From contig CAYXNY010000045.1 of NCBI GenBank assembly GCA_964467175.1, positions 1 to 60,047 on the forward strand: a stretch of DNA of 60,047 bases, written 5' to 3'. Under the pieces are notes generated by a model. That model was not told the origin of the DNA. It worked only from the letters and a program-made list of their open reading frames with translations, and made no database searches. The DNA comes from Candidatus Micrarchaeota archaeon (GTDB lineage: Archaea > Micrarchaeota > Micrarchaeia > Anstonellales > J096). This document shows, piece by piece, positions 1 through 60,047 of the stretch; within the stretch, counting starts at the first letter, position 1; each line of letters opens with the position of its first letter. A program made the position numbers and the translations under genes.

Positions 1-2001
1 AACCCGAACGCGAAACATGTCAAGGCGGAGTGCGGCGGAGAATTATTCTACATCGCGAAGGATGCTTACGAAATTCTGAAAGAACAGAAGGATATGAAGG
101 TTGTGGAAGAGATGGATGGAAAATATTTCCTAGAAAAAAAATGTGCATCCCCTCTTGGGGACGAGGTTCCCATCTACCCGGCCACATTCGTAGACCCAGG
201 AGAAGGAACCGGGGTGGTGATGAGCGTTCCGGCCCATGCCCCTTTGGACTATCTGGCGATGCGGGATTTGGGAATAGAGGAGCTTAGGCAGGTAATAGAG
301 ATAAAAGGATACGGAAAATATCCTGCGAAGGAAATCGTTGAAAAACTCGGGGTGAAAAATCAGAACGACCCGAAGGCGGAGGATGCGACAAAAATAATAT
401 ACAAAGCAGAAGCCCATGAAGGAAAAATGGTTGTTTCTCCGTATGCCGGAATGCCCGTTGTTGAAGCGAAAGAAAGGATAAAGCAGGATCTGATAGAGCA
501 AGGAAATGCGTTCGCATTTTGGCATATTGCAAACGGGCCCATCCTGAGCAGGGCAGGAGACAGGGTTTTTGTAAAAATAGTAAAAGACCAGTGGTTCATA
601 AACTACGCGGACAGAGAGTGGAAGGAAAAGGCGAAGAAGTGGATGGAGAGTATGGTCGCCATCCCGGAAGAGGAAAAGAAAGACATGCTAGCTGCAATAG
701 ACTGGTTCAAGGAGAAGGCATGCACAAGGGCAAGAGGGCTTGGAACAGCGTTTCCATTTGAAAAAGGTCAGATGATAGAAGCGTTGAGCGATTCAACCCT
801 TTACATGATGTTCTATACGGTTGCGCACAGGATAAAGGAGATTCCTCCGGAAGAGCTTGCGGAAGAATTTTTCGATTCTCTCTTTTTAGGAAAAGGAAAA
901 AACAAAAAAGCGCTCGAACTAAGAAAGGAGTTTGATTACTGGTATCCTCTTGACTCTCGGCACAGCGCCGCAGACCTTATCAAAAACCACCTTCCATTTT
1001 TTGTTCTCAACCACGTTGCCGTCCTTCCGGAAAACTACTGGCCCAAGCAGATCGTTGTGAACGGGTTTGTGCTCATGGAAGGAAAAAAGATGAGCAAGAG
1101 CATGGGCAATATTCTTCCGCTGAGGAAGGCAGTAAGGGAATACGGGGCCGATGTTATACGGCTTTCTGTTGTCAGCGGTGCAGAGCTTCTGCAGGACACG
1201 GATTTCAACAGAACTGTTGCCGAAGGAATAAAATCCCGGCTTGCTTTTTTCTACGAGCTTTTGAAATACGGAAAAAATGAGGATAGGAGCAGGGCTGGAA
1301 GATGGCTTCTTTCAAGGCTGCATAGAAAGTTGAAAGACGCAAAAAACCTTTACGAAAGGTTTGAGCTGAGGCGGCTTTCTTTGGACTGGTTTTACGACAT
1401 GCACAAGGATGTTGCATGGTACCTCAAGCGCTCCTCTTCGCCGGGCCTGAAAGAATTTTTTGAGATATGGCCCGTTTTATTTTCTCCATTCATTCCGTAT
1501 TTTGCCGAAGAGGTTTGGCATCAGCTCGGAAACAAAACTTTTGTATGCCTTGAGAGGTTCCCTTCTCCGGATGAGAGGGCTGTTAATGATGAGCTGGAAA
1601 AGGCCGAAGAAGTAATAATGTCCATAAGAGAAGATATAGAGAACATTTCGAGGATAGTTGGAAAAAAGCCGAATAGAATATATGTTTATGTTGCGGGCGA
1701 AAAGAAAAGAATGGCATACGAAATTTTAAGGGAGAAGAAAAACATAGGGGAATTCATGAAGAGTGCGAAGGGAATAATGGACCCCGCAGCCCTCCAGCAG
1801 ATGGCGAAGGGTTTGATGAAGAAGGTTCATTCCCTCCCTCCTTCCATTCCGTTCTCTTCTGAGTTTGAGCATGTTGCGGAGGCAAAGGATTTTCTTTCAA
1901 AAGAGTTTGGAGCAGAGGTTTTTGTTCTAAGCGAAGAGGAGGGGAAGCATGAAAAGGCAAAGCAGGCGCTTCCGCTTAAACCGGCGATAGTGATCGAATG
2001 A
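1..2001 (+). CDS. leuS: Leucyl-tRNA synthetase, C-terminal ~666 codons (5' end lies upstream of window)
   Basis: Frame 1 is open from nt 1 and continuous with the 94..2001 ORF. Class-I aaRS KMSKS loop is present (GKKMSKSMGN). Size and architecture fit an archaeal LeuRS C-terminal part. Confidence 0.9.
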   Translation, partial: NPNAKHVKAECGGELFYIAKDAYEILKEQKDMKVVEEMDGKYFLEKKCASPLGDEVPIYPATFVDPGEGTGVVMSVPAHAPLDYLAMRDLGIEELRQVIEIKGYGKYPAKEIVEKLGVKNQNDPKAEDATKIIYKAEAHEGKMVVSPYAGMPVVEAKERIKQDLIEQGNAFAFWHIANGPILSRAGDRVFVKIVKDQWFINYADREWKEKAKKWMESMVAIPEEEKKDMLAAIDWFKEKACTRARGLGTAFPFEKGQMIEALSDSTLYMMFYTVAHRIKEIPPEELAEEFFDSLFLGKGKNKKALELRKEFDYWYPLDSRHSAADLIKNHLPFFVLNHVAVLPENYWPKQIVVNGFVLMEGKKMSKSMGNILPLRKAVREYGADVIRLSVVSGAELLQDTDFNRTVAEGIKSRLAFFYELLKYGKNEDRSRAGRWLLSRLHRKLKDAKNLYERFELRRLSLDWFYDMHKDVAWYLKRSSSPGLKEFFEIWPVLFSPFIPYFAEEVWHQLGNKTFVCLERFPSPDERAVNDELEKAEEVIMSIREDIENISRIVGKKPNRIYVYVAGEKKRMAYEILREKKNIGEFMKSAKGIMDPAALQQMAKGLMKKVHSLPPSIPFSSEFEHVAEAKDFLSKEFGAEVFVLSEEEGKHEKAKQALPLKPAIVIE

Positions 2002-3008
2002 TAGGCATAAAAGTAAAAAAAGAAAAAGCAGAAAAAATAAGAAAAAAGCTCATCTCCGAAAATGCGCTTTCGAATGATTTTATTCCTTTTTCAACCGGAG
2101 ATTATGTCTTTTTTCCTTTGAGCAAAGAAGTAAAAATTAAGGATGCGTATATTGTTGATGTAAATTTCAAAAAATCCGTCCGCAGGCCGCGTTCTCTTGA
2201 GGAGGCGCTCGATGAGATGGGAATATACGCAAAGGGAATCCTCTCCTCATTTGATATAATAGGAGATATCGCAATAGTTGAAATCCCGGATGCTTTGAAA
2301 GAAAAAGAAAAGGAAATCGGAGCGGCAATAATGAAGATCCACCCGAATGTTAAAACTGTTCTGAAAAAAGAAGGGCCGATGGCAGGAGAATTTAGGGTAA
2401 GGAAGTTCGGGTTTGTTGCTGGAAAAAGAACAACGAAAACCATCTACAAGGAGAATAATGTGAAGATGCACATGGATGTGGCGAGGGTTTATTTCTCCCC
2501 CCGCCTAAGCTATGAACGGGCAAGGATCGCGAGGAAGGTGAAGAAAAACGAGAAGGTGCTCGCTCTTTTTGCGGGCATAGGGCCATTTCCACTCGTAATA
2601 AAAAAACAAAAACCGGAAACAGAAATTGTTGCGGTAGAGATAAATCCCGAAGCAATTAAATACATGAAAAAAAACATGAAATTAAACAACTTGGATTTTG
2701 AAGTTATTGAGGGGGATGTTGCAAAAGTTCTTAAAGAGAAGAGATTTCAAGGATGGGCTGACAGGATTCTTATGCCCCTTCCAAGAGGGGGGGAGCATTT
2801 TCTAAAAAATGTTTTTGATGCCGCAAAAGACGGAACGATAGTTCATTTCTACACGTTCGCCTCCCTTCCATTTCCGCTGGATGACGCTGAGGATAAAGTT
2901 AAACGGTATCTGCCGGGAAATAGCTATAAAATAATCGAAAAAAGAATAGTCCGGCCTTTCGCGCCGAGAATAGTCCAGGTTGTTCTTGACATCAGAATTA
3001 TTAAATGA
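1998..3008 (+). CDS. trm5: tRNA (guanine37-N1)-methyltransferase, Trm5/Taw22 (Met-10+ like) family
   Basis: 336 aa. SAM-MTase core with the FAGIGPFPL motif typical of Trm5. ATGA overlap with the leuS stop (1998-2001). Confidence 0.8.
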   Translation: MIGIKVKKEKAEKIRKKLISENALSNDFIPFSTGDYVFFPLSKEVKIKDAYIVDVNFKKSVRRPRSLEEALDEMGIYAKGILSSFDIIGDIAIVEIPDALKEKEKEIGAAIMKIHPNVKTVLKKEGPMAGEFRVRKFGFVAGKRTTKTIYKENNVKMHMDVARVYFSPRLSYERARIARKVKKNEKVLALFAGIGPFPLVIKKQKPETEIVAVEINPEAIKYMKKNMKLNNLDFEVIEGDVAKVLKEKRFQGWADRILMPLPRGGEHFLKNVFDAAKDGTIVHFYTFASLPFPLDDAEDKVKRYLPGNSYKIIEKRIVRPFAPRIVQVVLDIRIIK

Positions 3009-3864
3009 AATAATTTACTGCTGCAACTCCATAAGCGACCAAATATGCGAGCGCAATTCCCAATGTTATGGGTGGAATTGCCGGAATTGTTTTTCTCTGC
3101 GTATAAAGGATGAATATCATAATCCAGAAGCCGACCAGCGCTCCTATAAATCCGGTCAGCATTGCACTCACTCCTATTTTGTATGCAGCAACCTCAACCA
3201 TTATTGGGGCAAGAAAATCGCCGGTTCCTATATCTATCCTTTCCTTTTTCGGCTTTCCTTCTACAATCACAGTTCTCTCCTGAGAAACAGTAAACGCCAC
3301 ATCCCTTTTTATTATTTCATTGGCCATCGTAACCATGTGTTTTGTTCTGAAAACGGCTATGTAATCGTAGATTGCCAGGAGAAGCAAAAAAAGAAAGGCG
3401 GCTCCGAGCGAAAGCGAAAATCCGAAAACAGCGCCCGCCCCTGCGGTTGCTACAACCGCGACAAAGTTTTTCCATTTTTTCGTAACCATCCTCGCGGTTC
3501 CCACCGCCAGCCCGCAGAGAACAGAGCCAGCCATCGCAGTTTCAACCTGCAAGAACGGCCGGACAAAAGAATACACGACTATTGAAGTTGCCATGGAAAT
3601 GATTCCAAACTCGATCAACCTGAAAAGCAGTTCCCCCTTGTAAAATTTTATAAGGACGAGCATGACTGCAGCGCCGATGAGAATGTAGAGCATCACCTGG
3701 AGCGAAGCGAGCGGAGACTGCCCCTCTTCAACGATTTTCATCTCCCTTATTACTTCATTTGTTTTCGCATCCTCGGTAATGAATGCGCCCGCGTACATCC
3801 CCAAAATCTGCGCAACAACGAAAAGAAGAAACACCCTTTTTATCAAACTAACCCCTTTCCGCAA
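3001..3864 (-). CDS. Presenilin/signal-peptide-peptidase-like GxGD intramembrane aspartyl protease (archaeal PSH type)
   Basis: Polytopic 287 aa. YD motif (LLAIYDYIAV), GxGD motif (IGTGDFLAP) and a PAL-like motif (PAIPPI) occur in the expected order. Confidence 0.75.
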   Translation of the reverse strand: MRKGVSLIKRVFLLFVVAQILGMYAGAFITEDAKTNEVIREMKIVEEGQSPLASLQVMLYILIGAAVMLVLIKFYKGELLFRLIEFGIISMATSIVVYSFVRPFLQVETAMAGSVLCGLAVGTARMVTKKWKNFVAVVATAGAGAVFGFSLSLGAAFLFLLLLAIYDYIAVFRTKHMVTMANEIIKRDVAFTVSQERTVIVEGKPKKERIDIGTGDFLAPIMVEVAAYKIGVSAMLTGFIGALVGFWIMIFILYTQRKTIPAIPPITLGIALAYLVAYGVAAVNYFI

Positions 3865-5896
3865 GCTTCACATGCCCCTGCTTCGGGCGGTAGATCACTC
3901 CTTTCCTTTCCAGCTCCTCAACTATCTTATCAACCTTGTATCTGTCAATTTCGTATCTCTCAGCTTCTTCATAGATGAGCTCAACCCCTACTTCATCGAA
4001 TTTTGAATTCAGCTCCCTTATTATCTCAAGCACCGTAGCTGCTTTTTCCCTTTCGGAATGGCTCCTTCCGGTGCTTATTATGTCCACATCCAGCTTCCCG
4101 GTTTCCCTGTCCATCATCGCCTGCTCCATCATGTATTTCATCAGATCTATCGCGGCTTGCGCATCCTTTTTCTCAACATCGTTGCTGAGCCTCATCTTTG
4201 CGTTTGCCTCCGCAAGCCTTATCAGCCCCTCAAGATACCGGGGCGTTATTGCAACGCTTCCCTGCTTCTGGCCCATCCCCCTCAGCTCAACATAAAATTC
4301 CTTTATCAAATCCGCGGCTTCCTTTGTAAGCTTCGGCCGTATGTTCCTCCTTGCATATGCGATATATTTTCTTAACAGCTCGGTTTCTATGGGCGGGCTT
4401 GCCATCTCCTCCGTCTGCATGGATTCCATGTGCAGTCTCAGGATGTGGCTTGCGAGCTTCTCATCCTTTGCGGTGTCAAGCACATCTATTATTGGGAAAA
4501 GAAGGTCGAACCTCGAAAGAAGGGACGGAGGGACGTCAAACTGCTCTGGAATGTTTTTCGTCTGCTGGAACCTCCCGAACCTAGGGTTCGCGGCCGCGAT
4601 TATTGCTGTTTTCGCCTTGAACCGGGCGACTATTCCGGCCTTTGCCACGCTTACTGTCTGGCTTTCCATCACTTCATGCAGCGCCCCCCGGTCGTCCTCG
4701 TTTATCTTGTCAAACTCATCTATCGCGGCTAGCCCGCCGCTTGCGAGAACAAGCGCTCCTGCCTTCAGCGTCCAGCCGCCTTCTCCCAGCTCGTCCTTTT
4801 CTGCGCTCGCGGTAAGCCCGACTCCCGACACACTTTTTCCGCTTACATATATGCTTTTCGGCGCTATCTTGTCAACCTGCAGCAAGAATCTCGTTTTCGC
4901 AATTCCAGGGTCGCCGACGAGCAGGATGTGGATATCATCCCTTATATGCGCGCCGCTTTTTGTAAGTTTGTCCTTAGTTCCCCCAAAAAGTTGCAGCGCG
5001 ATTCCTTTTTTGATTTCAGTGTACCCGTATATATCCGGGGCAACAGAGCTCACTATCCTCTCTTCGATATCCGGCATGCTCGCGAGTTCGAGTATTTTTT
5101 TCTCATCCTCCTTGCTTATATCCACCTCTTCAAAATCTTTCTGCAACGGCTTTATGTGAACTGTGTCAAGGTATCTTGAGAATATAAGCTCCCTCTTTCC
5201 GGTAGTTTTCAGCGGAGGCATCAGCCTCAGTATTCCGGTTATTTCTATATTCTGCCCCGGGACAACAGAATTCACCAGGTCATCCTCCATGACTATATGG
5301 AGCTTCGCGGCCGGCGTACCGCTCCTCACCCTCTCCAGCAGGTCTTGAATCTCCGCCCTCTGCAGGTCCACAAACTTGCTCTCATCTATCATCTGGCTGA
5401 GGCTTCCCTTTTTGCACAGAGGACATCTGCCCGGAGGGGCGAAGTCCCTTGTGACATGGAACCTGAATATCTCATCGCACGCCTGGCATTTGTAAACAGC
5501 CACGCTTACCTTATGCATCACTTCCGCCCTTCTTGTGATGATCCCTTTGAAGGTAATCAGCTTGTTTATGCTATTGGAATCTATCTGCTCTATGAGCATG
5601 TCGCTTTCTGGAAGGTTGTAAAACCGAACATGGGGCGCGAACTTCATTTCTGTTGGGAGGGCGAACTCCATTTCCTGTATCTTTTCCTCAGCCGCCTTTA
5701 TCGTGCTGTCCGGCTCGTTTATCAGAAAGTCCGCGAGCGCAGGGTCGTATTTTTCAACATCCCGGTAGTCTATTTCAAGGCTTCGCTTTCCGGGGTAGGT
5801 TGAGAGGAGCCGGTTTATCTGCTCCTTGTATTTCTTTATAGAATAGAGCTCTTCGAATGCATTCTTTATGTTTGTCAGGTCAAGTTCCTCTGCCAT
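3848..5896 (-). CDS. mcm: MCM replicative helicase
   Basis: 682 aa. Zn-finger CQAC...CPLC, Walker A LLVGDPGIAKT, Walker B IDEFDK, arginine finger SRFDL and a C-terminal winged helix. No intein-sized insertion. Confidence 0.95.
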   Translation of the reverse strand: MAEELDLTNIKNAFEELYSIKKYKEQINRLLSTYPGKRSLEIDYRDVEKYDPALADFLINEPDSTIKAAEEKIQEMEFALPTEMKFAPHVRFYNLPESDMLIEQIDSNSINKLITFKGIITRRAEVMHKVSVAVYKCQACDEIFRFHVTRDFAPPGRCPLCKKGSLSQMIDESKFVDLQRAEIQDLLERVRSGTPAAKLHIVMEDDLVNSVVPGQNIEITGILRLMPPLKTTGKRELIFSRYLDTVHIKPLQKDFEEVDISKEDEKKILELASMPDIEERIVSSVAPDIYGYTEIKKGIALQLFGGTKDKLTKSGAHIRDDIHILLVGDPGIAKTRFLLQVDKIAPKSIYVSGKSVSGVGLTASAEKDELGEGGWTLKAGALVLASGGLAAIDEFDKINEDDRGALHEVMESQTVSVAKAGIVARFKAKTAIIAAANPRFGRFQQTKNIPEQFDVPPSLLSRFDLLFPIIDVLDTAKDEKLASHILRLHMESMQTEEMASPPIETELLRKYIAYARRNIRPKLTKEAADLIKEFYVELRGMGQKQGSVAITPRYLEGLIRLAEANAKMRLSNDVEKKDAQAAIDLMKYMMEQAMMDRETGKLDVDIISTGRSHSEREKAATVLEIIRELNSKFDEVGVELIYEEAERYEIDRYKVDKIVEELERKGVIYRPKQGHVKLAERG

Positions 5897-5996
5897 GCTC
5901 TCCCCGTAGCCCTACTTTTCTGTGCATTTGTTTTTAAAATCTACTGGGCCTCACTTCCACTATTTTTTAAACCTTTCGCCCCTCTCATTTTTAAAA

Positions 5997-6018
5997 AAGT
6001 TGCCTCGGAATTTTTGAC
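5997..6018 (+). repeat. Partial (22-nt) copy of the AAGTTGCCTCRGAATTTTTGAC element
   Basis: aaagttgcctcggaatttttgac matches the first part of the 7228..7290 element with one transition. It lies just 3' of the TPR gene. Confidence 0.6.
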
Positions 6019-6024
6019 AATTAT

Positions 6025-7200
6025 TCAAAGCTTCATCAGGATCTCGTACCTCTCGTCCTCGCTCAAATTCAGCGAGAGGAGAAGCTCCTTCATTATTCTG
6101 TATCTGCTCTCTTTATCGTAGAGGGCCGAGAGTTTTTTTGAGAATATTTTTATCAGCGCAAACCTTAATTTCCTCAGCAAGGTGAGCACGGATTGAAACT
6201 CCCCTTCGCCTTTTTTCATAAACTCCTCCGCCTTCTCCATCTCCTGCGTTCCTAATATGGACACAACCCGCTTGTTCCTGAGCAGGCCGAGTTTTTTTAT
6301 AATCTTCACAATTTCCGGGGTTCCTATTGTTGCAGATGAGAAGTCCGCAATAGCACTATCTACCGCCTTTATGCCCTCCACGTCTATGCTGAGCAGGTTT
6401 GAAAATTTTATTTTTTCCGGAGGAACCTCCAATATCTCCTCCCTGAATCTTTCCACTATGCTCCTTGTATAAGGTGGCAGGAGGGTTGTGTCTATCTTCC
6501 CGTCTTTTTTGAAGCTTTTTATGAATCCAAGCGTGTCATCGTTCACATCCCTGATAAAAAATAGTAGAAGCGCTTCCCATTTCAATCTATCGCTTTTTCC
6601 AGTGTATTCATCAAATTCTTTCTTTTCGAACATCCTTTCATACAGGTCCTTTATCCTCATCGCAATCAATCTACTTGACTGAAAATCGCCGAACCTTTTC
6701 CTCAGCTCCTCTAATTTTTCCGGCTCTATCGGATAGTCCTTGAGCATGTTGTATATGTCTATTAGTGTAGGGTCCGGAAAGAACGAGTAGATATCCTTGT
6801 CCTCCTTCTCCATTTCCACATAGATATCCATGGATATGAATGAAACATCCCCCTCCAAAAGATCCGAATTGTTATAAACGTAATTATATTCCTCAACAGC
6901 CCTTTTCTCCTCCCCCAGCGATGAATAAACCATCGCAAGCTTGTAATGAGCCTTTATATTGTCCGGCTCCTTGTCCACCACTTTCAACAGGTCCTCCTTT
7001 GCTTTTTTCAGGTAAACATCCCTCTCTTCCAGAACCCTTGTTGAGAGTTTGTAGTATGTTGTTGCGCGGTTGTAAAGAACCTCAGGGTCCTCCTCAAAAT
7101 TAACAGCCAAATCATAAGCTAAGTTTGCGTTTTTGTAATCGTTGTTCGCATAGAAAAGATTTCCCGCCGCGTTGAACACCCTTGCATCCAATGTTTCCAT
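6025..7200 (-). CDS. TPR-repeat protein, function unknown
   Basis: 391 aa. The N-terminal ~110 aa show TPR-like periodicity (AxxYxxAxxxxP, e.g. NANLAYDLAVNFEEDPE, AHYKLAMVYSSLGE). The remainder is acidic and helical. Confidence 0.5.
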   Translation of the reverse strand: METLDARVFNAAGNLFYANNDYKNANLAYDLAVNFEEDPEVLYNRATTYYKLSTRVLEERDVYLKKAKEDLLKVVDKEPDNIKAHYKLAMVYSSLGEEKRAVEEYNYVYNNSDLLEGDVSFISMDIYVEMEKEDKDIYSFFPDPTLIDIYNMLKDYPIEPEKLEELRKRFGDFQSSRLIAMRIKDLYERMFEKKEFDEYTGKSDRLKWEALLLFFIRDVNDDTLGFIKSFKKDGKIDTTLLPPYTRSIVERFREEILEVPPEKIKFSNLLSIDVEGIKAVDSAIADFSSATIGTPEIVKIIKKLGLLRNKRVVSILGTQEMEKAEEFMKKGEGEFQSVLTLLRKLRFALIKIFSKKLSALYDKESRYRIMKELLLSLNLSEDERYEILMKL

Positions 7201-7227
7201 GCTCTTTTAATTTAGCGAAAAATCTTT

Positions 7228-7290
7228 TAAAGTTGCCTCAGAATTTTTGACTGCATGGGTGTCAAGAAATCCATGGCCTTTAGGCCGTGG
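7228..7290 (+). repeat. 64-nt element with terminal hairpin (copy 1); possible left end of a decayed IS200/IS605-type element
   Basis: ttaaagttgcctcagaatttttgactgcatgggtgtcaagaaatccatggcctttaggccgtgg. Its reverse complement recurs at 21918..21981 with 4 transitions. It contains the hairpin ccatggcc-ttta-ggccgtgg and sits upstream of the TnpB-like relic. Confidence 0.6.
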
Positions 7291-7438
7291 ATGAATTACC
7301 GCACCTCCGGAATCGAGGCCTCCAAGGCTTTATAAAGCATTTTTCAGACGTATTTTCATGAGAATACGCTCCTAGAAATTTCGTCTCTACCCATCAAAGC
7401 TTCAGGAAAAGCAGATGAACGAACATCTGTACAGTTGA

Positions 7439-8200
7439 AAAGAGCTATGGAATTCTCTTCTTGAATACACAAAAAACTTCTACAGACGAACAGGAAAGTT
7501 CCCAACAAGAAAACAATTATACCTGCAAACAAAAGGAACACTGTTGTTCTCTCAGGTCGCACAGAACATAGCAGACAGATTGTTCAAGTGCATAAGAGGA
7601 ATGGTTCTTAGAAAAAAGGCAGGAATTAAGGCAGGCTTTCCAAGGTTCAAATCAACCGAAAGGGTGAAATCCTTCACCTACCCACAGTTTGGGTTCAAAT
7701 TAGATGAAAAGCTTGAACTCTCAGGAATAGGAAAGGTTTCAATAAAAAAACACAGAGAGGTTAAAGGATATTCGCTCGGAGAAACAGGAAAAACAAAAAG
7801 GATATGGCTGGCTAGGGAGGTTCTTGCGGATGAGGTTAAAAAGAATGGAGGGAGGATATGCGGGAGAAGAAAGGGTTGGTATTTTGAATCGTCCGTAGGA
7901 GTAGACCACAAAAAGCTAAAGGAAGCTGAAGAGGTGTACGGATTTACATATAGAAAAATTCAAAGGATAAAGGACTATGGCAGGTTTATGCTTATTGATG
8001 AGAGGATGGTTGTATTCTACTCTGGGAATGTTGGGTTTGTGTATCACGGCGGGCTTGGAGAGTTGATAATGAATTTAGTCATGTTGAAAATAGATGCGCC
8101 AAAAAGATTGAACATGAGAATAGATTCTATTCTAAAAAGTATTATAAAGGCGATAGATGAGGCTCACAAGAAAGCGCCGATGATTCCTGCGAGCGAATAG
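7439..8200 (+). pseudogene. TnpB (IS200/IS605 OrfB, RNA-guided nuclease family) relic, truncated/degenerate
   Basis: The frame is open from 7439 with no start codon. The translation ...EYTKNFYRRTGKFPTRKQLY...SQVAQNIADRLFKCIRG...GFPRFKSTERVKSFTYPQFGFKLDEKLELSGIGKVSIKKHREVKG matches the conserved N-terminal half of TnpB/OrfB. The ORF is only ~250 codons against ~400 expected, the C-terminal RuvC/Zn part is not recognisable, and upstream codons are in another frame. Confidence 0.55.
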
Positions 8201-8961
8201 ATCAAACCCTCAAACGGAGAAAAAAGAAGCGTCCCGTGGTTTACTGCCTTGCAGTCGGAAATGAAATCCGAATGAACATCAACAGCAAACCCCGCCTCCT
8301 GCCTAACAACAGAGCTGGATTGGGACTGGGCGTATATTTTTCCGGCGAATAGCTCCTCCTCGCCATAAACAATTTCATAGGTTACGCTCTTATTGCTTCT
8401 GGGGGGCACATAAACCGGTTTTGAGAACTCCCATCCAAGAACTCCTTGTGAAGAAATTATGAGAATATCGCCGGAATCAACCTTGTTTTCTATTGTTATG
8501 GTAAAAACAGCTGGCTGGTCTATCCCGACCGTCTGCTTCTGGGGTTTGACGGAAAGGCCCAGGGTGTCGTGCGTTATTTCAACCATTACAAAAAATCTAT
8601 ACACTCCGAGAAGCTCGCCATTCCCTTCGTCCTCAACGTTTATTTCTATCGTGTAATTTCCTTCTTTTGCATCCGGCGGGGAGGTAAGGGAAACCTGCAG
8701 AGGATTTCCGTATATCTTGCTCGGGGTGGATTTCCATTTAGGGGGAAGGGCCCATGCGTACGCATAATCGTAATTCCCTCCTCTTCCGAACTTTCCTCCT
8801 TCAAAAACCTTTGGGTATACCTCAACGGCTATCGTTTGCCCCGGGCCTATCTTTCCGATATAAACTGTTTCATTTTCAGAAATTTCCCTTATTACCGGGG
8901 ATACCAGCTGGATGGAAAAAAGAAGGTGAAAAAACAAAAACAAAGCAACAATTTTTTTCAT
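8164..8961 (-). CDS. Secreted/anchored beta-rich surface protein, unknown function
   Basis: 265 aa. N-terminal signal-like helix MKKIVALFLFFHLLFSIQL, a C-terminal hydrophobic anchor GLIYSLAGIIGAFL, and Ig/CARDB-like beta-strand-rich composition. Confidence 0.45.
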   Translation of the reverse strand: MKKIVALFLFFHLLFSIQLVSPVIREISENETVYIGKIGPGQTIAVEVYPKVFEGGKFGRGGNYDYAYAWALPPKWKSTPSKIYGNPLQVSLTSPPDAKEGNYTIEINVEDEGNGELLGVYRFFVMVEITHDTLGLSVKPQKQTVGIDQPAVFTITIENKVDSGDILIISSQGVLGWEFSKPVYVPPRSNKSVTYEIVYGEEELFAGKIYAQSQSSSVVRQEAGFAVDVHSDFISDCKAVNHGTLLFSPFEGLIYSLAGIIGAFL

Positions 8962-9005
8962 GCTGTTTGTTGATGCGTTTAAATTTAAATAACTTTCCCT
9001 CTGCT

Positions 9006-9434
9006 CTACGCCTCTTCTAGGTCTCCCTGCTCCTGGCCGTGCCTCCCATGTTCGTGCCCGCCCTTTTCTCTCACCTTTTCTTTGTATCTTTCTTCCAGCG
9101 GCTTTTTGCCCTCAGCCTCTTCTGCCTTTCTCCTATAATACCCGGCCTGGAACATCAAAGCAGACAGAATGATCAGAGTCACTGGAACGCCGAGGTAAAG
9201 TATTGGAAGGATAAGGGTCGCAAAATCCCTTTTTATATCTTCAAACTGAGGCGGAACATACGCCGCGCACTGGGATTTTATTTTGTTTAGGTCGTTGTTT
9301 GCGACAAAGTCAACAATCGCGCTTAGAACTGTGCCTGAAAACACGAGCACTGCGTAAACGCAACCCAGTATTATAACTATTCCTATTCCAAGAAATATCC
9401 AGCTCAAAAGCTTCTCTTTCATGCGCTCACCCAT
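9006..9434 (-). CDS. Small membrane protein (2-3 TM) with charged C-terminal tail
   Basis: 142 aa with two or three long hydrophobic segments followed by a K/E/H-rich tail. No recognisable family. Confidence 0.4.
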   Translation of the reverse strand: MGERMKEKLLSWIFLGIGIVIILGCVYAVLVFSGTVLSAIVDFVANNDLNKIKSQCAAYVPPQFEDIKRDFATLILPILYLGVPVTLIILSALMFQAGYYRRKAEEAEGKKPLEERYKEKVREKGGHEHGRHGQEQGDLEEA

Positions 9435-9497
9435 GTAAAATTAAATGGTTGGGTATAAAAATGTTTGCTAGTTTTTGAGAAGAAAATAAATCATCGG

Positions 9498-9527
9498 AAG
9501 AAGAGCGAGCGTACAAGTTTAGATATA
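9498..9527 (-). other. 3' half of 23S rRNA processing stem
   Basis: gaagaagagcgagcgtacaagtttagatat is the inverted complement of 12705..12736 (helices gaagagcgagc/gctcgctcttc and aagttta.gatat/atatc.taaactt) with an unpaired centre. This is the usual archaeal pre-rRNA processing helix. Confidence 0.6.
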
Positions 9528-9530
9528 TTG

Positions 9531-12704
<3,174 letters not shown>

Positions 12705-12736
12705 ATATCCTTAAACTTCTGATATGCTCGCTCTTC
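12705..12736 (-). other. 5' half of 23S rRNA processing stem
   Basis: Inverted complement of 9498..9527 (see that feature). Confidence 0.6.
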
Positions 12737-13010
12737 ATCCTCATTACCATCCATCTATGCGAAAGATGAACCGCCATAGACAAACTGCAACGGCAGGCTT
12801 AATTTTATTGATAAAGGGGTTTATAAATCTATCGGAGAGTAATCGCTCAAAAAATTCCATTCGCCACGCGGTAAAAACAAAAAATCAACGCAGGCGAGAG
12901 CAATGCATTTGTTTGAGATTGCCGGGCAATCTTAAGCGAGTAGTTTTACTATTATCGGGAAGTAGTTTTCAAGATAATTTGCAACACCATTCATCTCAAT
13001 TAATCATTCT

Positions 13011-14072
13011 TCATTTTGATTTCTTTAAACTGGCCCCTGCTTTTCTTATTTTTCTTAGTGCTACAGAAACAGGATGCCTTTTTCCTTTTTCTTTTTCAGC
13101 TTCCTCGACAAACTCCTGCTCTTCTTTCCTGATGAATTTATAGAATAAACTGAGCATAGGCATCTGGACAATAAAGCAAAATACTACTCCTAAAGCAATT
13201 TGGCTTGAAAAAGCAGACAATGCTAGAGCAACACCAATAGAAAGATTCTTGGAGACGGTGCCATAAACAATGGGCATCTGATTGTCATATGAATCGATGA
13301 AAAACCCGGAGAAGAAAAGAGTAATAAGGAAAATAGCAAGGTAGTAAACAGCAGCTAGCAGCACTCCAACCAAAAGCATTTCCGGATGACTGATGATATC
13401 ATTTGCCTTCAAGGAAGTTGAAATAAAAACTACCAGCAAAGCGCATAAGGAGGAAATCGTCGCCAACGTTGGTTTCCACGATTTTATCTTTTCTTTGGAA
13501 TATTTCGTTTTAAGCAAAACCTGAATGATGAAGCCAATAACTAGAGGTGAAAATATATAGAAAGAGATATTTTGGATTAGCAATGACTGAGAAAAATGAA
13601 CTGACCCGGAAAGTAGTAAAGATAAAGTAAACGGAATGGTTACCAGCGCCAAGATAAATGTTCCTATTTGCAAAATCATCGCCAATTCCAGATTGGCGTT
13701 CAGCAAGCCGGCCCAAGAGACGATCATTCCGCCCGGTGGCATTGTTGCAGCCAAAATTAAACCCGTTTTCAAGAAATCATACCGTTCCGGAAATGCAAGA
13801 CTGACAAAGTAAGCGACCAAAGGTGCCAAAATCAAAACAGCCAGCATGCCCCAAATAATCTCTTTTTTGTACTTTCTTATAGCGATCAGTTCACCAAACT
13901 CTAGCGGGATAACCATTACAAAAATCATGAGAAATAGAATTGGAACAATAAAAGAAGATAAAAAGGCAGCAACTTGCGGTAGCTGCCATCCCAAAAGAAA
14001 CCCAAGAATAATGGAAGCCAGAACCAAACCGAATAGGTTGTTTCTGAAGAACTTATCTATGCGTTCCAGCAT
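13011..14072 (-). CDS. Permease of the bile-acid:Na+ symporter (BASS/SBF) / ACR3 superfamily
   Basis: 353 aa, about 10 TM. BASS-like motifs AATMPPGGMIVSWAGLLNANLELA and GTVSKNLSIGVALA. Sits in an operon context with ArsR and TauE. Charged C-terminal extension. Confidence 0.55.
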   Translation of the reverse strand: MLERIDKFFRNNLFGLVLASIILGFLLGWQLPQVAAFLSSFIVPILFLMIFVMVIPLEFGELIAIRKYKKEIIWGMLAVLILAPLVAYFVSLAFPERYDFLKTGLILAATMPPGGMIVSWAGLLNANLELAMILQIGTFILALVTIPFTLSLLLSGSVHFSQSLLIQNISFYIFSPLVIGFIIQVLLKTKYSKEKIKSWKPTLATISSLCALLVVFISTSLKANDIISHPEMLLVGVLLAAVYYLAIFLITLFFSGFFIDSYDNQMPIVYGTVSKNLSIGVALALSAFSSQIALGVVFCFIVQMPMLSLFYKFIRKEEQEFVEEAEKEKGKRHPVSVALRKIRKAGASLKKSK

Positions 14073-14095
14073 TTACTCCGCCGCTTATGGATACT

Positions 14096-14413
14096 TTACT
14101 GAGCTAGCCATAGCATACCAACAATCTCTTTATTGTATGCCAGTTCTACTTTAATACCAAATCTTGCAGCCCAGTAAGCCCCAACTTCAAGTTTGTTTAG
14201 ATCCACGTCTTTCCAGAGGTTGCCCACGATAGCGCCGTTTAATAACAACGGAATGTGTGTAACCCCACGTGGGTCTACCCATCGCTCGCCTTTAGTAACT
14301 TTTGCCAGCAAATCCGTCGTCTTTTTTTCTACCTCTTCGCGGTTCAACTCTTTATCTAGGGCATAGCAACCCCATCTTACTCCAAATCTCCAACCAGGTA
14401 TTCCTCTCGGCAT
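14096..14413 (-). CDS. Hypothetical protein
   Basis: 105-aa ORF on the same strand, placed between the TauE and permease genes. No recognisable motif. Confidence 0.35.
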   Translation of the reverse strand: MPRGIPGWRFGVRWGCYALDKELNREEVEKKTTDLLAKVTKGERWVDPRGVTHIPLLLNGAIVGNLWKDVDLNKLEVGAYWAARFGIKVELAYNKEIVGMLWLAQ

Positions 14414-14442
14414 CTTATCACCTCATATTTTATTTATATCCT

Positions 14443-15390
14443 TTACCAAATATACACCCCGAAGTAATTCCCTATAAACTTTGCCGCTACATATAGGAAA
14501 TAAACCCCAAACAGCAGTTTTAGATGGAACGGCTGGAACTTCTTTATTGTTGCTGCGCCTATTTGCGCTCCTATTATCGTGCCGATTCCTAGAAGTAAAC
14601 CAGCACTAACAAAAACAAAGCCTTGAACCAGTTTAATTAAACCACCTACTGTTGCAAGAGGTACCATTATTGCTAGAGAGGTTCCCATGGTGATATACAC
14701 CGGAGCCCCAAAAAGATAAATCAACCCCGGTACTAAAGCATACCCTCCGCCAAGTCCAACTATTCCGGTAAGGATTCCAACAATAAATCCGAATATGGAA
14801 AGCTTTGCAGGATGGCCTTCTATTGATTCCGGCATCTGACCTGACATGGGAACCTGCACAAGTTTTCCACTCTTGAACCGTTTGTATCCTTCAATTCCTT
14901 CCCATATCATTCTTAATGCAGGCCATAAGAATACGATTCCAATAATGAGGCCTAGCAATAAAGATTGACTGTATAAAAATAGAAAAAGCCAAGAGCCCAA
15001 TATCACACCCAAAATTCCTGCCCCGCCCATCCATAAGGCTACTCTCTTATCCAAGTTCTTCCTCTTAAAATGCCCATAACCTCCTGAAATCGATGTGAAG
15101 ATAACTGCAAAGAGTGTTGTTCCAACAGCGATCGGCGCAGGGAACCCTAGCCAGAAATGCAATACCGGGAGCATAACACTGCAACCGCCTGTGCCTATCC
15201 AACCACCTAAAAGCCCTGCTACTAACCCTACTGAAAGCAATATAAGAATCATTGAGGCATTCAACTGCGGAACACCGACCGGTTGCTGTTCGCTCGAGAA
15301 TACCAGCGCAGTAATAGCGGCCATAATCAACACTAAAAATATCGTGAATTTGTATTCCTTAAAGATTGCTTTTACATCTATCCCCATCAT
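14443..15390 (-). CDS. TauE/SafE (TSUP, DUF81) family anion exporter
   Basis: 315 aa and polytopic. Duplicated glycine-rich TSUP motifs (GWIGTGGCSVMLPVL; GLGGGYALVPGLIYLFGAP). ATGA overlap with arsR. Confidence 0.75.
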   Translation of the reverse strand: MMGIDVKAIFKEYKFTIFLVLIMAAITALVFSSEQQPVGVPQLNASMILILLSVGLVAGLLGGWIGTGGCSVMLPVLHFWLGFPAPIAVGTTLFAVIFTSISGGYGHFKRKNLDKRVALWMGGAGILGVILGSWLFLFLYSQSLLLGLIIGIVFLWPALRMIWEGIEGYKRFKSGKLVQVPMSGQMPESIEGHPAKLSIFGFIVGILTGIVGLGGGYALVPGLIYLFGAPVYITMGTSLAIMVPLATVGGLIKLVQGFVFVSAGLLLGIGTIIGAQIGAATIKKFQPFHLKLLFGVYFLYVAAKFIGNYFGVYIW

Positions 15391-15647
15391 TTTTTATCAC
15401 CTTCAATTAGTTTGAATATCTTCTTCACCCTTCTATCCTTTATTGAATAGAGAACCATTCTTCCATTTCTACGAGATTTAATCAAGCCCCATTTGACAAG
15501 TTTAGCAAGATGCATGGATGTATTCGACTGCGTTCTTCCAATTTTACTAGGAATTTTGCATGCGCACATTTCTCCTGAAAGAAGGCATTTTAATACCCTA
15601 TATTTTGTTTCTTCTCCCAGTGCTTTAAACAAATAGATGTTTTTCAT
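15387..15647 (-). CDS. ArsR/SmtB-family winged-helix transcriptional regulator
   Basis: 86 aa. CAC metal-site-like motif followed by an HTH (GEMCACKIPSKIGRTQSNTSMHLAKLVKWGLIKSRRNGRMVLYSI). Confidence 0.8.
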   Translation of the reverse strand: MKNIYLFKALGEETKYRVLKCLLSGEMCACKIPSKIGRTQSNTSMHLAKLVKWGLIKSRRNGRMVLYSIKDRRVKKIFKLIEGDKK

Positions 15648-15665
15648 ATCAATGGATATTGATAT
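15646..15665. promoter_or_regulatory. Palindromic candidate operator at arsR start
   Basis: atatcaat-ggat-attgatat has 8-nt perfect inverted arms and overlaps the arsR ATG (15645-15647). An A/T-rich TATA-like stretch (ttataaacatatat on the minus strand) lies just upstream. Confidence 0.4.
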
Positions 15666-15782
15666 ATATGTTTATAAGGCTTTCTGTTTTTGAGAGGGTG
15701 CTTGAAAAATTTTTGTAAGCAAAAATCCTTCGCAAATTCATTGACCGAAATATTTTAAATCTCAGCAACAGATTGTAAAAAA

Positions 15783-16472
15783 ATGAAAGCTTTTGTCGGA
15801 ACATCCGGCTGGGCCTATGGATGGAACGAGGGCGGAAATTTTCAGTGGTTTGTAGAAAACTCCGGATTGAATGCAGTTGAAATTAATGCAAGTTTTTACA
15901 GATTTCCCTTCCCGAGCCAGGTCAAAGGATGGGCAAAAAGAACAAAGGAGATAAGATGGGCCGTGAAGGTTAATAGATTAATCACGCATGTGTTTAAATT
16001 TGGGAATAAGGCGAAGCAAACGTGGAAAAGGTTTGAGGAGATTTTTTCGCCCCTGCATAAGAATATTGATTTTTATCTTTTTCAGCTTCCGCCCAGCTCA
16101 GGGCCGGATATGGCTGAAAAAATTGAGAGGTTTGCGAAATTCACGAAGCTCGGAGAGAGATTTGCGTTGGAAGTGAGGAATGAAAAATGGTTTGCAAAGG
16201 AGTGGGTTGAATGGGCGGTGAAAAATAAAATTACATGGGTTTCAATAGATGCGCCTGAATTTTCGCGCGGAATTTTCAAAACAACGGATTTTGTTTATTT
16301 GAGAATGCATGGGAGGAAGAGCTGGTATTCTTATAATTATTCCAAGCAGGAATTGAAGGAAATTGCGGAGAGAATAAAAAAAGCAAACCCAAAAGCTGCT
16401 TATGTTTTCTTTAACAATAACCATGATATGCTGAACAACGCGAGGGAGATGAAAAGGATATTGGAAAAATAA
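15783..16472 (+). CDS. DUF72 (UPF0759) family protein
   Basis: 229 aa. The N-terminus FVGTSGWAYGW... and overall pattern are typical of DUF72. Confidence 0.7.
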   Translation: MKAFVGTSGWAYGWNEGGNFQWFVENSGLNAVEINASFYRFPFPSQVKGWAKRTKEIRWAVKVNRLITHVFKFGNKAKQTWKRFEEIFSPLHKNIDFYLFQLPPSSGPDMAEKIERFAKFTKLGERFALEVRNEKWFAKEWVEWAVKNKITWVSIDAPEFSRGIFKTTDFVYLRMHGRKSWYSYNYSKQELKEIAERIKKANPKAAYVFFNNNHDMLNNAREMKRILEK

Positions 16473-16494
16473 AAAATATTCGTTACACCTTTTC

Positions 16495-17124
16495 CTAAAT
16501 TTTATTTAAGTTTTTCAAAAACCTCCTTTTCCATTTGGCAAATTCGTTCACGTCCAGTCCTATGTAAGCCAATTCCTCAACGCCTATACTGTTTATTTCG
16601 TTCAAAAGTTCTTTTTCAAAATATTCTATCTTAGCTTTCCTCAAAAAAATCCTATATTTTTTTATATCAAACTCGGTATGAATCAAAAGGGTTGCTATAT
16701 CGATTATGTCCTTTCTTCCTTTTATCGAGCCCCTTCTATTAATTTCTGCGGATTGTTTTAGTATGATAAGGATCTCGGGGATGGGGACTTTGATTCCGTT
16801 AATAACACGGGTGTTTTTTAGTATTGTCTCAACAGGAAGAGGAAGCGTAGAATAGGATGGCAGGTACAGGTCTATATCAAAATCCTCGCCCTTTATTTCG
16901 TATTTTCTTAATCTTTCGTTCTTTTCTACAGTATACTCGGCACGAATCGCGAGCAGTGTGTTGTAATCAAGAATCAAATCGATATCTTTTGATTTATGCA
17001 TCCCTGTCCACAGATACGCTGCCCAGCCGCCGATAACTGTTACATCGTATTTCTTGCTAATCTCTAGAAGCTTCTCAAAACTTTTTTTCGTTACGCTATC
17101 ATTCCAGAATTCCTTCACTTTCAT
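16495..17124 (-). CDS. Pol-beta-fold nucleotidyltransferase-like protein (MNT/AbiEii-like)
   Basis: Start trimmed to the ATG at 17124, which forms an ATGA overlap with the upstream gene's stop. NTase signature hGG-x(10-13)-DhDh is present: VIGGWAAYLWTGMHKSKDIDLILD. Confidence 0.5.
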   Translation of the reverse strand: MKVKEFWNDSVTKKSFEKLLEISKKYDVTVIGGWAAYLWTGMHKSKDIDLILDYNTLLAIRAEYTVEKNERLRKYEIKGEDFDIDLYLPSYSTLPLPVETILKNTRVINGIKVPIPEILIILKQSAEINRRGSIKGRKDIIDIATLLIHTEFDIKKYRIFLRKAKIEYFEKELLNEINSIGVEELAYIGLDVNEFAKWKRRFLKNLNKI

Positions 17125-17714
17125 AGGTTCAACCTCCTTATAATGGCATTTGCAAAATCGCTCGCGTACCATTCTCTTAAATTCCACAAATCAACAAAAA
17201 CCTGCGGAAGCGGAGCTGTGGTTTTTTTTCTACGGAATAAAAACCTGTCTCCTTCAAGAACAAAAACATTTTCTGGCCCTTTTCTCTTCGGAAATCTCCT
17301 GATTATTTCCTGTGCTGTTTTTTTATCCGCATAGACATAAACCTCGCTGTAATCTGCCGGTGCTTCATTATAAATCATTCTGTACGCCGAATACGCAGTA
17401 AAAACAACCCCGGAAGGCATGGACCCTTCTATCTTCACAACCGGCATCTCGCTCCTAGTGGTGTAGAGAATATCCCTGCGCAGGCTCCTCTCAGAAGCCC
17501 AGAAGAGAAGGGCTTTCTTAGCGTCCGCCAGCATGAAGGAGCGCTGTTTTTTCTGTACTGCCCCTATTTCTTCTAAAGGTTTTATCGCGTTGTTGACGGT
17601 GCTTAAAGAAAACCCAAATTTTTTTGAGAGCGAGAGCTGCGTAAAAGAAAAAATTTTTTCCTCTAAAGCCTTTGAGAGCACCTCCCTGTAAACTATCTCT
17701 TTCTTTTTGAGCAT
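17121..17714 (-). CDS. Winged-helix DNA-binding protein (AbiEi-like partner of downstream NTase)
   Basis: 197 aa. N-terminal wHTH (FTQLSLSKKFGFSLSTVNNAIKPLEEIGAV). Translationally coupled to the NTase gene. Confidence 0.45.
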   Translation of the reverse strand: MLKKKEIVYREVLSKALEEKIFSFTQLSLSKKFGFSLSTVNNAIKPLEEIGAVQKKQRSFMLADAKKALLFWASERSLRRDILYTTRSEMPVVKIEGSMPSGVVFTAYSAYRMIYNEAPADYSEVYVYADKKTAQEIIRRFPKRKGPENVFVLEGDRFLFRRKKTTAPLPQVFVDLWNLREWYASDFANAIIRRLNL

Positions 17715-17798
17715 GTTCTATTTTGAGATTATTTATTTTTAAATGTTTCGAAAATTTTCGAAAATTAACCATCTCCCGAACTTTGAACCCTTCCTTTT
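17701..17798. repeat. 98-nt direct repeat, copy 1
   Basis: Near-identical to 18501..18599 (a few mismatches and one 1-nt indel). Contains the first 14 nt of a CDS (MLKKK), a TATA-like tttaaaaata (minus strand), a tandem ttcgaaaatt x2 and a 60-nt copy of the taw1 3' end. Confidence 0.85.
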
Positions 17799-18514
17799 TA
17801 CCTAGATTTTTTGGCCTGCTTGGGGCGCTTATCAAAATAAGTCTTAACATATTGGATTCTTTCTTCGTCTGGCGGATGATATTTTATTAAATTTCGTAAA
17901 AAGTTTATTAAATTTCGTAAAAACGGTATTTTTTGCAAAAACGAGTGAAATGGGGGCGATGATGCAAGTTTTCGTATCTCTTCTAATGCCTCCTTCATAA
18001 GGACATGCGGCTCATTCACTCCGTATTCGCTATAAAGTTTAGTGGCAGCCCAGAGATCCGCATCAAACTCATCTTCTCGCATGAACGGACAGAAAATTTT
18101 AAGGAGGAATAGAACAATAATCAACAATAAAAACAAAAATAACAGTAATAAATTAATAAGCTCAGAGAGATTAACTATATCTGGCCTCGCGTTCAGTAAA
18201 AAGTATATAAGCAAAAACACAAAAGCAACAAGAGCAATAATAATCCAAATAATAAGATAGGTTCTAGAACATCTTTTTATATGCCCTTCTTCATGCAAAA
18301 GCACAAATCTCGCATATTCTTTTTTTATATTTTCAAAAACAGGATTATAATTAATGGATAGCCACAGTCCTTGAAAATTCAGGGAAATGGGACATTTTAT
18401 CAATGTTCTATTCTTATCTATAAGGCCTTTGTTTTTTAATTCTGAGAATACTTCTTCTACAGCGGAGGGCTTTTTAATTTTGCTTTTCTCATTTAAAATC
18501 TTCTTTTTGAGCAT
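17798..18514 (-). CDS. Membrane-associated HExxH zinc metalloprotease-like protein
   Basis: 238 aa. HEEGH motif (VLLHEEGHIKR), two central TM helices and a downstream EFDAD motif reminiscent of M48-type peptidases. Confidence 0.5.
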   Translation of the reverse strand: MLKKKILNEKSKIKKPSAVEEVFSELKNKGLIDKNRTLIKCPISLNFQGLWLSINYNPVFENIKKEYARFVLLHEEGHIKRCSRTYLIIWIIIALVAFVFLLIYFLLNARPDIVNLSELINLLLLFLFLLLIIVLFLLKIFCPFMREDEFDADLWAATKLYSEYGVNEPHVLMKEALEEIRKLASSPPFHSFLQKIPFLRNLINFLRNLIKYHPPDEERIQYVKTYFDKRPKQAKKSR

Positions 18515-18599
18515 GTTTCTATTTTGAGATTGGTTATTTTTAAATGTTTCGAAAATTTTCGAAAATTAACCATCTCCCGAACTTTGAATCCTTCCTTTT
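18501..18599. repeat. 98-nt direct repeat, copy 2
   Basis: See 17701..17798. This copy spans the genuine taw1 3' end, the intergenic promoter and the first codons of the metalloprotease gene. Confidence 0.85.
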
Positions 18600-19544
18600 C
18601 AGCACAACTATTCTGCTCTCCTCCTGCTCGTCCATGTATTCGTAGTTCGGCAAAAATCTGAGGAGGTTTTCAGAGAGTTTTTTTATCTCATGGTGCCTAG
18701 GCATGTTTTCTATTTTCAATCTTTTTCTGGAATAGCCCAGCCACATGTACGCTTTTATTTCAATAAAATCCGCTTTGCTCTTTTCGAATAATTTTGCATA
18801 CTGCGAAAAATATTTTTCATCATCATTCAGCCCTTTTATTACCGTAAACCGAATTACCCTTCTTGTTGGAATTTTTGCAACGAGCGAAAGCGTTTTGTTC
18901 AATCTTTCCCATCCATCTTTGTAGAGGGATTTGTTTATTTTTTTGAAAAGCGTTTTATTCGGCGCGTCAAAACTTACATACAATTGATGGGGAAGGGCGT
19001 TTTCCTTCCAAAGTTTTTCAAGCATTTTCGGCTCCTGGCCGTTTGTAACTATAAAAATGCTTTTCACTTCTCTGTGCTTTTTAAGCTCTTTCACTAGTTC
19101 TGGAAGAAGAGGGTAAAGAGTGGGCTCGCCGCTTAAACTTATCGCCCAGTGAGAGGGAAATAGCTCAAAAGACTCTTTCCAGAGTTTTGAATTGACATCA
19201 TAAGCCCCGCCTATTCCGGAAAGAAGTCTTTTTCTCTGCTCAACCACCTTTTGTATTATTTCTTCCGGATCGTCTGCCTCTTCTTTTTTCATTTTAATAT
19301 TTTTCATGAATTCCATAGGCCTCCAGCAGAAAATGCAGTTCTGCTGGCACCACACAGCCGCAGGAGACATTTGGGCGCAGCGATGGCATTCTATTCCATA
19401 GAATTTTTGCTTATAGCACACGCCCTTTCCGCGTAAGGCTTTTTTTGTCCATGCGCAGATTTCAACAGCAGAATGATTGCCGGCGATTCCGTAGTGCATA
19501 TGCTCTAGCTTCTCTCTTACAAATTCCGGAATGGAAACTTTCAT
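18540..19544 (-). CDS. taw1: Radical-SAM 4-demethylwyosine synthase Taw1 (TYW1 homolog)
   Basis: Start trimmed to MKVSIPEF (M22 of the listed ORF). Conserved YGIECHRCAQMSP...CQQNCIFCWRP cysteine clusters are typical of Taw1/TYW1. Confidence 0.8.
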   Translation of the reverse strand: MKVSIPEFVREKLEHMHYGIAGNHSAVEICAWTKKALRGKGVCYKQKFYGIECHRCAQMSPAAVWCQQNCIFCWRPMEFMKNIKMKKEEADDPEEIIQKVVEQRKRLLSGIGGAYDVNSKLWKESFELFPSHWAISLSGEPTLYPLLPELVKELKKHREVKSIFIVTNGQEPKMLEKLWKENALPHQLYVSFDAPNKTLFKKINKSLYKDGWERLNKTLSLVAKIPTRRVIRFTVIKGLNDDEKYFSQYAKLFEKSKADFIEIKAYMWLGYSRKRLKIENMPRHHEIKKLSENLLRFLPNYEYMDEQEESRIVVLKRKDSKFGRWLIFENFRNI

Positions 19545-19628
19545 ACATTTTATTTTAAGAATATAAGTGTTTAAAAATGAGCGCAAGACCGAAAGGTTTA
19601 AATACATTTATTAACATATATTATAACT

Positions 19629-20270
19629 ATGAACAGAATAGAAAGGCCGGAAATAAAGAAGAAAATTAGTTCATACAGGCAGTTAAAAGACCCACCGGGT
19701 GATAAGCTGAGAAAGTTTGATTTTGATAACGCGAAGGACTGGAACGAAAAAGTTAAAGTTGGAAAAAGAAAAAAAGTCCTGAAAGAAATAACGATAGAAA
19801 ATTCGAAAGCTAAGGAAGCTGCCGTAGGAGAGAAATTAAGAGAGTTTATCGCGGGGAATGGAGAAATATCTCTTACAAAGGTGAAGCAAAAAGTAGATGC
19901 GCTCCTGCTGTACCTTAAAAGCGAAAACAAAGGAGATGTTGAGTATGCGGTAGCGGAATTGTACAAACTGGCCCGGTTCTTTCATGATAGAGGGGAAGTG
20001 ATTTTTGAAATAATCGACGCTCTCGCTTACGGAACAACAACAAGCAAAGCACATAATGCCTTGGACGCGCTCAATATTCTCTTAGAAAATAAGGAAATAG
20101 AAAAATATGTTAAGCAGTATATCATAGAGCGCATGGTATTTTATAATGAAGAAATACCTCAAGAAGAAATGGAATTTGTAAAGAACATACTGAGTAAAGC
20201 TTGCGAAATTACAACAGACCTCAGCGTAAGAAGAAAAGTACAAGAGATACTGAAAAAACAATGGACATAA
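19629..20270 (+). CDS. Hypothetical helical protein
   Basis: 213 aa. No recognisable motif. Coding-like composition and a clean start with upstream A/T-rich promoter. Confidence 0.4.
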   Translation: MNRIERPEIKKKISSYRQLKDPPGDKLRKFDFDNAKDWNEKVKVGKRKKVLKEITIENSKAKEAAVGEKLREFIAGNGEISLTKVKQKVDALLLYLKSENKGDVEYAVAELYKLARFFHDRGEVIFEIIDALAYGTTTSKAHNALDALNILLENKEIEKYVKQYIIERMVFYNEEIPQEEMEFVKNILSKACEITTDLSVRRKVQEILKKQWT

Positions 20271-20322
20271 GTTGGGTTTTGGGTTGTAGTATATATTTAA
20301 AAGCAATTTACCATAAAGTTGC

Positions 20323-20769
20323 ATGAGGCTTTGGTCCATTCATCCGCGTTATCTAGATGCAAAAGGATTGGTTGCTCTTTGGAGGGAAGCTCTACTCGCA
20401 AAAAAGATTCTTGAAGGAAAAACGAAAGGATACAAAAACCATCCTCAACTTGTAAGATTCAAAAGGTACAGAGACCCGATCCTTGCTATATGCTCCTATC
20501 TTCATTGGGTTATGGAGGAAGGAGAAAGAAGAGGATATAATTTTGATAAGAGAAAGTTTTCTTTGAAATCGCCCTTGAAAGAAGCCATACCTGTTGGCAA
20601 AGGACAGCTGAAATTTGAGTTTCAACACCTATGCAAAAAACTAAAGGAAAGAGATGAAAAGAAGTATAGAGAAATCTGCAGAAGAAAACCGAGTCCGCTT
20701 GCCCCGCATCCGCTTTTTTATGTAAAAAAGGGCGCAATAGAAAAATGGGAGAGAGGAATAAAAAAATAA
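20323..20769 (+). CDS. Pyrimidine-dimer DNA glycosylase / endonuclease V-like (Pyr_excise family)
   Basis: The N-terminus MRLWSIHPRYLDAKGLVALWREALLAKKILEGKTKGYKNHPQLVRF matches the conserved signature of this family. Confidence 0.7.
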   Translation: MRLWSIHPRYLDAKGLVALWREALLAKKILEGKTKGYKNHPQLVRFKRYRDPILAICSYLHWVMEEGERRGYNFDKRKFSLKSPLKEAIPVGKGQLKFEFQHLCKKLKERDEKKYREICRRKPSPLAPHPLFYVKKGAIEKWERGIKK

Positions 20770-20806
20770 TAGTTTAAAAAACCAATTGGGCAGTATCTAA
20801 ACCTAT

Positions 20807-20949
20807 GGGCCTGTAGCTCAGCTTGGATAGAGCGACAGCCTTCTAATAAAGAAGGCCAGAGGAAAAACCTCGGCGGTTGCTGGAGGTAAGATAGGAACCG
20901 CCGGAGGTTCCTGCGCTGAAGGTCGTGGGTTCAAATCCCACCAGGCCCG
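20807..20949 (+). tRNA. tRNA-Arg(TCT) with ~68-nt intron at/next to anticodon loop
   Basis: Hand-folded. Acceptor gggcctg/caggccc, D arm gctc-agcttggata-gagc, anticodon stem acagc/gctga (27:43 A-A), loop cttcta(a) with TCT at 20842-20844, and T arm gtggg-ttcaaat-cccac. There are 75 nt between the anticodon stem strands (7 loop plus 68 intron). No encoded CCA. Confidence 0.85.
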
Positions 20950-20952
20950 TAA

Positions 20953-21096
20953 GCCAGGGGGAGCTTTATCTTTTCTAATCTCCCCCTAGCTTCAACCCCC
21001 TTATGTGATTAGAAGGTTTGGCGGAGGCCAGGGGGAGCTTTATCTTTTCTAATCTCCCCCTAGCTTCAACCCCCTTATGTGATTAGAAGGTTTGGC
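20953..21096 (+). repeat. Tandem 70-nt repeat x2 (period 74) starting 3 nt after tRNA-Arg
   Basis: gccagggggagctttatcttttctaatctccccctagcttcaacccccttatgtgattagaaggtttggc at 20953-21022 and again at 21027-21096, separated by ggag. Each copy holds the hairpin agggggag...ctccccct. Confidence 0.9.
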
Positions 21097-21175
21097 ATAA
21101 GGTTGTTGAGATATAAAAAATTAGTAGAACTAAGAAACAAAAACAAGAAAGAAAAAAAAGAGTGTAAAGAGAAAT

Positions 21176-21478
21176 TTACTCTGCGTATTTTGAGATGTAT
21201 TTTTCCAAAGGCCTTGGGTCTTTTCCGGAGTAGACCTGGTAGCCGTTATAGATTGAGTACAGCCACACAAGTAAACCGCCGATTCCGAATGTAACGATGC
21301 TAACCACAAATCCTATAAGGCCTATCGCAACCGCCTGTATGTAGTGGTATTTCGAGAATCCGCTCAGTTCGTCTTTCTTTACAGCATACAGGATCAGCGC
21401 AACCAGCCAGAATATATACCCTATAAAAAGCAGCACTAGGTCGTCCTTTCCTTTTTCCGCAGTTTTCTTCTTTGCCAT
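21176..21478 (-). CDS. Small membrane protein (2-3 TM)
   Basis: The listed ORF 21176..21610 is trimmed to MAKKKTAEKGK... because its first 44 codons overlap tRNA-Ala. 100 aa with two or three TM segments. Confidence 0.5.
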   Translation of the reverse strand: MAKKKTAEKGKDDLVLLFIGYIFWLVALILYAVKKDELSGFSKYHYIQAVAIGLIGFVVSIVTFGIGGLLVWLYSIYNGYQVYSGKDPRPLEKYISKYAE

Positions 21479-21537
21479 GAAAATCACCCGGTAAAGATTA
21501 AAAACAGAATGCTTATAAACCTTATTCTGACGCAACC

Positions 21538-21609
21538 GGGCTCGTAGATCAGCGGTAGATCGCTCCCCTCGCACGGGAGAGGCCGAGGGTTCAAATCCCT
21601 CCGAGTCCA
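21538..21609 (+). tRNA. tRNA-Ala(CGC), intron-less
   Basis: gggctcg-ta-gatc-agcggta-gatc-g-ctccc-ctcgcac-gggag-aggcc-gaggg-ttcaaat-ccctc-cgagtcc-a. The G3:U70 identity pair is present. Anticodon CGC. Confidence 0.9.
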
Positions 21610-21612
21610 TAA

Positions 21613-21735
21613 GCCAGGGGGAGCTTTATCTTTTCTAAACTCCCCCTAGCTTCAACCCCCTTATGTTATTAGGAGGTTTTGCGGAGGCCAGGGGGAGCTT
21701 TATCTTTTCTAAACTCCCCCTAGCTTCAACCCCCT
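21613..21735 (+). repeat. Second locus of the 70-nt tRNA-trailer repeat (1.7 copies) starting 3 nt after tRNA-Ala
   Basis: Copy at 21613-21682, ggag spacer, then a truncated copy from 21687 to ~21735. It differs from the tRNA-Arg locus copies by a few substitutions. Confidence 0.9.
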
Positions 21736-21776
21736 CCTTAAAAACTGAAAGTCTTGGTATGAGAATCAAGGAAGTA

Positions 21777-21795
21777 ATGTAACTATAGTTACAAT
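21777..21795. repeat. 19-nt motif with perfect 16-bp palindrome TGTAACTATAGTTACA (copy 1)
   Basis: atgtaactatagttacaat, identical to 23567..23585. Confidence 0.85.
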
Positions 21796-21917
21796 AAAAA
21801 TATCAAACCAGGAAAGAAGAGGAGTGAACTACCCCGCCCTAAAGAGCCATTTGAGAAGGAGAAAGGTTTTCCATTGCAATAATAGAATATTTTTCCGCAA
21901 GTTTTCTGGTCAAACGA

Positions 21918-21981
21918 CCACGGCCTAAAGGTCACGGATTTCTTGATACCCGTGCAGTCAAAAATTCTGAGGCAACTTTAA
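21918..21981 (-). repeat. 64-nt element (copy 2, inverted relative to 7228..7290)
   Basis: The reverse complement ttaaagttgcctcagaatttttgactgcacgggtatcaagaaatccgtgacctttaggccgtgg differs from copy 1 by 4 transitions. Confidence 0.85.
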
Positions 21982-22066
21982 TAATTGTGTTGATAATTGT
22001 TTTTAAATGTATGTCTTTTCCATTTTTGAGTTCGGTTTTTAAATTCCTCTCAACATAAAACCAATC

Positions 22067-23572
22067 ATGAGCAATAGAGCGGTAGAGGAGATAGTATCCG
22101 AGATTCTGAAAGGCAGGGAGGATGTTGAGAAGATAAAGAAGGAGGTGGCGCTTAAGTTTGGCCTCCTCTCCATGCCGAAAAACTCAGAGATCCTTGCGAA
22201 TTTTCCAAAGGGAAAGCTCACAAAAAAAATCAAAAAAATTCTTTTCAGAAAGCCGTCGCGGACAGCCTCCGGCGTTACGCCAATAGCAGTGATGGTAAAG
22301 CCTGAAGGCTCATGCGGATGGGGTTGCGTCTACTGCCCCTACACCGGGAAGGCTCCAAAAAGCTACACGGGCGAGGAGCCGGCTGCGCTCCGCGCGAAAA
22401 GGGCGGACTTCGATCCGGTAGTGCAGATAAAAAGCAGGCTGAAACAGTATGAAATCCAAGGCCATCCTACTGATAAGTGCGAAATAATAATAATGGGCGG
22501 AACATTTTTGGAAATGGATGGAAAGTACAAGGAAGGTTTTGTGAAGTCCATATATGATGTGCTGAATGGAAAAAAATCAAAAAACATCCCTCATGCAAAA
22601 CTCCTTAACGAAAGTGCAAAGCATAGAGTAGTCGGCCTGGCGGTAGAAACAAGGCCGGATGTTTGCATTCCGTACATTCCCGAAATCCTTCGCTTCGGCG
22701 CGACAAGGGTTGAGCTTGGGGTTCAGAACCCGGATGATGGAATTTACAGGATGATAAACCGGGGGCATGAGGTTAAGGAGGTTGTGGAATCTACGCGGGT
22801 GCTGAAGGATGCGTGCTTTAAAATAGTTTATCATATCATGCTCGGCTTGCCTGGCTCAAGTCCAAAAAAAGACATAGAAATTTTCAAAACCCTTTTCAGC
22901 GATGAAAGATTCCAGCCGGACATGTTGAAGATATATCCGACGCTCGTAATTCCCGGAACACAGCTTTACAGGATGTATCGCCGGGGGGAGTATTCCCCCT
23001 ACTCATCCGAGCTTGCGGCCGAAATCACCGCAGAGGCATACAGGCATATTCCGGAATACGTGCGCGTGATGAGGATACAGAGGGACATTCCGGCAAACCT
23101 GGTTTATGATGGTGTGAAGAAGAGCAACCTCCGGGAGATGGTGGAAAGGAAAGCAAAAGAGCTAGGAAAGGTTTGGGAGATAAGGGCAAGGGAGCCGAGA
23201 GCAAAAAACATCCGGCCGAAGAACCCCACGCTTTTCAGGAGGGATTACAGAGCGAGCGGGAAAAAAGAGATATTTCTTTCATACGAAGACGAGGATAGAG
23301 AAAACATTTTTGGTTTTTTAAGGTTGAGGATAAGCGATGTTGGGTTGATACGGGAGTTGCACGTATACGGAAGCGAGGCTGAGGTCGGAAAACCCGGAAA
23401 AATCCAGCACCGCGGAATCGGAAAAAAACTCATGGAAGAGGCAGAGAGGCTCGTGAAAGAAGAGTTTGGGTTGAACAGAATGCGCGTTATAGCTGGACCG
23501 GGCGCGAGGCCGTATTACTACTCTTTGGGTTATACATTGAAAGAGCCGTATGTGGAAAAATGTTTGATGTAA
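22067..23572 (+). CDS. elp3: Elp3-family radical-SAM / GNAT acetyltransferase (tRNA U34 modification)
   Basis: 501 aa. Radical-SAM cysteine cluster SCGWGCVYCPY. C-terminal GNAT fold with HRGIGKKLMEEAE. Length typical of archaeal Elp3. Confidence 0.9.
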   Translation: MSNRAVEEIVSEILKGREDVEKIKKEVALKFGLLSMPKNSEILANFPKGKLTKKIKKILFRKPSRTASGVTPIAVMVKPEGSCGWGCVYCPYTGKAPKSYTGEEPAALRAKRADFDPVVQIKSRLKQYEIQGHPTDKCEIIIMGGTFLEMDGKYKEGFVKSIYDVLNGKKSKNIPHAKLLNESAKHRVVGLAVETRPDVCIPYIPEILRFGATRVELGVQNPDDGIYRMINRGHEVKEVVESTRVLKDACFKIVYHIMLGLPGSSPKKDIEIFKTLFSDERFQPDMLKIYPTLVIPGTQLYRMYRRGEYSPYSSELAAEITAEAYRHIPEYVRVMRIQRDIPANLVYDGVKKSNLREMVERKAKELGKVWEIRAREPRAKNIRPKNPTLFRRDYRASGKKEIFLSYEDEDRENIFGFLRLRISDVGLIRELHVYGSEAEVGKPGKIQHRGIGKKLMEEAERLVKEEFGLNRMRVIAGPGARPYYYSLGYTLKEPYVEKCLM

Positions 23573-23585
23573 CTATAGTTACAAT
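23567..23585. repeat. 19-nt palindromic motif (copy 2)
   Basis: atgtaactatagttacaat overlaps the elp3 stop codon and lies between convergent 3' ends. Confidence 0.85.
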
Positions 23586-23587
23586 TT

Positions 23588-24388
23588 CTAATCCCTATAT
23601 TTCTTCACATACGCTTCTCTTTTTTTCAAAAGTTCTAGATACTCTTTCTGAAGCTCCTCAAACTCTTTCTCCTCCTCTTCGGAAAATTTCCTTATCTGCC
23701 TCTCAGCATTTTTCACCTGAATTTTTACGCTTACGCTTTCAAGTTTTTTTTCGTTTAGGAGAACGTTCTCAGCTTCTTTTTCAGGAACCCATATCACATC
23801 GTTTCCGACCCTGATCATTACTTCCTCTTCATCCGGTTTCCCTTTGATGAGTTTTTTGTTTTTGAATATTACATTCATTCCAAGCCGGCCCATCCTCTTC
23901 GCTATTTTTGCAACAATCTGGCTCTTTTCTCCATCTGTTTTAACATCCTCCTTTATTCCACCATTTTTTATTATCTCAATAACCCTCTCCTTTTTTTTCA
24001 ATTTATTCACATCATCAATAAGCTTTCCTATCTCTTCCTTAAACTCCACATTCCTCTTTATTATACTGCCTCTTGCGGAAAGAATGTCCCACGCCTCCCC
24101 GCTCCTTGTTCTGAGCGCCCTGTCTATCTCCTCTTCTTTAAAATTCTTGAGCTTCTCCCCGAACCTTTCAAGCTCCGCTTCCATAGGAACAAAGAAAACA
24201 TAGTTGTTCTCCTTAAGCATTTTTTCTATTCTTTCAATTTCCCTTCCCAGGTTTTCGTTCTCGCTTTTTATTATCTCCTTCGCATCCTCTCCGGCGCCGG
24301 TTCTTTCCATATATCCGAGCTTGTAGTCGTTCTCAGCCTTCATCTTTTTGAACTCTATCAGCCTTGCGCACTCTCTCCACAGCTCCAT
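23588..24388 (-). CDS. Coiled-coil hypothetical protein
   Basis: 266 aa, K/E-rich with heptad-like regions. No motif recognised. Confidence 0.4.
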   Translation of the reverse strand: MELWRECARLIEFKKMKAENDYKLGYMERTGAGEDAKEIIKSENENLGREIERIEKMLKENNYVFFVPMEAELERFGEKLKNFKEEEIDRALRTRSGEAWDILSARGSIIKRNVEFKEEIGKLIDDVNKLKKKERVIEIIKNGGIKEDVKTDGEKSQIVAKIAKRMGRLGMNVIFKNKKLIKGKPDEEEVMIRVGNDVIWVPEKEAENVLLNEKKLESVSVKIQVKNAERQIRKFSEEEEKEFEELQKEYLELLKKREAYVKKYRD

Positions 24389-24411
24389 GCTGGTTATATT
24401 GAGAGAAACAT

Positions 24412-25956
24412 TTAATAATGCTTTTTCCCAGCAGCCGCCGCGGTGAATAAAATAGTGAAAATTACTGCTGCGCTACCGCAGTATGCGCCCCCGCCTTCAG
24501 CTTCATTTTCCACCCAAACTGCGTTCTCCCCGGCTTCCTCAAAGGATTCTTCTAAATAATTCGCCAGGTTCGCGACCTCCGCTCCTCCTGAGAATTTTGC
24601 TTGGCTTCCGTAGAGTCTCCCCCACACTGTTGCATATCCGGTTCTGATTTCGCTCTTTTTTCCTACCCGGGCGTCATTTATGGATTTTGCAAAAATCGCC
24701 TCATACTCGCTGGCAAGGTACTTCCCCTCGTCGTAAAGCTCTTTCGCGTTTTCAAGGTGTTCGGCCGCATCATACACGACAATCTCCTTTTCAACCTTGT
24801 TTATCATCTCCTTCGCGCGCTCTTTATATATACTTTCATTCAAAAATTTTCCTTTTCCCTCCTTGTTGAGCTGCTGCGCGATCTCGCACCAACCCTGGGC
24901 GTATTCAAGCTTGTTCATGAGCGCGTACTCCTCTTCTTTTAGCTTCGGCCTTGCTGCCCTTACTGCTTTAACTCCATTCTCAGCCCATTTTTTTCTTACT
25001 TCCGCGCCTACTATCCACTCCCAGTTGTCCTCCTTTTTCCCGCTGAGGACGGTTGCGTTTAAGCATTCCTCAACTTCAAGGGCCTTTTCCTCCAGCGTTT
25101 TCGAGCCGCTGTCCTTCACGGTCCTTATGTCCACTAGCACGGTGAACGCATCGTTCGCGGCGCTGTACTGGTAGCCTTTTCTGAGAAGCTCCTTCTGAAG
25201 CGCGATGCTCTCCTGCACATAATTATAAACTTCCTGCGGAATTTCGGCTCCATCCAGTTCTCTCTCCACCTTCCAAATCATCTCTTCCGCGATCCCATCA
25301 AACCCCGCGACCTTCCATTCATTGTTTTCTTCAGGTATTTTTTCGCTCCTTTTCAGCTTTATTTCTTCGGGCGTTATGTTGTAGAACATGAAGCTGACCG
25401 CCTCCTCCACATCCTTTATGTAAATAATTTTGAAGTTCTCGTCTTCGATTTCGTTCATGAGCATGTACTCGGATATGCTCGGCCTGGGTGCTACGAAATA
25501 CCTTATTCCTATTCTTTTTGAGATGGATGCCTTCTCGTAAACTCCGCCTACGCTTCCTACCGCGCCCTTTTCATCAATGCTTCCGGTTATGATCGCGTCT
25601 CCGCGCGGTGTCATGTTCGTGAGCAAAGAGTATGCATAAACAGTAAAAATCACCCCTCCGGAAGGGCCGTCTACATTCTCCACTTTCCTTTCCGGAAAAG
25701 AGATGATGAATGAGCATTCCTTACCGGCGAGTTTTTTTGCAATGTTTACGGCAGTTATGAAAGAGTTCTGCGTTGTGAACCCGATATACGGAGGGATTTC
25801 GAAAAATGTAGAGTTGCCCTCCTGCACGCTCATCGTTGCCTGTATGAACCCTCCTTCCGCTCCTGCAACCGCCGGCACATAAAAAACCGCGTTCCCTTCG
25901 CACGCGCCCGCGCAAAAAGAAAAAAGCAGCAGGAATAGCAAGAAAATTTTTCTCAT
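24412..25956 (-). CDS. Secreted, C-terminally anchored protein with Lon-type (S16) protease domain, no AAA+ module
   Basis: 514 aa. Signal peptide MRKIFLLFLLLFSFCAGA. S16 motifs VDGPSGGVIFTVYAYSLLT and ITGSIDEKGAVGSVGGVYEK. Helical middle region and a C-terminal TM AAVIFTILFTAAAAG. Confidence 0.6.
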   Translation of the reverse strand: MRKIFLLFLLLFSFCAGACEGNAVFYVPAVAGAEGGFIQATMSVQEGNSTFFEIPPYIGFTTQNSFITAVNIAKKLAGKECSFIISFPERKVENVDGPSGGVIFTVYAYSLLTNMTPRGDAIITGSIDEKGAVGSVGGVYEKASISKRIGIRYFVAPRPSISEYMLMNEIEDENFKIIYIKDVEEAVSFMFYNITPEEIKLKRSEKIPEENNEWKVAGFDGIAEEMIWKVERELDGAEIPQEVYNYVQESIALQKELLRKGYQYSAANDAFTVLVDIRTVKDSGSKTLEEKALEVEECLNATVLSGKKEDNWEWIVGAEVRKKWAENGVKAVRAARPKLKEEEYALMNKLEYAQGWCEIAQQLNKEGKGKFLNESIYKERAKEMINKVEKEIVVYDAAEHLENAKELYDEGKYLASEYEAIFAKSINDARVGKKSEIRTGYATVWGRLYGSQAKFSGGAEVANLANYLEESFEEAGENAVWVENEAEGGGAYCGSAAVIFTILFTAAAAGKKHY

Positions 25957-25957
25957 A

Positions 25958-26128
25958 TGCGGCCGCCGGGATTTTCAAACCTTTTCCGATGAAACGCTTT
26001 TTTGCCTAAGGCAAAAAAGGGTTCTTTGAACCCGGGTCGTTGGCTTTCCTCTTTCTTCGTCAACTTTCTTTGGCAACCCGAAAGAAAGTTGTTGGAAGGC
26101 CAAAGTCCTACCACTAGACTACGGCCGC
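25958..26128 (-). tRNA. tRNA-Gly(TCC) with two introns (anticodon loop ~47 nt; T-loop ~53 nt)
   Basis: Minus strand: gcggccg-ta-gtct-agtggta-ggac-t-ttggc-cttcca[47 nt]a-gccaa-cgac-ccggg-[60 nt = 7 T-loop + 53]-cccgg-cggccgc-a. The mature length would be 71 nt. T-loop 5' part uucaaa is complementary to uuugaa near the intron 3' end. Confidence 0.75.
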
Positions 26129-26135
26129 TAGAGTT

Positions 26136-26813
26136 TTGTATTTTCTGGAAAGTGTTTTTAAATGTTCTCAGTATTACATTTGCGTGGATGCTCTAATTTT
26201 TATACTCAGTAAAGGAGGAAAGCGCGGTTTCATTCAGCTTAAAAATAAAGAGCTCGCCGCGTTCCTCGGTATAACCCCCCAAGCTGTTCCTTACATAATA
26301 AAAAAACTTGAATCAGAAGGGCTCGTCTTAAGAAAGGACAAAAAAATAAAGCTTACAGAAAAGGGTGTTGAGGAGTGTCGAAAATATTACGCAATATTAA
26401 AATCCGCGTTTGAACACGACAGATTCGTAATACGGGGAGCAGTTGTTCAGGGGCTTGGAGAAGGAAAAAAATTTCTTTCTCTAAAGGAATACAAAAAAGC
26501 AATCTCAAAGGCGGTTGGGTTTGAGCCGTTTGAAGGTACGCTGAACATTCTTCTCCGTCCCCAGGAGGTTTGGAAAAGGGAGGCGCTGTTGAGAAAGGAG
26601 CCGGTTTTTGTTCCGGGCTTCAAAAAAGGAGAGGAAATCTACGGCGGCGTTTACCTCTATCCGTGCAGAATAAACAACAAAAAAGCGTCTATAATCATCC
26701 CGCTCAAAAGCAGGCACCCCTCAAATGTCGTTGAGATAGTAGCAAAAGAAAACCTGAGAAAAACGCTTAAACTTAAAAACAATTCGGAAGTAATTGTTGA
26801 AGTTGAATTTTGA
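26136..26813 (+). CDS. ribK: wHTH-fused CTP-dependent riboflavin kinase (archaeal RibK/RbkR type)
   Basis: The C-terminal half (GAVVQGLGEGKKFLSL...GFEPFEGTLNILL...IIPLKSRHPSNVVEIVA) matches archaeal riboflavin kinase. The N-terminal ~80 aa form a winged helix (LAAFLGITPQAVPYIIKKLESEGLV). The exact start is uncertain because the ORF begins 8 nt from the tRNA-Gly 5' end. Confidence 0.75.
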   Translation: MYFLESVFKCSQYYICVDALIFILSKGGKRGFIQLKNKELAAFLGITPQAVPYIIKKLESEGLVLRKDKKIKLTEKGVEECRKYYAILKSAFEHDRFVIRGAVVQGLGEGKKFLSLKEYKKAISKAVGFEPFEGTLNILLRPQEVWKREALLRKEPVFVPGFKKGEEIYGGVYLYPCRINNKKASIIIPLKSRHPSNVVEIVAKENLRKTLKLKNNSEVIVEVEF

Positions 26814-26822
26814 GGTGATTGC

Positions 26823-28019
26823 TTGGCCAAGAATATTGTAATTTCAAAAGGAGGGTACACACCTGTCCCGGAGCTTGACGTTGAGATTGTTGAGAGGAAG
26901 GGCCTGGGCCATCCGGATACGATAATAGACGGCATAATGGAGGAGATAAGCGTTGAGCTCTCCAAGGCATACCTTAAAGAATTCGGAGCAATACTCCACC
27001 ACAATGTTGACAAAGGGCAGATAGTTGGAGGCGAGGCGAAACCTGAATTTGGCGGGGGGAAGGTCATCCAGCCGGTATTTATCCTGCTGAGCGGAAGGGC
27101 GAGCTATGAAGCAGAAGGAAAGATAATTCCTGTTCAGGAGATCGCGCTAGAAACCACGAAAAAATACATAAAGCAAAATCTCAGGTTCCTCGACCCTGAT
27201 GCAGACATCGAAATCATGTCAAAAATAAGGCCCGGGAGCAGGGATTTGGTTGAATTGTTTTTAAGAAACAAGGGCGTTCCGCTCTCGAACGACACGAGCT
27301 TCGGAGTTGGATATGCTCCCTTTTCCGATGCAGAAAATGTTGTTCTGGCTGTTGAAAAATACCTGAACTCAAAAGAGTACAAAAAAGCCCATCCCGAAGT
27401 CGGGGAGGATATAAAAGTGATGGGGCTGAGGGAGAACAGCAAGATAAAACTTACGGTTGCGGTTGCATTCGTCGATCGCTTCATCCATTCACTAGAAGAG
27501 TACATAACGACAAAGGAGCGCGTGAAAAACGACATTCTAAAGAAGGCAAAAGAAATCACAAAAATGGATGTGGAGGTTTTTTTGAACACCGCTGATGATA
27601 TAAAAAACAAATCCGTCTACATAACCGTCACCGGCCTGAGCGCCGAAGCAGGAGACGACGGTTCTGTCGGGAGGGGAAACCGCGTAAACGGCCTGATAAC
27701 GCCGTTTAGATTGATGACTCTGGAGGCGGCTGCCGGAAAAAACCCAGTCAACCATGTCGGAAAGATTTACTCTGTCCTTGCCTTCAAGATCGCCAAAGAA
27801 ATAAGCGAAGAGTGTCCTGACCTAAGGGATGTGAGCGTCTCCCTGCTCAGCCAGATTGGAAAACCAATAAATGAACCGAAAATGGCTTTTGTTGAGCTTG
27901 TAGGCGATGGCGTTGAGCAGAAGAAGGACAAGGCAAAATACATCGTAGAGCACAACTTTGAAGACATCGAGCAATTGACCAAACTTATGGTGGAGAAAAA
28001 AGTAGGGGTTTTCTATTAA
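26823..28019 (+). CDS. metK: Archaeal-type S-adenosylmethionine synthetase
   Basis: 398 aa. [21 protein letters not shown] and [17 protein letters not shown] are typical of the archaeal MAT family. TTG start as listed. Confidence 0.9.
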
Positions 28020-28090
28020 TTTTTTCTCGTTTTCGGCATCAGCGTTATGTTTAAATTCCTTGCGGTTGGAAATGGAAAAAACGTGGTTGC

Positions 28091-28345
28091 ATGGAAGTGG
28101 CAGTGGAGCTGACTGTTGCGGGCATGAAGCAAAGGCACAAGTTCAAAACGATAAAGGAAACAACCCCGTTCGGGACGTACGAGCTGATAAACATCCCCAT
28201 AACCGTTTCAAAGCTCGAGCTTCTCAGGATTGCGGATGAGAAGAGAATGCCTGTTTTCAACAACGGCGAAAAATACTTTCCTAAAGGAAAAACCGCAAGA
28301 GACATCATAATGGAAAATAAAGCAAAAGGAAAAAAGAAAAAATAA
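28091..28345 (+). CDS. Small hypothetical protein with lysine-rich tail
   Basis: 84-aa ORF with no motif. It abuts the thyX stop convergently. Confidence 0.3.
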   Translation: MEVAVELTVAGMKQRHKFKTIKETTPFGTYELINIPITVSKLELLRIADEKRMPVFNNGEKYFPKGKTARDIIMENKAKGKKKK

Positions 28346-29950
28346 TCATTTTTTCAACCGCTCAATCTTTTTATCAAGCTTTTTCTCAGCCTCTATCCTC
28401 TCGAGCCCATACTCGCCCATGTCCACGAATTTTCCGTATTTGAAAATCGCAGGATGCTTTTCCTTTGCAAGCAGATATATCTTTTGCGCAACATGCCGGT
28501 AATCCGGATGGCCCTGCATCCCGCTTCTCAGTTCAGTTAAATGATAAATCTCCCTGGCATTCATCGTAATATAAAACCTTATTCTGTAGGCAAACGGAAC
28601 AACATACTGCGCTTCCTCCTTGAACTTTTGCGCGATCTTTTCGTATGTTTTTTTCGCTTCTTCCATAGCCCGCTCGAATTTTCCGGCAACCCCCGCCTCT
28701 TTCAGCTCCTTTGGCATATCATACCCCAAGCGCGCTGTGAGAAGCTGCCTCTCCTGCGTAAGAATCCTATGCCTATGGATATCCCTGAACGCCCCAAAAT
28801 TGGTTACTATTTCAAAAGTATAATAAGCGTTTTCAAAAGCCCTTCCGGGTTTGTGCCTTCTGTTTTTTCTCTCCCCCACATACGCATCTAAAATTTTCTC
28901 CTTCCTGCTTTCGCTCATTTTTTTTACATCATTCTTCAATTCATTATATGCAATCTGCGAATATGGAAAAAGAATGGCCGCAACAATTTTTTCCACCGCA
29001 TCTTCATCCCACCACGCAAGCCTGACATCGTCAGCACTTTCGCCATCAATTCTCTCGGGAGCAAACCCCCTAACATTCTCCCGATTTTTTATGTATTCCT
29101 GCATCTCCTTTCCTTTTTCATCGCTAGCTCTTTTTACGAATGAAGGAATGAGCTTTTTCAGCTCCTCTTCCATGTCCCCCGCGATCCTTTGCGCTTCCTT
29201 CAATTTAGATGCGTAAAGATTGACCAGAAGATATTCAAATGCCCTTCCATTTCCGAATAAACCCAGGTTTGTAAGCGTTGCGGCTGGAAGCAGACCCCTC
29301 AGGAGGTCGCATGTTTTCGCCCTTACAGCCGATTCATACGCCCTCTCGCTTTCCTCCCCCTTCGGATATTTCTTCATCACATACGCATTTACTTCAGGAA
29401 TAAGTTCTGAATACGTGTCAAAAAGAAAATCCAGCGTTTCCTCATAAATTCCATCAAGTCCGGATTCCGCTATTTTCGGCTCCCTGCAGTACAAATATTC
29501 TCCGCGTTTATCCCTTTTATCAAAATAAACATACCGGGAGCTTTTTTCAAGCGGAGAGATCCCAATCCTTCTGTCCTCAATCAGCTTGGTTGCTATGTTG
29601 CTTATGCCCTCCACCGCCATATGAACTCCTGCAAGCTCCCCGACGCTGTCATCCCCAAAACCTATAAGCACGCGCTCGTAAAATTTTTCCGCCTTTTCTA
29701 TCGCAATAATACCTTCTTTTCCCGCCGCCCTTTCGCCGACAATATCCGAAAAACCCATCTCCTCTTTTTTTATAAACTCGTCCAGCAGCGTTCTCCTCAA
29801 ACTCTTGTCGCTTCTGCTGTACCTTGCAAAAAGCGCGCCCTTCACAACCTCGGGCAAATTCACCAACCCGAATATATTTTTGTCCATGTTTGTAAAATAA
29901 GGCTCTATAATTTTTTTCTCCTCCTGGCTGAACTCACCTAAATCACTCAT
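28346..29950 (-). CDS. thyX: ThyX-family (flavin-dependent thymidylate synthase) protein, long two-domain form
   Basis: 534 aa. C-terminal half has FRDIHRHRILTQERQLLTAR, resembling the ThyX RHRxxSxxxxSxR motif with substitutions. N-terminal half has ARYSRSDKSLR. Assignment is from motif recall only. Confidence 0.55.
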   Translation of the reverse strand: MSDLGEFSQEEKKIIEPYFTNMDKNIFGLVNLPEVVKGALFARYSRSDKSLRRTLLDEFIKKEEMGFSDIVGERAAGKEGIIAIEKAEKFYERVLIGFGDDSVGELAGVHMAVEGISNIATKLIEDRRIGISPLEKSSRYVYFDKRDKRGEYLYCREPKIAESGLDGIYEETLDFLFDTYSELIPEVNAYVMKKYPKGEESERAYESAVRAKTCDLLRGLLPAATLTNLGLFGNGRAFEYLLVNLYASKLKEAQRIAGDMEEELKKLIPSFVKRASDEKGKEMQEYIKNRENVRGFAPERIDGESADDVRLAWWDEDAVEKIVAAILFPYSQIAYNELKNDVKKMSESRKEKILDAYVGERKNRRHKPGRAFENAYYTFEIVTNFGAFRDIHRHRILTQERQLLTARLGYDMPKELKEAGVAGKFERAMEEAKKTYEKIAQKFKEEAQYVVPFAYRIRFYITMNAREIYHLTELRSGMQGHPDYRHVAQKIYLLAKEKHPAIFKYGKFVDMGEYGLERIEAEKKLDKKIERLKK

Positions 29951-31223
29951 GTTCTTCCTCTGTATAAATGCTTCTCTCGCCCATCTCCCCGGCCAGGTTC
30001 TCCATCATCTGCTCCCTTGCTTTTTTTGCATTCCTCTCATGCCCCAAAACCCAAGAAAGTTTAACAAATGCGCACTCAGGCGTCCAGTCGGCGAGATGGC
30101 CGATGACCCCGGCTTCCCTCAAAATTCTGCCGGCAGTATAAACATTCATGTTTATTCTCCCGCTTATGCACTGGCTTGCCATCGCGACAACGACATCGGA
30201 TTCAACAAGCTCCTCTATTTTTTCGATTATCGGCTTTGCATGCTTATCCTTAAAAGGATTTGTAGAAACATGCCCCAGCCCGGTACCGGCCAAAACAATC
30301 CCCTTGTAATCTGAAAATGCATCAAACAATTTTGGCTTTATTCCTGGATAAAAATAAACCAAACCCACTTCATCGCTGAACCTGTTGTCAAACCTCAACC
30401 CGCCCGCGCTTCTCTTTTTATACTCAAAAATTTTTTCAAATTTTTTCGTTCTATAATCAACCTTTGCAAGCGGGGGGATGTTTATGCTTTTGAATGCATC
30501 CCTTCTGCTGGTATGCATCTTTCTTACCTTCACCCCCCTGTGAACAAAGCCAAAATCATCGCTGCTCGTTGCGTGCATCACCGCAACAACCTCGCCCAAA
30601 TCCTGCTTTGCGGTAAAAACAGCATTCAACAAGTTCATTTTGTTGTCGCTGCTCGGCCTGTCCGCGCTTCTCTGCGCGCCCGTGAAAACAACCGGCACTG
30701 GAAGGTTTTGAAGGGCAAACGCCATAGCGGAGCAAGAATAACTCATCGTATCTGTTCCGTGCAGAACAACTACGCCCTCCGCTCCATTCTTTATCTCATT
30801 TTTTATCTCTTCAGCCATTACCCCCCAGTGCTCTTGGTTTATATCTTCGCTTAAGACGGAAAAGACATTCCTTAGATTTATCGTTGCTATTTCGTTTAGC
30901 TCAGGAAAAGCGGTTTTAAACTCTTCTGCGCTGATTAAGGGATATACAGCTCCAGTTTTGTACTCTATTTTTGACGTGATCGTTCCCCCGCATCCCAATA
31001 TTCTTACCCCCCCTTCTTTTCCCTCCTCTTTTTTTTCCTTCGGCCTGCCGAGCATTTCCTTTCCGACAATTTCAATTTTTTCCACATTTTTTCTGTCCAG
31101 CCCAACATTATACCCGCTGGAAAGCTTCAAAACAATCTTTTCTTTGTTCGTTTGGGGCATCGCTATTCCCTCAATTGTTTTTCCCTTCCACACAACCCTT
31201 ATCCTGTCTCCGGTTTCCATCAT
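29943..31223 (-). CDS. gatD: Glu-tRNA(Gln) amidotransferase subunit D (asparaginase-like)
   Basis: 426 aa. N-terminal GatD-specific domain followed by asparaginase motifs ILGCGGTITSK and LHGTDTMSY. ATGA overlap with the argF stop. Confidence 0.85.
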   Translation of the reverse strand: MMETGDRIRVVWKGKTIEGIAMPQTNKEKIVLKLSSGYNVGLDRKNVEKIEIVGKEMLGRPKEKKEEGKEGGVRILGCGGTITSKIEYKTGAVYPLISAEEFKTAFPELNEIATINLRNVFSVLSEDINQEHWGVMAEEIKNEIKNGAEGVVVLHGTDTMSYSCSAMAFALQNLPVPVVFTGAQRSADRPSSDNKMNLLNAVFTAKQDLGEVVAVMHATSSDDFGFVHRGVKVRKMHTSRRDAFKSINIPPLAKVDYRTKKFEKIFEYKKRSAGGLRFDNRFSDEVGLVYFYPGIKPKLFDAFSDYKGIVLAGTGLGHVSTNPFKDKHAKPIIEKIEELVESDVVVAMASQCISGRINMNVYTAGRILREAGVIGHLADWTPECAFVKLSWVLGHERNAKKAREQMMENLAGEMGERSIYTEEEHE

Positions 31224-32161
31224 TTTCCACCCATGAGCGCAGCCAGTATCGCATTCTGCGCATGCAGCCTGTTCTCCGCCTCATCGAAAACAACGCTCCA
31301 CCTTCCATCTATAACTTCATCCACAACCTCCTGCCCCCTGTGCGCAGGAAGACAATGCATGAATATAGCGTCCTTTTTCGCTTTTTTCATAAGCTCCTGA
31401 TTGACTTGATAGGGCTTTAAGTCCGCAAGCCTTTTCTGCTCATCCTCCTGCCCCATGCTCACCCATGTATCCGTAATCACCACATCCGCGCCCTCCACCA
31501 ACTCAATCTCATGCCCAATAACTATTTTCCCTTTCGCCTGCTTCTTCGCCTTTTCAAAAACCTCCTTTTTCGGCATGTACTCCATCTTATCCGGGCAGAT
31601 TCCATAAACATCCGCCCCGAGCTTTGAAAAACCGATCATGGTAGAGTGGAACATGTTGAACCCACAGTCCCCTAGGAAAACAACCTTCAGCCCCCCCACG
31701 TCTCCTTTATGCTCGAAAACAGTCTGCATATCCGCCATGGTCTGGCACGGGTGGAACATGTCTGTTAGACCGTTTATTACAGGAATGGTTGAGTATTTTG
31801 CAAACTCCTCTATTACCGTATGCTTATACAGCCTTGCCATCACCCCGTCAACATACCTGGAGAAAGTTCTGGCAGTATCCGCTATGCTTTCCCCCCTTCC
31901 CAGTTGAGTTGTCCGCAAATCGACATAGAGCGCATGCCCTCCTAGCTTTGTCATGCCCGCCTCAAAACTAACCCTTGTTCTTGTAGAAGGTTTTTCAAAA
32001 AGAAGCGCCAAACTTTTTCCTTTCAAGCTCTTCTTTACCTTTCCTTTTTTCATCTTTACCGCCAGGTCAATAAGCTCCCTTATCTCGCTTTCGGTATAAT
32101 CCAATAAAGTCAAAAAATGCCTCCCCCTGTATTTTTTTAGGTCCATACGCTCACCCTGCAC
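31220..32161 (-). CDS. argF: Ornithine carbamoyltransferase
   Basis: STRTRVSFE (carbamoyl-phosphate site), HPCQ, DTWVSMG and HCLPAHRG motifs are all present. Confidence 0.85.
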   Translation of the reverse strand: MQGERMDLKKYRGRHFLTLLDYTESEIRELIDLAVKMKKGKVKKSLKGKSLALLFEKPSTRTRVSFEAGMTKLGGHALYVDLRTTQLGRGESIADTARTFSRYVDGVMARLYKHTVIEEFAKYSTIPVINGLTDMFHPCQTMADMQTVFEHKGDVGGLKVVFLGDCGFNMFHSTMIGFSKLGADVYGICPDKMEYMPKKEVFEKAKKQAKGKIVIGHEIELVEGADVVITDTWVSMGQEDEQKRLADLKPYQVNQELMKKAKKDAIFMHCLPAHRGQEVVDEVIDGRWSVVFDEAENRLHAQNAILAALMGGK

Positions 32162-32207
32162 CTATTGTTCAATAAATGTTTTTAATGCTTGCGTTGGAAT
32201 CTAAAGC

Positions 32208-32702
32208 ATGGAGAAAATTTTTGAAGAGAGGAAGAGCGTCAGAAGCTTTAAGAATAAGCCGGTTGAGGAGGGAAAGATAAGGGGAATTGTTGAAGCCATA
32301 AACTCAGCTCCATCTGCTGGAAACCTCCAAGCCTACCGGGTTTTCTACACAACAAAAAAAGAAATCATAAGTAAAATTGCAGAAGCATGCTGGCAGGAAT
32401 GGATAGAGGAAGCCCCTGTTGTTTTTGTTTTCTTCGCCGACCCAAAAATTTCAGGAGCAAAATACGGCGAGAGAGGAAGAGCTCTTTATTCTATTCAGGA
32501 TGCAACCATCGCATGCGCATACGCACAGCTTCAAGCATCCTCGCTCGGCCTAGGGGCATGCTGGGTTGGGGCTTTTGATGACACAAAAATAAAGGAGATT
32601 TTCGCCGCGCGCGAGCTTATTCCGGTTGCAGTTCTTCCTGTTGGATATCCGAATGAAAAGCCATCCCCAAGAGAAAAGAAAAACAGGGCAGTTGAATTTT
32701 GA
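32208..32702 (+). CDS. Nitroreductase-family flavoprotein
   Basis: 164 aa. RKSVRSF N-terminus, SAGNLQ and GLGACWVG motifs typical of the nitroreductase fold. Confidence 0.75.
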   Translation: MEKIFEERKSVRSFKNKPVEEGKIRGIVEAINSAPSAGNLQAYRVFYTTKKEIISKIAEACWQEWIEEAPVVFVFFADPKISGAKYGERGRALYSIQDATIACAYAQLQASSLGLGACWVGAFDDTKIKEIFAARELIPVAVLPVGYPNEKPSPREKKNRAVEF

Positions 32703-32756
32703 TCAGAGTCAAGTCACCTCATCATTAATCAGAGATCACTTCCATCATCACTTATC
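32699..32756 (-). ncRNA. C/D-box sRNA (2'-O-methylation guide)
   Basis: Minus strand reads ...GTGATGA-tggaagtgatct-CTGA-tta-ATGATGA-ggtgacttgact-CTGA... The C, D', C' and D boxes are all canonical, both guide spacers are exactly 12 nt and the D'-C' linker is 3 nt. Intergenic and antisense to its neighbours. Nop5 and fibrillarin are encoded in the window. Confidence 0.75.
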
Positions 32757-32805
32757 CTATTTAACCAGGAGAAACTATTTTAAATGCTTTCTTTCAATTT
32801 TGCGC

Positions 32806-33045
32806 ATGAAAATAGAAAAAACATTTGTGTGCAAAGGATGCGGGAACAAGCTGAACATACACAGCGAAGTGGAGCTTAACGACATTGATTTGACGCTTTT
32901 CGGCAAATGTCCATACTGCGGTGCGACAGTTCAGCTCTCCGTAATAGTTGAAAAGAGCGCTCCGGTAGCGACAAATGTTGACGAGCAGGTAATAAAAGAG
33001 GAGATGGAAATTCCGGCGGGAAGCATAGACAGTCTGTTCAAGTAA
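32806..33045 (+). CDS. Small zinc-ribbon protein
   Basis: Trimmed to MKIEKTFVCKGCGNK...GKCPYCGAT (CxxC...CxxC), 79 aa. The upstream part of the listed ORF overlaps the C/D sRNA region. Confidence 0.5.
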   Translation: MKIEKTFVCKGCGNKLNIHSEVELNDIDLTLFGKCPYCGATVQLSVIVEKSAPVATNVDEQVIKEEMEIPAGSIDSLFK

Positions 33046-33082
33046 AGAGAAATAAAAAACTCCCCGAAGAAATGCGTTATGC

Positions 33083-33847
33083 CTATTTTAATTGTTGCAA
33101 AACACCCAGCAATTCCTTTATACTGTTTATTTCATAGGTAGGCGAGTATTTTCTTGCCTTCCCTATTAAAACGCTTTTAACCCCAGCTCTATCCGCCATC
33201 TTTATATCTGTTTCTTCGCTGTCTCCCACCATAACTACTTCGCTTTTTTTCAACCCATTCTCTTTAAGCAATTCATTTAGCATGTACAGGCTAGGCTTTC
33301 CGATTACAACCGGCCCTACTCCTGTTGCGAACTCTAGCCCCTTTACGCTCAACCCTGCTCCTGGAAGCTCGCCGTCTTCAACAGGATAGAATTTATCCTC
33401 GTTTGTTGCAACAAAAAACCCACCGTTTTTTATCGCCCGGTACGCAATTGAAAGTTTCTTATAATTCAATGTGCTGTCAAAACCAACCGCCACGATATTT
33501 GCTGTTTCCCCCTCCTTTCCATCCACAACCCTAAAACCTATGTTTTTTATTTCCTCGGTAAGCCCGCCGGTGCTTATTACATACACCGTAGTTGGTTTGA
33601 ACCTCTTTTTGATATACATCGCCGTTGAATGTGAGGAGACATACACATCATTTTCTAGAAAATCAAAACCGATTTTTTTAAGGTGCTCGGTATAAGACCT
33701 TTTTGAATAGGAGGAGTTGTTGGATAGCACAAAAACCCTGCATCTCTCCCGTATTTTTTTAACCGCCTCAACTGCACCTTCAACCGGCGTTTTCCCTCTT
33801 TTCAGCACCCCGTCAACATCAAATATAACGGCCCTAATACCTGCCAT
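33083..33847 (-). CDS. HAD-superfamily (subfamily IIA, NagD-like) phosphatase
   Basis: DxDG motif AVIFDVDGVL, then VLSNNS and MVGDSEETDI, in HAD order. Confidence 0.75.
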   Translation of the reverse strand: MAGIRAVIFDVDGVLKRGKTPVEGAVEAVKKIRERCRVFVLSNNSSYSKRSYTEHLKKIGFDFLENDVYVSSHSTAMYIKKRFKPTTVYVISTGGLTEEIKNIGFRVVDGKEGETANIVAVGFDSTLNYKKLSIAYRAIKNGGFFVATNEDKFYPVEDGELPGAGLSVKGLEFATGVGPVVIGKPSLYMLNELLKENGLKKSEVVMVGDSEETDIKMADRAGVKSVLIGKARKYSPTYEINSIKELLGVLQQLK

Positions 33848-33908
33848 TCAACCCCCTAATCCTTACCTTTCCATCACCTTTTTATTATTTTCCTTTCAAA
33901 TTTGAAGC

Positions 33909-35402
33909 ATGAGAGTTAAAAACCTTCTAGTAGCACTTTTGCTCTTCGGGCTGGCGTTTGCAGAGTTCGGGATACTCCTCACCCCGACGGGCACGATAGA
34001 GGACGAGGAGCTTACATCCATACAGGGAATTTTTTATACAAGCGGAAAAATATACATAATCAGCCCAGACATTTCTGGCTATTTTATCTACAACATACAG
34101 GATAAGGATATAGATAAGAAAACATACGACCAGCTCAATGGTCTGCGGGACATCTTCATTGACGAAAATGGGTACATGTACTTAACAAAGAGCGGGAGCA
34201 TATGGAAAAGAGCGCCCTCCCTAAAGCAGATTCGTACTTACGATGATGCGTATGGCATATGGAAGCTTGGAGATACTTTATACCTTACGGATGATAAGAA
34301 CAACCGATTTGTTGTGATGTCGACAGATGGAGCCACCCTTAATTTTGTTGGCGAGAAGGGGCAGTACAACCTCATGTTTGATTCGCCGAAGGGAATATTC
34401 TATAACGAAGGGAAGTTCTACGTTGCGGACTATAACAATGGAAGGGTTCAGGTTATCTACGAAAACCTAACCCTGCACGCAATCTGCGGGCAGAAAAACA
34501 TAAACATGCAAAGCGCATATGATGTTTTTGTGGATGCGGACTATGTCTATGTTGCGGATAAGAAAGGAAATCAGGTAGTTTGGTTTACCAAGGACTGCTA
34601 CCCTGTTTTTGCATACACCATAAACTCTCCTGTTGGAGTTTGGGTTGTGGACAACACAATGTACATCGCCCAGGAGGACGGAAAAATACAGACATTCAAC
34701 TACGAAAGGCTCACTCCCCAGCAGTATATATTCCTCCAGATGAGGCAATACTTTGATGCAGTGAAATACTACGAGCGGTTGTACTACATCGGCAAGGAGA
34801 TAAATGTCGGCGGCGAGTGGGGGCTCATAGCCGCGTATGACGGCGTTCAGGCAAAATACGAGGAAAACAAGCCCGGCGAGGCGTATTTCTACCTGCAAAA
34901 ATTCAAATCCTACAATCTGGCTGATGAAACCGTCAAGCTTGAGAATGCCGTCTCCGCGAGAATACTCTCCCTTGCACAGGGGAGGTGGAATGAAAAAGAA
35001 ATAGTCGATACTGCCAAAACAAAAAACTTTGAGCTTGCGCTCGAACTTTTGAAAACCGAACAGCCGGCCCCCCCTCCGGCAAATAAAACTGAAGAAGAAA
35101 TTCCCCCCCGGCCGGAGCAGAACATAACCAAAATACCAAAAGAGGCATTTAGCGAAGTTGAGCAGAAGATTGCAAATCCGCCGCCTCTTGTCGACTATAC
35201 CCGGGCCAAGGACTATTATGAAAAAGCTTTGGAATATGAGGAGAAGGACCCTGAACTTGCGTACTCCTACTTGCAGAGCGCAAACAGCTTGATCGAGGAG
35301 GAGAACAGGAAAACCTCCATCTATCCCCTGCTCGCGCTTCTTGCTGTGGTTATCGTTGCTCTGATAGGGTATGCTTTGGCGGGCGGGAAGAAAAGAAGAT
35401 GA
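33909..35402 (+). CDS. Secreted NHL/beta-propeller repeat protein with C-terminal TM anchor
   Basis: Signal-like N-terminus. Repeated FDSPKGIFYNEGKFYVADYNNGRVQVI-type NHL units. Helical region, then a TM (LLALLAVVIVALIGYAL) plus a KKRR tail. Confidence 0.6.
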   Translation: MRVKNLLVALLLFGLAFAEFGILLTPTGTIEDEELTSIQGIFYTSGKIYIISPDISGYFIYNIQDKDIDKKTYDQLNGLRDIFIDENGYMYLTKSGSIWKRAPSLKQIRTYDDAYGIWKLGDTLYLTDDKNNRFVVMSTDGATLNFVGEKGQYNLMFDSPKGIFYNEGKFYVADYNNGRVQVIYENLTLHAICGQKNINMQSAYDVFVDADYVYVADKKGNQVVWFTKDCYPVFAYTINSPVGVWVVDNTMYIAQEDGKIQTFNYERLTPQQYIFLQMRQYFDAVKYYERLYYIGKEINVGGEWGLIAAYDGVQAKYEENKPGEAYFYLQKFKSYNLADETVKLENAVSARILSLAQGRWNEKEIVDTAKTKNFELALELLKTEQPAPPPANKTEEEIPPRPEQNITKIPKEAFSEVEQKIANPPPLVDYTRAKDYYEKALEYEEKDPELAYSYLQSANSLIEEENRKTSIYPLLALLAVVIVALIGYALAGGKKRR

Positions 35403-36034
35403 GAGCCGCTGTCCTTTTTTCAGGCGGGAAGGATTCTGTTTTTTCTGTTTTTTGCGCACTTTCCAGCGGCTGGGAGGCTGAGCTCATTACTGTTCTCGGA
35501 GAAGAGGACAGCATGATGTTTCATAAGCCGAATTTGAAATACACAGAAATGCAGGCGGAGGCGATGGGCCTTAAGCATTATTTTATTAAAAGCGACGACG
35601 AGCTGAACGGAATAAAAAAGTTTCTGAAAAAAAACAAATTCGGCGGGATTGTAAGCGGTGCGATAGCGAGCGAATACCAAAGGCAGAAAATAGACATGCT
35701 GGGCGAAGAGCTTAGGATTCCTACATTTTCATTCCTCTGGCATAAGGAGAAACAGCTTTTATCCGATGTTTTGGAGTACTTTGAAACCTACGTAGTTGCC
35801 GTTTCTGCGGAAGGGCTTGGGAAGGACCTTCTCGGAAAACCTTTCAAAGAGATTAAGGCAAAATACCCCATCCACCCTCTTTTGGAGGGAGGAGAAGGCG
35901 AAACTTTTGTCGCATGGGCGCCTTTTTTCAAGAAAAGGATAAAAATTGAAAAATGGAAGATAAATTGGGACGGCATAAGAGGGGAGGCAGAGATAGAAAG
36001 GGCAAAACTTAGCGACCCCCCCAAAACTTCTTAA
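35399..36034 (+). CDS. PP-loop ATP pyrophosphatase, MJ0570/Dph6 (diphthine-ammonia ligase-like) family
   Basis: MRAAVLFSGGKDS PP-loop, ...SGAIASEYQR, EGGEGETF. ATGA overlap with the upstream gene. Confidence 0.7.
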   Translation: MRAAVLFSGGKDSVFSVFCALSSGWEAELITVLGEEDSMMFHKPNLKYTEMQAEAMGLKHYFIKSDDELNGIKKFLKKNKFGGIVSGAIASEYQRQKIDMLGEELRIPTFSFLWHKEKQLLSDVLEYFETYVVAVSAEGLGKDLLGKPFKEIKAKYPIHPLLEGGEGETFVAWAPFFKKRIKIEKWKINWDGIRGEAEIERAKLSDPPKTS

Positions 36035-37841
36035 CATATTTTTCCGGCTCACTCGAAATGACAAAGCTTTCATCTTCCGGAAAAAGTTTTTTGTAATTCC
36101 TCCATCTAAACCTCTCATCCATATACACAACCGCCGCCCTGTCTTCATGTTTCCTTATAGCCCTCCCCCCCGCCTGCATGGCTTTCATGACAGCAGGGTA
36201 GATGTATCCGTATTCCCATCCCTTCCCGAATTTTTCCTGATAGTAATCTATGAGAGCTTCAACTTCCAATCCCATCTCTTCGAGCGCAATCCCAGCGACA
36301 ACTACTGTTTTTATCTGTCCTTTGTTGTAATCAATCCCTTCTGAAAGAGAGCCTCCCTGCACTGCGCAAAGCATCCCTCCCTCTTCGCTAAATCTTTTGA
36401 ATATTTCATAAACCTCGCGCGGCTTCATCCTCTCCCTCTGCGCAAAAATAGGTCTTGTTTTTATTAGGGGGAGCACGTTGTTCATTACCTTATAGGATGC
36501 AAAAAATACGGCCGTTCCTCCAGGCGTTGCCTTTGCTATGTTGTCTATCTTCTCTGCAAACTTCTCATACTCCTCAAAATTCCTCCTGCTGTACCTAGTT
36601 GTTATCCCTTCGACTATTATGTTCAGCTTGTTGCTTTTTGAAAATGGAGAGCTGTATTGTTTCATTATAGACCTCTTTTCCTCCAACCCCAACACATCCC
36701 TGTACATCTCCAGAGGAAGGAGCGTTCCGCTCATGAGTATCAAAGAATGGGCCTTTCCAAGCTCAGAGGTGGAAATGCTCGGGTCTAAGAATTTTTTGCT
36801 CAAAGAAAAATACCCATTCTTTTTTCTCAAAATTCTAATCGCAGAGACCTCCTCCCCCTGCCAGCCCTTCAGAAACTTAGCAAGCTTCAGGCAGTAACTC
36901 CTCCTCGTTGTTCTCTCCACCCACTCCAACCCGATCATTTCAAAATAATCCGCCATCTCTTCCTCTTTCATATTGTAATGAGCGATGAAGGAATTCAGCA
37001 TTTCCTCCCCCACCAGCATTTCTTTTCTTTCTTTTGCTGTTTCCCCAGCCCATTCATTGAAAGTTTTTTCCATTTTTGCGCTTTCCAGCCCAAGCTGTTT
37101 CATCTCCTTGTCCACCCTCCGCATCACAAACGAATTTATCGTTGTTGAGAGTTGGTCTCGCACTCTTTTCGGAAGGTTGTGCGCCTCATCCACTATTATT
37201 ATGGATTTTTCAAGCGTTTTCTTGGTTTTCATAAGGAAAAGTTGCCTTACGCTTGGAATCGTTAGATGAAAATAATCGGCAACTATCACCCGCGCCTTTT
37301 TTGCAAGCTCCAGCGTCCATTCATAAGGGCATGCATCATGCTTTTTTCCCATCTCCACCATTTCCAGATGGTTGTATGAGTTGCGGAAGAGTTTTTTGAA
37401 AAGCTCGCCGGCTTTCTGCTGCTGTGCTCTTGTATATCCCCTGGATTTTTCATAATGCGGGCACAGCTCCTTTTTCCTCATCTTCTCGCACGCCTGGTAA
37501 AAAGAATCCTGGTCAAGCTCCTCCAATGCCGGGTGGATGCACATATACTTCCTTCCCACAACATCAGCGGTAGGTACCTTTATTCCGTATTTTTCCTCTA
37601 TTCCCTTCACAACATCCAGCGCTATTTTATGCTGGGAGATTTTCGGGGTTAGAAAGAATACATTAAGGTTGTTCTCGAGTGCATGCGTGATTGCCGGGCT
37701 GAGAACCGCGTCAGTTTTTCCCAGGCCAACGGGCGCGTGCGCCAGCAGATGCATCCTGTTTTCTATCGCTTCGCATGCATCATTGACAAGCGTATCCTGG
37801 CATCTTCTGAGCTTCTCATGCCTAAAGTATATCTTCACCAC
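36009..37841 (-). CDS. xpd: XPD/Rad3-type (DinG family) Fe-S DNA helicase
   Basis: 610 aa. Walker A APVGLGKT and a DEAH box VDEAHNL. Four cysteines of the FeS domain lie between motifs I and II (CIHP...C...CPHY...CPYE). Confidence 0.85.
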   Translation of the reverse strand: MVKIYFRHEKLRRCQDTLVNDACEAIENRMHLLAHAPVGLGKTDAVLSPAITHALENNLNVFFLTPKISQHKIALDVVKGIEEKYGIKVPTADVVGRKYMCIHPALEELDQDSFYQACEKMRKKELCPHYEKSRGYTRAQQQKAGELFKKLFRNSYNHLEMVEMGKKHDACPYEWTLELAKKARVIVADYFHLTIPSVRQLFLMKTKKTLEKSIIIVDEAHNLPKRVRDQLSTTINSFVMRRVDKEMKQLGLESAKMEKTFNEWAGETAKERKEMLVGEEMLNSFIAHYNMKEEEMADYFEMIGLEWVERTTRRSYCLKLAKFLKGWQGEEVSAIRILRKKNGYFSLSKKFLDPSISTSELGKAHSLILMSGTLLPLEMYRDVLGLEEKRSIMKQYSSPFSKSNKLNIIVEGITTRYSRRNFEEYEKFAEKIDNIAKATPGGTAVFFASYKVMNNVLPLIKTRPIFAQRERMKPREVYEIFKRFSEEGGMLCAVQGGSLSEGIDYNKGQIKTVVVAGIALEEMGLEVEALIDYYQEKFGKGWEYGYIYPAVMKAMQAGGRAIRKHEDRAAVVYMDERFRWRNYKKLFPEDESFVISSEPEKYVKKFWGGR

Positions 37842-37869
37842 AGAAAAATTTCAGCAGAAAATTTTATAA

Positions 37870-38550
37870 TCATGATTTAACTACGACCCCGCTCTTCGTA
37901 ATATCCATAAAAACCATCTTCATCTCATGCCTTACTCCCTTCATCTTCAGCACTTCCAGAGCCCTTTCCCTCCTTCCATCCTGCCATATATAGTGGATAT
38001 GTATCCAACCGTCCGTTAGCGTTTCAACTCCGTATTTTGTCGCCGGCAGGACATCCTGCGTTGTTGATGGCGTATCCTCGGTGATTATGAATGTTGTGGT
38101 GTTCCATTTCTTTATGTTTTCTATAAGCCTCATGAACCCCCTTTTCCTCTCCAAATCATTGTTGAACTGAAGGGCTATAGGCATTATAGAATCTATTACG
38201 ACCCTCTCTATACCCATAGTTTCTATGAGCTCTTTTACAGGGTTCATTTTTGAAATAAACTGGTCAACTTCATGGGGGGGATAGTCGAGGAAAAAAAGCT
38301 TTTTGTTTTTTTCAAGAAAATCAATATTCCAGGAAAATTCCTTCATCTGCTCGAGCACCTCCTCCTTCGTGCTTTCTATAGGTATGTACAAGCCCGCCTC
38401 TCCCTGCTCTACCCCTCCTACGATGAAGTTCATCCCGAATGTGGATTTTCCGCAGCCAGTCGGCCCGCTTACCGCAACCACGCTTCCCTTCGGTATTCCT
38501 CCGCCTAAAAGCTTGTCAAGCCCCTTTATACCTGATTTTATTATCTCCAT
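37870..38550 (-). CDS. KaiC/RadA-like RecA-superfamily ATPase (single domain)
   Basis: 226 aa. GGGIPKGSVVAVSGPTGCGKST Walker A, hydrophobic-D Walker B (RVVIDSI). Confidence 0.7.
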   Translation of the reverse strand: MEIIKSGIKGLDKLLGGGIPKGSVVAVSGPTGCGKSTFGMNFIVGGVEQGEAGLYIPIESTKEEVLEQMKEFSWNIDFLEKNKKLFFLDYPPHEVDQFISKMNPVKELIETMGIERVVIDSIMPIALQFNNDLERKRGFMRLIENIKKWNTTTFIITEDTPSTTQDVLPATKYGVETLTDGWIHIHYIWQDGRRERALEVLKMKGVRHEMKMVFMDITKSGVVVKS

Positions 38551-38556
38551 AAATCA

Positions 38557-39060
38557 TCACTCTTTTTTCCCGCTTTTTTCAAGAAGCATCCTTCCCAATT
38601 TTATCCTGTTCTCAAGCTCCTTTTTCATCCTCTCCACATCCTCTTTTTTCGCAACCCTTTCAAGTATATATTTTTTGTGGTCGAACATCATGGTTGATAC
38701 GGACATGAGAAGCTCATGCGCATCTGCCATACTCATCTTTATCTCCTCGGGTTCGAGTATCTCAAGCGAAAACGGGCTGTACCTTCCGACGAATTTTACG
38801 AGTGCGGGCATGCTCTTAGCAAGCAACTTTACCTCTATCGCAGTGGATATCACGCCCTCGCTCTCTATCGGTTCGTCTATCTCCCCCACAACATAAACTA
38901 TTCCCGGCTCCTTCAGCATCCCTTTTATGAATCCAGTAGAGAATTCCCTTATCTTCTCCTTGTCCGTTCCGTGCACATCGAAGTAAAGCAACGCGAGCAC
39001 GCCCCCCTCCTTTACGGTCTCTTTTATGACTTTTTCTTCATTTATATCCATGCTATCCAT
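38557..39060 (-). CDS. Hypothetical protein upstream of and co-oriented with the KaiC-like ATPase
   Basis: 167 aa. No motif recognised. A 6-nt gap separates it from the downstream ATPase gene. Confidence 0.4.
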   Translation of the reverse strand: MDSMDINEEKVIKETVKEGGVLALLYFDVHGTDKEKIREFSTGFIKGMLKEPGIVYVVGEIDEPIESEGVISTAIEVKLLAKSMPALVKFVGRYSPFSLEILEPEEIKMSMADAHELLMSVSTMMFDHKKYILERVAKKEDVERMKKELENRIKLGRMLLEKSGKKE

Positions 39061-39105
39061 CCTTTATTATCAGAAAAACTTTATAAAGTTGCTATATAAA
39101 ACATT

Positions 39106-39894
39106 ATGGGGGTTTTTATGAAGCTCAGGGAAAAGTTTATCAAAAAAGCCAAAGCCGGGATAAAGGAGGCAGGCGAAAAGAGGGATGCGTATCTTGCGAA
39201 TGTGGAGAGGACTCTTGAAGCGACCGATGAAGTCATAAACGTTCTCGCGGAGAGGCTTGAGGACTGGTATGGGCTGTATTTTCCGGAGCTTAGAAGCGAG
39301 GACAAGGCGCAGTATGCCTCCATAGTGCTTGCAATAAACAATAAGAAAAATATAGACGCCGGCGGGCTCAGGTCTGTTGCTGGAAAGAACGCTGAAAAGA
39401 TTGCTGAAATGGGAAAAAGAAGCAGCGGCGCAGAGGCGTTCGACCTCTCCGAACCAAAAAAGCTGGCGAACGAGATTGTTTCCCTTGCTGCGCTCCGCAG
39501 CCACTATGAAAAAACAATTGAAAATATTGCTAAGGAAATCTGCCCGAACGCAACGGAAATTGCCGGCGGAAGAATAGTGGCCATGCTGATTGCGCACGCC
39601 GGAAGCTTGGAACGGCTTTCAAAAATGCCCGCATCAACAATACAGGTTCTGGGCGCGGAAAGGGCGCTTTTCAAGCACCTTAGAAGCAGAAGAAAAGTCG
39701 CGCCTCCAAAGCACGGCATCTTATTTTTGCACCAATGGATAAGCAAGGCGCCAAAGAAAGTGCGGGGAAAACTCGCGCGCACCATCGCGGCAAAGCTTGC
39801 GATAGCTTTCAAAGTGGATTATGGAAAGGGCGCATTTATAGGCGATAAGCTCAGGGCGCAGATAGACAAAAGGAGGAGGGAACTTCTTAAATGA
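39106..39894 (+). CDS. nop5: Nop5 (Nop56/58) C/D RNP core protein, short form
   Basis: NOP-domain signatures LEDWYGLYFPEL and GGRIVAMLIAHAGSLERLSKMPASTIQVLGAERALFKHL...PKHGILF. It is only 262 aa, so the usual N-terminal domain appears to be missing. Confidence 0.8.
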   Translation: MGVFMKLREKFIKKAKAGIKEAGEKRDAYLANVERTLEATDEVINVLAERLEDWYGLYFPELRSEDKAQYASIVLAINNKKNIDAGGLRSVAGKNAEKIAEMGKRSSGAEAFDLSEPKKLANEIVSLAALRSHYEKTIENIAKEICPNATEIAGGRIVAMLIAHAGSLERLSKMPASTIQVLGAERALFKHLRSRRKVAPPKHGILFLHQWISKAPKKVRGKLARTIAAKLAIAFKVDYGKGAFIGDKLRAQIDKRRRELLK

Positions 39895-40523
39895 TCCGCA
39901 TCCTTGCGCTTGCAGACCTGCACAACGATGAGGCAGTTCTCGACCGGCTCAGGGTTTTGGAATTGGACAGGAGGTATGATTACCTTATTGTCGCCGGAGA
40001 TGTTACGGGAAAAAACATAAGCTATGCCCAGGACTTCATATCCATCGTCCAGCAGGCTTTCTGGGTTCCCGGAAACAACGAAAACGAGGAGGTGAGGGGG
40101 ATGTTTGAGGAGGCGAAATTTTCAGTCCACCGGAAAAGGGTTGAGATAAAGGAGGGGTTTAATGTCGTCGGTTTTGGGTTTTCTACACCCACCCCTTTCA
40201 AAACTCCGGGTGAAATAGCCGACGAGGAGATATATGCGCAGATGTCGGCGTTGCCGATAGATGCAAACACCATTCTAATAACCCACTCGCCGCCATACGG
40301 GCTTTTCGATGATGTTGGCGTGAACATAGGAAGCAAATCCATCAGAAAAATTATAGAAGAGAAGCAGCCGAAGCTCGCGCTCTTCGGCCATGTGCACGAG
40401 CACAGCGGAAAGGCGAACATCGGAAGAACGATATGCGTTAAAATTCCACCCGCGCCCTCGCTGAAGGCGGCGGCCGTTGAGATAAGGCACGGCCATGCTG
40501 AAGTTTTTTTCGTGGAAATATGA
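39891..40523 (+). CDS. Calcineurin-like metallophosphoesterase
   Basis: Motifs ILALADLHND, VAGDV, GNNE, THSPP and GHVHEH occur in canonical order. Confidence 0.75.
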   Translation: MIRILALADLHNDEAVLDRLRVLELDRRYDYLIVAGDVTGKNISYAQDFISIVQQAFWVPGNNENEEVRGMFEEAKFSVHRKRVEIKEGFNVVGFGFSTPTPFKTPGEIADEEIYAQMSALPIDANTILITHSPPYGLFDDVGVNIGSKSIRKIIEEKQPKLALFGHVHEHSGKANIGRTICVKIPPAPSLKAAAVEIRHGHAEVFFVEI

Positions 40524-40909
40524 TCCGTGCTCTGAAAAAAGAAGAGAAGGAAAGTATAAAAACCGTCATAGCTAAGATATTTCCGAACGCAGAGTTCAGC
40601 ATAAAAAATTCTGATAAAATATTTGTTTGCGAAAGAAACTCCGCAATAATCGGGTTCGCCCATTTGAGGTACTACCCGCGCGGAATCGTTATGCTTGGGT
40701 TTGGCGTTCTTGAGAATTTCAGGTCCCAGGGCATAGGAAAACAGATCCTTTCTTTTGTTGTCAAATTGGCAGAAAAATCGCACGAACCCATCTACTTAAA
40801 AGTAAAGAAAAACAACCGCCCCGCTGTTTCTCTTTATAAAAGTTTTGGCTTTAAAATAATTAAATCCAAGGAAGACAGGTTCGTTATGAAGAGAGCCTGC
40901 TTCAGCTGA
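40520..40909 (+). CDS. GNAT-family N-acetyltransferase
   Basis: 129 aa. Acetyl-CoA motif FRSQGIGKQIL. ATGA overlap with the upstream gene. Confidence 0.7.
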   Translation: MIRALKKEEKESIKTVIAKIFPNAEFSIKNSDKIFVCERNSAIIGFAHLRYYPRGIVMLGFGVLENFRSQGIGKQILSFVVKLAEKSHEPIYLKVKKNNRPAVSLYKSFGFKIIKSKEDRFVMKRACFS

Positions 40910-40911
40910 AT

Positions 40912-41123
40912 GGGGAAGTGGGGTAACCTGGTTAGCCTGCGAGCTTTGGGAGCTTGCGATCCCGGTTCAAAACCGAGCTTTTATGGGGGAGGTTTCCCCC
41001 CTAAAAGCTACGCTCCCAAAATCACCCCCCTCAAATTTGAATAAAATTTTGGGGGTTGGGAGAAGACTGGGAGGGGGCAAAGCCCCCTATGAGTTTTGTC
41101 TGGTGGAAATCCGGGCTTCCCCA
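40912..41123 (+). tRNA. tRNA-Pro(TGG) interrupted by ~138-nt insertion/intron in the T-loop
   Basis: 5' part: ggggaag-tg-(D arm gggtaacctggttagcct)-g-cgagc-tttggga-gcttg-cgat-cccgg-ttcaaa..., with anticodon TGG at 40947-40949. The matching 3' part ...aaat-ccggg-cttcccc-a is at 41107-41123. The sequence directly after the 5' part cannot pair with the acceptor. 145 nt lie between the T-stem strands. Confidence 0.7.
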
Positions 41124-41209
41124 AGAGAAACCAGGGGGAACTGCGTTCCCCCCTTTCCTCTACCTTCCCACCCCCCTCCTTAAAGAATGTTTGTGAGGAT
41201 GAATATGGC

Positions 41210-41863
41210 ATGAAAGAAAAATTTCCGGGTGTTTTTGAGGAGAAGAAAGAGCTTTACACGCTCAACATGGTTAAGGGGAAGAAGGTTTATGGAGAGAAGC
41301 TCGTGAAAATCGGGGGAAAGGAATATAGAAGATGGGATCCTTTTAGGAGCAAGCTCGCCGGGGCGATAAGAAAAGGGCTTAAGAATTTTCCATTTTTAAA
41401 AAACACAAAAGTCCTTTATCTCGGTGCTTCCACCGGCACAACCGTAAGCCATCTCTCAGATATAATAAGAGAAGGCGGGATATACGCAGTTGAAGTTTCT
41501 CCCCACTCCATGAATTCTCTCATGGTAGTTGCTGAAAAAAGGGAAAACATTATTCCCATTCTTGCGGATGCTAGAAAGCCGGAAGAGTACGCTGAAATAG
41601 GAAAGGTTGATGTCATATACCAGGATGTCGCCCAGCCGGACCAGGACGACATTTTGATTCTGAACGCAAAAAAATTTCTGAAAAAAGGGGGATATGCACT
41701 TTTCTGCGTGAAAAGCCAGAGCATAGATGTTGTAAAAAAACCAGAAGATGTTTTTGAAAATGTGAAGAACAAACTTAAACAATATTTTGAAATAGAAGAG
41801 GAAATCCCTCTAGATCCGTACGATAAGGACCATCTATTCCTTGTTCTGAAATTCAAGGGTTAG
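41210..41863 (+). CDS. flpA: Fibrillarin (rRNA/tRNA 2'-O-methyltransferase)
   Basis: Trimmed to MKEKFPGVFEE... because the listed start at 41096 overlaps the tRNA-Pro 3' exon. Motifs YRRWDPFRSKLAGAI, VLYLGASTGTTVSHLSD and DVAQPDQ. Confidence 0.9.
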   Translation: MKEKFPGVFEEKKELYTLNMVKGKKVYGEKLVKIGGKEYRRWDPFRSKLAGAIRKGLKNFPFLKNTKVLYLGASTGTTVSHLSDIIREGGIYAVEVSPHSMNSLMVVAEKRENIIPILADARKPEEYAEIGKVDVIYQDVAQPDQDDILILNAKKFLKKGGYALFCVKSQSIDVVKKPEDVFENVKNKLKQYFEIEEEIPLDPYDKDHLFLVLKFKG

Positions 41864-42945
41864 ATATAACCCAAAAGATGTGCGAGCATAAGGAAGAACA
41901 ATCCCAGGAGAATAATTCCTGAAATTAGGTGGATCGTTCTTATGTACTTCTCCCTAGTTTCGCTTATTTTCTGCACAGTTGCGTATCCAGCCACAACAAG
42001 CGCGGTTATCATTATCATTGGCAGGATGAAGAACAGATTGTAAACGATTAGGTACATCAAATGAAGCACGCTCATTTCCTTTGCCAGTAGCCCAAGCACC
42101 ATAAGGTAAGGTCCTGAGGAGCACGGAAGGAGGAATATTGAGCAGAGAATCGCGGCGCCAACTACGCCGGGAATGGATGTTGCTTTTGAAATGGCCTGTT
42201 TTGCATAAGGCCTCAGAAACATGGGCATCTCAACAGCAAAGAACCCAGGTTTATAGTTAAAATACGCGTTTATTTCCATAATAGCCAGCACGAGCGCGCC
42301 AACCGTCACAACGATGAAAAATATTTCAGTTAAACCGGTTGTTGTTATTGCCTTCAGAATCCCAAGCCCAAAAAGAAGGTACATAAAAAAGACCGTTGCT
42401 GTGAAGGCGATTCCCGCGATGAGCGCTTTTTTCCTCCCTTCAGAAACAAGTATGACCGCAAGAAGCATTGCCATTACCGCAAGGGTGCAGGGGTTTATTG
42501 AATCAACAAGCGCAGCGCCTATGAGCACGCTCCAGGTTAGTTCGGATGGCGGCTTGCTCGCTATCTCCGAAAAATCATTTGCGCTGTATACTCCTTCCAA
42601 GCAATTTCCGGCTATGCACTGCTGAAAAATATGCTCCCAGTATTCCTTTGGCATCTCGCCTATTATTAGCATTTTGTTGTTTACAAGTGTTGTCGGCACT
42701 CCGCCGGAGTATGGGTTCACATTGAACCTTTCATAAAGCGCGAACATCTCATTTCTATTGGCATAATCCTGGTAGACTTCTTTCTCCGCGATGCTTAGGG
42801 CATAGCTTTTTTTCAGGTCTTCAAAAACAGATTCTGTTCTTGCGCAATGCGGGCATCCAACTCCATAGTAAAATGTTATGTTTATCTGTTGCGCGAAAAT
42901 TGCTGCAAACAGCATGAAAAGCAAAATAATTTGTTTTGTTTTCAT
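41860..42945 (-). CDS. Thioredoxin-like domain fused to CcdA/DsbD-type thiol:disulfide transporter
   Basis: Trimmed to MKTKQIILLF... because the listed start overlaps tRNA-Tyr. Signal/TM helix, CxxC (YGVGCPHCARTE), then a polytopic domain with DSINPCTLAVMAMLL and LPCSSGPYL motifs. Confidence 0.7.
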   Translation of the reverse strand: MKTKQIILLFMLFAAIFAQQINITFYYGVGCPHCARTESVFEDLKKSYALSIAEKEVYQDYANRNEMFALYERFNVNPYSGGVPTTLVNNKMLIIGEMPKEYWEHIFQQCIAGNCLEGVYSANDFSEIASKPPSELTWSVLIGAALVDSINPCTLAVMAMLLAVILVSEGRKKALIAGIAFTATVFFMYLLFGLGILKAITTTGLTEIFFIVVTVGALVLAIMEINAYFNYKPGFFAVEMPMFLRPYAKQAISKATSIPGVVGAAILCSIFLLPCSSGPYLMVLGLLAKEMSVLHLMYLIVYNLFFILPMIMITALVVAGYATVQKISETREKYIRTIHLISGIILLGLFFLMLAHLLGYI

Positions 42946-42960
42946 ATTTACCACCTCAAA

Positions 42961-43063
42961 TCCCGTCGGGCGGACTTGAACCACCAACCTGCCGGTTCCC
43001 ACAGGTGCATTTACGCTGTGCTGAAATCTACAGCCGGCCGCTCTACCGTTGAGCTACGACGGG
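42961..43063 (-). tRNA. tRNA-Tyr(GTA) with 31-nt anticodon-loop intron
   Basis: Minus strand: cccgtcg-ta-gctc-aacggta-gagc-g-gccgg-ctgtag[31 nt]a-ccggc-aggtt-ggtgg-ttcaagt-ccgcc-cgacggg-a. The C1:G72 pair is the archaeal/eukaryal Tyr identity element. Confidence 0.85.
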
Positions 43064-43102
43064 TTGCCCTTTATCTTTTTTCTGTTTATTAGCATAAGTA
43101 TT

Positions 43103-44677
43103 TTAACTTATTTCTCCAAGCAGGACCCTTTGGAATTCTATCGGGTACCATGCGTCCAATGCCTTTATCGCGAAGTCCAGCTTCTCCTCGCTTTCTGCGT
43201 ATATATCAAAAAGTATATCCCCCTTTTCTACCTTATCTCCCTTCATTCTGTAGAGATATATGCCCGCGCCTTTGTCCATCGGCGCGCCCGTAGCCCTCGC
43301 AATCTTTGAAATTATTTTGTTGTCTATGTGCGCTATCTTTCCGCTCCTCTCGGCCTTTACAGAATACTTGTGCTCTCCTAGAGGAATGCTATCCGATGTT
43401 ATGGTCGGGTCGCCTCCCTGCGCCTCTATTATCTCCCTCATTTTTTTGAGCGCCTTTCCGCTGAGTATAAAATGCTCTGCAACAGCATACCCGTCGCCCT
43501 TCGCGACCTTTCCAGACATCTCAAGAAGCTTGCCGGCAAGGAGCAGGCTTTTATTCTTCAAATCCTCAGGCCCCCTTCCCTCAAGAACCTGCATGACATC
43601 CCTTGCCTCCAGCGCAGGCCCGATCCCATTCCCAACCGGCTCTGAACCTTCAGTTATCAAAACATCTATATTCATGCCGACCATTTTTCCTATTTTTATA
43701 AAATCATTTGCGAGGGCTTTCGCCTTTTCAATGTTTTCCACCTTTGCGCCCATCCCGACCGGAATGTCTATAACAACATATTCTGCTCCGACCGCTTTTT
43801 TCTTTGCTAGTATGCTTGCAAGAAGAATGCCCTTCGGGTCCAAGCCAAGAGGCCTCCTTATCCTTATAAGATGGTCGTCAGCAGAGGCTATATTTATCCC
43901 CCCGCCCCACACAATTGCGCCATGCACATTATTCACTATCTCCCTCAGCTCGTTCATTTTTATATTCACGTTTGCAAGAACCTCCATCGTGTCCGCGGTT
44001 CCGGCCGCGGATGTAATTGCTCTTGAAGAGGTTTTTGCTATGTACAGGCCGGCAGCGGCGACAATAGGCACAACAACCATCGTTGTCCTGTTCCCCGCAA
44101 CTCCACCCACGCAATGTTTGTCAACTATTGGGGTTTTCCCAAGCCGGAGCATTTCCCCGGATGCCGCTATCGATTCTGTAAGCGCAACCGTTTCCCTGTC
44201 GCTCATCCCCCTTATGTATGTTGATGCGATCCATGTTGCAAGCTCCGGCTCCGCAAGTTTGTTCGCCATCAGGTCGTTTATCACTGACTCTATCTCCTCT
44301 TTTGAAAGCTCGTTTCCATCCAGTTTTTTCTTTATGGATTCCAAACTAACCGGCGTCGGTAGGTGCTGTATCTCTATTATATCCCCGTCGCTCAGCTCCA
44401 GTTCCTTAGCCACATCCTTGAAAACTCCTATCTCCCCTGCCTTCACCATCTCGCTGCTCAAATCAACTATCGCTGTGTGGTCTTCGCCCCTTATCCTCAG
44501 CCCCACCCTGTTTCCAGGATAGATTTCGTTCTGCATCGCCTCGCTGTCGTTCAGAACTATTATTTTTTTTCCAGTAACAATATCTATTGTTTTAACCTGG
44601 CAGATATACTTTTTGTACTTCCATACCTCCATCTCTTTCTTCTCTCTTTCGGAGGGCATTTCAGCATAATCCGCCAT
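43103..44677 (-). CDS. deoA: AMP phosphorylase / thymidine-phosphorylase family (archaeal long form)
   Basis: 524 aa. N-terminal extension plus glycosyltransferase family-3 core (DKHCVGGVAGNRTT, TSSRAITSAAGTADTME) and a C-terminal alpha/beta domain. Confidence 0.8.
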   Translation of the reverse strand: MADYAEMPSEREKKEMEVWKYKKYICQVKTIDIVTGKKIIVLNDSEAMQNEIYPGNRVGLRIRGEDHTAIVDLSSEMVKAGEIGVFKDVAKELELSDGDIIEIQHLPTPVSLESIKKKLDGNELSKEEIESVINDLMANKLAEPELATWIASTYIRGMSDRETVALTESIAASGEMLRLGKTPIVDKHCVGGVAGNRTTMVVVPIVAAAGLYIAKTSSRAITSAAGTADTMEVLANVNIKMNELREIVNNVHGAIVWGGGINIASADDHLIRIRRPLGLDPKGILLASILAKKKAVGAEYVVIDIPVGMGAKVENIEKAKALANDFIKIGKMVGMNIDVLITEGSEPVGNGIGPALEARDVMQVLEGRGPEDLKNKSLLLAGKLLEMSGKVAKGDGYAVAEHFILSGKALKKMREIIEAQGGDPTITSDSIPLGEHKYSVKAERSGKIAHIDNKIISKIARATGAPMDKGAGIYLYRMKGDKVEKGDILFDIYAESEEKLDFAIKALDAWYPIEFQRVLLGEIS

Positions 44678-44702
44678 GCTACAAAAATAAGTCCGATTAT
44701 TT

Positions 44703-45245
44703 TTAAACCTTTTTCTTTTTTCCGTTGTTCTTGCCTTCCTCTTCTATTACAACAACATCCTCGAGCGTAATCATATGGTCTGTTTTCTCTCCGTATGTTA
44801 TCCCCCGCTTCTCCGCGGCTTTTTTCATCTTCAACTTTTCATAAAACCCTTTCAGCTCCTTCCTTATCTTCTTCAGCTTCCCGTCAATCTCATCCATCTT
44901 CGCCTTTATTTCGTTCAGGTCGTTTTCAACAAGTTTAAGTTTTTTCCTCGCCCTGAAAACGCCCTTGTGTTTTGAGAGCTGCCTCTCAAGCTCCATGATT
45001 TTTTTTACAAGGGCTCTTTCCATCTGCGGCGTATGAGCCTGCGTGGCGACCTTGAACTCCAGCCCTTTCAGCTGCTTCATCAGATTATCCACTCTTACAT
45101 CCTTTGTCTTTTCAACAAAAGGTGCGAGCGCCTTGTGCTCCATGGTTTTGTACTTGAGGCGGTTGTTCAGCGTTCTTATCTCATCTATCAGCACCTTCTT
45201 CTCATCCTCAAGCTGTTTTATGCGCTCTTCTATTTCGCTTGCCAT
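44703..45245 (-). CDS. Coiled-coil protein, unknown function
   Basis: 180 aa, K/E-rich with heptad periodicity throughout. Confidence 0.4.
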   Translation of the reverse strand: MASEIEERIKQLEDEKKVLIDEIRTLNNRLKYKTMEHKALAPFVEKTKDVRVDNLMKQLKGLEFKVATQAHTPQMERALVKKIMELERQLSKHKGVFRARKKLKLVENDLNEIKAKMDEIDGKLKKIRKELKGFYEKLKMKKAAEKRGITYGEKTDHMITLEDVVVIEEEGKNNGKKKKV

Positions 45246-45431
45246 GCAACCACATAATTCGCCAGTTTTAATTTTATACTATTCAACAATAGTTTTAAAA
45301 ACTATGAGGGCAGGAGGGAATTGTGTCTTCCTAGCCCAAAGGGTTTAACCCTGGGTTTTCCGCTTAAAATTTTCCGTCTGCTCGCGCGGGGTATAGCAAA
45401 TTTAAAAAATGTTAGCATAGAATATTTTCTG

Positions 45432-46478
45432 ATGAAAAGAAAAGAGCTCGAGAAACTGATATCGCTTACTTTTGACGAGTCGCCAAGCGTGAGAAAAAAC
45501 GCAGCCATACAGCTGGGCGGGATAGATGACCCCGCGGCAATATTCGCCCTCTTGGAGCTCAGCTACGACAAGGAGCCGGAGGTGAGCCAGACCGCGAGAA
45601 AAATACTTGAAGAAAAAAGAAACGGCGAAACAACTGAAACCATGTCGTTCGCAGAGCTTTTTGAAGCCGGAGCGGAGAAGCCCAGAAAAGAGTTTGCGGT
45701 TCCCTCGACAAAAAGGAAAAAACTTCTTGAGCCGATTGAAAAACTTTTCGAGAAAAAACTCGGGAAGGAGAAGGGAGAGCGGATAAAGGCAAAGATGATG
45801 CCGGCAATAGAGCGCATATACGACAATGTTATTGAGAAGAAGGTTGATGAGAAAAAGGTGCAGAACCTTCTTACAAGCTATCTTGATGCAATAGGGAGCA
45901 TGCCGGAAAAGGATATCGAATCAATAGGAAGGGTTGAGGAGCTTGAGACGATCGAGGATAAAGCCGGAAAATTGGAGGAGACCGAGGAGGAGCCAGAAGC
46001 CGAACAACCGCAAGGTGTCGAACCCACTATTTTCCGCCATGCGATGGATGTTATGAAGGAAAGCGAGGGGGATGAAAACATAATGCTCAGGGAGATAAAA
46101 AAGCTTAAAAAATACATGAACGAGCAGATAGACCTTGCTTTCAGCGTTGCAAAAAACAGGTTCAAGAAGGTTCACATCACCCATCTAACAGATATAAAAG
46201 ACGGGATGAGAAACATAAATACAGATGAACTTTTTGTTGTTGATGTCCAGCATGGCGAGTACCAAAAAACAAAAACCAGAAAAGATCTCTACACAAGAGT
46301 TTTGGTGCGCGATGGAGAAGGAAGCGAGGGTATTGTTTATCTTTTTGAAGGTCGCGGGCAGTTCGTAAAGCCCGGGATGAAAATAAAAGTAGTAAAAGGG
46401 ATTGCAAAAACATTCAAATTCTCAGGCGAAACCGCCCTGACCGTTACAAAAACAGGGAATGTTTATATTGTGCTTTGA
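45432..46478 (+). CDS. HEAT-repeat protein with acidic linker and C-terminal beta (OB-like) domain
   Basis: Trimmed to MKRKELEKL... HEAT/PBS-lyase-like repeat DESPSVRKNAAIQLGGIDDPAAIFALLELSYDKEPEVSQTA. The C-terminal ~100 aa are beta-rich. Confidence 0.45.
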   Translation: MKRKELEKLISLTFDESPSVRKNAAIQLGGIDDPAAIFALLELSYDKEPEVSQTARKILEEKRNGETTETMSFAELFEAGAEKPRKEFAVPSTKRKKLLEPIEKLFEKKLGKEKGERIKAKMMPAIERIYDNVIEKKVDEKKVQNLLTSYLDAIGSMPEKDIESIGRVEELETIEDKAGKLEETEEEPEAEQPQGVEPTIFRHAMDVMKESEGDENIMLREIKKLKKYMNEQIDLAFSVAKNRFKKVHITHLTDIKDGMRNINTDELFVVDVQHGEYQKTKTRKDLYTRVLVRDGEGSEGIVYLFEGRGQFVKPGMKIKVVKGIAKTFKFSGETALTVTKTGNVYIVL

Positions 46479-46510
46479 ATTCGCTTCTTCCTTATAGATA
46501 AGGCGAACGA

Positions 46511-47410
46511 ATGGTTTACGATACAAGCAAAGAAAAAGAAGAAATAAAAAAATTCGAAGAAAACAAGATTGCCCTTCTTCATGATAAAGATGGATTTTAT
46601 AGTATAGTCTACAGGGCAGGGAAAGGAGAAAAACTTACAGAAGAGTGCCCTATAAAAGAACCGACCATAAGTGAAAAAGTGTTGTATCTCACCCCGCCCC
46701 GAATTATAAAAAGCGGTTCAGGTGATGAAAGAATTATTACATATGGCATAGGGATTTCAAAAGGCCAGATAGAATACTACAAATTCACATACAAAAATGA
46801 TGAGACATCTGTTGAAAAAATCACACATTCAGAAGCTCCTTTTTCAATACTCAACCTAACCTACACGCCATATCCAGCAATGGTGCTTGCATCAAAAGAA
46901 TTGATGGAAGAAGCAGAGAGCACAGAAACAAAACAAAGGTATGTGATTCAAACAGTTGAAGATATAATAAAACTTTCAGAAATGATTTTTTCCCTTCCTC
47001 AGCAAATTAGTGAAGAAGCAAGAGAGATGGAGAAAAGATGGTATTCCAAAATTCCATTTCTTGGAGATCTTGTTCTAGGAAGATGGCTTGAAGGAAAAGC
47101 AAGAGAATGGAGTTCGCAGTTTAGATCAAATATTGAAAATCCTCCGTTAGCAACGACCGAGGATTTTCTCAAAGGTGCTCCTGGGGATTGCACCCAACAT
47201 ACCATTGGTTTGTATTCTTTGGGAAAAGCTGCTGGTATGGATATGGAAATATGCTATACTATGGGGTATGCAAGTGCAGGAGATGGGGCAATAAGGACAG
47301 TGGGGCATAGTTTTCCATTCAGAAAAACAGCATTTGGTTATTTCATATATGATTCTGCACTTGGAAATGTAGTTTTTATCCAGGACTTTTTGGTTTGTGG
47401 TGGTATGTAA
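46511..47410 (+). CDS. Transglutaminase-like (papain-fold Cys-His-Asp) domain protein
   Basis: C-terminal GDCTQHTIGLYSLGKAAGMDMEICY...VGHSFPF...FIYDSALG has the order and spacing of the transglutaminase-core catalytic triad. Confidence 0.45.
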   Translation: MVYDTSKEKEEIKKFEENKIALLHDKDGFYSIVYRAGKGEKLTEECPIKEPTISEKVLYLTPPRIIKSGSGDERIITYGIGISKGQIEYYKFTYKNDETSVEKITHSEAPFSILNLTYTPYPAMVLASKELMEEAESTETKQRYVIQTVEDIIKLSEMIFSLPQQISEEAREMEKRWYSKIPFLGDLVLGRWLEGKAREWSSQFRSNIENPPLATTEDFLKGAPGDCTQHTIGLYSLGKAAGMDMEICYTMGYASAGDGAIRTVGHSFPFRKTAFGYFIYDSALGNVVFIQDFLVCGGM

Positions 47411-47994
47411 ACAAAACACTTATACCACAGTTAGAAAGCAGAGGATATGTAATAGAAAAAAATTATAGAACATACAAAGAAGAAAGAGAGGCGCAGGGAA
47501 TGTGGGTTTTTGATGCTGTTTATTCTCCAGAAGCAGAGAATGCTCTTGATAATCTTGAAAAAAGAGAGCTCATTTTAAAAAGCGTTGAAATGGGCTTTGG
47601 GCATGAACAGACATGGACGCTTCTCGGATTGACTTCTGAAACTTCTGATGAAATAAGAAAATGGAAAGAGAAGCTTCCAAGGAGCACTTATTTTTATGCA
47701 TACTTGGACGGCTTCGAAAAGTTTGTTGCTGGAGAATATCAAGCTGCAATAAAAAGCTTTGATAAAGCTGGGAGAATGGCACCGTTTGAAGAGGTTTATT
47801 CTTTGAGAGGTCTTTATCGCTCCTATATTATGCTTGGTAATATCTCAGTTTTTCAAGAAAAATATAGCGAAGCGGCAGTATTCTACCAAACAGCCGAAGA
47901 GATCTGTTTAAAGACCGTCAAAATAACAAAGAATGAAGAGTTCGATGTAAATAACTTAGAATTAATTAGAAGCGAATTGGAGAAACTAAAATAA
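47395..47994 (+). CDS. TPR-like helical protein; start uncertain
   Basis: The listed start is TTG and overlaps the upstream gene by 16 nt. The first ATG is at 47500. TPR-like AGEYQAAIKSFDKAGRM and YSEAAVFYQTAEEI. Confidence 0.4.
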   Translation: MWWYVNKTLIPQLESRGYVIEKNYRTYKEEREAQGMWVFDAVYSPEAENALDNLEKRELILKSVEMGFGHEQTWTLLGLTSETSDEIRKWKEKLPRSTYFYAYLDGFEKFVAGEYQAAIKSFDKAGRMAPFEEVYSLRGLYRSYIMLGNISVFQEKYSEAAVFYQTAEEICLKTVKITKNEEFDVNNLELIRSELEKLK

Positions 47995-47995
47995 C

Positions 47996-48418
47996 TTAAT
48001 CGCCGAATATATCTTTTGGGGTCATCGTAATCACTAAAGTTGCCGTTTTTCCTTCATTATCCAAAAGGATGGGATTTGCATGAAAAGCGAATTTGCTTAA
48101 TTTATTACATACATCAATAAGAAAAGTATAGTCTTCTTTTGTTTCGATCATATACACCTTCCTTTCATAATTTTTTATCATCCCTACCCATTCCCTTGCT
48201 TCGCTTTCAACAAGTTTTTTATACTCCTCGCTTCCTACTGGCGGAAGCTCTATTCTAACTGGTCCTATGGTTTTCAATTCTGCTGGTTTAAATGCTTGAG
48301 GCATGCTATCCCTCTCTTCAACAAAAGAACGGCCGTTAATAAAAAATTTATCCTTTGGTGGTTCTTTTGGTTGGCATGAAAAAAGCACAAGCGGAAGCAG
48401 AAGCCAAACCTTTCTCAT
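47996..48418 (-). CDS. Putative lipoprotein
   Basis: 140 aa. Signal plus lipobox-like LLPLVLFSC. Confidence 0.45.
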   Translation of the reverse strand: MRKVWLLLPLVLFSCQPKEPPKDKFFINGRSFVEERDSMPQAFKPAELKTIGPVRIELPPVGSEEYKKLVESEAREWVGMIKNYERKVYMIETKEDYTFLIDVCNKLSKFAFHANPILLDNEGKTATLVITMTPKDIFGD

Positions 48419-48445
48419 ATGTTATAATTTTAGTTAGAAAAGTTT

Positions 48446-49030
48446 TTAATCTCGCCGGATGGCTTTTACCACATAAAGCTTTTCAAAAAAGAACCTCTCC
48501 TCGCATAACACTTCGACCTCAAACCCCATCCTCTCAAGAATTCTTATTGTTTTTTCATGGCCATTTATAGAAGAAGAAAGGAGCATAAGCCCCCCGCTTT
48601 TCTTCAAGTATTTTCTGCACTCTTTCAAAAACCTATCCAACACTCTTCTTCCGTTCCTCCCCCCATCGAAGGCAGCGTTCAGCTTTCCTTTTATTCTCTC
48701 ATTTTTTCCAGTTGGGAGATACGGAGGGTTGAAAACTATCCAATCGTATTTTTTGTTTTTCGGAACAGCGCTGAAAAGGTCGCTCACAAAAAATTTCGCA
48801 TTTTTTACTCCATTTATTTTTGCGTTATGCTCCGCATTTTTCACTGCCTTTTCGTTCACATCGCATCCCTCAACAAAATTATCTTTATTGTGCAGTGCAT
48901 TCGCAAGCGCAACTATCCCGCAGCCCGTTCCCATGTCTAAAATTTTTCCCTTCAGTTTTTTTGCATACTCTGCAAGCATAAAGCTATCTTCTGCCGGCTC
49001 GTAGACCTCTTTGAAAATTTCGAGCTTCAT
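48446..49030 (-). CDS. HemK/Mtq2-like N5-glutamine (NPPY) SAM methyltransferase
   Basis: SAM motif ILDMGTGCGIVAL and catalytic IVFNPPYLP. Confidence 0.75.
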   Translation of the reverse strand: MKLEIFKEVYEPAEDSFMLAEYAKKLKGKILDMGTGCGIVALANALHNKDNFVEGCDVNEKAVKNAEHNAKINGVKNAKFFVSDLFSAVPKNKKYDWIVFNPPYLPTGKNERIKGKLNAAFDGGRNGRRVLDRFLKECRKYLKKSGGLMLLSSSINGHEKTIRILERMGFEVEVLCEERFFFEKLYVVKAIRRD

Positions 49031-49080
49031 AAGAACATTCCTAACTCCATGTTTTTTAAATTAACGCTTCAAAAAGCCAT

Positions 49081-51729
49081 GTGGAAATTTATACTATCGA
49101 GAAAGAAAAAGTTTATGCTGCGCTGAAAACTGCTCCGGACGGCCTGAGCCAGAGCGAGGCAGAAAACAGGCTGTTGAAATACGGACTGAACAAAATAGCC
49201 GAAGAAAAAAAAATCCCGCTTTTTTTGTTGTTTCTGGAGCAGTTCAAATCCCCGCTTATACTCCTGTTACTTTTTGCGATTGCAATATCGGCTTTTGTTG
49301 GGGAGGTTGTTGACGCAGTTATCATAGGGGTTATTATTGTATATGCGTCGGTGTTGGGGTTTGTGCAGGAATACAGGGCAGAGAAGGCGATGGAGGAGCT
49401 GAAAAAACTCTCGGCGCCGAAAGCAAAGGTGATTAGGGATGGAAGTATTGTTGTTGTTGATGCTGAAAAAATAGTTCCCGGAGATGTTCTGTTCCTTGAA
49501 GAAGGCGACAGGATCGTTGCTGACGCAAGGGTCGCGGAGGGATTTGAGCTCAGAATCGATGAAGCGTCCCTCACAGGCGAATCGACGCCAGTCCAAAAAA
49601 ATTCTGATGCCCTAAAAGGAAAGGTCCCGGTTGCCGAAAGAACCAATATTGTTTTTTCAGGCACGACCGTAGTGGCGGGGCACGGAAAGGCCGTTGTGTA
49701 CGCAACAGGCATGGAAACAGAATTCGGAAAGGTTGCGAGGATGCTTCAGGAGGAGGAAAGGCCAAAAACACCCCTTGAGATAAAGATGCATGAAATCGGA
49801 AACTTACTCGGCATAGTGGTGCTAGCAATTGTTTCCATAGTTGCGGGGCTTGAGTTTCTTACAAGAGGCGGGGACCCCCTAACGGTTTTTATATGGGCGG
49901 TTGCCCTCGCGGTTGCAGCGGTTCCTGTTACGCTTCCGGCGGTAGTGACAACCTCCCTCGCTCTTGGGATGTACAAAATGTCGAAAAAAAACGCAATAGT
50001 CAGAAAACTTGACGCCGTTGAAGCGCTGGGCTCGGTCAATGTAATCTGCACAGACAAGACAGGAACCATTACTAAAAATGAAATGACCGTGAAGGAAATA
50101 TTCGTCCTTTCTGGGGAGTATTTTTTAGAAGGCGTAGGATACAAGCCAGAGGGAAAAATTCTGCAAAACAACAGAGTTGTCGACTCGTCCTCAGAAAGCG
50201 CAAGACCGCTGTACCTCGCTCTTAAAATAGGTGCACTGTGCAACAACGCGTTTTTGATTAAAGAAAAAAACGAATGGAAGATACACGGCGACCCGACGGA
50301 AGGCGCGCTTCTCGTTTCAGCGGCCAAAGCCGGCTTTTTTAAGGAAGAGCTTGAGAAGAGCGAAGAAAGAATATCCGAGATTCCTTTTTCTTCAGAAAGA
50401 AAGATGATGAGCACGATAAACAAAAATGGAAAAAAATATTTCCTCTACTCAAAAGGCTCTCCGGAAACTGTTCTGTCCAAATGCAGATATGTTCTTGTTG
50501 ATGGAAAGAAAAAGCCCTTAACAAAAAAAATCAAGGAAGAGATTTTGAAGCAGAACAAGAAAATGGCTTCCAGCGCCCTGCGCGTTCTTGCGATGGCGTA
50601 CAGGGAAGTAGGCAAAAAACAGAAATACGATGAAAAGGATGAGAAAGACCTTGTTTTTGTCGGCATGCAGGGCATGATAGACCCTCCGAGGCCTGAGGTT
50701 AAGGACGCGATAGCCGTTTGCAAAGAAGCAGGGATAAAAGTGATCATGGTTACCGGAGACCAGAAAGGGACGGCCGAGGCTGTGGCCCGGCAGATAGGTT
50801 TGGAAGGGAAGGTGTATGACGGCAAAGAGCTTGACGAAATTAAAATAGAGGATATTGTTGATGAAGCCGCGGTATTTGCGAGGGTTTCTCCTGAGCAAAA
50901 ACTTCGCATTGTCAAGGCCTTGAAGGCAAAAGGATATGTCGTCGCAGTGACCGGAGACGGAATAAACGATGCGCCCGCTCTTAAAACTGCGGATGTTGGA
51001 GTGGCCATGGGAATAACCGGCACCGATGTGACAAAAGAGGCCGGGGCGATCGTTCTCGCGGACGACAATTTTGCAACAATAGTGAGCGCTGTGGAAGAGG
51101 GGAGAGGAATATACGAGAATATAAGAAAATTCCTATTTTTTCTTCTCTCATGCAATGTAGCCGAGGTTGCCTTGGCGTTTCTCGCTGTTGTTTTCGGGCT
51201 TCCCCTTCCGCTTCTTGCGATCCACCTCCTCTACATAAACCTTGCGACAGACGGACTTCCGGCAATGGCCCTTGGCGTTGAGCCCTCTGAGAAGGATATA
51301 ATGAAAAGAAAGCCTAGGATGAAGAGCGAGAGCATTTTCCACAGGATGAAGGTTCCTCTACTGTTGTTCTCCCTCTACCTGACGCTTTCGCTTTTCGCAA
51401 TTTTTTCGTTTTCCCTTCCTTATGGGCTGGAAAATGCAAGAACCCTTGTGCTTGTTGCGATGATTTTTGCCGAGCTCGCGAACGCATTCAACGCAAAATC
51501 GATCGAAAAGTCCTTGTTCAAAATAAACATATTTAATAATAAATGGCTCATCCTTGCAATAATATGGGAGATCTTGCTAATCTTGTTCTTCGTATCAACA
51601 GAATTCTCGGCCTTCCTAAAAATAGTGCCTCTATCAGCAGCTGATTTGGTTCTGCCTGTTTTCGTCGGGGTTTGTGCGATAGCATTCATGGAAATAACAA
51701 AATTTTTCATTTTTCGTAGCTCCTCATGA
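49081..51729 (+). CDS. P-type (P2, Ca2+/cation) transporting ATPase
   Basis: 882 aa. TGES, phosphorylation site CTDKTGTITKN, MVTGDQ and VTGDGINDAPALK motifs, with about 10 TM. GTG start as listed. Confidence 0.9.
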   Translation: MEIYTIEKEKVYAALKTAPDGLSQSEAENRLLKYGLNKIAEEKKIPLFLLFLEQFKSPLILLLLFAIAISAFVGEVVDAVIIGVIIVYASVLGFVQEYRAEKAMEELKKLSAPKAKVIRDGSIVVVDAEKIVPGDVLFLEEGDRIVADARVAEGFELRIDEASLTGESTPVQKNSDALKGKVPVAERTNIVFSGTTVVAGHGKAVVYATGMETEFGKVARMLQEEERPKTPLEIKMHEIGNLLGIVVLAIVSIVAGLEFLTRGGDPLTVFIWAVALAVAAVPVTLPAVVTTSLALGMYKMSKKNAIVRKLDAVEALGSVNVICTDKTGTITKNEMTVKEIFVLSGEYFLEGVGYKPEGKILQNNRVVDSSSESARPLYLALKIGALCNNAFLIKEKNEWKIHGDPTEGALLVSAAKAGFFKEELEKSEERISEIPFSSERKMMSTINKNGKKYFLYSKGSPETVLSKCRYVLVDGKKKPLTKKIKEEILKQNKKMASSALRVLAMAYREVGKKQKYDEKDEKDLVFVGMQGMIDPPRPEVKDAIAVCKEAGIKVIMVTGDQKGTAEAVARQIGLEGKVYDGKELDEIKIEDIVDEAAVFARVSPEQKLRIVKALKAKGYVVAVTGDGINDAPALKTADVGVAMGITGTDVTKEAGAIVLADDNFATIVSAVEEGRGIYENIRKFLFFLLSCNVAEVALAFLAVVFGLPLPLLAIHLLYINLATDGLPAMALGVEPSEKDIMKRKPRMKSESIFHRMKVPLLLFSLYLTLSLFAIFSFSLPYGLENARTLVLVAMIFAELANAFNAKSIEKSLFKINIFNNKWLILAIIWEILLILFFVSTEFSAFLKIVPLSAADLVLPVFVGVCAIAFMEITKFFIFRSSS

Positions 51730-52177
51730 ATAGAATGGATAGCGGAAGAATTGAAAAAATAAATACTGCGGCAGGGCATGTGTGTTTGTATGCCTCCTTT
51801 GGATTGAGAAGGCTCTGCTGTCTCAGCTCTTCCTGTTGCACGCTTTTTTCGCACAATTCTTTTACGTTTGAAATTGGCCATCCCTGGGGAATGTTGTAGT
51901 GCTCTTCTACGTTGCTGCAAATATTCTTATCCAGCATTGTCCTTGCAACCTCTATTATGCAGGTGTTGTACTCAAGGTCCTGCATCGTTATGCTTATATC
52001 CGGATCTTTAATTATCTCTCTACATGTGCTTACCGCTTGTTTTTTGTCTCCTATGAGAGCATAATAAACTGCCGTTTTTTTGTAGCATTCAGGCCTCCCG
52101 CTACAATTTCCTATTGCTATGCAGCCCGCGAGCAAAAGAAGGGCCGCCAAAATAAGCGCTATTGCTGTTGCACGCAT
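51707..52177 (-). CDS. Cys-rich putative lipoprotein with C-terminal TM
   Basis: Trimmed to MRATAIALILAALLLLAGC (lipobox-like). 156 aa with 9-10 Cys. Divergent from the paralog operon. Confidence 0.45.
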   Translation of the reverse strand: MRATAIALILAALLLLAGCIAIGNCSGRPECYKKTAVYYALIGDKKQAVSTCREIIKDPDISITMQDLEYNTCIIEVARTMLDKNICSNVEEHYNIPQGWPISNVKELCEKSVQQEELRQQSLLNPKEAYKHTCPAAVFIFSILPLSILFMRSYEK

Positions 52178-52200
52178 AGTCAATTTACACAAAACAATCA

Positions 52201-52210
52201 TTTTAAATAT
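52201..52210 (+). promoter_or_regulatory. TATA-like box upstream of the membrane-protein operon
   Basis: ttttaaatat is centred ~25 nt upstream of the ATG at 52231, in a 53-nt divergent intergenic region. The spacing would give a leaderless or very short-leader mRNA. Confidence 0.35.
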
Positions 52211-52230
52211 TGTTGTTCTAAGAAATAACG

Positions 52231-53403
52231 ATGCCGGCAATACCAACCCTTAACGACTATCTTTCTGTTGCCATGCCGTTTATAGCCGTAGCTTTTGGCA
52301 TCCATGTTTTATACGCTGCTTTGCATTACATGTGGGGGAATTTCATGAACAGCCCTCAGGCATATGCGCGTGGAAAGGAGGAGGTTCTCTCCCTCCTTAG
52401 GACAATAGGCATATTCGTCTCCGTTATTGTCTTATACAATCTTATTATTCTTGGTTTGGGCATAGATTTTATTTCGCTGGCAAAACTTTCTGTAAAAAGT
52501 TTTTTCTGGATGCTTTTGGACAGATACTTGGAAATAATGGGATTTGATTTTGCCCTTGGCAGTATTTCACAAACTGGCATCTTTGTGTTCATCCAAGCCG
52601 AGTACGGGTCGATAGAAATAGGCGGCTCTCCTGTTGTTGGGCTTTCAAACACCCTCACTGTTCTTCACAAGACTCTTGAGCCCCTTCAATATGGTCTGAC
52701 GCTTGCGGCGGGAAGGTACGCCCTCCTTGACTTCGCGCCGGCAGGCATGCTCTATCTCATGCCGCTTGGTTTTTTCCTTAGAGCCTTCCCGTTCACAAGA
52801 AAGACGGGCTCTAGCATAGTCGCTTTAGCAATAACGGTTTTTTTTGTCTATCCGCTTTCTGTTCTTTTTACAGATTATCTGGTCACCGCATATGAAAGTC
52901 AAAAAATGATTTCGCCAACTCTTCCAAAAAACACCCTCATAACTACAGAGACCGATGAAGAAGTTTTCTCAGATTTTGTTGGATATTTAGGCAAAAATGT
53001 ATCCCAAGGGCAGAATGACTACATCCCGCCCGGCGAAACAACCTCTGTAAGCGGCAGTAAAGGACTGTGGGATAGATTCACTCAATGGCTGGGAAATGTT
53101 TTTAATATTGCTGCGTGGGTCAGCAACCTTAGCGAGGGCTTTGCAAATATACTAAGGCTTGCCGGCTCTACTTTAAAGATGCTAGTCACGTTCGGCACGC
53201 CTCTGACCAGCCCAGTAGGATGGGTCCTTCCAACCCTCTTGATTTCTTTAAAGTGGGTTTCCATAATTGCAGAGCAGATTGCAATAATATTTACAATATT
53301 TGTGCTTGAGATTACGATAAGCATCACCATGTACAGGAATATCGCGATGCTCATAGGAGGAGAGCTCAGGATATTCGGCATTACAAAGGTGACAGGAGGA
53401 TGA
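52231..53403 (+). CDS. Polytopic membrane protein, paralog 1 of 6 (LRxFPPTRxxG family, unassigned)
   Basis: 390 aa with multiple TM segments. Signature LRAFPFTRKTG at 52777-52809. C-terminal tail GELRIFGITKVTGG. ATGA overlap with paralog 2. Confidence 0.75.
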   Translation: MPAIPTLNDYLSVAMPFIAVAFGIHVLYAALHYMWGNFMNSPQAYARGKEEVLSLLRTIGIFVSVIVLYNLIILGLGIDFISLAKLSVKSFFWMLLDRYLEIMGFDFALGSISQTGIFVFIQAEYGSIEIGGSPVVGLSNTLTVLHKTLEPLQYGLTLAAGRYALLDFAPAGMLYLMPLGFFLRAFPFTRKTGSSIVALAITVFFVYPLSVLFTDYLVTAYESQKMISPTLPKNTLITTETDEEVFSDFVGYLGKNVSQGQNDYIPPGETTSVSGSKGLWDRFTQWLGNVFNIAAWVSNLSEGFANILRLAGSTLKMLVTFGTPLTSPVGWVLPTLLISLKWVSIIAEQIAIIFTIFVLEITISITMYRNIAMLIGGELRIFGITKVTGG

Positions 53404-54278
53404 ACCCATTAATCTTCGTTGCAATCGGCATCATGATTTCTGTTATCTCCTTAGCGTTTATGTTCGCGAGCTTTGCAAAAAAGCCAGAATGGGAGGCATG
53501 GGCAAAGGTTGAGCTCTACGAGCTTGCTTGGGGAATCATCCTTCTTATAGTTATATATGGAATATACAATACAGTAAGCTTTATCGCGGATTCCTATATA
53601 GGCACAAACATAATAAACTACTCTGAGAACAGGCTGAACGATGTGGTGAAGGACCGCCTTCTCCCGGCCTTCATTCAACTGACCTACTTGGACCATAATG
53701 TTATTTTTTGGAGCCAGTTCAAGCATAGGTTCGGTCCCTCTGCCTGGGGAATAACCTTTAGGCTTTATCCAGGCCTTGAAATATACTCCCAGCCGGTAAG
53801 GATTTTAGAGTTTGGATACATGGCCGCGTTTGCAAGCCTTTCTGTCCAAATTATGCTTTTCCACATCCTTAATGTTATTACAGATGTTTTGATCGCTGCA
53901 GGCCTTCTCTTAAGGTTTTTCCCACCAACAAGGACAAGTGGTAACCTTCTCATAGCCCTTGGTTTTTCCTTTAAAGTAATATTCCCTCTTATGTACATTC
54001 TATCTTTCCAGGCGCTTGATGAAATATACAAAATCCATGGATGGAGCATGTCTGGTGTTTGGCAAACAGCCTATATCCCGCAGTTGATAGGCACAACGAT
54101 GCCGATGGTTATTACGCTTACTCCGGGTTTGTTCCATTCTCTTTTGAACAACTTCGGCCATCTTTCTGTTGAGATTCTCGTAATTCCCTCAGCGGCTATG
54201 ACCGTTGCTATCTCAGCAACGACCGGCCTGCAAAAGGCGCTTGAGTGGAAAACAATAGAGCTGGGTGGTTGGAGATGA
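53400..54278 (+). CDS. Polytopic membrane protein, paralog 2 of 6
   Basis: 292 aa. N-terminal TM plus KVELYEL. Signature LRFFPPTRTSG at 53910-53942. ATGA overlaps on both sides. Confidence 0.75.
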   Translation: MNPLIFVAIGIMISVISLAFMFASFAKKPEWEAWAKVELYELAWGIILLIVIYGIYNTVSFIADSYIGTNIINYSENRLNDVVKDRLLPAFIQLTYLDHNVIFWSQFKHRFGPSAWGITFRLYPGLEIYSQPVRILEFGYMAAFASLSVQIMLFHILNVITDVLIAAGLLLRFFPPTRTSGNLLIALGFSFKVIFPLMYILSFQALDEIYKIHGWSMSGVWQTAYIPQLIGTTMPMVITLTPGLFHSLLNNFGHLSVEILVIPSAAMTVAISATTGLQKALEWKTIELGGWR

Positions 54279-55531
54279 TTTCTGTTCCTCTTGAATTTGT
54301 ACCTTTTGCGATAATCGGCGCAGCATTCGGCATCTCCATTTTCCTTTCTTCCATTGCATACATGGTAGGCGTTGCTCTAAGCGATGAAAGGATAAAGGGA
54401 TGGGCAAGGTTTGAGGTGTACGAAATATTCTACTCTGCGGTTCTTGGTGTTTTGATCGCATCCTCATGGGCGGTTATGATAGGGCTGAGCGATGAGATTG
54501 CAAAATCTCTAGACCCGCGGGGTTATCTTTTTGCCTTGGGTGGGATGGATAATGAGCCGATCTTCCTCACCATGGCTCAGACCTACATGCGCGAGATATA
54601 CGGCGAGATTGCGTATCTGTATACCGAGATTTCGAAGGTTACTTCTGTAACCATGTTCCTTGATAGCATAAGCTATACTGTGATTGCAGCCCAGCTTGAA
54701 GATTTTGGCGGAAGCATAGGCTTTAGCCTCTGCCCTCTTTTTTTTGGCCCCTTCAACTTCCTCATGAGCAACATTACAGAAATGCTGATAAGGGTTGGCC
54801 TGATTACTGTATTCCAGGCAGCCATTCTTGCTTTCATAAAGTCCGTGATGCCGGCATTTATCGGCGTTGGTTTTGCGCTCAGAATACTCGGTCCGACCAG
54901 AAAGCTCGGAGGCCTCATGATGGCCATGGGGCTTATGCTCTACTTTGTCTTTCCAATGTTCTATGTTTTTGGAAGCGGAATATACCACTCCCTTGAGCCT
55001 GCTGAGAAGTTTGCCGGCATGAGGATTGCGAAGTTCAACTCCTACTTCGGAACGATTAGCATATTTGGAAATAGTTTGGAGTACGATAAGGAGTTTGATG
55101 AGAAATTTGGGGTTTATGAGGAATACATAAAAAGCGGAAAACTGGAGGAGATGAATACGCAAGAGCTTGAGGCTGGCATAGGCCAGAATCTTCAAGAAAT
55201 AAACAGAGAATTTTCCGGCTTTGACATTTCAATCCCCGGAGCTATGAGGGTGATTCTTGACTACCTTCTCTCTGTCCCAGAACTGCTTGGAAACCTTGTC
55301 TGCATTTCAAGGGTCAGCGCGCAGGCATGGAACTATGGCCTCCTTTCTCCTTTAGTCTATGATAACAAAGTGTTTATCTCAGAGATAATGTTTGAGATGC
55401 TTGCGAACCTCCTGTTTTTCACAACAGTTTTTTCTTTCATGGCGCTCATGGCAGTGATTGCCGGAACAAAAGGCCTTTCCCCGCTGCTCGGAGGGGATGT
55501 TGAGATCGCTGGGCTTACGCACTTTATATGA
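54275..55531 (+). CDS. Polytopic membrane protein, paralog 3 of 6
   Basis: Start set to the ATG at 54275 (ATGA overlap), 418 aa. RFEVYEI after TM1. Signature LRILGPTRKLG at 54878-54910. Tail GGDVEIAGLTHFI. Confidence 0.75.
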   Translation: MISVPLEFVPFAIIGAAFGISIFLSSIAYMVGVALSDERIKGWARFEVYEIFYSAVLGVLIASSWAVMIGLSDEIAKSLDPRGYLFALGGMDNEPIFLTMAQTYMREIYGEIAYLYTEISKVTSVTMFLDSISYTVIAAQLEDFGGSIGFSLCPLFFGPFNFLMSNITEMLIRVGLITVFQAAILAFIKSVMPAFIGVGFALRILGPTRKLGGLMMAMGLMLYFVFPMFYVFGSGIYHSLEPAEKFAGMRIAKFNSYFGTISIFGNSLEYDKEFDEKFGVYEEYIKSGKLEEMNTQELEAGIGQNLQEINREFSGFDISIPGAMRVILDYLLSVPELLGNLVCISRVSAQAWNYGLLSPLVYDNKVFISEIMFEMLANLLFFTTVFSFMALMAVIAGTKGLSPLLGGDVEIAGLTHFI

Positions 55532-55541
55532 GGTAGAAAAC

Positions 55542-56705
55542 ATGGATAAGAGAATGATTTTTGTGCTTTTTGCCTTTGTTCTCCTCATTCCACCAGCTCA
55601 TTCCCAGCAGATTTCTTCTAATGGTTCTGTTCCCGACATTTCGCAACTCGAACAGCTCACTTCTGAAGAAACGATTCAAAAAATGGTAGATGCCACCACA
55701 CGACTCGGAAAATGTGAAGAACCGAAAGACATTTTGGATGTGTTCGGCCTTTCCTACCTCGCTATGGTTGTTGTAATATTTTTCTACACCGCTGCCTATC
55801 TAGGTGGGAAGCTTTTCAACTACCCCGTTACAGACGCGCTTCTAAGGATAAAGATAGACGAGGTTGCAACAACAGTTTTCATAATCTTTGCTGTAAGCTT
55901 TCTTTACGCTTTTGTAAACTCCTCTCCACAGGGATACTACTATCTTAATGAAGCAATCGAGTACAATCAGAAGATTCTTAAGCACGTCCTTGGCAACATA
56001 GGTATTTTCACTATTTTTTCAACTATCATATACCTTCTCTACGGTCTTACAGTATACATTCCTATTGTTCCGGGCATGCCCCTCATAAAGTTTACGATAA
56101 GCATCGGCCCTGCGCTCAAGCCCATTGTAGATATGATATTCCAAAGCTCCAACATGCTTGCCGTTATTGTTATAGAATGGACGACGATGCACGCTATTCT
56201 ATGCATGATAAAAACATGGTGGCTCAGCTTTATTCTTCCGCTCGGGGTTTTGTTCAGAAGCCTGTCAATAACAAAGGATGCTGGAAATACATTGATAGCC
56301 TTGGCCATAGGGATGTATTTTCTCTACCCTATTCTTATGACCATGAACTATGATATATATGAAATGCAGATAGGAAAGGCGGCAACATCGGGCATTACAA
56401 ACTTTGACCTTTTCTTCGGGCAGGTCAAAAATTTTTTCTTTGGCGAGCCCCCGACACTAGTAATCGGCTTTGTCATAGCCGTTCTTGTTGCCATATACAC
56501 AAAGGGCGCGTTTGCAATTGCCGCCGCCCTAGCTTATCTTCTTTGGCTCCTTCAAAACACCCTCCTGGATACAGTATTCCTTATCTTTATCATAAGCATG
56601 TTTCTTCCTGCCCTGAATGTATTCATAACGCTTACATTCGTCATGGAGCTTGGAAAGCTTTTGGGAACGGATATAAATGTATCTGCGCTTACGAAAATAA
56701 TATGA
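55542..56705 (+). CDS. Polytopic membrane protein, paralog 4 of 6 (with extra signal-peptide-like N-terminus)
   Basis: Start set to MDKRMIFVLFAFVLLIPPAHS, with GAGGT 8 nt upstream, 387 aa. RIKIDEV after the family TM1. Degenerate signature FRSLSITKDAG at 56253-56285. Tail GTDINVSALTKII. Confidence 0.7.
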   Translation: MDKRMIFVLFAFVLLIPPAHSQQISSNGSVPDISQLEQLTSEETIQKMVDATTRLGKCEEPKDILDVFGLSYLAMVVVIFFYTAAYLGGKLFNYPVTDALLRIKIDEVATTVFIIFAVSFLYAFVNSSPQGYYYLNEAIEYNQKILKHVLGNIGIFTIFSTIIYLLYGLTVYIPIVPGMPLIKFTISIGPALKPIVDMIFQSSNMLAVIVIEWTTMHAILCMIKTWWLSFILPLGVLFRSLSITKDAGNTLIALAIGMYFLYPILMTMNYDIYEMQIGKAATSGITNFDLFFGQVKNFFFGEPPTLVIGFVIAVLVAIYTKGAFAIAAALAYLLWLLQNTLLDTVFLIFIISMFLPALNVFITLTFVMELGKLLGTDINVSALTKII

Positions 56706-56714
56706 GGTGCGAGA

Positions 56715-57812
56715 ATGATTATGCTTGCTGTTGGCCTTCCTGTTCTTCCGCCGCCTGAACCAGCCGTGCTCACCGCCTGCAATCCTCCGAACATTGATTT
56801 TCTCGGCCTCTCCTTCCTCGCCCTTTTTGTTTCCTCATTGTATATCCTATTTTTCTATTTCTGGGGAAAGCTTACGAGCAATCCAAATACAGATGTTTGG
56901 GTGAAAGGAGAAATTTATGAAATAGGCGCAACTGCTTTCATAGTTCTTTTGTTCCTTCCGCTCTTTCTAAATGTTGCCTGCGCTTTTAAACTAGGCGATT
57001 ACAACATATTCAAAACCGCATCCGTTTACCTAGAGTCTCTAAAAGCAAGCATAACTATAGTAATGGATGCTTTGGCCGGAGGGTATGCCGTAGTGGACAT
57101 GATTGCTTCTATATCAATAAAGGCTCATCCTTTTGGTTTAGGTCTTTCAGCGAATGATGTTGGCGCCGGGATTGTTGCCCTTTGGAAGCCCGTCATCCTT
57201 CAGATAACCAATGCGTTAACCCTCGGCTATATATTCGCATCTGCTCAAACAGTAATTCTCGAGTATTTTACATACGGCATGATAACAAAAATCCTTCCGC
57301 TTGGCGTTCTCCTGAGAAGCTTCACTCCGACAAGAAGGGTCGGGGGGATGCTTCTTGGCCTTTCTCTCGGCCTTCTCTTCCTCTATCCGCTTGTTCTCAC
57401 CCTCAACTACTTCCTTGTTAAGGATTATCTTGTTGTTTCCTGGAATCAAAAATCAAATAAATGGGAACTAGATGAGGGCTTTAAAACCGTTCTTGCGGAT
57501 ATTGGAAAATCAACAATTCCCCTTGACTCGAACGATAGTTCTTGGAGAAACTTCTTCCGCATCGCAGGAGAAGTTGTTTCCATCTTGGGTTCAATAGCGT
57601 TTATATTTACAAGCGGGGTTTGGTTTGTTTTGCTGGCCTGGGGCATTATTATTATTGTTTGGGGCGCGGTTATCGCTGGCGCCTACCTTGGTGTTGTTGC
57701 AGGCATAATACTGCCCGCGATAAATACAGTTATATTAATACAAGGAGTGAGATACTTTACGTACCTGTTTGGAGAAGAGCTTGACATTACAACTTTGACG
57801 AGGATGGTATGA
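56715..57812 (+). CDS. Polytopic membrane protein, paralog 5 of 6
   Basis: 365 aa with GAGGTG upstream. GLSFLAL...GKLTSNPNTDVWVKGEIYEI aligns with paralog 4. Signature LRSFTPTRRVG at 57312-57344. Tail GEELDITTLTRMV. Confidence 0.75.
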   Translation: MIMLAVGLPVLPPPEPAVLTACNPPNIDFLGLSFLALFVSSLYILFFYFWGKLTSNPNTDVWVKGEIYEIGATAFIVLLFLPLFLNVACAFKLGDYNIFKTASVYLESLKASITIVMDALAGGYAVVDMIASISIKAHPFGLGLSANDVGAGIVALWKPVILQITNALTLGYIFASAQTVILEYFTYGMITKILPLGVLLRSFTPTRRVGGMLLGLSLGLLFLYPLVLTLNYFLVKDYLVVSWNQKSNKWELDEGFKTVLADIGKSTIPLDSNDSSWRNFFRIAGEVVSILGSIAFIFTSGVWFVLLAWGIIIIVWGAVIAGAYLGVVAGIILPAINTVILIQGVRYFTYLFGEELDITTLTRMV

Positions 57813-58774
57813 TGGAATTTTGGGAAGGATGGGAAGCGGTTTGTTTGCTCATTTCCGTTATCAGCGTTATAGGAACAGCCATTCTGATTATGGCTGCAAA
57901 GCTTTTCAGCTTAAAGGAGCTTGAGCAGGGTGCAAAGGCAGAGCTCACCTTTGCCATATCCACCGTGTTTATTGTGCTCTTCCTTGTTCTGGCAGTTAAT
58001 TTTGCAGATTCCCTCGCAACAGAGTTTGCTAAGGAAAGTTCAAAAATAATATTCGGCAGAGAAATGCACGCAAACAATTTCTGGGAGGTGTCCAAGCTGT
58101 ACATGAATAACATCTATGAGTGCTATCTAATTTCTGAAAAGATTCTTGTTTCGATAGATGCAGGTGTATCCACAATAGCCAGGCTCAATTTTTCAGCGCT
58201 AATGTTTGATCCTATCGGAGCTTACACTTTTGGAATGATGCACGAGTTTATTGCGAACATTCTTGGCCTGTTATACTATTTCAAATGGGGGTACAAGCTT
58301 ATGATAAAAACCGTTGATTTCTTTTTTTACATAGGCTTTCCCATACTTTTTCCCACAGGTGTCGCTCTCCGCGCATTCCCGCCAACGCGCGGCACCGGCG
58401 CCTACATCATGGCGTTTTCAATAGGCATATACTTTATTTTTCCTATCGCATACCTTCTTGCAATCGGCGTTATGCAGTCACCCTTTTTCTGCCCAACTTT
58501 CTTCCTTAAGTTTGTTCCACTCCTTCTGGACCCGTGCGAAACAGAAGATATAAATATATTTGGCCTAGCTTTCTCTTGGGTTATGGGTAATTTAGAATTC
58601 ATAAATGTATTTTTTAAAGAGTTCATCCCGGGCCTTTTGAGAGAGGTTTGCCTCAATCTGTGCATCTTTCCCTTTGTTGCCCTAATGATAACCTTTTCCT
58701 TTGTAAATTCCGGCTCAAGCCTTTTCGGCGCAAACATTCCAGAGGTGGGAAGGGGGCTCGTGAAGCTGATATAA
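57809..58774 (+). CDS. Polytopic membrane protein, paralog 6 of 6
   Basis: 321 aa. ATGA overlap with paralog 5. Signature LRAFPPTRGTG at 58367-58399. Tail GANIPEVGRGLVKLI. Confidence 0.75.
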   Translation: MMEFWEGWEAVCLLISVISVIGTAILIMAAKLFSLKELEQGAKAELTFAISTVFIVLFLVLAVNFADSLATEFAKESSKIIFGREMHANNFWEVSKLYMNNIYECYLISEKILVSIDAGVSTIARLNFSALMFDPIGAYTFGMMHEFIANILGLLYYFKWGYKLMIKTVDFFFYIGFPILFPTGVALRAFPPTRGTGAYIMAFSIGIYFIFPIAYLLAIGVMQSPFFCPTFFLKFVPLLLDPCETEDINIFGLAFSWVMGNLEFINVFFKEFIPGLLREVCLNLCIFPFVALMITFSFVNSGSSLFGANIPEVGRGLVKLI

Positions 58775-58829
58775 AAATAATAAGGTTTTTAATTCCTTAT
58801 AAGCACAAAATTAATGTATGGAAAAATCC

Positions 58830-60047
58830 ATGAAGCTTTGCGTTCTACTCCTCCTTCTTTTCACCCAGCTTTCCTACTCTGCCGGTGAAAAATACACGTC
58901 TATAGTTGTTTCTAAGCAGGTGGATGAATCAAACGGCACAATTTTCCTGAACATCACAGTGCTTTACTTCAACACATCGAAGATAGAAATTCCTCAAGGG
59001 CCAGGCCAACCTCCGAAAATAGTGGAGCAGACAAACATAAGCTCTGTTGAGAACGCAACAGTGTACATTTCATTCTACAATACCTCCTACAGCGAGGAAG
59101 GAAAACCTGTACAAACCCTTGTTCCTCTTCCCTGCTCCCCCATTTTAACAAACAAAAGCTATGAAGAGGACGGCAAGGTTGTTTATTTTGGCGAATGCAC
59201 CATAGAAGGAGAGTTGTACTCAAAATACTTCAACAACACGTGCAGAGGGATTCATTTTTACTTTCCTGGAATTTCTCTCCCTACCGAGTCCATCCCACCA
59301 ACAGAAACAACCGTTGATGTTTGCACGGGAAAACCGACTATTTTTGAAGCGTTGAGAGGGATACTCGCGACCGCCATAAATCCAGAAGACCCGTTTTGCA
59401 TCTCCATGTTTATAATATTTGGCCTTCTTCTTGCCACGCTGTTTTTTACAGGAAGGTCTCCGCTTGCCCTTTTGGACATGGTAACGCCCATGCTTCCCAA
59501 GCCGAGGAGGTTTGCTTATACAGCCGGGATGCATACCATTGGACACAAGAAGATGAAGGAAGATGCGGCCAAGGTAATATCCGCACTCGATAAACAAATA
59601 AAGGAAAAAGAAAAGGAAGTTAAAGAAGCCCTAGCTGATCTTCGTTCGCTGTACGATAAAGCAGAACCATGGAAAAAATTGCTCGCGCTTAAGGCTCTTG
59701 AGGAGGGCAATATACCATTGGCTGAAAGGCTTCTCAAAAGCAACAGCCCGTTCAGTATTGCCACTCTTCACTTTGAAAAAGACGATCCATATCTGGTAAA
59801 AGCCCGGGAATACCTTCTTATGAGAAAAATGTTGGATGCTTATGATGAGATGCAAAGGGTTTCGAAGAATAAATATGTTAATAAGGTTCTGAAATGGATG
59901 GGAAAACAGTATCTGCTCATGGAGATACCCGCGGCGCTTCAGGCAACGGCTATGGCATCTAGGTTTGTAAAAAGAGTTGTCAAGGCACCATTTGTTAGGT
60001 ACGGAGAGCTAAAACGCGCAAAAGCTGTTGAAAGGGCAGCGACACCG
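58830..60047 (+). CDS. Signal-peptide, N-glycosylation-sequon-rich surface protein with one TM and helical cytoplasmic domain (3' end beyond window)
   Basis: Not in the supplied ORF track because no stop is reached. I translated it by hand from the ATG at 58830 (MKLCVLLLLLFTQLSYSAGEKYTS...) and the frame stays open to 60047 (405+ codons). Seven N-x-S/T sequons and 5 Cys lie in the first ~170 aa, followed by the TM FCISMFIIFGLLLATLFF and a K/E-rich helical region. Confidence 0.65.
   Translation, partial: MKLCVLLLLLFTQLSYSAGEKYTSIVVSKQVDESNGTIFLNITVLYFNTSKIEIPQGPGQPPKIVEQTNISSVENATVYISFYNTSYSEEGKPVQTLVPLPCSPILTNKSYEEDGKVVYFGECTIEGELYSKYFNNTCRGIHFYFPGISLPTESIPPTETTVDVCTGKPTIFEALRGILATAINPEDPFCISMFIIFGLLLATLFFTGRSPLALLDMVTPMLPKPRRFAYTAGMHTIGHKKMKEDAAKVISALDKQIKEKEKEVKEALADLRSLYDKAEPWKKLLALKALEEGNIPLAERLLKSNSPFSIATLHFEKDDPYLVKAREYLLMRKMLDAYDEMQRVSKNKYVNKVLKWMGKQYLLMEIPAALQATAMASRFVKRVVKAPFVRYGELKRAKAVERAATP

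Follow-up and report, generated by a model that had tools for sequence, protein, structure and literature searches.

A tRNA-Pro(UGG) gene with an intron in the T-loop

[quoted passage not shown] The segment reads, in order, GGGGAAG..CCCGG-UUCAAA, a 138-nt insert and U-CCGGG-CUUCCCC-A. A first, sequence-only reading had described the 5' part as a normal tRNA-Pro as far as CCCGG-UUCAAA, with a perfect continuation 138 nt downstream on the same strand, and both elements were recovered here, the continuation at 41110-41123. Exon 1 (40912-40971, +) comprises the tRNA positions 1-59 with the 5' strand of the acceptor, the D arm, the anticodon arm (UGG), the 5' strand of the T stem and the T-loop bases UUCAAA. 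Exon 2 (41110-41123, +) supplies U60, the 3' strand of the T stem (CCGGG), the 3' strand of the acceptor (CUUCCCC) and the discriminator A; CCA is not encoded at its 3' end. The intron between them (40972-41109, +) is 138 nt long and lies at position 59/60, with boundaries that were set by the BHB geometry.

When the two exons, 40912-40971 and 41110-41123, were joined, the resulting 74-nt sequence was recognised by ARAGORN as a flawless tRNA-Pro(tgg). All 7 acceptor pairs (7/7) and all T-stem pairs (5/5) were formed and the T-loop was UUCAAAU, in line with the earlier expectation that joining would restore the T stem and the complete acceptor. The spliced sequence had a minimum free energy (MFE) of -37.5 kcal/mol, and the acceptor, anticodon and T arms were all present in the fold. 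Neither ARAGORN nor Rfam found a second tRNA-Pro gene within the 60-kb window, so the locus is still the sole tRNA-Pro(TGG) seen there, as had been noted.

The exon-intron junctions form a strict bulge-helix-bulge motif

The junctions of the tRNA-Pro gene make up a strict 3-4-3 hBHBh' motif, in which both splice sites lie inside 3-nt bulges. On the 5' strand (40961-40975, +) the T stem CCCGG (40961-65) is followed by the central helix UUCA (40966-69), the bulge AA|A (40970-72) and the inner helix CCG (40973-75). The 3' strand (41101-41115, +) runs from the inner helix UGG (41101-03) through the central helix UGGA (41104-07) and the bulge AA|U (41108-10) to the T stem CCGGG (41111-15). The predicted cuts fall between the second and the third base of each bulge, at 40971|40972 and 41109|41110, which corresponds to the tRNA position 59/60. 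Runs of A flank the insert on both sides and had left the junctions ambiguous; this ambiguity is settled because the BHB geometry fixes both cuts. Position 59/60 is a listed non-canonical intron position of archaeal tRNAs (PMC4090602; also PMC3239211).

Folding of the tRNA-Pro precursor with the BHB enforced gave -73.1 kcal/mol compared to a free MFE of -76.0 kcal/mol, a cost of 2.9 kcal/mol. Left unconstrained, the isolated RNA does not adopt the BHB at its MFE, which lay 0.6-4.4 kcal/mol below the BHB-enforced fold. The sequence-only reading had also pointed to a complementarity between CAAAAC in the T-loop region and GUUUUG in the 3' part of the insert. This complementarity exists (40968-40973 with 41094-41099), but it is missing in the orthologues and is no part of the BHB; the pairing that defines the splice sites is UUCA with UGGA.

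The intron site and the BHB are conserved in related genomes

Orthologous loci were fetched by the conserved gene order GNAT acetyltransferase - tRNA-Pro - fibrillarin. Two of them (L014 and L015) come from the window's own species and match it exactly at the tRNA-Pro locus. Six further orthologous gene versions had a complete intron, in all cases at 59/60 and with a length of 31-135 nt. Ordered by the identity of their fibrillarin to that of the window, these were L016/L017 (94%, intron of 127 nt), L018/L019 (88%, 53 nt), L029 (87%, 49 nt), L001 (86%, 135 nt), L020-22 (84%, 31 nt) and L024/L025 (83%, 38 nt). In L028 (89%) the intron was partial, with the 3' part only. The exons differed from those of the window at 0-2 of 74 positions. 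Exon 1 was 96.7-100% identical in all fetched orthologues, exon 2 showed no difference in any of them, and one of the exon changes converted a G-U pair of the anticodon stem into G-C. The intron sequences were largely unrelated, and the short ones could not be aligned with the long ones. We conclude from these comparisons that the exons are under strong purifying selection across the clade and that an occupied 59/60 site is the ancestral state of this close clade.

The BHB could be formed in every orthologue, with an invariant UUCA that pairs with UGGA, UGAA or UGAG. The 5' bulge read AAA or AAG and the 3' bulge AAU, GAU or ACU, and the inner helix had a different sequence in each lineage with its pairing kept. 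For a covariation test, the junction halves of 7 orthologues were aligned. Among these, 87.6% of the BHB cells were paired, the T stem and the central helix to 100%, and 6 of 6 inner-helix pairs had changes on both sides. The covariation value was 0.327 vs 0.139, and none of 500 shuffles reached the observed value. As a control, the 3' partner was slid by one to three columns, which lowered every measure by a wide margin. The 5' bulge of L016/L017, L001 and L020 becomes an internal loop through a spacer of 2 nt, giving a relaxed BHB that would require an endonuclease of broad specificity.

A metagenome scan with an anticodon/T-arm pattern brought up no new intron-bearing orthologues. It did return seven intronless tRNA-Pro(UGG) genes of other lineages with the T arm TTCAAATCCGGG, that is CCCGG-TTCAAAT-CCGGG, which is exactly the T arm predicted for the spliced product. 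At the level of Bilamarchaeaceae relatives, where fibrillarin is 70% identical, the GNAT-tRNA-fibrillarin synteny was lost.

The intron interior is variable and highly structured

The insert folded with a z-score of -4.7 and the whole precursor with -5.6; none of 200 shuffles folded as well. Two G5/C5 hairpins that the sequence-only reading had named proved to be real (40976-41009 and 41072-41088), and a third, central hairpin was found between them (41013-41062). Hairpin 1 (40976-41009, +) consists of AGCUUUUA-GGGGGA and UCCCCC-UAAAAGCU; it also occurs in L016/L017, while L001 has a different hairpin in its place. Hairpin 2 (41013-41062, +) is built from CUCCCA / ACCCCC / AAAUUU on one side and AAAUUU / GGGGGU / UGGGAG on the other. 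Among the three long-intron lineages (window, L016/17 and L001), no block is better conserved than the ~30-nt core of this hairpin, CCCCTCAAATTTGA..AATTTTGGGGG, and the remaining parts of the intron are rearranged between them. Hairpin 3 (41063-41097, +) has the form AAGACU..AGGGGGC-AAA-GCCCCCU..AGUUUU with the G/C hairpin at 41072-41088, and a G/C hairpin resembling it is present in L001 and absent from L016/L017.

No Rfam family matched within the intron. A C/D-box family was not matched in 40972-41109 either, and neither TGATGA nor CTGA is present there. RNAalifold on the three long introns gave no usable internal covariation, with three lineages being too few sequences. The interior evolves freely, with lengths from 31 to 138 nt, and has expanded to three stable hairpins in the lineage of the window.

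Downstream of the mature tRNA-Pro, the 3' trailer contains a hairpin (41131-41153, +) of the form CCAGGGGGAA-CUGCG-UUCCCCCC, which is conserved in L016/L017 and is probably a processing or termination element. The trailers of tRNA-Arg(UCU) and tRNA-Ala(CGC), at 20950-21101 and 21610-21761, each carry two tandem copies of a ~74-nt unit TAAGCCAGGGGGAGCTTTATCTTTTCTAATCTCCCCCTAGCTTCAACCCCCTTATGTGATTAGAAGGTTTGGCGGAGG. The two trailer loci are 92% identical over 156 nt, and every copy has a 10-bp G5/C5 hairpin whose loop is rich in U. The tRNA-Pro trailer (41124-41209) seems to be related to this unit but diverged from it. The unit may act in termination or processing, or may represent a family of repeats that accompany tRNA genes. 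The ELP3-anchored loci of relatives, fetched to trace the trailer repeats, differed in synteny and held no tRNAs.

Alternative explanations for the insert

ARAGORN and Rfam both reported a contiguous tRNA (40911-40986 and 40912-40985, respectively), with 31.5 bits against an Rfam gathering score of 29. If this call of 74-76 nt were the real tRNA, the perfect 3' half downstream would be a coincidence, to which we give next to no credence. In the contiguous form, the acceptor would have to contain G1-U, G2.A, G3-U and G4-U, and the T stem a C.A mismatch; the MFE structure of the contiguous sequence contains no acceptor stem. The call arises because the start of the intron, ACCGAGCUUUUAU, partly mimics a tRNA 3' half by means of G-U pairs and mismatches: opposite the acceptor GGGGAAG it offers three G-U pairs and one G.A mismatch, besides the C.A mismatch in the T stem. 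The sequence that follows exon 1 had been said to be unable to pair with the acceptor; this was too strict, since partial G-U pairing is possible, but the pairing is indeed poor. The orthologues L001, L018, L029, L020 and L024 decide the matter, as none of them has a contiguous 3' half and the spliced form is perfect in each. The contiguous call is an artefact. The same likeness might instead mean that the insert is a mobile-element remnant or a tandem duplication of the tRNA 3' end, with ACCGAGCUUUUAU as a decayed first copy of UCCGGGCUUCCCC and a locus that is possibly decaying. Viruses or plasmids that integrate at tRNA genes have been suggested to be one cause of disrupted tRNA genes (see the discussion in PMC3239211), and a mobile-element insertion was one of two possibilities that the sequence-only reading had left standing. 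However, only 10 of 17 bases are alike between the intron start and the 3' half, or 7 of 13 outside the shared AAA. The likeness is restricted to the window and L016/17, and L001 lacks it despite its homologous long intron. It is explained by the intron helices, because the same bases build the inner helix of the BHB and the hairpin 1 stem. The insert has no integrase or other credible ORF, no att-like direct repeat beyond the 10/17 likeness and no second copy in the window or the fetched loci, and viral-contig scans with the conserved intron core and with the trailer unit returned 0 matches each. With the selection acting on the exons across the clade and the short introns at the same site in sister lineages, we regard a mobile or duplicated origin as very unlikely and rejected it, while the other of the two possibilities, a long non-canonical T-loop intron, held up with the strict 3-4-3 BHB, the 59/60 position and the orthologues. 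A self-splicing group I or group II intron is about as implausible as the contiguous tRNA. Group I introns are known in rRNA genes of Micrarchaeota (PMC6125680), but 138 nt is too short for a catalytic core and the orthologous introns go down to 31 nt. Rfam gave no group I match at E <= 1 over the intron and one weak group II fragment elsewhere (43001-43138), and the conserved feature of the insert is the BHB.

A BHB intron may still be more than a passive spacer in the lineages that carry the long form. Their ~100 extra nt could be a conserved, hyper-stable three-hairpin RNA that leaves the precursor as an intron circle and has its own function, for instance as a circular RNA of high stability or as a hairpin bound by a protein, or they could be a copy of a tRNA-trailer repeat or hairpin module. 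The low folding z-score of the insert and the retention of the hairpin 2 core in three lineages speak for such a reading. With the coding region of ELP3 set aside, G5-loop-C5 hairpins occur in the 60-kb window only in the tRNA-Pro intron and in the tRNA trailers, and the Smith-Waterman similarity of the intron core to the trailers was matched by 2 of 500 dinucleotide shuffles in two comparisons. On the other hand, the comparison of intron and trailer in L016 was not significant, and nhmmer profiles built from trailers only and from introns only did not detect each other (E > 0.05). A trailer copy as the origin of the intron core was rejected as unsupported, the profiles failing to cross-detect despite the pairwise scores. 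The intron matches no Rfam family and lacks C/D boxes, its three lineages yield no usable covariation, and the unrelated introns of 31-53 nt in four sister lineages imply that the tRNA can do without the extra hairpins. Overall, we consider a function or a modular origin of the extra sequence unlikely; if true, an origin from a trailer module would mean that T-loop introns grow by capture of tRNA-flanking elements.

Proposed splicing pathway

For the preferred reading, a tRNA-Pro(UGG) spliced at its BHB, we infer the enzymes and the actual excision by analogy to archaeal tRNA splicing and to the Micrarchaeum literature. In the precursor, UUCA of the T-loop (positions 54-57) would pair with UGGA at the 3' end of the intron. 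The T stem on the outside and the intron-internal helix on the inside would complete the BHB, with two 3-nt bulges and 4 bp between them. Since U54-A57 would be held in the BHB helix, the T-loop could not form before splicing. EndA is predicted to cut between the second and third base of each bulge, i.e. after A59 (40971) and before U60 (41110). An RtcB-type ligase would then join the exons to give the T-loop UUCAAAU, and probably also circularise the 138-nt intron. End trimming and CCA addition would lead to the 74-nt tRNA plus CCA. The exons, which hardly vary across the clade, lend indirect support to such an excision and ligation. Among the 58 ORFs of the window, a Pfam scan found neither EndA nor RtcB.

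Comparison to known archaeal tRNA introns

A BHB intron at 59/60 is a kind of intron already known from the phylum; the present one differs from published examples in its length, its three-hairpin interior, the isoacceptor and the lineage. In ARMAN-2 (Candidatus Micrarchaeum acidiphilum), 56% of the tRNA genes are disrupted and the endonuclease is a three-unit epsilon2 EndA of broad specificity (PMC3239211, 2011). Its tRNA-Cys(GCA) has a 13-nt intron at 59/60 that is cleaved in vitro by the epsilon2 EndA (PMC3239211), and its tRNA-Pro(GGG) has introns at 53/54 and 59/60 (PMC3239211; also PMC5829648, PMC4090602). ARMAN-2 and the host of the window share the phylum, the T-loop site and a BHB that is made from the T stem and T-loop bases, and a proline tRNA with a strict hBHBh' motif is found among the ARMAN-2 cases as well. 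They differ in the isoacceptor, here UGG, and in the order, here Anstonellales-like. The ARMAN-2 tRNA-Cys intron of 13 nt has a relaxed hBH motif, in contrast to 138 nt with three internal hairpins in the window, and the ARMAN-2 tRNA-Pro has two adjacent introns, whereas here a single intron is predicted to be spliced out. An epsilon2 EndA is found in ARMAN-2 and Mancarchaeum, and an alpha4 enzyme with an L3 loop in other DPANN (PMC3239211, PMC5829648). The broad substrate range of DPANN EndA has been tied to specific loops (PMC5829648).

Thermoproteales and other Crenarchaeota likewise have protein-spliced BHB introns at transplantable sites, 59/60 among them, with a fast-evolving interior and a constrained BHB. 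Their non-canonical positions include e.g. 3/4, 20/21, 29/30, 45/46, 53/54, 56/57 and 59/60 (PMC4090602). The superphylum is different, and the endonuclease architecture probably is as well, with (alpha-beta)2 and a CSL loop in these Crenarchaeota and epsilon2 or alpha4 with an L3 loop in DPANN (PMC5829648). In Thermoproteales, the same intron sequence is found at several tRNA sites, whereas there was no sign of such sharing here. The intron of the haloarchaeal tRNA-Trp is ~100 nt long, sits at the canonical position 37/38 and encodes a C/D box sRNA. Both this intron and that of tRNA-Pro are archaeal BHB introns with a length of at least ~100 nt and a stable internal structure. The tRNA-Pro intron differs in that it has no C/D boxes and no Rfam match, and its extra sequence is missing in sister lineages. 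At 138 nt, the tRNA-Pro(UGG) intron exceeds the '<100 nt' given for a typical archaeal tRNA intron (PMC4033280).

The intron opens no new question, but the locus extends the 59/60 T-loop introns from Micrarchaeum to an Anstonellales-like lineage and beyond 100 nt. It also provides a natural series, in which one tRNA has one intron site filled with 31 to 138 nt in close relatives, the BHB alone being constrained. For annotation, it matters that ARAGORN and Rfam give a wrong 3' end here or miss the orthologues entirely. As a result of such tRNA-finder errors, metagenome-assembled genomes (MAGs) of Micrarchaeota would seem to lack tRNA-Pro(UGG) or to have a defective copy. Where a DPANN genome seems to lack some of its tRNAs, this has been pointed out as an indication that disrupted genes were overlooked (PMC5829648).

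Host and genomic context

Rfam located an archaeal LSU rRNA at 9521-12707 (-) in the window. The fibrillarin gene directly downstream of tRNA-Pro (41210-41863) encodes a protein that is 83-94% identical to proteins of MAGs named Micrarchaeales, Anstonellales or Micrarchaeota. From these two findings, the host is a DPANN archaeon of the phylum Micrarchaeota, Anstonellales-like. The LSU rRNA gene spans 3187 nt compared to a model of 2987 positions and is solitary; the window contains neither an SSU nor a 5S rRNA. The distance from LSU to ELP3 is ~1.5-2 kb in the relatives L033 and L035 and ~9 kb in the window, where transporters, ArsR, DUF72, a wyosine synthesis enzyme, Pyr_excise and two tRNAs with repeat trailers lie between the two genes (13011-21800). 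The wider spacing suggests an insertion or rearrangement. Further along, at 52231-58774 (+), six consecutive ORFs of 390, 292, 428, 415, 365 and 321 aa on the same strand form an operon-like block; none of the six had a Pfam match even at E <= 0.05.

Four tRNA genes are present in the window and three of them bear introns, i.e. two of the three besides tRNA-Pro, matching the intron-rich tRNA sets of the phylum. The tRNA-Tyr(GUA) gene (42961-43063, -) has a 31-nt intron at 37/38, and tRNA-Arg(UCU) (20807-20949) has an insertion of ~70 nt in the anticodon loop. In intron mode, ARAGORN mis-called the latter as tRNA-Pyl(cta). At no more than 0.3 kcal/mol above the minimum, tRNA-Arg(UCU) has a suboptimal fold with a perfect 3-4-3 BHB-like motif that consists of CAG (20857-59), AGGA (20860-63) and the bulge AAA (20864-66) on one strand and UCCU (20909-12), the bulge GCG (20913-15) and CUG (20916-18) on the other. 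This register alone does not give a 7-nt anticodon loop, and the gene may contain nested introns.

Two DPANN MAGs more distant from the window carry, upstream of fibrillarin, a tRNA-Lys(UUU) gene with an intron. In L004 (Iainarchaeum-like; 5096-5207) the gene has an intron of ~37 nt at 59/60 with a strict BHB, UUCA/UGAA. In L003 (5761-5901) the orthologous gene has an intron of ~66 nt at 37/38 instead. The two introns have GGAACG.GAAACCGGAA in common, a hint of a relocation between 37/38 and 59/60; the similarity was not significant (43/1000 shuffles), and a relocation was discarded.

In some relatives, the start codon of fibrillarin is only ~20-45 nt past the 3' end of tRNA-Pro (L001, 2971-2995; L018, 2458-2501). 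With such a short gap, fibrillarin is probably co-transcribed with the intron-containing tRNA or is transcribed from a promoter within that tRNA gene.

Follow-up and report, generated by a model that had tools for sequence, protein, structure and literature searches.

Six tandem, deeply diverged membrane protein paralogues in fixed order in Micrarchaeota: possible subunits of a hetero-oligomeric envelope complex

We analyzed a 60,047-nt stretch of DNA (the window) from a DPANN archaeon of the Micrarchaeota (Anstonellales) and found that six consecutive genes, A to F (Table 1), encode a previously undescribed protein family, for which neither known families nor solved folds yielded a detectable relative. 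The family is phylum-specific, and its six fixed orthogroups follow each other in fixed order within housekeeping synteny; these features go beyond an earlier reading made from the sequence alone. Taken as a whole, the data are best explained, at what we judge to be even odds, by six subunits of a hetero-oligomeric membrane complex, an envelope portal or base. Such a six-paralogue complex would serve the cell envelope of tiny host-dependent archaea.

Table 1. Features of the array and its flanks (positions counted from the first letter of the window)
Feature	Position	Strand	Remarks
Archaeal TATA-box-like element TTTAAATA	52202..52209	+	~26 nt 5′ of the gene A ATG; read from sequence
Paralogue A	52231..53403	+	390 aa; opens the array
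A central loop motif LRAFPFTRKTG	52777..52809	+	between TM3 and TM4, predicted cytoplasmic
Paralogue B	53400..54278	+	292 aa; ATGA overlap with A; no C-terminal tail motif
B central loop motif LRFFPPTRTSG	53910..53942	+	
Paralogue C	54275..55531	+	418 aa; ATGA overlap with B; start fixed from 418-aa orthologues
C central loop motif LRILGPTRKLG	54878..54910	+	
Paralogue D	55542..56705	+	387 aa; GAGGT 5′ of ATG
D central loop motif FRSLSITKDAG	56253..56285	+	
Paralogue E	56715..57812	+	365 aa; GAGGT 5′ of ATG
E central loop motif LRSFTPTRRVG	57312..57344	+	
Paralogue F	57809..58774	+	321 aa; ATGA overlap with E
F central loop motif LRAFPPTRGTG	58367..58399	+	
Gene G/H, N-terminal 406 codons	58830..60047	+	runs to window end; lineage-specific neighbour, not core

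All six same-strand ORFs proposed by the sequence-only reading are present between 52231 and 58774, and the computed junctions are those it described: ATGA overlaps at A/B, B/C and E/F, and short gaps at C/D (10 nt) and D/E (9 nt), where in both cases GAGGT overlaps the stop codon. The starts of C (54275) and D (55542) are internal to longer mechanical ORFs; they agree with gene lengths in orthologous contigs (390/292/418/388/365/321 aa for A to F). Arrays of relatives are packed as tightly as that of the window. The six genes of the window are translationally coupled, and the TATA-box-like element ahead of A suggests a leaderless operon transcript. We found no further family members elsewhere in the 60-kb window.

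The paralogy of the six proteins is weak but real. Identity between the window paralogues is ~20-25%; D and E match over their full length (pairwise BLASTP, 2.7e-11), and the remaining pairs give 1e-4 to 1e-7, chiefly around the central motif. In a profile search, the six-protein profile matched 2,762 cluster representatives at E<=1e-3 and 1,812 proteins, full-length, at E<=1e-10. The sequence-only reading was right that the six are translationally coupled polytopic paralogues. Three parts had been claimed to be common to all six. The central motif and the acidic segment after TM1 are found in 6/6 (the segments had been listed in an order differing from the gene order); the C-terminal tail, LxGxE/DxxxxxLTKxI, on the other hand, occurs in four of them (C, D, E and F), takes an altered form in A and is missing from B. 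The subunits are not equivalent, since B has no such tail and that of A is altered, a point that weighs against the hetero-oligomeric reading given below. F is the most conserved of the six, with R188, R194, G195 and G197 invariant among 82 F orthologues; D has a Sec-type signal-like N-terminus and ~45 extra outside residues.

As anticipated, no named family fits these proteins. Searches of Pfam, NCBIfam, PHROGs, PDB sequences and Foldseek gave no significant match for the family; the six paralogues had no Pfam match at E<=1, and the PDB sequence search, TrwI chains included, gave none at E<=10. No nucleotide-binding, catalytic or known transporter signature was seen in the six paralogues, and there was no Walker-A protein in the operon.

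All named matches among the best 150 of the 2,762 representatives come from Micrarchaeota or Iainarchaeum-labelled MAGs; homologues beyond Micrarchaeota may exist. (Micrarchaeota correspond to the NCBI phylum Microcaldota.) A motif-based scan of GTDB species representatives, which divergent lineages such as the cultivated ARM-1, A_DKE and Mia14 may escape, gave 86 confirmed loci, all from Micrarchaeota or Iainarchaeum-labelled genomes. The array is conserved in these related genomes: among 83 related loci, each one with complete upstream sequence has six family genes, and 64 show a clean A-B-C-D-E-F order. The shorter arrays were all cut by a contig end or by the ORF caller, and in one locus (L010) F is split; six genes are also kept in each of three loci that have diverged very far. 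With six genes per complete locus and the order cleanly kept in so many, the duplications must be ancient and the order fixed. The array thereby withstands the refuting conditions that the sequence-only reading had set for itself.

The 183 retrieved proteins sort into six orthogroups. In two distant loci (L007 and L008, ~27% identity) the six genes are collinear with those of the window, and each window paralogue has a different one of them as its best match, with E-values of 1e-21 to 1e-48 for the best group versus 1e-5 to 1e-12 for the other groups. Orthologues of A are 77-90% identical in Anstonellales and 25-29% identical in distant Micrarchaeota. Conserved neighbours are AspRS/SurE or LeuRS upstream and PIN_5, RNA ligase and CarS downstream; within +/-10 kb of ~80 loci, the conserved neighbours are tRNA synthetases, SurE, PIN_5, RNA ligase, CarS, SppA, DnaG and pilin-like genes. 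No member of the family was found on viral contigs. The array is vertical, chromosomal and phylum-wide, in housekeeping synteny, and is not a mobile element.

Hydropathy, the positive-inside rule, sequon positions and AF2 models together predict that each subunit is N-out and C-in with five TM helices (some paralogues perhaps having six). Conserved motifs sit in short KR-rich loops and sequons in long ones; the N-terminal beta-helix domain fused ahead of TM1 in one family member is consistent with an outside N-terminus. The AF2 models are of monomers of a probable obligate oligomer. That of F (pLDDT 81.2, pTM 0.75) is all-helical, its helices 36-82, 91-125, 135-189 and 262-305 far exceeding membrane-crossing length; the E model, of moderate confidence (pLDDT 66.8), resembles it. 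By these models, TM2, TM3 and TM5 would extend outward as long helices and, with one extra helix, form an external bundle of ~5 nm. The best-conserved elements are AKxE after TM1, the turn G..LRxFPPTRxxG between TM3 and TM4, and a C-terminal amphipathic helix ...GxxIPExGRGLxKLI; all three are predicted to lie on the cytoplasmic face.

Among Foldseek matches in PDB, those to Tweety proteins (TTYH1-3) were the commonest for both the E and F models. These proteins have five TM helices, an N-out/C-in topology and an extracellular helical bundle made of extended TM helices; unlike A-F, they are eukaryotic homodimers without paralogue arrays. With a fold match defined by TM>0.5 or a significant E-value, neither model matched the TTYH fold (TM 0.14-0.25, best E-value 0.07).

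It is likely that A-F make up one obligate hetero-oligomeric membrane complex. For a ring or heterohexamer geometry, which like the stoichiometry is argued by analogy, we put the chances slightly below even; a role as portal or conduit, in the envelope or in contact with the host, is possible, though we would rather bet against it. The analogy is with mycobacterial Mce1A-F, six tandem paralogues of ~17% identity which assemble, one copy of each, into a heterohexamer that contains a helical tunnel (PMC9882608). The array resembles Mce1 in having six tandem, collinear, deeply diverged paralogues kept as a module, and shares with it both this genetic logic and the long outward helices, which in Mce1 form an envelope-spanning tube (PMC9882608). 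There is, however, no homology: the array lacks the MCE domain PF02470 (Pfam negative), and its AF2 models are all-helical with no beta-barrel domain. Its subunits are polytopic, with five predicted TM helices against the single pass of Mce; its neighbourhoods contain no YrbE permease or MceG/MlaF ATPase genes, and the archaeon that carries it has one membrane and an S-layer.

In such a complex, the six subunits would stand side by side in a ring, one copy each; the Gly/Ala-rich TM4 (GAGAYxxAxxxGxYxxxP) could serve as the packing helix, and the outward helices would build a collar or stalk in the space beneath the S-layer. The cytoplasmic face and the C-terminal tails would be a likely docking surface, for one another or for a cytoplasmic partner. 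As there is neither a nucleotide-binding or catalytic signature nor an adjacent ATPase, the complex should not be an enzyme or a self-energised transporter; it may be an envelope portal that works passively or is driven by a partner, or else a base on which surface structures stand. This function is proposed essentially by elimination, because the conserved neighbourhood encodes no energy source, substrate-binding domain or partner.

One may go further and see A-F as a symbiont-side heterohexameric portal of Micrarchaeota, a pore or base exchanging lipids, metabolites or macromolecules with the host, with the membrane part of the ARM-1 platform as a candidate role. In the cultivated Micrarchaeon ARM-1, a barrel-shaped docking platform receives host nanotubes (PMC11329633). 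We consider this extension improbable; if true, such a host-exchange portal would represent a class of conduit between cells that is new and has no kinship with the known secretion systems.

The sequence-only reading had likened the array to VirB6 genes, which are amplified as tandem paralogues in Rickettsiales. Taken as homology, this would make A-F extremely diverged VirB6/TrbL/CedA-type channels, left over, after domestication and multiplication, from a type IV secretion system or a Ced-like system that translocates DNA or protein. The VirB6 protein of A. tumefaciens is N-out and C-in, with five TM helices and a large TM2-TM3 loop; A-F are likewise polytopic membrane subunits, for which the same topology and an outward extension of helices are predicted. 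Two independent Foldseek runs, each with the model of a different paralogue, placed a VirB6-family protein among their top five: TrwI (8rt9_F) ranked fifth in PDB for the E model (E 0.29, prob 0.60, TM 0.26/0.32), and a TrbL-annotated phage protein ranked fourth in BFVD (E 0.53, prob 0.85, TM 0.38/0.35, the best TM listed). CedA and TedA, the archaeal VirB6 homologues, are undetectable by BLAST (PMC9905601). Also, the product of the second gene after the array in Anstonellales is secreted, rich in Cys, and matches SLT (VirB1-like) below threshold: residues 453-483 of protein I (L004), reading AIAQQESGFDE in the matching stretch, align with positions 3-33 of PF01464 at 19.7 bits (cut-off 21.3, E 6.5e-4); phmmer against PDB gave this protein no lysozyme-like match.

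Nevertheless, we regard such a descent as unlikely. TrbL (PF04610) was matched neither by the six paralogues at E<=1 nor by 87 diverse members at E<=0.01, and the paralogues had no PDB sequence match at the threshold given above. Aligning 87 family sequences with 9 plasmid VirB6 proteins, hhalign gave a probability of 0.8% and a score of 20.8, which is at null level (22.2 for the reversed alignment, 19-24 for block shuffles). All Foldseek E-values exceeded 0.05, and the better model, that of F, did not have TrwI in its PDB top 50. The analogy thus gains no support from sequence and only a faint echo from structure, and the genes expected with it, for an ATPase (VirB4/HerA/FtsK-like), VirD4, a VirB2-type pilin or other type IV secretion components, were not seen within +/-10 kb of ~80 loci. 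A-F also differ from VirB6/TrbL in being six orthogroups fixed phylum-wide, off mobile elements and viral contigs, in chromosomal housekeeping synteny.

Alternatively, a filament or pseudopilus made of type IV pilin-like proteins encoded nearby could use A-F as its platform or pore in the membrane. A block SppA(S49)-cys4-pil6-pil7-pil10-pil8-pil9 lies 2-7 kb downstream in ~26-31 loci, and its five pil families have a class-III-signal-like N-terminus in 19-26 of 19-26 members per family ([KR]G/A, then Q/F, a hydrophobic helix and an acidic residue at +5/+6). The block stays beside the array in independently rearranged genomes, being divergent and directly upstream in L014 and L016, and inverted directly after F in L053 and L065; in L082 and L036 only SppA and cys4 adjoin the array (directly upstream and two genes downstream, respectively). 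However, PIN_5, RNA ligase and CarS normally separate block and array, so that plain synteny could explain their proximity. Neither the 60-kb window nor the +/-10 kb around the array in Anstonellales and in L083/L084 contains the block. The pilin-like calls come from N-terminal sequence patterns, with Pfam and NCBIfam silent. In the type IV filament systems known so far, PilC/TadC (T2SSF) provides the platform and PilB the ATPase; we saw neither a T2SSF match in Pfam for the six paralogues and 87 members nor a PilB-type ATPase near the array. The likeness to PilC/TadC/ArlJ is that of a polytopic protein as a possible base for pilin-like subunits, with a pilin-like block nearby in most Micrarchaeota, but those systems have one platform gene rather than six paralogues. 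We consider a filament platform to be equally unlikely.

Somewhat fainter is the prospect that A-F act as a structural anchor or spacer, a membrane-embedded base that keeps the S-layer, or surface proteins particular to a lineage, at a constant distance, and not as a conduit. The predicted ~5-nm outward bundle would suit this role, and Micrarchaeota possess an S-layer, although how it is fixed to the membrane has yet to be worked out (bioRxiv 10.1101/2021.04.28.441871). In 28/84 loci a variable slot on the same strand comes after F; in several lineages its occupants are large lipobox or surface-type proteins rich in Cys, namely protein I (756 aa), c30 (530 aa), proteins with DUF11 repeats, and one of 2,791 aa that has 71 sequons and cupredoxin-like matches. 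Yet slot contents are heterogeneous and often cytoplasmic-looking, and the most conserved A-F surfaces are predicted to be cytoplasmic, which is unexpected for a pure outside anchor; S-layer anchors known so far are stalk proteins that cross the membrane once, quite unlike an array of six polytopic paralogues.

That A-F are independent paralogous permeases or channels for different substrates, clustered by descent alone, is very improbable: they are polytopic without soluble domains, and DPANN genomes have few recognisable transporters (PMC8975820), but independent transporters would be expected to be gained, lost and shuffled, not kept as one of each, in fixed order and translationally coupled at only ~25-30% identity, and Pfam and Foldseek gave no transporter family or fold match. 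The predicted architecture points the same way. We know of no transporter that combines five TM helices, long external helices and a conserved cytoplasmic turn.

The hetero-oligomeric complex that we favour does not include the product of the seventh ORF, which the sequence-only reading had placed in the same envelope unit. This gene follows the array in only 4 closely related loci and is outside the conserved core unit. A signal peptide, sequons and a single TM helix are present as described, yet the label of a surface glycoprotein-like product holds only for the first ~190 residues, the rest being mostly non-surface. The sequon-rich ectodomain of ~170 aa (8 sequons in the first 135 residues) is followed by the TM helix at residues 189-207 and the start of a very large basic/acidic region. 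The ORF had no match in Pfam or PDB, and proteins H and I have no Walker A. In the full-length orthologues (1,516-1,555 aa), the ~1,300 aa after the TM helix are on the basic and probably cytoplasmic side, and the proteins end in a CxxC...CPRC zinc ribbon.

The six genes A-F, which form an array at the 3′-end of the window, were found where the sequence-only reading had placed them, and the internal starts picked for C and D are consistent with gene lengths in orthologous contigs. The tight junctions were seen as well: ATGA overlaps join A to B, B to C and E to F, and the C/D and D/E spacers are 10 and 9 nt long, with GAGGT just 5′. A TTTAAATA element, read from the sequence ~26 nt 5′ of the A start codon ATG, may fit a leaderless archaeal operon transcript. 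We characterized the array as an operon of roughly 6.5 kb with six co-inherited membrane subunits; no further member of the family was found in the 60-kb window.

Coordinates of the array genes and of other features in the window and in related loci of other genomes (L numbers)
Feature	Location	Strand	Remarks
LSU rRNA	window 9521-12707	-	archaeal; 3,187 nt versus 2,987-position model; may carry an insertion
ORF inside LSU rRNA	window 10293-10817		mechanical ORF; probably spurious
tRNA match	window 20807-20949	+	143 nt
tRNA match	window 42961-43063	-	103 nt
P-type cation ATPase	window 49081-51729	+	just 5′ of the array; domains seen on L001/L004 orthologues
Small lipobox/TPR-like protein	window 51707-52246	-	divergent; kept only in close Anstonellales relatives
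A	window 52231-53403	+	ORF; first of the array
B	window 53400-54278	+	ORF
C	window 54275-55531	+	ORF; internal start
D	window 55542-56705	+	ORF; internal start
E	window 56715-57812	+	ORF
F	window 57809-58774	+	ORF
G/H (seventh ORF), part in window	window 58830-60047		
G/H, full length	L004:13264-17931		orthologues 1,516-1,555 aa
I (Cys-rich lipobox protein)	L004:17972-20242		756 aa; just past the window end; orthologues in L009, L010
Pilin-like block	L023:13355-18444		
Pilin-like block	L098:14670-19682		
Lipobox protein after array	L083:11899-20274		2,791 aa
Lipobox protein after array	L084:11899-20274		2,791 aa
Slot after array	L066:11617-18518		marine Micrarchaeota MAG; six same-strand genes
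IS605 OrfB / Cas12f-like TnpB	L098:2941-4077		between LeuRS and array start
IS605 OrfB / Cas12f-like TnpB	L099:2941-4077		between LeuRS and array start

Paralogy of the six proteins, asserted in the sequence-only reading, is unambiguous by profile; pairwise BLASTP similarity is weak (full-length for D-E at 2.7e-11; 1e-4 to 1e-7 for the remaining pairs). All three elements said to be shared stood up: the acidic segment after TM1, the mid-protein LRxFPPTRxxG loop with the helix next to it that ends in Y/F-P, and a related C-terminal tail, which has a variant form in A and is missing from B.

The arrangement of the paralogues proved to be highly conserved. In two loci only ∼27% identical to the window (L007 and L008) we saw six family genes, each orthologous to a different window paralogue, in the same order. 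A clean A-B-C-D-E-F classification was obtained for 64 out of 83 related loci, with identity down to ∼25% among loci keeping the order; shorter arrays all start at a contig edge or reflect an artefact of ORF selection, and in one locus F has a frameshift. Six genes each were also present in the three loci that diverge most, though group HMMs could not name these genes reliably. The retrieved proteins (n = 183) sort into the same six groups. The 6-fold duplication is therefore older than the radiation of the sampled Micrarchaeota, and since then all six copies and their order have been retained. Such a pattern is that of obligate subunits, not interchangeable with each other, in a single assembly; six co-inherited genes in fixed order at ∼25% identity mark a core machine of the lineage. 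The best-documented precedent for such a six-paralogue array is the mycobacterial Mce1A-F module: six tandem paralogues, ∼17% identical, assemble with one copy each into a heterohexamer with a helical tunnel (PMC9882608).

An exhaustive search of 1.84 billion cluster representatives with the six-protein profile produced 2762 proteins at E ≤ 1e-3 and 1812 at E ≤ 1e-10, full-length in most cases. All members with a named source among the best 150 of the 2762 matches were from Micrarchaeota (Microcaldota in NCBI naming). A genome scan with exact F-motif patterns (one genome per GTDB species) confirmed 86 loci by their F orthologues, all in MAGs labelled Micrarchaeota, Micrarchaeia, Anstonellales, Bilamarchaeaceae or, in few cases, Iainarchaeum, which NCBI taxonomy assigns to the sister phylum Iainarchaeota (MAG labels were taken as given). 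The closest named relatives of the window proteins belong to ‘Candidatus Anstonellales’ and ‘Candidatus Micrarchaeia’ MAGs; together with the archaeal LSU rRNA and the tRNA genes, they assign the window to a DPANN archaeon of the Micrarchaeota. No earlier description of the family or of the array was found in the literature searched.

In the related loci the array is flanked by AspRS/SurE or LeuRS genes on the opposite strand at its 5′ side and by genes of PIN_5, RNA ligase and CDP-archaeol synthase at its 3′ side; thus, it sits in conserved housekeeping synteny. This synteny, along with the failure to find a family copy on viral contigs, led us to reject an origin from a mobile element.

As in the sequence-only reading, no named family could be assigned to the six paralogues: Pfam, NCBIfam and PHROGs gave nothing meaningful for any of the seven window proteins, 87 diverse members had no Pfam family in common and the family profile had no match among PDB sequences at E ≤ 10. 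For F, AF2 gave a fairly confident model from 82 orthologues (pLDDT 81.2, pTM 0.75), and for E one of moderate confidence (pLDDT 66.8); both are helical throughout, with helices of 35-75 residues. Foldseek comparison of the two models with PDB, and of one model with BFVD, gave a best E-value of 0.07 (none < 0.05) and TM-scores never exceeding 0.38. By the tests run, the family is new and unrelated to known systems, a remote VirB6 link being possible; its >2700 cluster representatives would share an apparently new membrane fold. An internal duplication (hairpin TM1-2 versus TM3-4 or the tail) was considered and dropped for want of any signal.

Hydropathy, the positive-inside rule, sequon positions and the AF2 models indicate a subunit with the N-terminus outside, the C-terminus inside and five TM helices, or perhaps six for some of the paralogues. 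They also indicate that TM2, TM3 and TM5 are prolonged outward and form, with one extra helix, a bundle of ∼5 nm, and that three conserved motifs all face the cytoplasm. In D the start resembles a signal peptide and there is an additional segment on the outside; some members carry additional N-terminal modules, either a two-helix hydrophobic hairpin ahead of the normal start (the F orthologues P0113 and P0128) or other additions (P0162/P0170), which in the distant member P0162 consist of a beta-helix domain (right-handed, NosD/Beta_helix) several hundred residues long. The start of D and the beta-helix of P0162 agree with the outside position of the N-terminus.

We conclude that A-F probably come together as subunits of a single hetero-oligomeric membrane complex, one belonging to a new family. 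The most economical geometry is a heterohexameric ring that has a helical collar pointing outward and a conserved docking face towards the cytoplasm, an arrangement to which we give slightly less than an even chance. More tentatively, the complex might serve as a portal, conduit or base in the envelope; we prefer this to an enzyme or to a transporter complete in itself because neither a catalytic or nucleotide-binding signature nor an energizing partner was seen in the operon.

The predicted topology of A-F is that of VirB6, a component that the sequence-only reading had brought in as an analogy. Furthermore, a VirB6-family protein was among the top five entries of two Foldseek lists; the E model retrieved TrwI (8rt9_F), and the F model a phage protein annotated as TrbL. 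For these two reasons the link was tested directly. TrwI alone gave a probability of 0.1-0.2% against the family profiles; with hhalign, an alignment of nine VirB6 sequences (TrwI of R388 and eight other plasmid proteins) reached 0.8% with a score of 20.8, versus 22.2 for the reversed VirB6 alignment and 19-24 for block shuffles. The alignment does pair LPLGxxLRxFxxTR with GPxFIxxLLFxxTxRF, each the signature motif of its family; with controls scoring the same or higher, we rejected this pairing as noise. Within 10 kb of the array, ∼80 loci showed no type IV secretion gene, whether for a VirB4-like ATPase, a VirB2-type pilin or another component, nor any ATPase of the VirB4/HerA/FtsK-like kind that the sequence-only reading had proposed to look for, and no conserved neighbour is an ATPase. 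Homology to VirB6 thus has no support at the sequence level. A very remote VirB6-like channel is unlikely; we keep it as a minority possibility since VirB6 homologues in archaea are known for their strong divergence (PMC9905601). Should A-F prove to be such relatives, the archaeal repertoire derived from type IV secretion systems would gain an unexpected form, ATPase-less and 6-fold.

Another possible role is that of a platform for pilin-like proteins encoded nearby. Further 3′ of the array, ∼26-31 loci carry a block encoding five pilin-like proteins of ∼145-530 aa along with an S49 (SppA-like) peptidase and a small membrane protein rich in Cys (two examples of this block are in the table; it is present in ∼25 other loci). 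The five proteins have N-termini of the class III signal type, like those of type IV pilins, e.g. RG|QTSLELLV, KRG|QVATEFLLY and KG|QYFSFDAIIA, and no match in Pfam or NCBIfam. In several rearranged genomes (L014/L016, L053/L065, L082/L036) the block adjoins the array, which is suggestive of a functional link; in the common arrangement ordinary genes intervene, and both the 60-kb window and the Anstonellales loci lack the block. We regard the platform role as improbable.

The complex could also anchor S-layer or surface proteins. Directly 3′ of F there is a variable slot in 28 out of 84 loci, filled in several lineages with large Cys-rich proteins of lipobox or surface type. In the window lineage the slot holds G/H, and I comes next; the F-G spacer is 56 nt long and has a T5 run and TATA-like elements. 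The ectodomain of G/H is small and rich in sequons; besides one TM helix, the protein has a huge region of ∼1000 residues in which no domain was detected, another hydrophobic segment near residue 1257 and, in its C-terminal part, a CxxC...CPRC zinc ribbon, and it had no match in Pfam or PDB. Neither H nor I, whose sequence has a lipobox and ∼5% Cys, contains a Walker A motif. The sequence-only reading had counted the seventh gene with the six-gene unit; as only four loci, closely related to each other, have G/H and I after the array, we rejected them as core parts and take them to be lineage-specific additions. Anchoring is, in our judgement, quite improbable. That A-F are six independent permeases is very hard to reconcile with the joint retention of six membrane proteins in fixed order.

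Micrarchaeota, like other DPANN, have tiny genomes, few recognizable transporters and depend on contact with host cells. Cryo-ET of the cultivated Micrarchaeon ARM-1 showed host nanotubes docking on a barrel-shaped platform in the symbiont envelope, the components of which were not identified (PMC11329633). The array is a candidate for the membrane part of a docking structure of this type; A-F are concrete candidates, open to testing, for the envelope or host-interface apparatus of Micrarchaeota.

Some additional observations concern the genes around the array. In I, the segment AIAQQESGFDE...GMMQV aligns with the first part of the SLT lytic-transglycosylase domain, just short of the Pfam cut-off (19.7 versus 21.3 bits); a motif of murein hydrolase type is odd in an archaeon without peptidoglycan. 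The 2791-aa protein of the most divergent Micrarchaeia loci contains 4.9% Cys and ∼71 sequons for N-glycosylation; its weak matches of cupredoxin/plastocyanin-like type are reminiscent of the copper-binding domain that has been predicted for the S-layer protein of Micrarchaeum harzensis. Two N-termini in the L066 slot resemble, by eye, Cas7/Cas5-type proteins. At the 5′ side of the window array, the mechanical ORF of the lipobox/TPR-like protein overlaps the start of A by 16 nt; translation probably begins further along its own strand, which would make the gene shorter. Elsewhere in the window, the two tRNA matches are far longer than mature tRNA and so are probably intron-containing genes; no SSU rRNA was seen in the 60 kb, thus the rRNA genes appear unlinked. 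The TnpB insertion in L098/L099, on a 1.37-Mb metagenomic contig, left the array intact.

Follow-up and report, generated by a model that had tools for sequence, protein, structure and literature searches.

Six tandem paralogous genes, all on the + strand and spanning 52231-58774 of the window (the whole stretch of 60,047 nucleotides analyzed here), encode an undescribed family of polytopic membrane proteins, P1 to P6, that is without any known relative. The comparative data moderately favor the view that these six ancient paralogs, kept in a fixed six-gene operon, are subunits of one pseudo-symmetric hetero-oligomer, probably a six-membered surface complex. All Micrarchaeota genomes that we examined keep the six genes in the same order, which suggests a single surface complex of six parts in these tiny archaea, and the simplest geometry would be a ring with one copy of each subunit; we infer both the single assembly and the ring from sequence comparison. 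Speculatively, the complex may act as a surface conduit or as a device for uptake or docking that supports a host-dependent lifestyle; Micrarchaeota are dependent on host lipids and metabolites (PMC8975820).

P1, the position-1 subunit (52231..53403, +; 390 aa), is followed by P2 (53400..54278, +; 292 aa), which begins within the last 4 nt of P1, and by P3 (54275..55531, +; 418 aa in the public gene call), which overlaps P2 by 4 nt and has an alternative GTG start at 54245. P4 (55542..56705, +; 387 aa) begins with a signal-peptide-like segment and an acidic extension ahead of TM1, and P5 (56715..57812, +; 365 aa) overlaps P6 (57809..58774, +; 321 aa) by 4 nt. The 4-nt start/stop overlaps at P1/P2, P2/P3 and P5/P6, together with gaps of 9-10 nt at the remaining junctions, suggest coupled translation of the six genes. 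A TATA-box-like element read directly from the sequence (TTTTAAATA, 52202..52210, +) ends 21 nt ahead of the P1 ATG and is a candidate promoter that could give rise to a leaderless or short-leader six-gene transcript.

The preliminary description had proposed a six-member paralog family, and position-specific HMMs built from 26 other genomes and run against the 162 ORFs of the window bear this out. Each HMM recovered exactly P1 to P6 as true paralogs, with E values of 1e-57 to 1e-75 for the cognate position and 1e-7 to 1e-22 for the remaining five, and no further ORF among the 162 was matched at E<=10. The position-1 model, made without the window, matched P1 at E=5e-60, and the models for the later positions matched P2 to P6 at 5e-60, 3.5e-57, 2e-59, 7e-68 and 5.5e-75, respectively. 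Exactly six co-oriented tandem copies occur in the same order wherever the locus is long enough to hold them (28 species-level genomes as well as close relatives), apparent seven- and five-copy loci being split or truncated genes, and neither copy-number variation nor gene fusion was seen among 232 family proteins. Best inter-genome BLAST matches were position-matched in 4,486 of 4,536 comparisons (>97%), and the six genes of the window share this tandem, co-oriented arrangement with position-by-position orthology to other genomes. Distances between positions (0.87-0.95) lie far above those within one position (0.57-0.64), which indicates that the duplications predate the sampled radiation. 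The paralogs are 15-25% identical outside the conserved signature residues, and all six genes are under purifying selection (dN/dS 0.06-0.17).

The family is defined by a signature that the preliminary description had placed at aa 171-238 of the six proteins, and all six 26-residue strings lie exactly where they had been reported, on the + strand: LRAFPFTRKTGSSIVALAITVFFVYP in P1 (52777..52854), LRFFPPTRTSGNLLIALGFSFKVIFP in P2 (53910..53987), LRILGPTRKLGGLMMAMGLMLYFVFP in P3 (54878..54955), FRSLSITKDAGNTLIALAIGMYFLYP in P4 (56253..56330), LRSFTPTRRVGGMLLGLSLGLLFLYP in P5 (57312..57389) and LRAFPPTRGTGAYIMAFSIGIYFIFP in P6 (58367..58444). Their first residues are aa 183, 171, 202, 238, 200 and 187 of P1 to P6, respectively. 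A minimal regular expression, [LF]R.{4}T[RK]..G.{14}P, gave six matches in a six-frame translation of the whole window, all within the P1 to P6 genes, compared with a chance expectation of 0.02 in composition-preserving shuffles, and the form G-x3-R-x4-[T]-R-x2-G-x14-P is present in 6/6 window proteins. The motif positions are homologous and share common columns in MAFFT and hmmalign alignments. In a set of 168 proteins (six positions in each of 28 genomes), 14 columns were conserved in >=70% of members, and nine of these fall inside G180-P208 (P1 numbering): G180 (93%), L183 (78%), R184 (97%), F186 (73%), T189 (82%), R190 (95%), G193 (99%), A198 (74%) and P208 (100%). The basic, Pro-containing link between two helices to which the preliminary description drew attention is the most conserved part of the family.

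AlphaFold models of P1 (pLDDT 84.5, pTM 0.75) and P4 (pLDDT 82.1, pTM 0.73) share one architecture, in which the signature occupies an equivalent place as the turn joining two long central helices of 40-57 residues. In P1 the turn connects helices 138-184 and 187-226, and the signature covers the end of TM3, a turn predicted to be cytoplasmic and the first half of TM4; in P4, turn residues 241-244 separate helices 189-240 and 245-301. Beyond the variable loop, the P4 model has a pLDDT of 66-78 and includes a continuous 70-residue helix, which may represent two or three merged TM segments. Topology was assigned by plain hydropathy, by counting charges and by looking for N-termini that resemble signal peptides. 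An N-terminal extension precedes TM1 in position-4 proteins of 28/28 genomes and is signal-peptide-like in 23 of these; such extensions also occur in 14/28 position-2 proteins and in some proteins of positions 1, 5 and 6. The signature loop carries two to three K/R and usually lacks D/E (among the window copies only P4 has one, a D), and N-x-S/T sequons of the window proteins lie in the large loops, as do conserved Cys residues in position-1 and position-6 orthologs. The position-4 signal peptides and the positive-inside rule place the signature turn in the cytoplasm and the bulk of the protein outside the cell, and we regard this as good, if indirect, evidence for a cytoplasmic loop. The earlier suggestion of a re-entrant or lipid-facing element does not fit; the loop is a tight turn of 4-8 residues on the predicted cytoplasmic side. 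Since the region after the variable loop is modeled with lower confidence, the cytoplasmic location of the C-terminal tail is argued from parity only.

From these observations, the core of each subunit would consist of five hydrophobic segments with an extracellular N-terminus. TM1 and TM2 would be connected by a short cytoplasmic loop bearing the conserved K49/E51, and TM2 would be followed by an extracellular stalk of helix extensions and a beta-hairpin, after which TM3 and TM4 would form a long helical hairpin whose tight, purely basic cytoplasmic turn is the signature (G180-x3-R184 ... T189-R190-x2-G193 ... P208). A variable extracellular region, rich in Cys and glycosylation sequons at some positions, would follow TM4 and lead into one or three more TM segments and a short C-terminal tail. 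This tail, in which acidic residues precede hydrophobic ones, would join the signature and the loop-1 K/E pair in a small charged face on the cytoplasmic side, the bulk of each protein lying outside the cell.

The tail pattern proposed in the preliminary description is only partly borne out. P3, P4, P5 and P6 end in an acidic stretch followed by a terminal [LF]-[TV]-[KRH]-h-h, the P6 tail being the most conserved of the six (...NIPEIGRGLVKLI), and P1 extends this element by three residues (GITKV-TGG). The atypical tail of window P2, IELGGWR, departs from the pattern, and P2 orthologs in other genomes have another ending, ...INAMTKFIVGKM. The signature loop and, in five of the six copies, the tail are supported as defining features of the family. 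The same description had singled out P4 as the most divergent paralog, perhaps inactive or specialized. We find no sign of this: the six positions are about equally distant from one another, P4 retains all of the near-invariant residues (R, T, basic, G, P) and its dN/dS (0.139 and 0.128) lies within the 0.056-0.168 of the other five genes. Position-4 orthologs read TR, not TK, in most other genomes, so SITKDAG is a lineage-specific variant.

No family match was found in Pfam, NCBIfam, PHROGs, PADLOC or PDB sequences, and the motif does not emerge from these searches as a generic feature of an already described family. Pfam returned nothing at E<=1 for the six proteins and nothing at E<=0.01 for 104 family members, PDB sequences gave nothing at E<=10 for the six, and Foldseek with the confident P1 and P4 models found no significant match in PDB or BFVD. 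We rejected an identity as phage or defense-system membrane proteins, given the lack of a PHROGs or PADLOC model match and of IMG/VR relatives. An exhaustive profile search yielded about 2,960 clusters of family members; the named members (about 50) are all from Micrarchaeota save one MAG labeled 'ainarchaeum' with identical synteny, and as far as these named sequences show, the family appears to be confined to Micrarchaeota (phylum Microcaldota, DPANN). Housekeeping genes surround the otherwise isolated operon in most genomes, with AspRS/SurE upstream and PIN_5, RNA ligase, CarS and SppA downstream. No conserved partner gene, such as an ATPase or substrate-binding protein, adjoins it, and the context gives no hint of a substrate. 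In the clade of the window, genes for a giant membrane protein and a Cys-rich secreted protein lie downstream of the operon and are confined to close relatives. The first begins in the window at 58818..60047 (+), runs off its end and is outside the phylum-wide six-gene unit; the version in relatives is 1,516 aa long, contains no Walker A motif and combines a signal peptide, an ectodomain rich in sequons and Cys, a TM segment and a long stretch that matches no family with a CPxC...CPxC zinc ribbon at the C-terminus. The second has a sub-threshold SLT (VirB1-like) match (E=7e-4; 19.6 bits, cut-off 21.3).

Two alternatives accept the family and dispute what it does. Each gene could encode a separate homo-oligomeric channel or transporter for a substrate of its own, the six working in parallel and being clustered for co-regulation, and the shared fold and cytoplasmic motif mean that each of the six could in principle self-assemble. 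We consider this unlikely, because the genes keep their number (six), order and orientation unchanged across 28 species-level genomes with each position orthologous, overlapping stop/start codons favor equimolar synthesis and all six genes are under similar constraint, whereas gains, losses and rearrangements are the norm in substrate-diversified paralog arrays. The other alternative concerns the signature, which may have no ligand, gate or partner function and be conserved only because the fold makes strict structural demands there, namely a Pro pair that breaks the helix, a Thr as N-cap, two flanking Gly that let the helices pack closely and Arg anchors at the inner membrane surface. A loop of only 4-8 residues between two very long helices, a G-x3-R ... 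T-R-x2-G ... P pattern that matches the needs of a tight membrane-anchored hairpin and positive charges that obey the positive-inside rule all suit this explanation, and such a structural and electrostatic role, with the signature serving to turn the hairpin and anchor it in the membrane, accounts for the conservation no less well than the putative gate or partner-binding loop. Conservation of R184, R190, G193 and P208 at 95-100%, above that of other turns of the same proteins, and the K/E pair in the neighboring cytoplasmic loop, which with the acidic tail suggests a designed charged surface, argue against it without being decisive, and we regard a purely structural signature as possible but rather doubtful. 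A hetero-oligomer could also have such a signature; only the term 'functional site' is called into question.

Two further alternatives would attach the family to known proteins. Tweety-homolog (TTYH) proteins have five TM segments, N-out and C-in, with helix extensions that form an extracellular bundle implicated in lipid interaction, and the family could be a prokaryotic relative or analogue whose complex takes up host lipids. TTYH1/2 were the top Foldseek matches of P1, with a best E of 0.015 at prob 0.77 over about 436 aligned columns, and recurred for P4 at E=0.74, and the inferred topology agrees with theirs; lipid synthesis is incomplete in Micrarchaeota, which share the lipids of the host (PMC8975820). 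The TM-scores of 0.17-0.20, rmsd of >20 A and lack of any E value <1e-3 are weak enough that the match holds only at the level of a generic long-helix bundle, and there is no Pfam Tweety match (PF04906). TTYH proteins are not known from six-paralog assemblies, and we consider this relationship very improbable. The least probable of the explanations is that the six belong, as distant VirB6/TrbL-like platform subunits, to a type IV secretion or DNA-transfer-like apparatus. Tandem arrays of VirB6 paralogs are known from Rickettsiales (PMC7648143). TrwI/VirB6 of R388 (7o3v chains G and F) was among the weak P1 Foldseek matches (E=0.49, TM 0.23/0.30), and the giant membrane protein and SLT-like protein follow the operon in the clade of the window. 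Against this, VirB6 was not among the top 50 Foldseek matches of P4, the Pfam searches (E<=1 and E<=0.01, as above) included PF04610 without a match, PDB sequences gave none at E<=10, genes for a VirB4-type ATPase, a pilin or a coupling protein are absent from all loci, a Walker A motif is missing from the giant protein and both accessory genes are restricted to close relatives.

The hetero-oligomer could in turn be a phylum-defining heterohexameric envelope machine, with a fold unlike solved structures, that receives host lipids or the contents of intercellular connections, a larger claim that we put forward as improbable. If true, this would make the heterohexamer a candidate membrane-embedded portion of the docking platform that cryo-tomography revealed in the envelope of Microcaldus variisymbioticus ARM-1, a platform whose components were stated to be unknown (PMC11329633). 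On its own, a single hexamer of about 240 kDa would not be large enough to make up the 21-nm barrel of that platform.

Among known systems, TTYH1-3 (PDB 7p5m, 7rtt, 7p5j) resemble the family in the inferred five-TM N-out/C-in topology and in an extracellular bundle of TM-helix extensions, but they are eukaryotic, lack the signature loop and show no sequence similarity (best E=0.015, TM about 0.2), and the family is not a TTYH member. VirB6/TrbL proteins are likewise polytopic inner-membrane subunits with long helices that oligomerize into a platform and form paralog arrays in some lineages, whereas the six proteins here lack a Pfam, PDB-sequence or significant fold match and are encoded without other T4SS genes. 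In mycobacteria, six tandem paralogous operon genes (MceA-F) give one heterohexameric envelope-spanning assembly that imports host lipids; Mce proteins are single-pass, contain a beta-barrel MCE domain and depend on YrbE permeases and an ATPase. The likeness, six tandem paralogs in one operon, is an analogy of organization only, since the Micrarchaeota subunits are polytopic and no permease or ATPase is linked to them. Membership in the MCE family (PF02470) was rejected on the lack of a Pfam MCE match, of sequence similarity and of neighboring YrbE permease/ATPase genes. MCM2-7, proteasomal Rpt1-6 and Sm/Lsm form hetero-oligomeric rings with one copy each of ancient paralogs. Although those are soluble ATPase or RNA-binding proteins whose genes are usually dispersed, the Micrarchaeota family, membrane-embedded, encoded in one operon and without an enzymatic motif, shares with them a fixed number of equally old paralogs, each with clade-wide orthology and none dispensable.

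Six tandem genes on the + strand of the window, P1 (52231-53403, 390 aa), P2 (53400-54278, 292 aa), P3 (54275-55531, 418 aa), P4 (55542-56705, 387 aa), P5 (56715-57812, 365 aa), and P6 (57809-58774, 321 aa), encode membrane proteins that are true paralogs. Together they amount to 2,173 residues. Neighboring genes overlap by 4 nt (stop/start) at three junctions and are separated by 9 to 10 nt at the other two, and a TATA-like TTTTAAATA upstream of P1 ends 21 nt from the ATG. HMMs for each position, built from 26 other genomes with the window and its nearest relative excluded, each picked exactly P1-P6 from the window's 162 ORFs and none other at E ≤ 10, scoring the cognate gene at E values of 1e-57 to 1e-75 and the other five at 1e-7 to 1e-22. 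BLAST alignments among the window paralogs are often anchored on a 26-residue signature (P1 176-212 versus P6 180-216, 49% identity), which the preliminary description had put forward as a defining feature of the family. Its six strings begin exactly where they had been placed (52777, 53910, 54878, 56253, 57312, and 58367) and occupy the same relative position in all six paralogs. The wider evidence bears out the defining role: the pattern [LF]R-x4-T[RK]-x2-G-x14-P has six matches in a six-frame translation of the 60 kb, all of them in P1-P6, against 0.02 in shuffled sequence, and of the 14 columns conserved at ≥70% when 168 proteins are aligned with hmmalign, nine fall within G180-P208 (P1 numbering), the best conserved signature residues being R184 (97%), R190 (95%), G193 (99%), and P208 (100%). 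The five conserved columns beyond the signature are Y33, K49 and E51 of the first loop, G137, and F168. The accompanying proposal of a shared C-terminal tail, an acidic stretch and then [LF]-[TV]-[KRH]-h-h, stands for P3-P6 and, with an extra TGG, for P1, but not for the window's P2; the position-2 proteins of other genomes end in ...INAMTKFIVGKM. Loop and tail have a flavor specific to each position (for the loop, RAfPf.R.TGSS at position 1, LRFfPPTRdAG at 2, LRtf.fTRrLGG at 3, R.FTPTRRiGG at 5, and LRaFPPTRGaGAY at 6) and vary little inside a position, so that covariation between loop and tail is inseparable from paralog identity.

A search of the ORFs of loci fetched from related genomes with the family HMM found exactly six co-oriented tandem members at every sufficiently long locus, the two apparent exceptions in copy number being frameshift-split genes. 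Across 28 species-level genomes, positions agreed in 4,486 of 4,536 best cross-genome BLAST matches. Distances between positions (0.87 to 0.95) greatly exceed those within a position across the phylum (0.57 to 0.64), indicating that the duplications predate the sampled radiation and that gene order has not changed since. An origin of the A-B-A-B type, leaving two subfamilies of three, finds its best grouping in p1 + p3 (bootstrap 36/50); we do not propose it, given the poor bootstrap values and the nearly equal distances between positions, the six being roughly equidistant from one another. The earlier portrayal of paralog 4 as the most divergent copy, specialized or inactive, is not supported. 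The near-invariant residues are all kept, the TK and SI substitutions are lineage specific, its dN/dS is unremarkable, and it is no farther from the other positions than those are from each other. Purifying selection acts on each of the six genes (dN/dS of 0.06 to 0.17 in comparison to two relatives). No natural fusion of two paralogs, which would be Rosetta-stone evidence, occurs among 232 family proteins.

Judged by its named members and by the databases and literature searched, the family appears to be undescribed, large, and lineage specific. That the motif might be a generic feature of a family already described, a possibility raised in the preliminary description, found no backing in Pfam, NCBIfam, PHROGs, PADLOC, or PDB sequences: the six window proteins have no match in Pfam or NCBIfam (E ≤ 1 for each), PHROGs and PADLOC gave none, the family profile matches no PDB chain at E ≤ 10, and 104 diverse members scanned against Pfam produced no more than five chance matches, each to a single member. 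The label "uncharacterized membrane protein YwzB," which one IMG annotation gives to a position-1-like protein, has no supporting Pfam match, and we therefore treat it as spurious. When 1.84 billion cluster representatives were searched exhaustively with HMMER, 2,962 proteins passed E ≤ 1e-3, of which 2,200 passed E ≤ 1e-10; word-indexed searches, in which the best 8,000 word-sharing candidates were scored, gave 15 matches with the six-paralog alignment and 11 with the 104-sequence alignment and are uninformative on family size. All named members are "hypothetical protein" entries of Micrarchaeota, Micrarchaeia, Anstonellales (an order within the phylum Microcaldota, or Micrarchaeota, of the kingdom Nanobdellati, or DPANN), or Bilamarchaeaceae, and among GTDB species representatives all 36 loci recovered with the position-1 alignment belong to Micrarchaeota. 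IMG/VR viral contigs held no family relative, and a search of the published literature found no description of the family. A metagenome-assembled genome labeled "Candidatus ainarchaeum sp." (GCA_028713495.1, JAQTOF010000012.1) carries p5 and p6 genes, and the gene order downstream of them matches that of the Micrarchaeota loci; either this genome is mislabeled or the family extends to a neighboring DPANN lineage.

AlphaFold2 models of P1 (pLDDT 84.5, pTM 0.75) and P4 (pLDDT 82.1, pTM 0.73) share a common plan. A TM1 helix is followed by a helix that opens with the conserved K/E loop and runs into TM2, then by another long helix, a β-hairpin, and two very long helices joined by the signature turn (138-184 and 187-226 in P1, 189-240 and 245-301 in P4); beyond these come a variable region that is poorly modeled, one or two further helices that are long and hydrophobic, and a short terminal helix. 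The central helices are hydrophobic only in the halves proximal to the turn, which puts the turn on the opposite side of the membrane from the helix extensions, the hairpin, and the variable region. Position 4 has an extension ahead of TM1 in all 28 genomes, with a classical signal-peptide-like start in 23 of them (e.g., MRRLLFILLAASLVFANG), and a start of this kind is also found in 14 of 28 position-2 proteins and sporadically at the other positions, suggesting that the N-terminus of TM1 lies outside. The signature loop carries two to three K/R and usually no acidic residue, the sole exception in the window being a D in the P4 loop. N-x-S/T sequons in the window proteins fall in the large loops or in the extracellular N-extension of P4, with a single exception in the P4 tail, and the p1 and p6 orthologs share conserved cysteines in such regions. 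On the combined strength of the signal-peptide-like extensions, the basic loop, and the placement of sequons and cysteines, we predict that the signature forms a short turn on the cytoplasmic side. The mapping onto structure and topology that the preliminary description had called for thus puts the loop at a hairpin turn, on the predicted cytoplasmic side, and its idea of a re-entrant element finds no support in the models; the loop is predicted to be neither re-entrant nor external. A cytoplasmic location is also probable for the C-terminal tail, if the lower-confidence region of the models is counted as having one or three terminal TM segments. A Foldseek search of the PDB with the P1 model gave nothing below E = 1e-3; the best folds were TTYH2 and TTYH1 (E = 0.015, TM 0.20), with TrwI/VirB6 at E = 0.49, and the best match in BFVD was an ORFan (E = 0.027). 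For the P4 model, the best Foldseek match reached only E = 0.64.

The surroundings of the six-gene operon differ between close and distant relatives. In the clade of the window, a P-type ATPase gene and a small lipobox-like gene lie upstream, and two lineage-specific genes lie downstream. The small gene (51707-52177, - strand) is divergently transcribed and encodes a protein of 156 aa with the N-terminus ...LLLLAGCIAIG and no convincing Pfam match, and it is kept beside the operon in close relatives only. The first downstream gene (58818-60047, + strand, onward at 16584-21134 in locus L002 and 10001-14551 in locus L041 of related genomes) adjoins the operon; the window holds only its start, and the product in relatives is 1,516 aa. 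This giant protein has an N-terminal signal peptide, an ectodomain whose first 200 aa hold eight N-x-S/T sequons and six Cys, a TM segment at ~198-216, a stretch of ~1,280 residues with no match in Pfam, PHROGs, or PADLOC and no Walker A motif, and a C-terminal CPTC...CPRC zinc ribbon. Its gene is found only in close, Anstonellales-like relatives and is split into two ORFs in contig L001, and a metagenome scan with the protein yielded one locus. The second gene (L041 14586-16853, + strand, just past the window end in relatives) encodes a secreted or lipoprotein-like protein of 755 aa with 38 Cys, 11 sequons, and a subthreshold match to the SLT lytic transglycosylase domain around AIAQQESGFD (E = 7e-4, 19.6 bits versus a cut-off of 21.3); a murein-type glycosidase fold, if real, would be unusual for a DPANN archaeon. 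Both downstream genes are absent beside the operon in all more distant genomes, which leaves the six genes alone, in the core genome, as the conserved unit. In the distant genomes, AspRS and SurE often lie upstream, and the downstream string is a PIN_5 RNase, a Pab1020-type RNA ligase, the CDP-archaeol synthase CarS, and an SppA peptidase. The string from the operon to SppA recurs in many distant Micrarchaeota (L007-L036 and L042), a synteny unusually stable for such divergence.

Elsewhere, the window carries archaeal LSU rRNA and intron-containing tRNAs, and the contig is archaeal. The LSU match (9521-12707, - strand) spans 3,187 nt against a model of 2,987 positions, implying insertions of ~200 nt, and no SSU or 5S rRNA rises above the Rfam threshold in the 60 kb, so the rRNA genes appear unlinked. 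Two tRNA matches from Rfam, at 20807-20949 (+ strand, 143 nt) and 42961-43063 (- strand, 103 nt), are absent from ARAGORN output and are probably intron-containing tRNA genes.

Micrarchaeota are ultrasmall archaea that are unable to synthesize their lipids and many metabolites and have to take them from a host cell. The operon is a specific candidate, amenable to testing, for an envelope machine particular to this lineage. It is present at every locus examined, with six members in constant order and under purifying selection, its products are predicted to be mostly extracellular, and it has no relative in the curated families or solved structures searched. The signature loop and position-specific tails are also diagnostic: they could be used to annotate ~3,000 "hypothetical" clusters and to recognize Micrarchaeota contigs. 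Micrarchaeota need a host to supply lipids and metabolites (PMC8975820), and cryo-tomography of a cultured Micrarchaeon has revealed contact structures whose components are unidentified (PMC11329633); for these reasons, we speculate, with low confidence, that the most attractive role would be uptake, a conduit, or docking. Co-cultures, proteomes, and tomograms already exist, among them an ARM-1 proteome of 698 ARM-1 proteins (PMC11329633) and a transcriptome and proteome of Ca. Micrarchaeum harzensis (PMC8975820), making the hypothesis directly testable.

Because the six genes are equally old, have never been lost, duplicated, or moved, lie in one tight operon, and are all constrained, we favor a single hetero-oligomer in which each of P1-P6 would hold a unique place as a subunit, the simplest form being a ring containing each subunit once. 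The signature turns, K/E loops, and acidic tails would form a small charged cytoplasmic face, and the helical stalks, hairpins, and variable loops a large extracellular part. Within such an assembly, the signature loop may act as a gate, bind lipid or a partner, or be no more than a structurally critical turn. Paralogs that serve as unique-place subunits of one assembly have known parallels in Mce1A-F, MCM2-7, and Rpt1-6.
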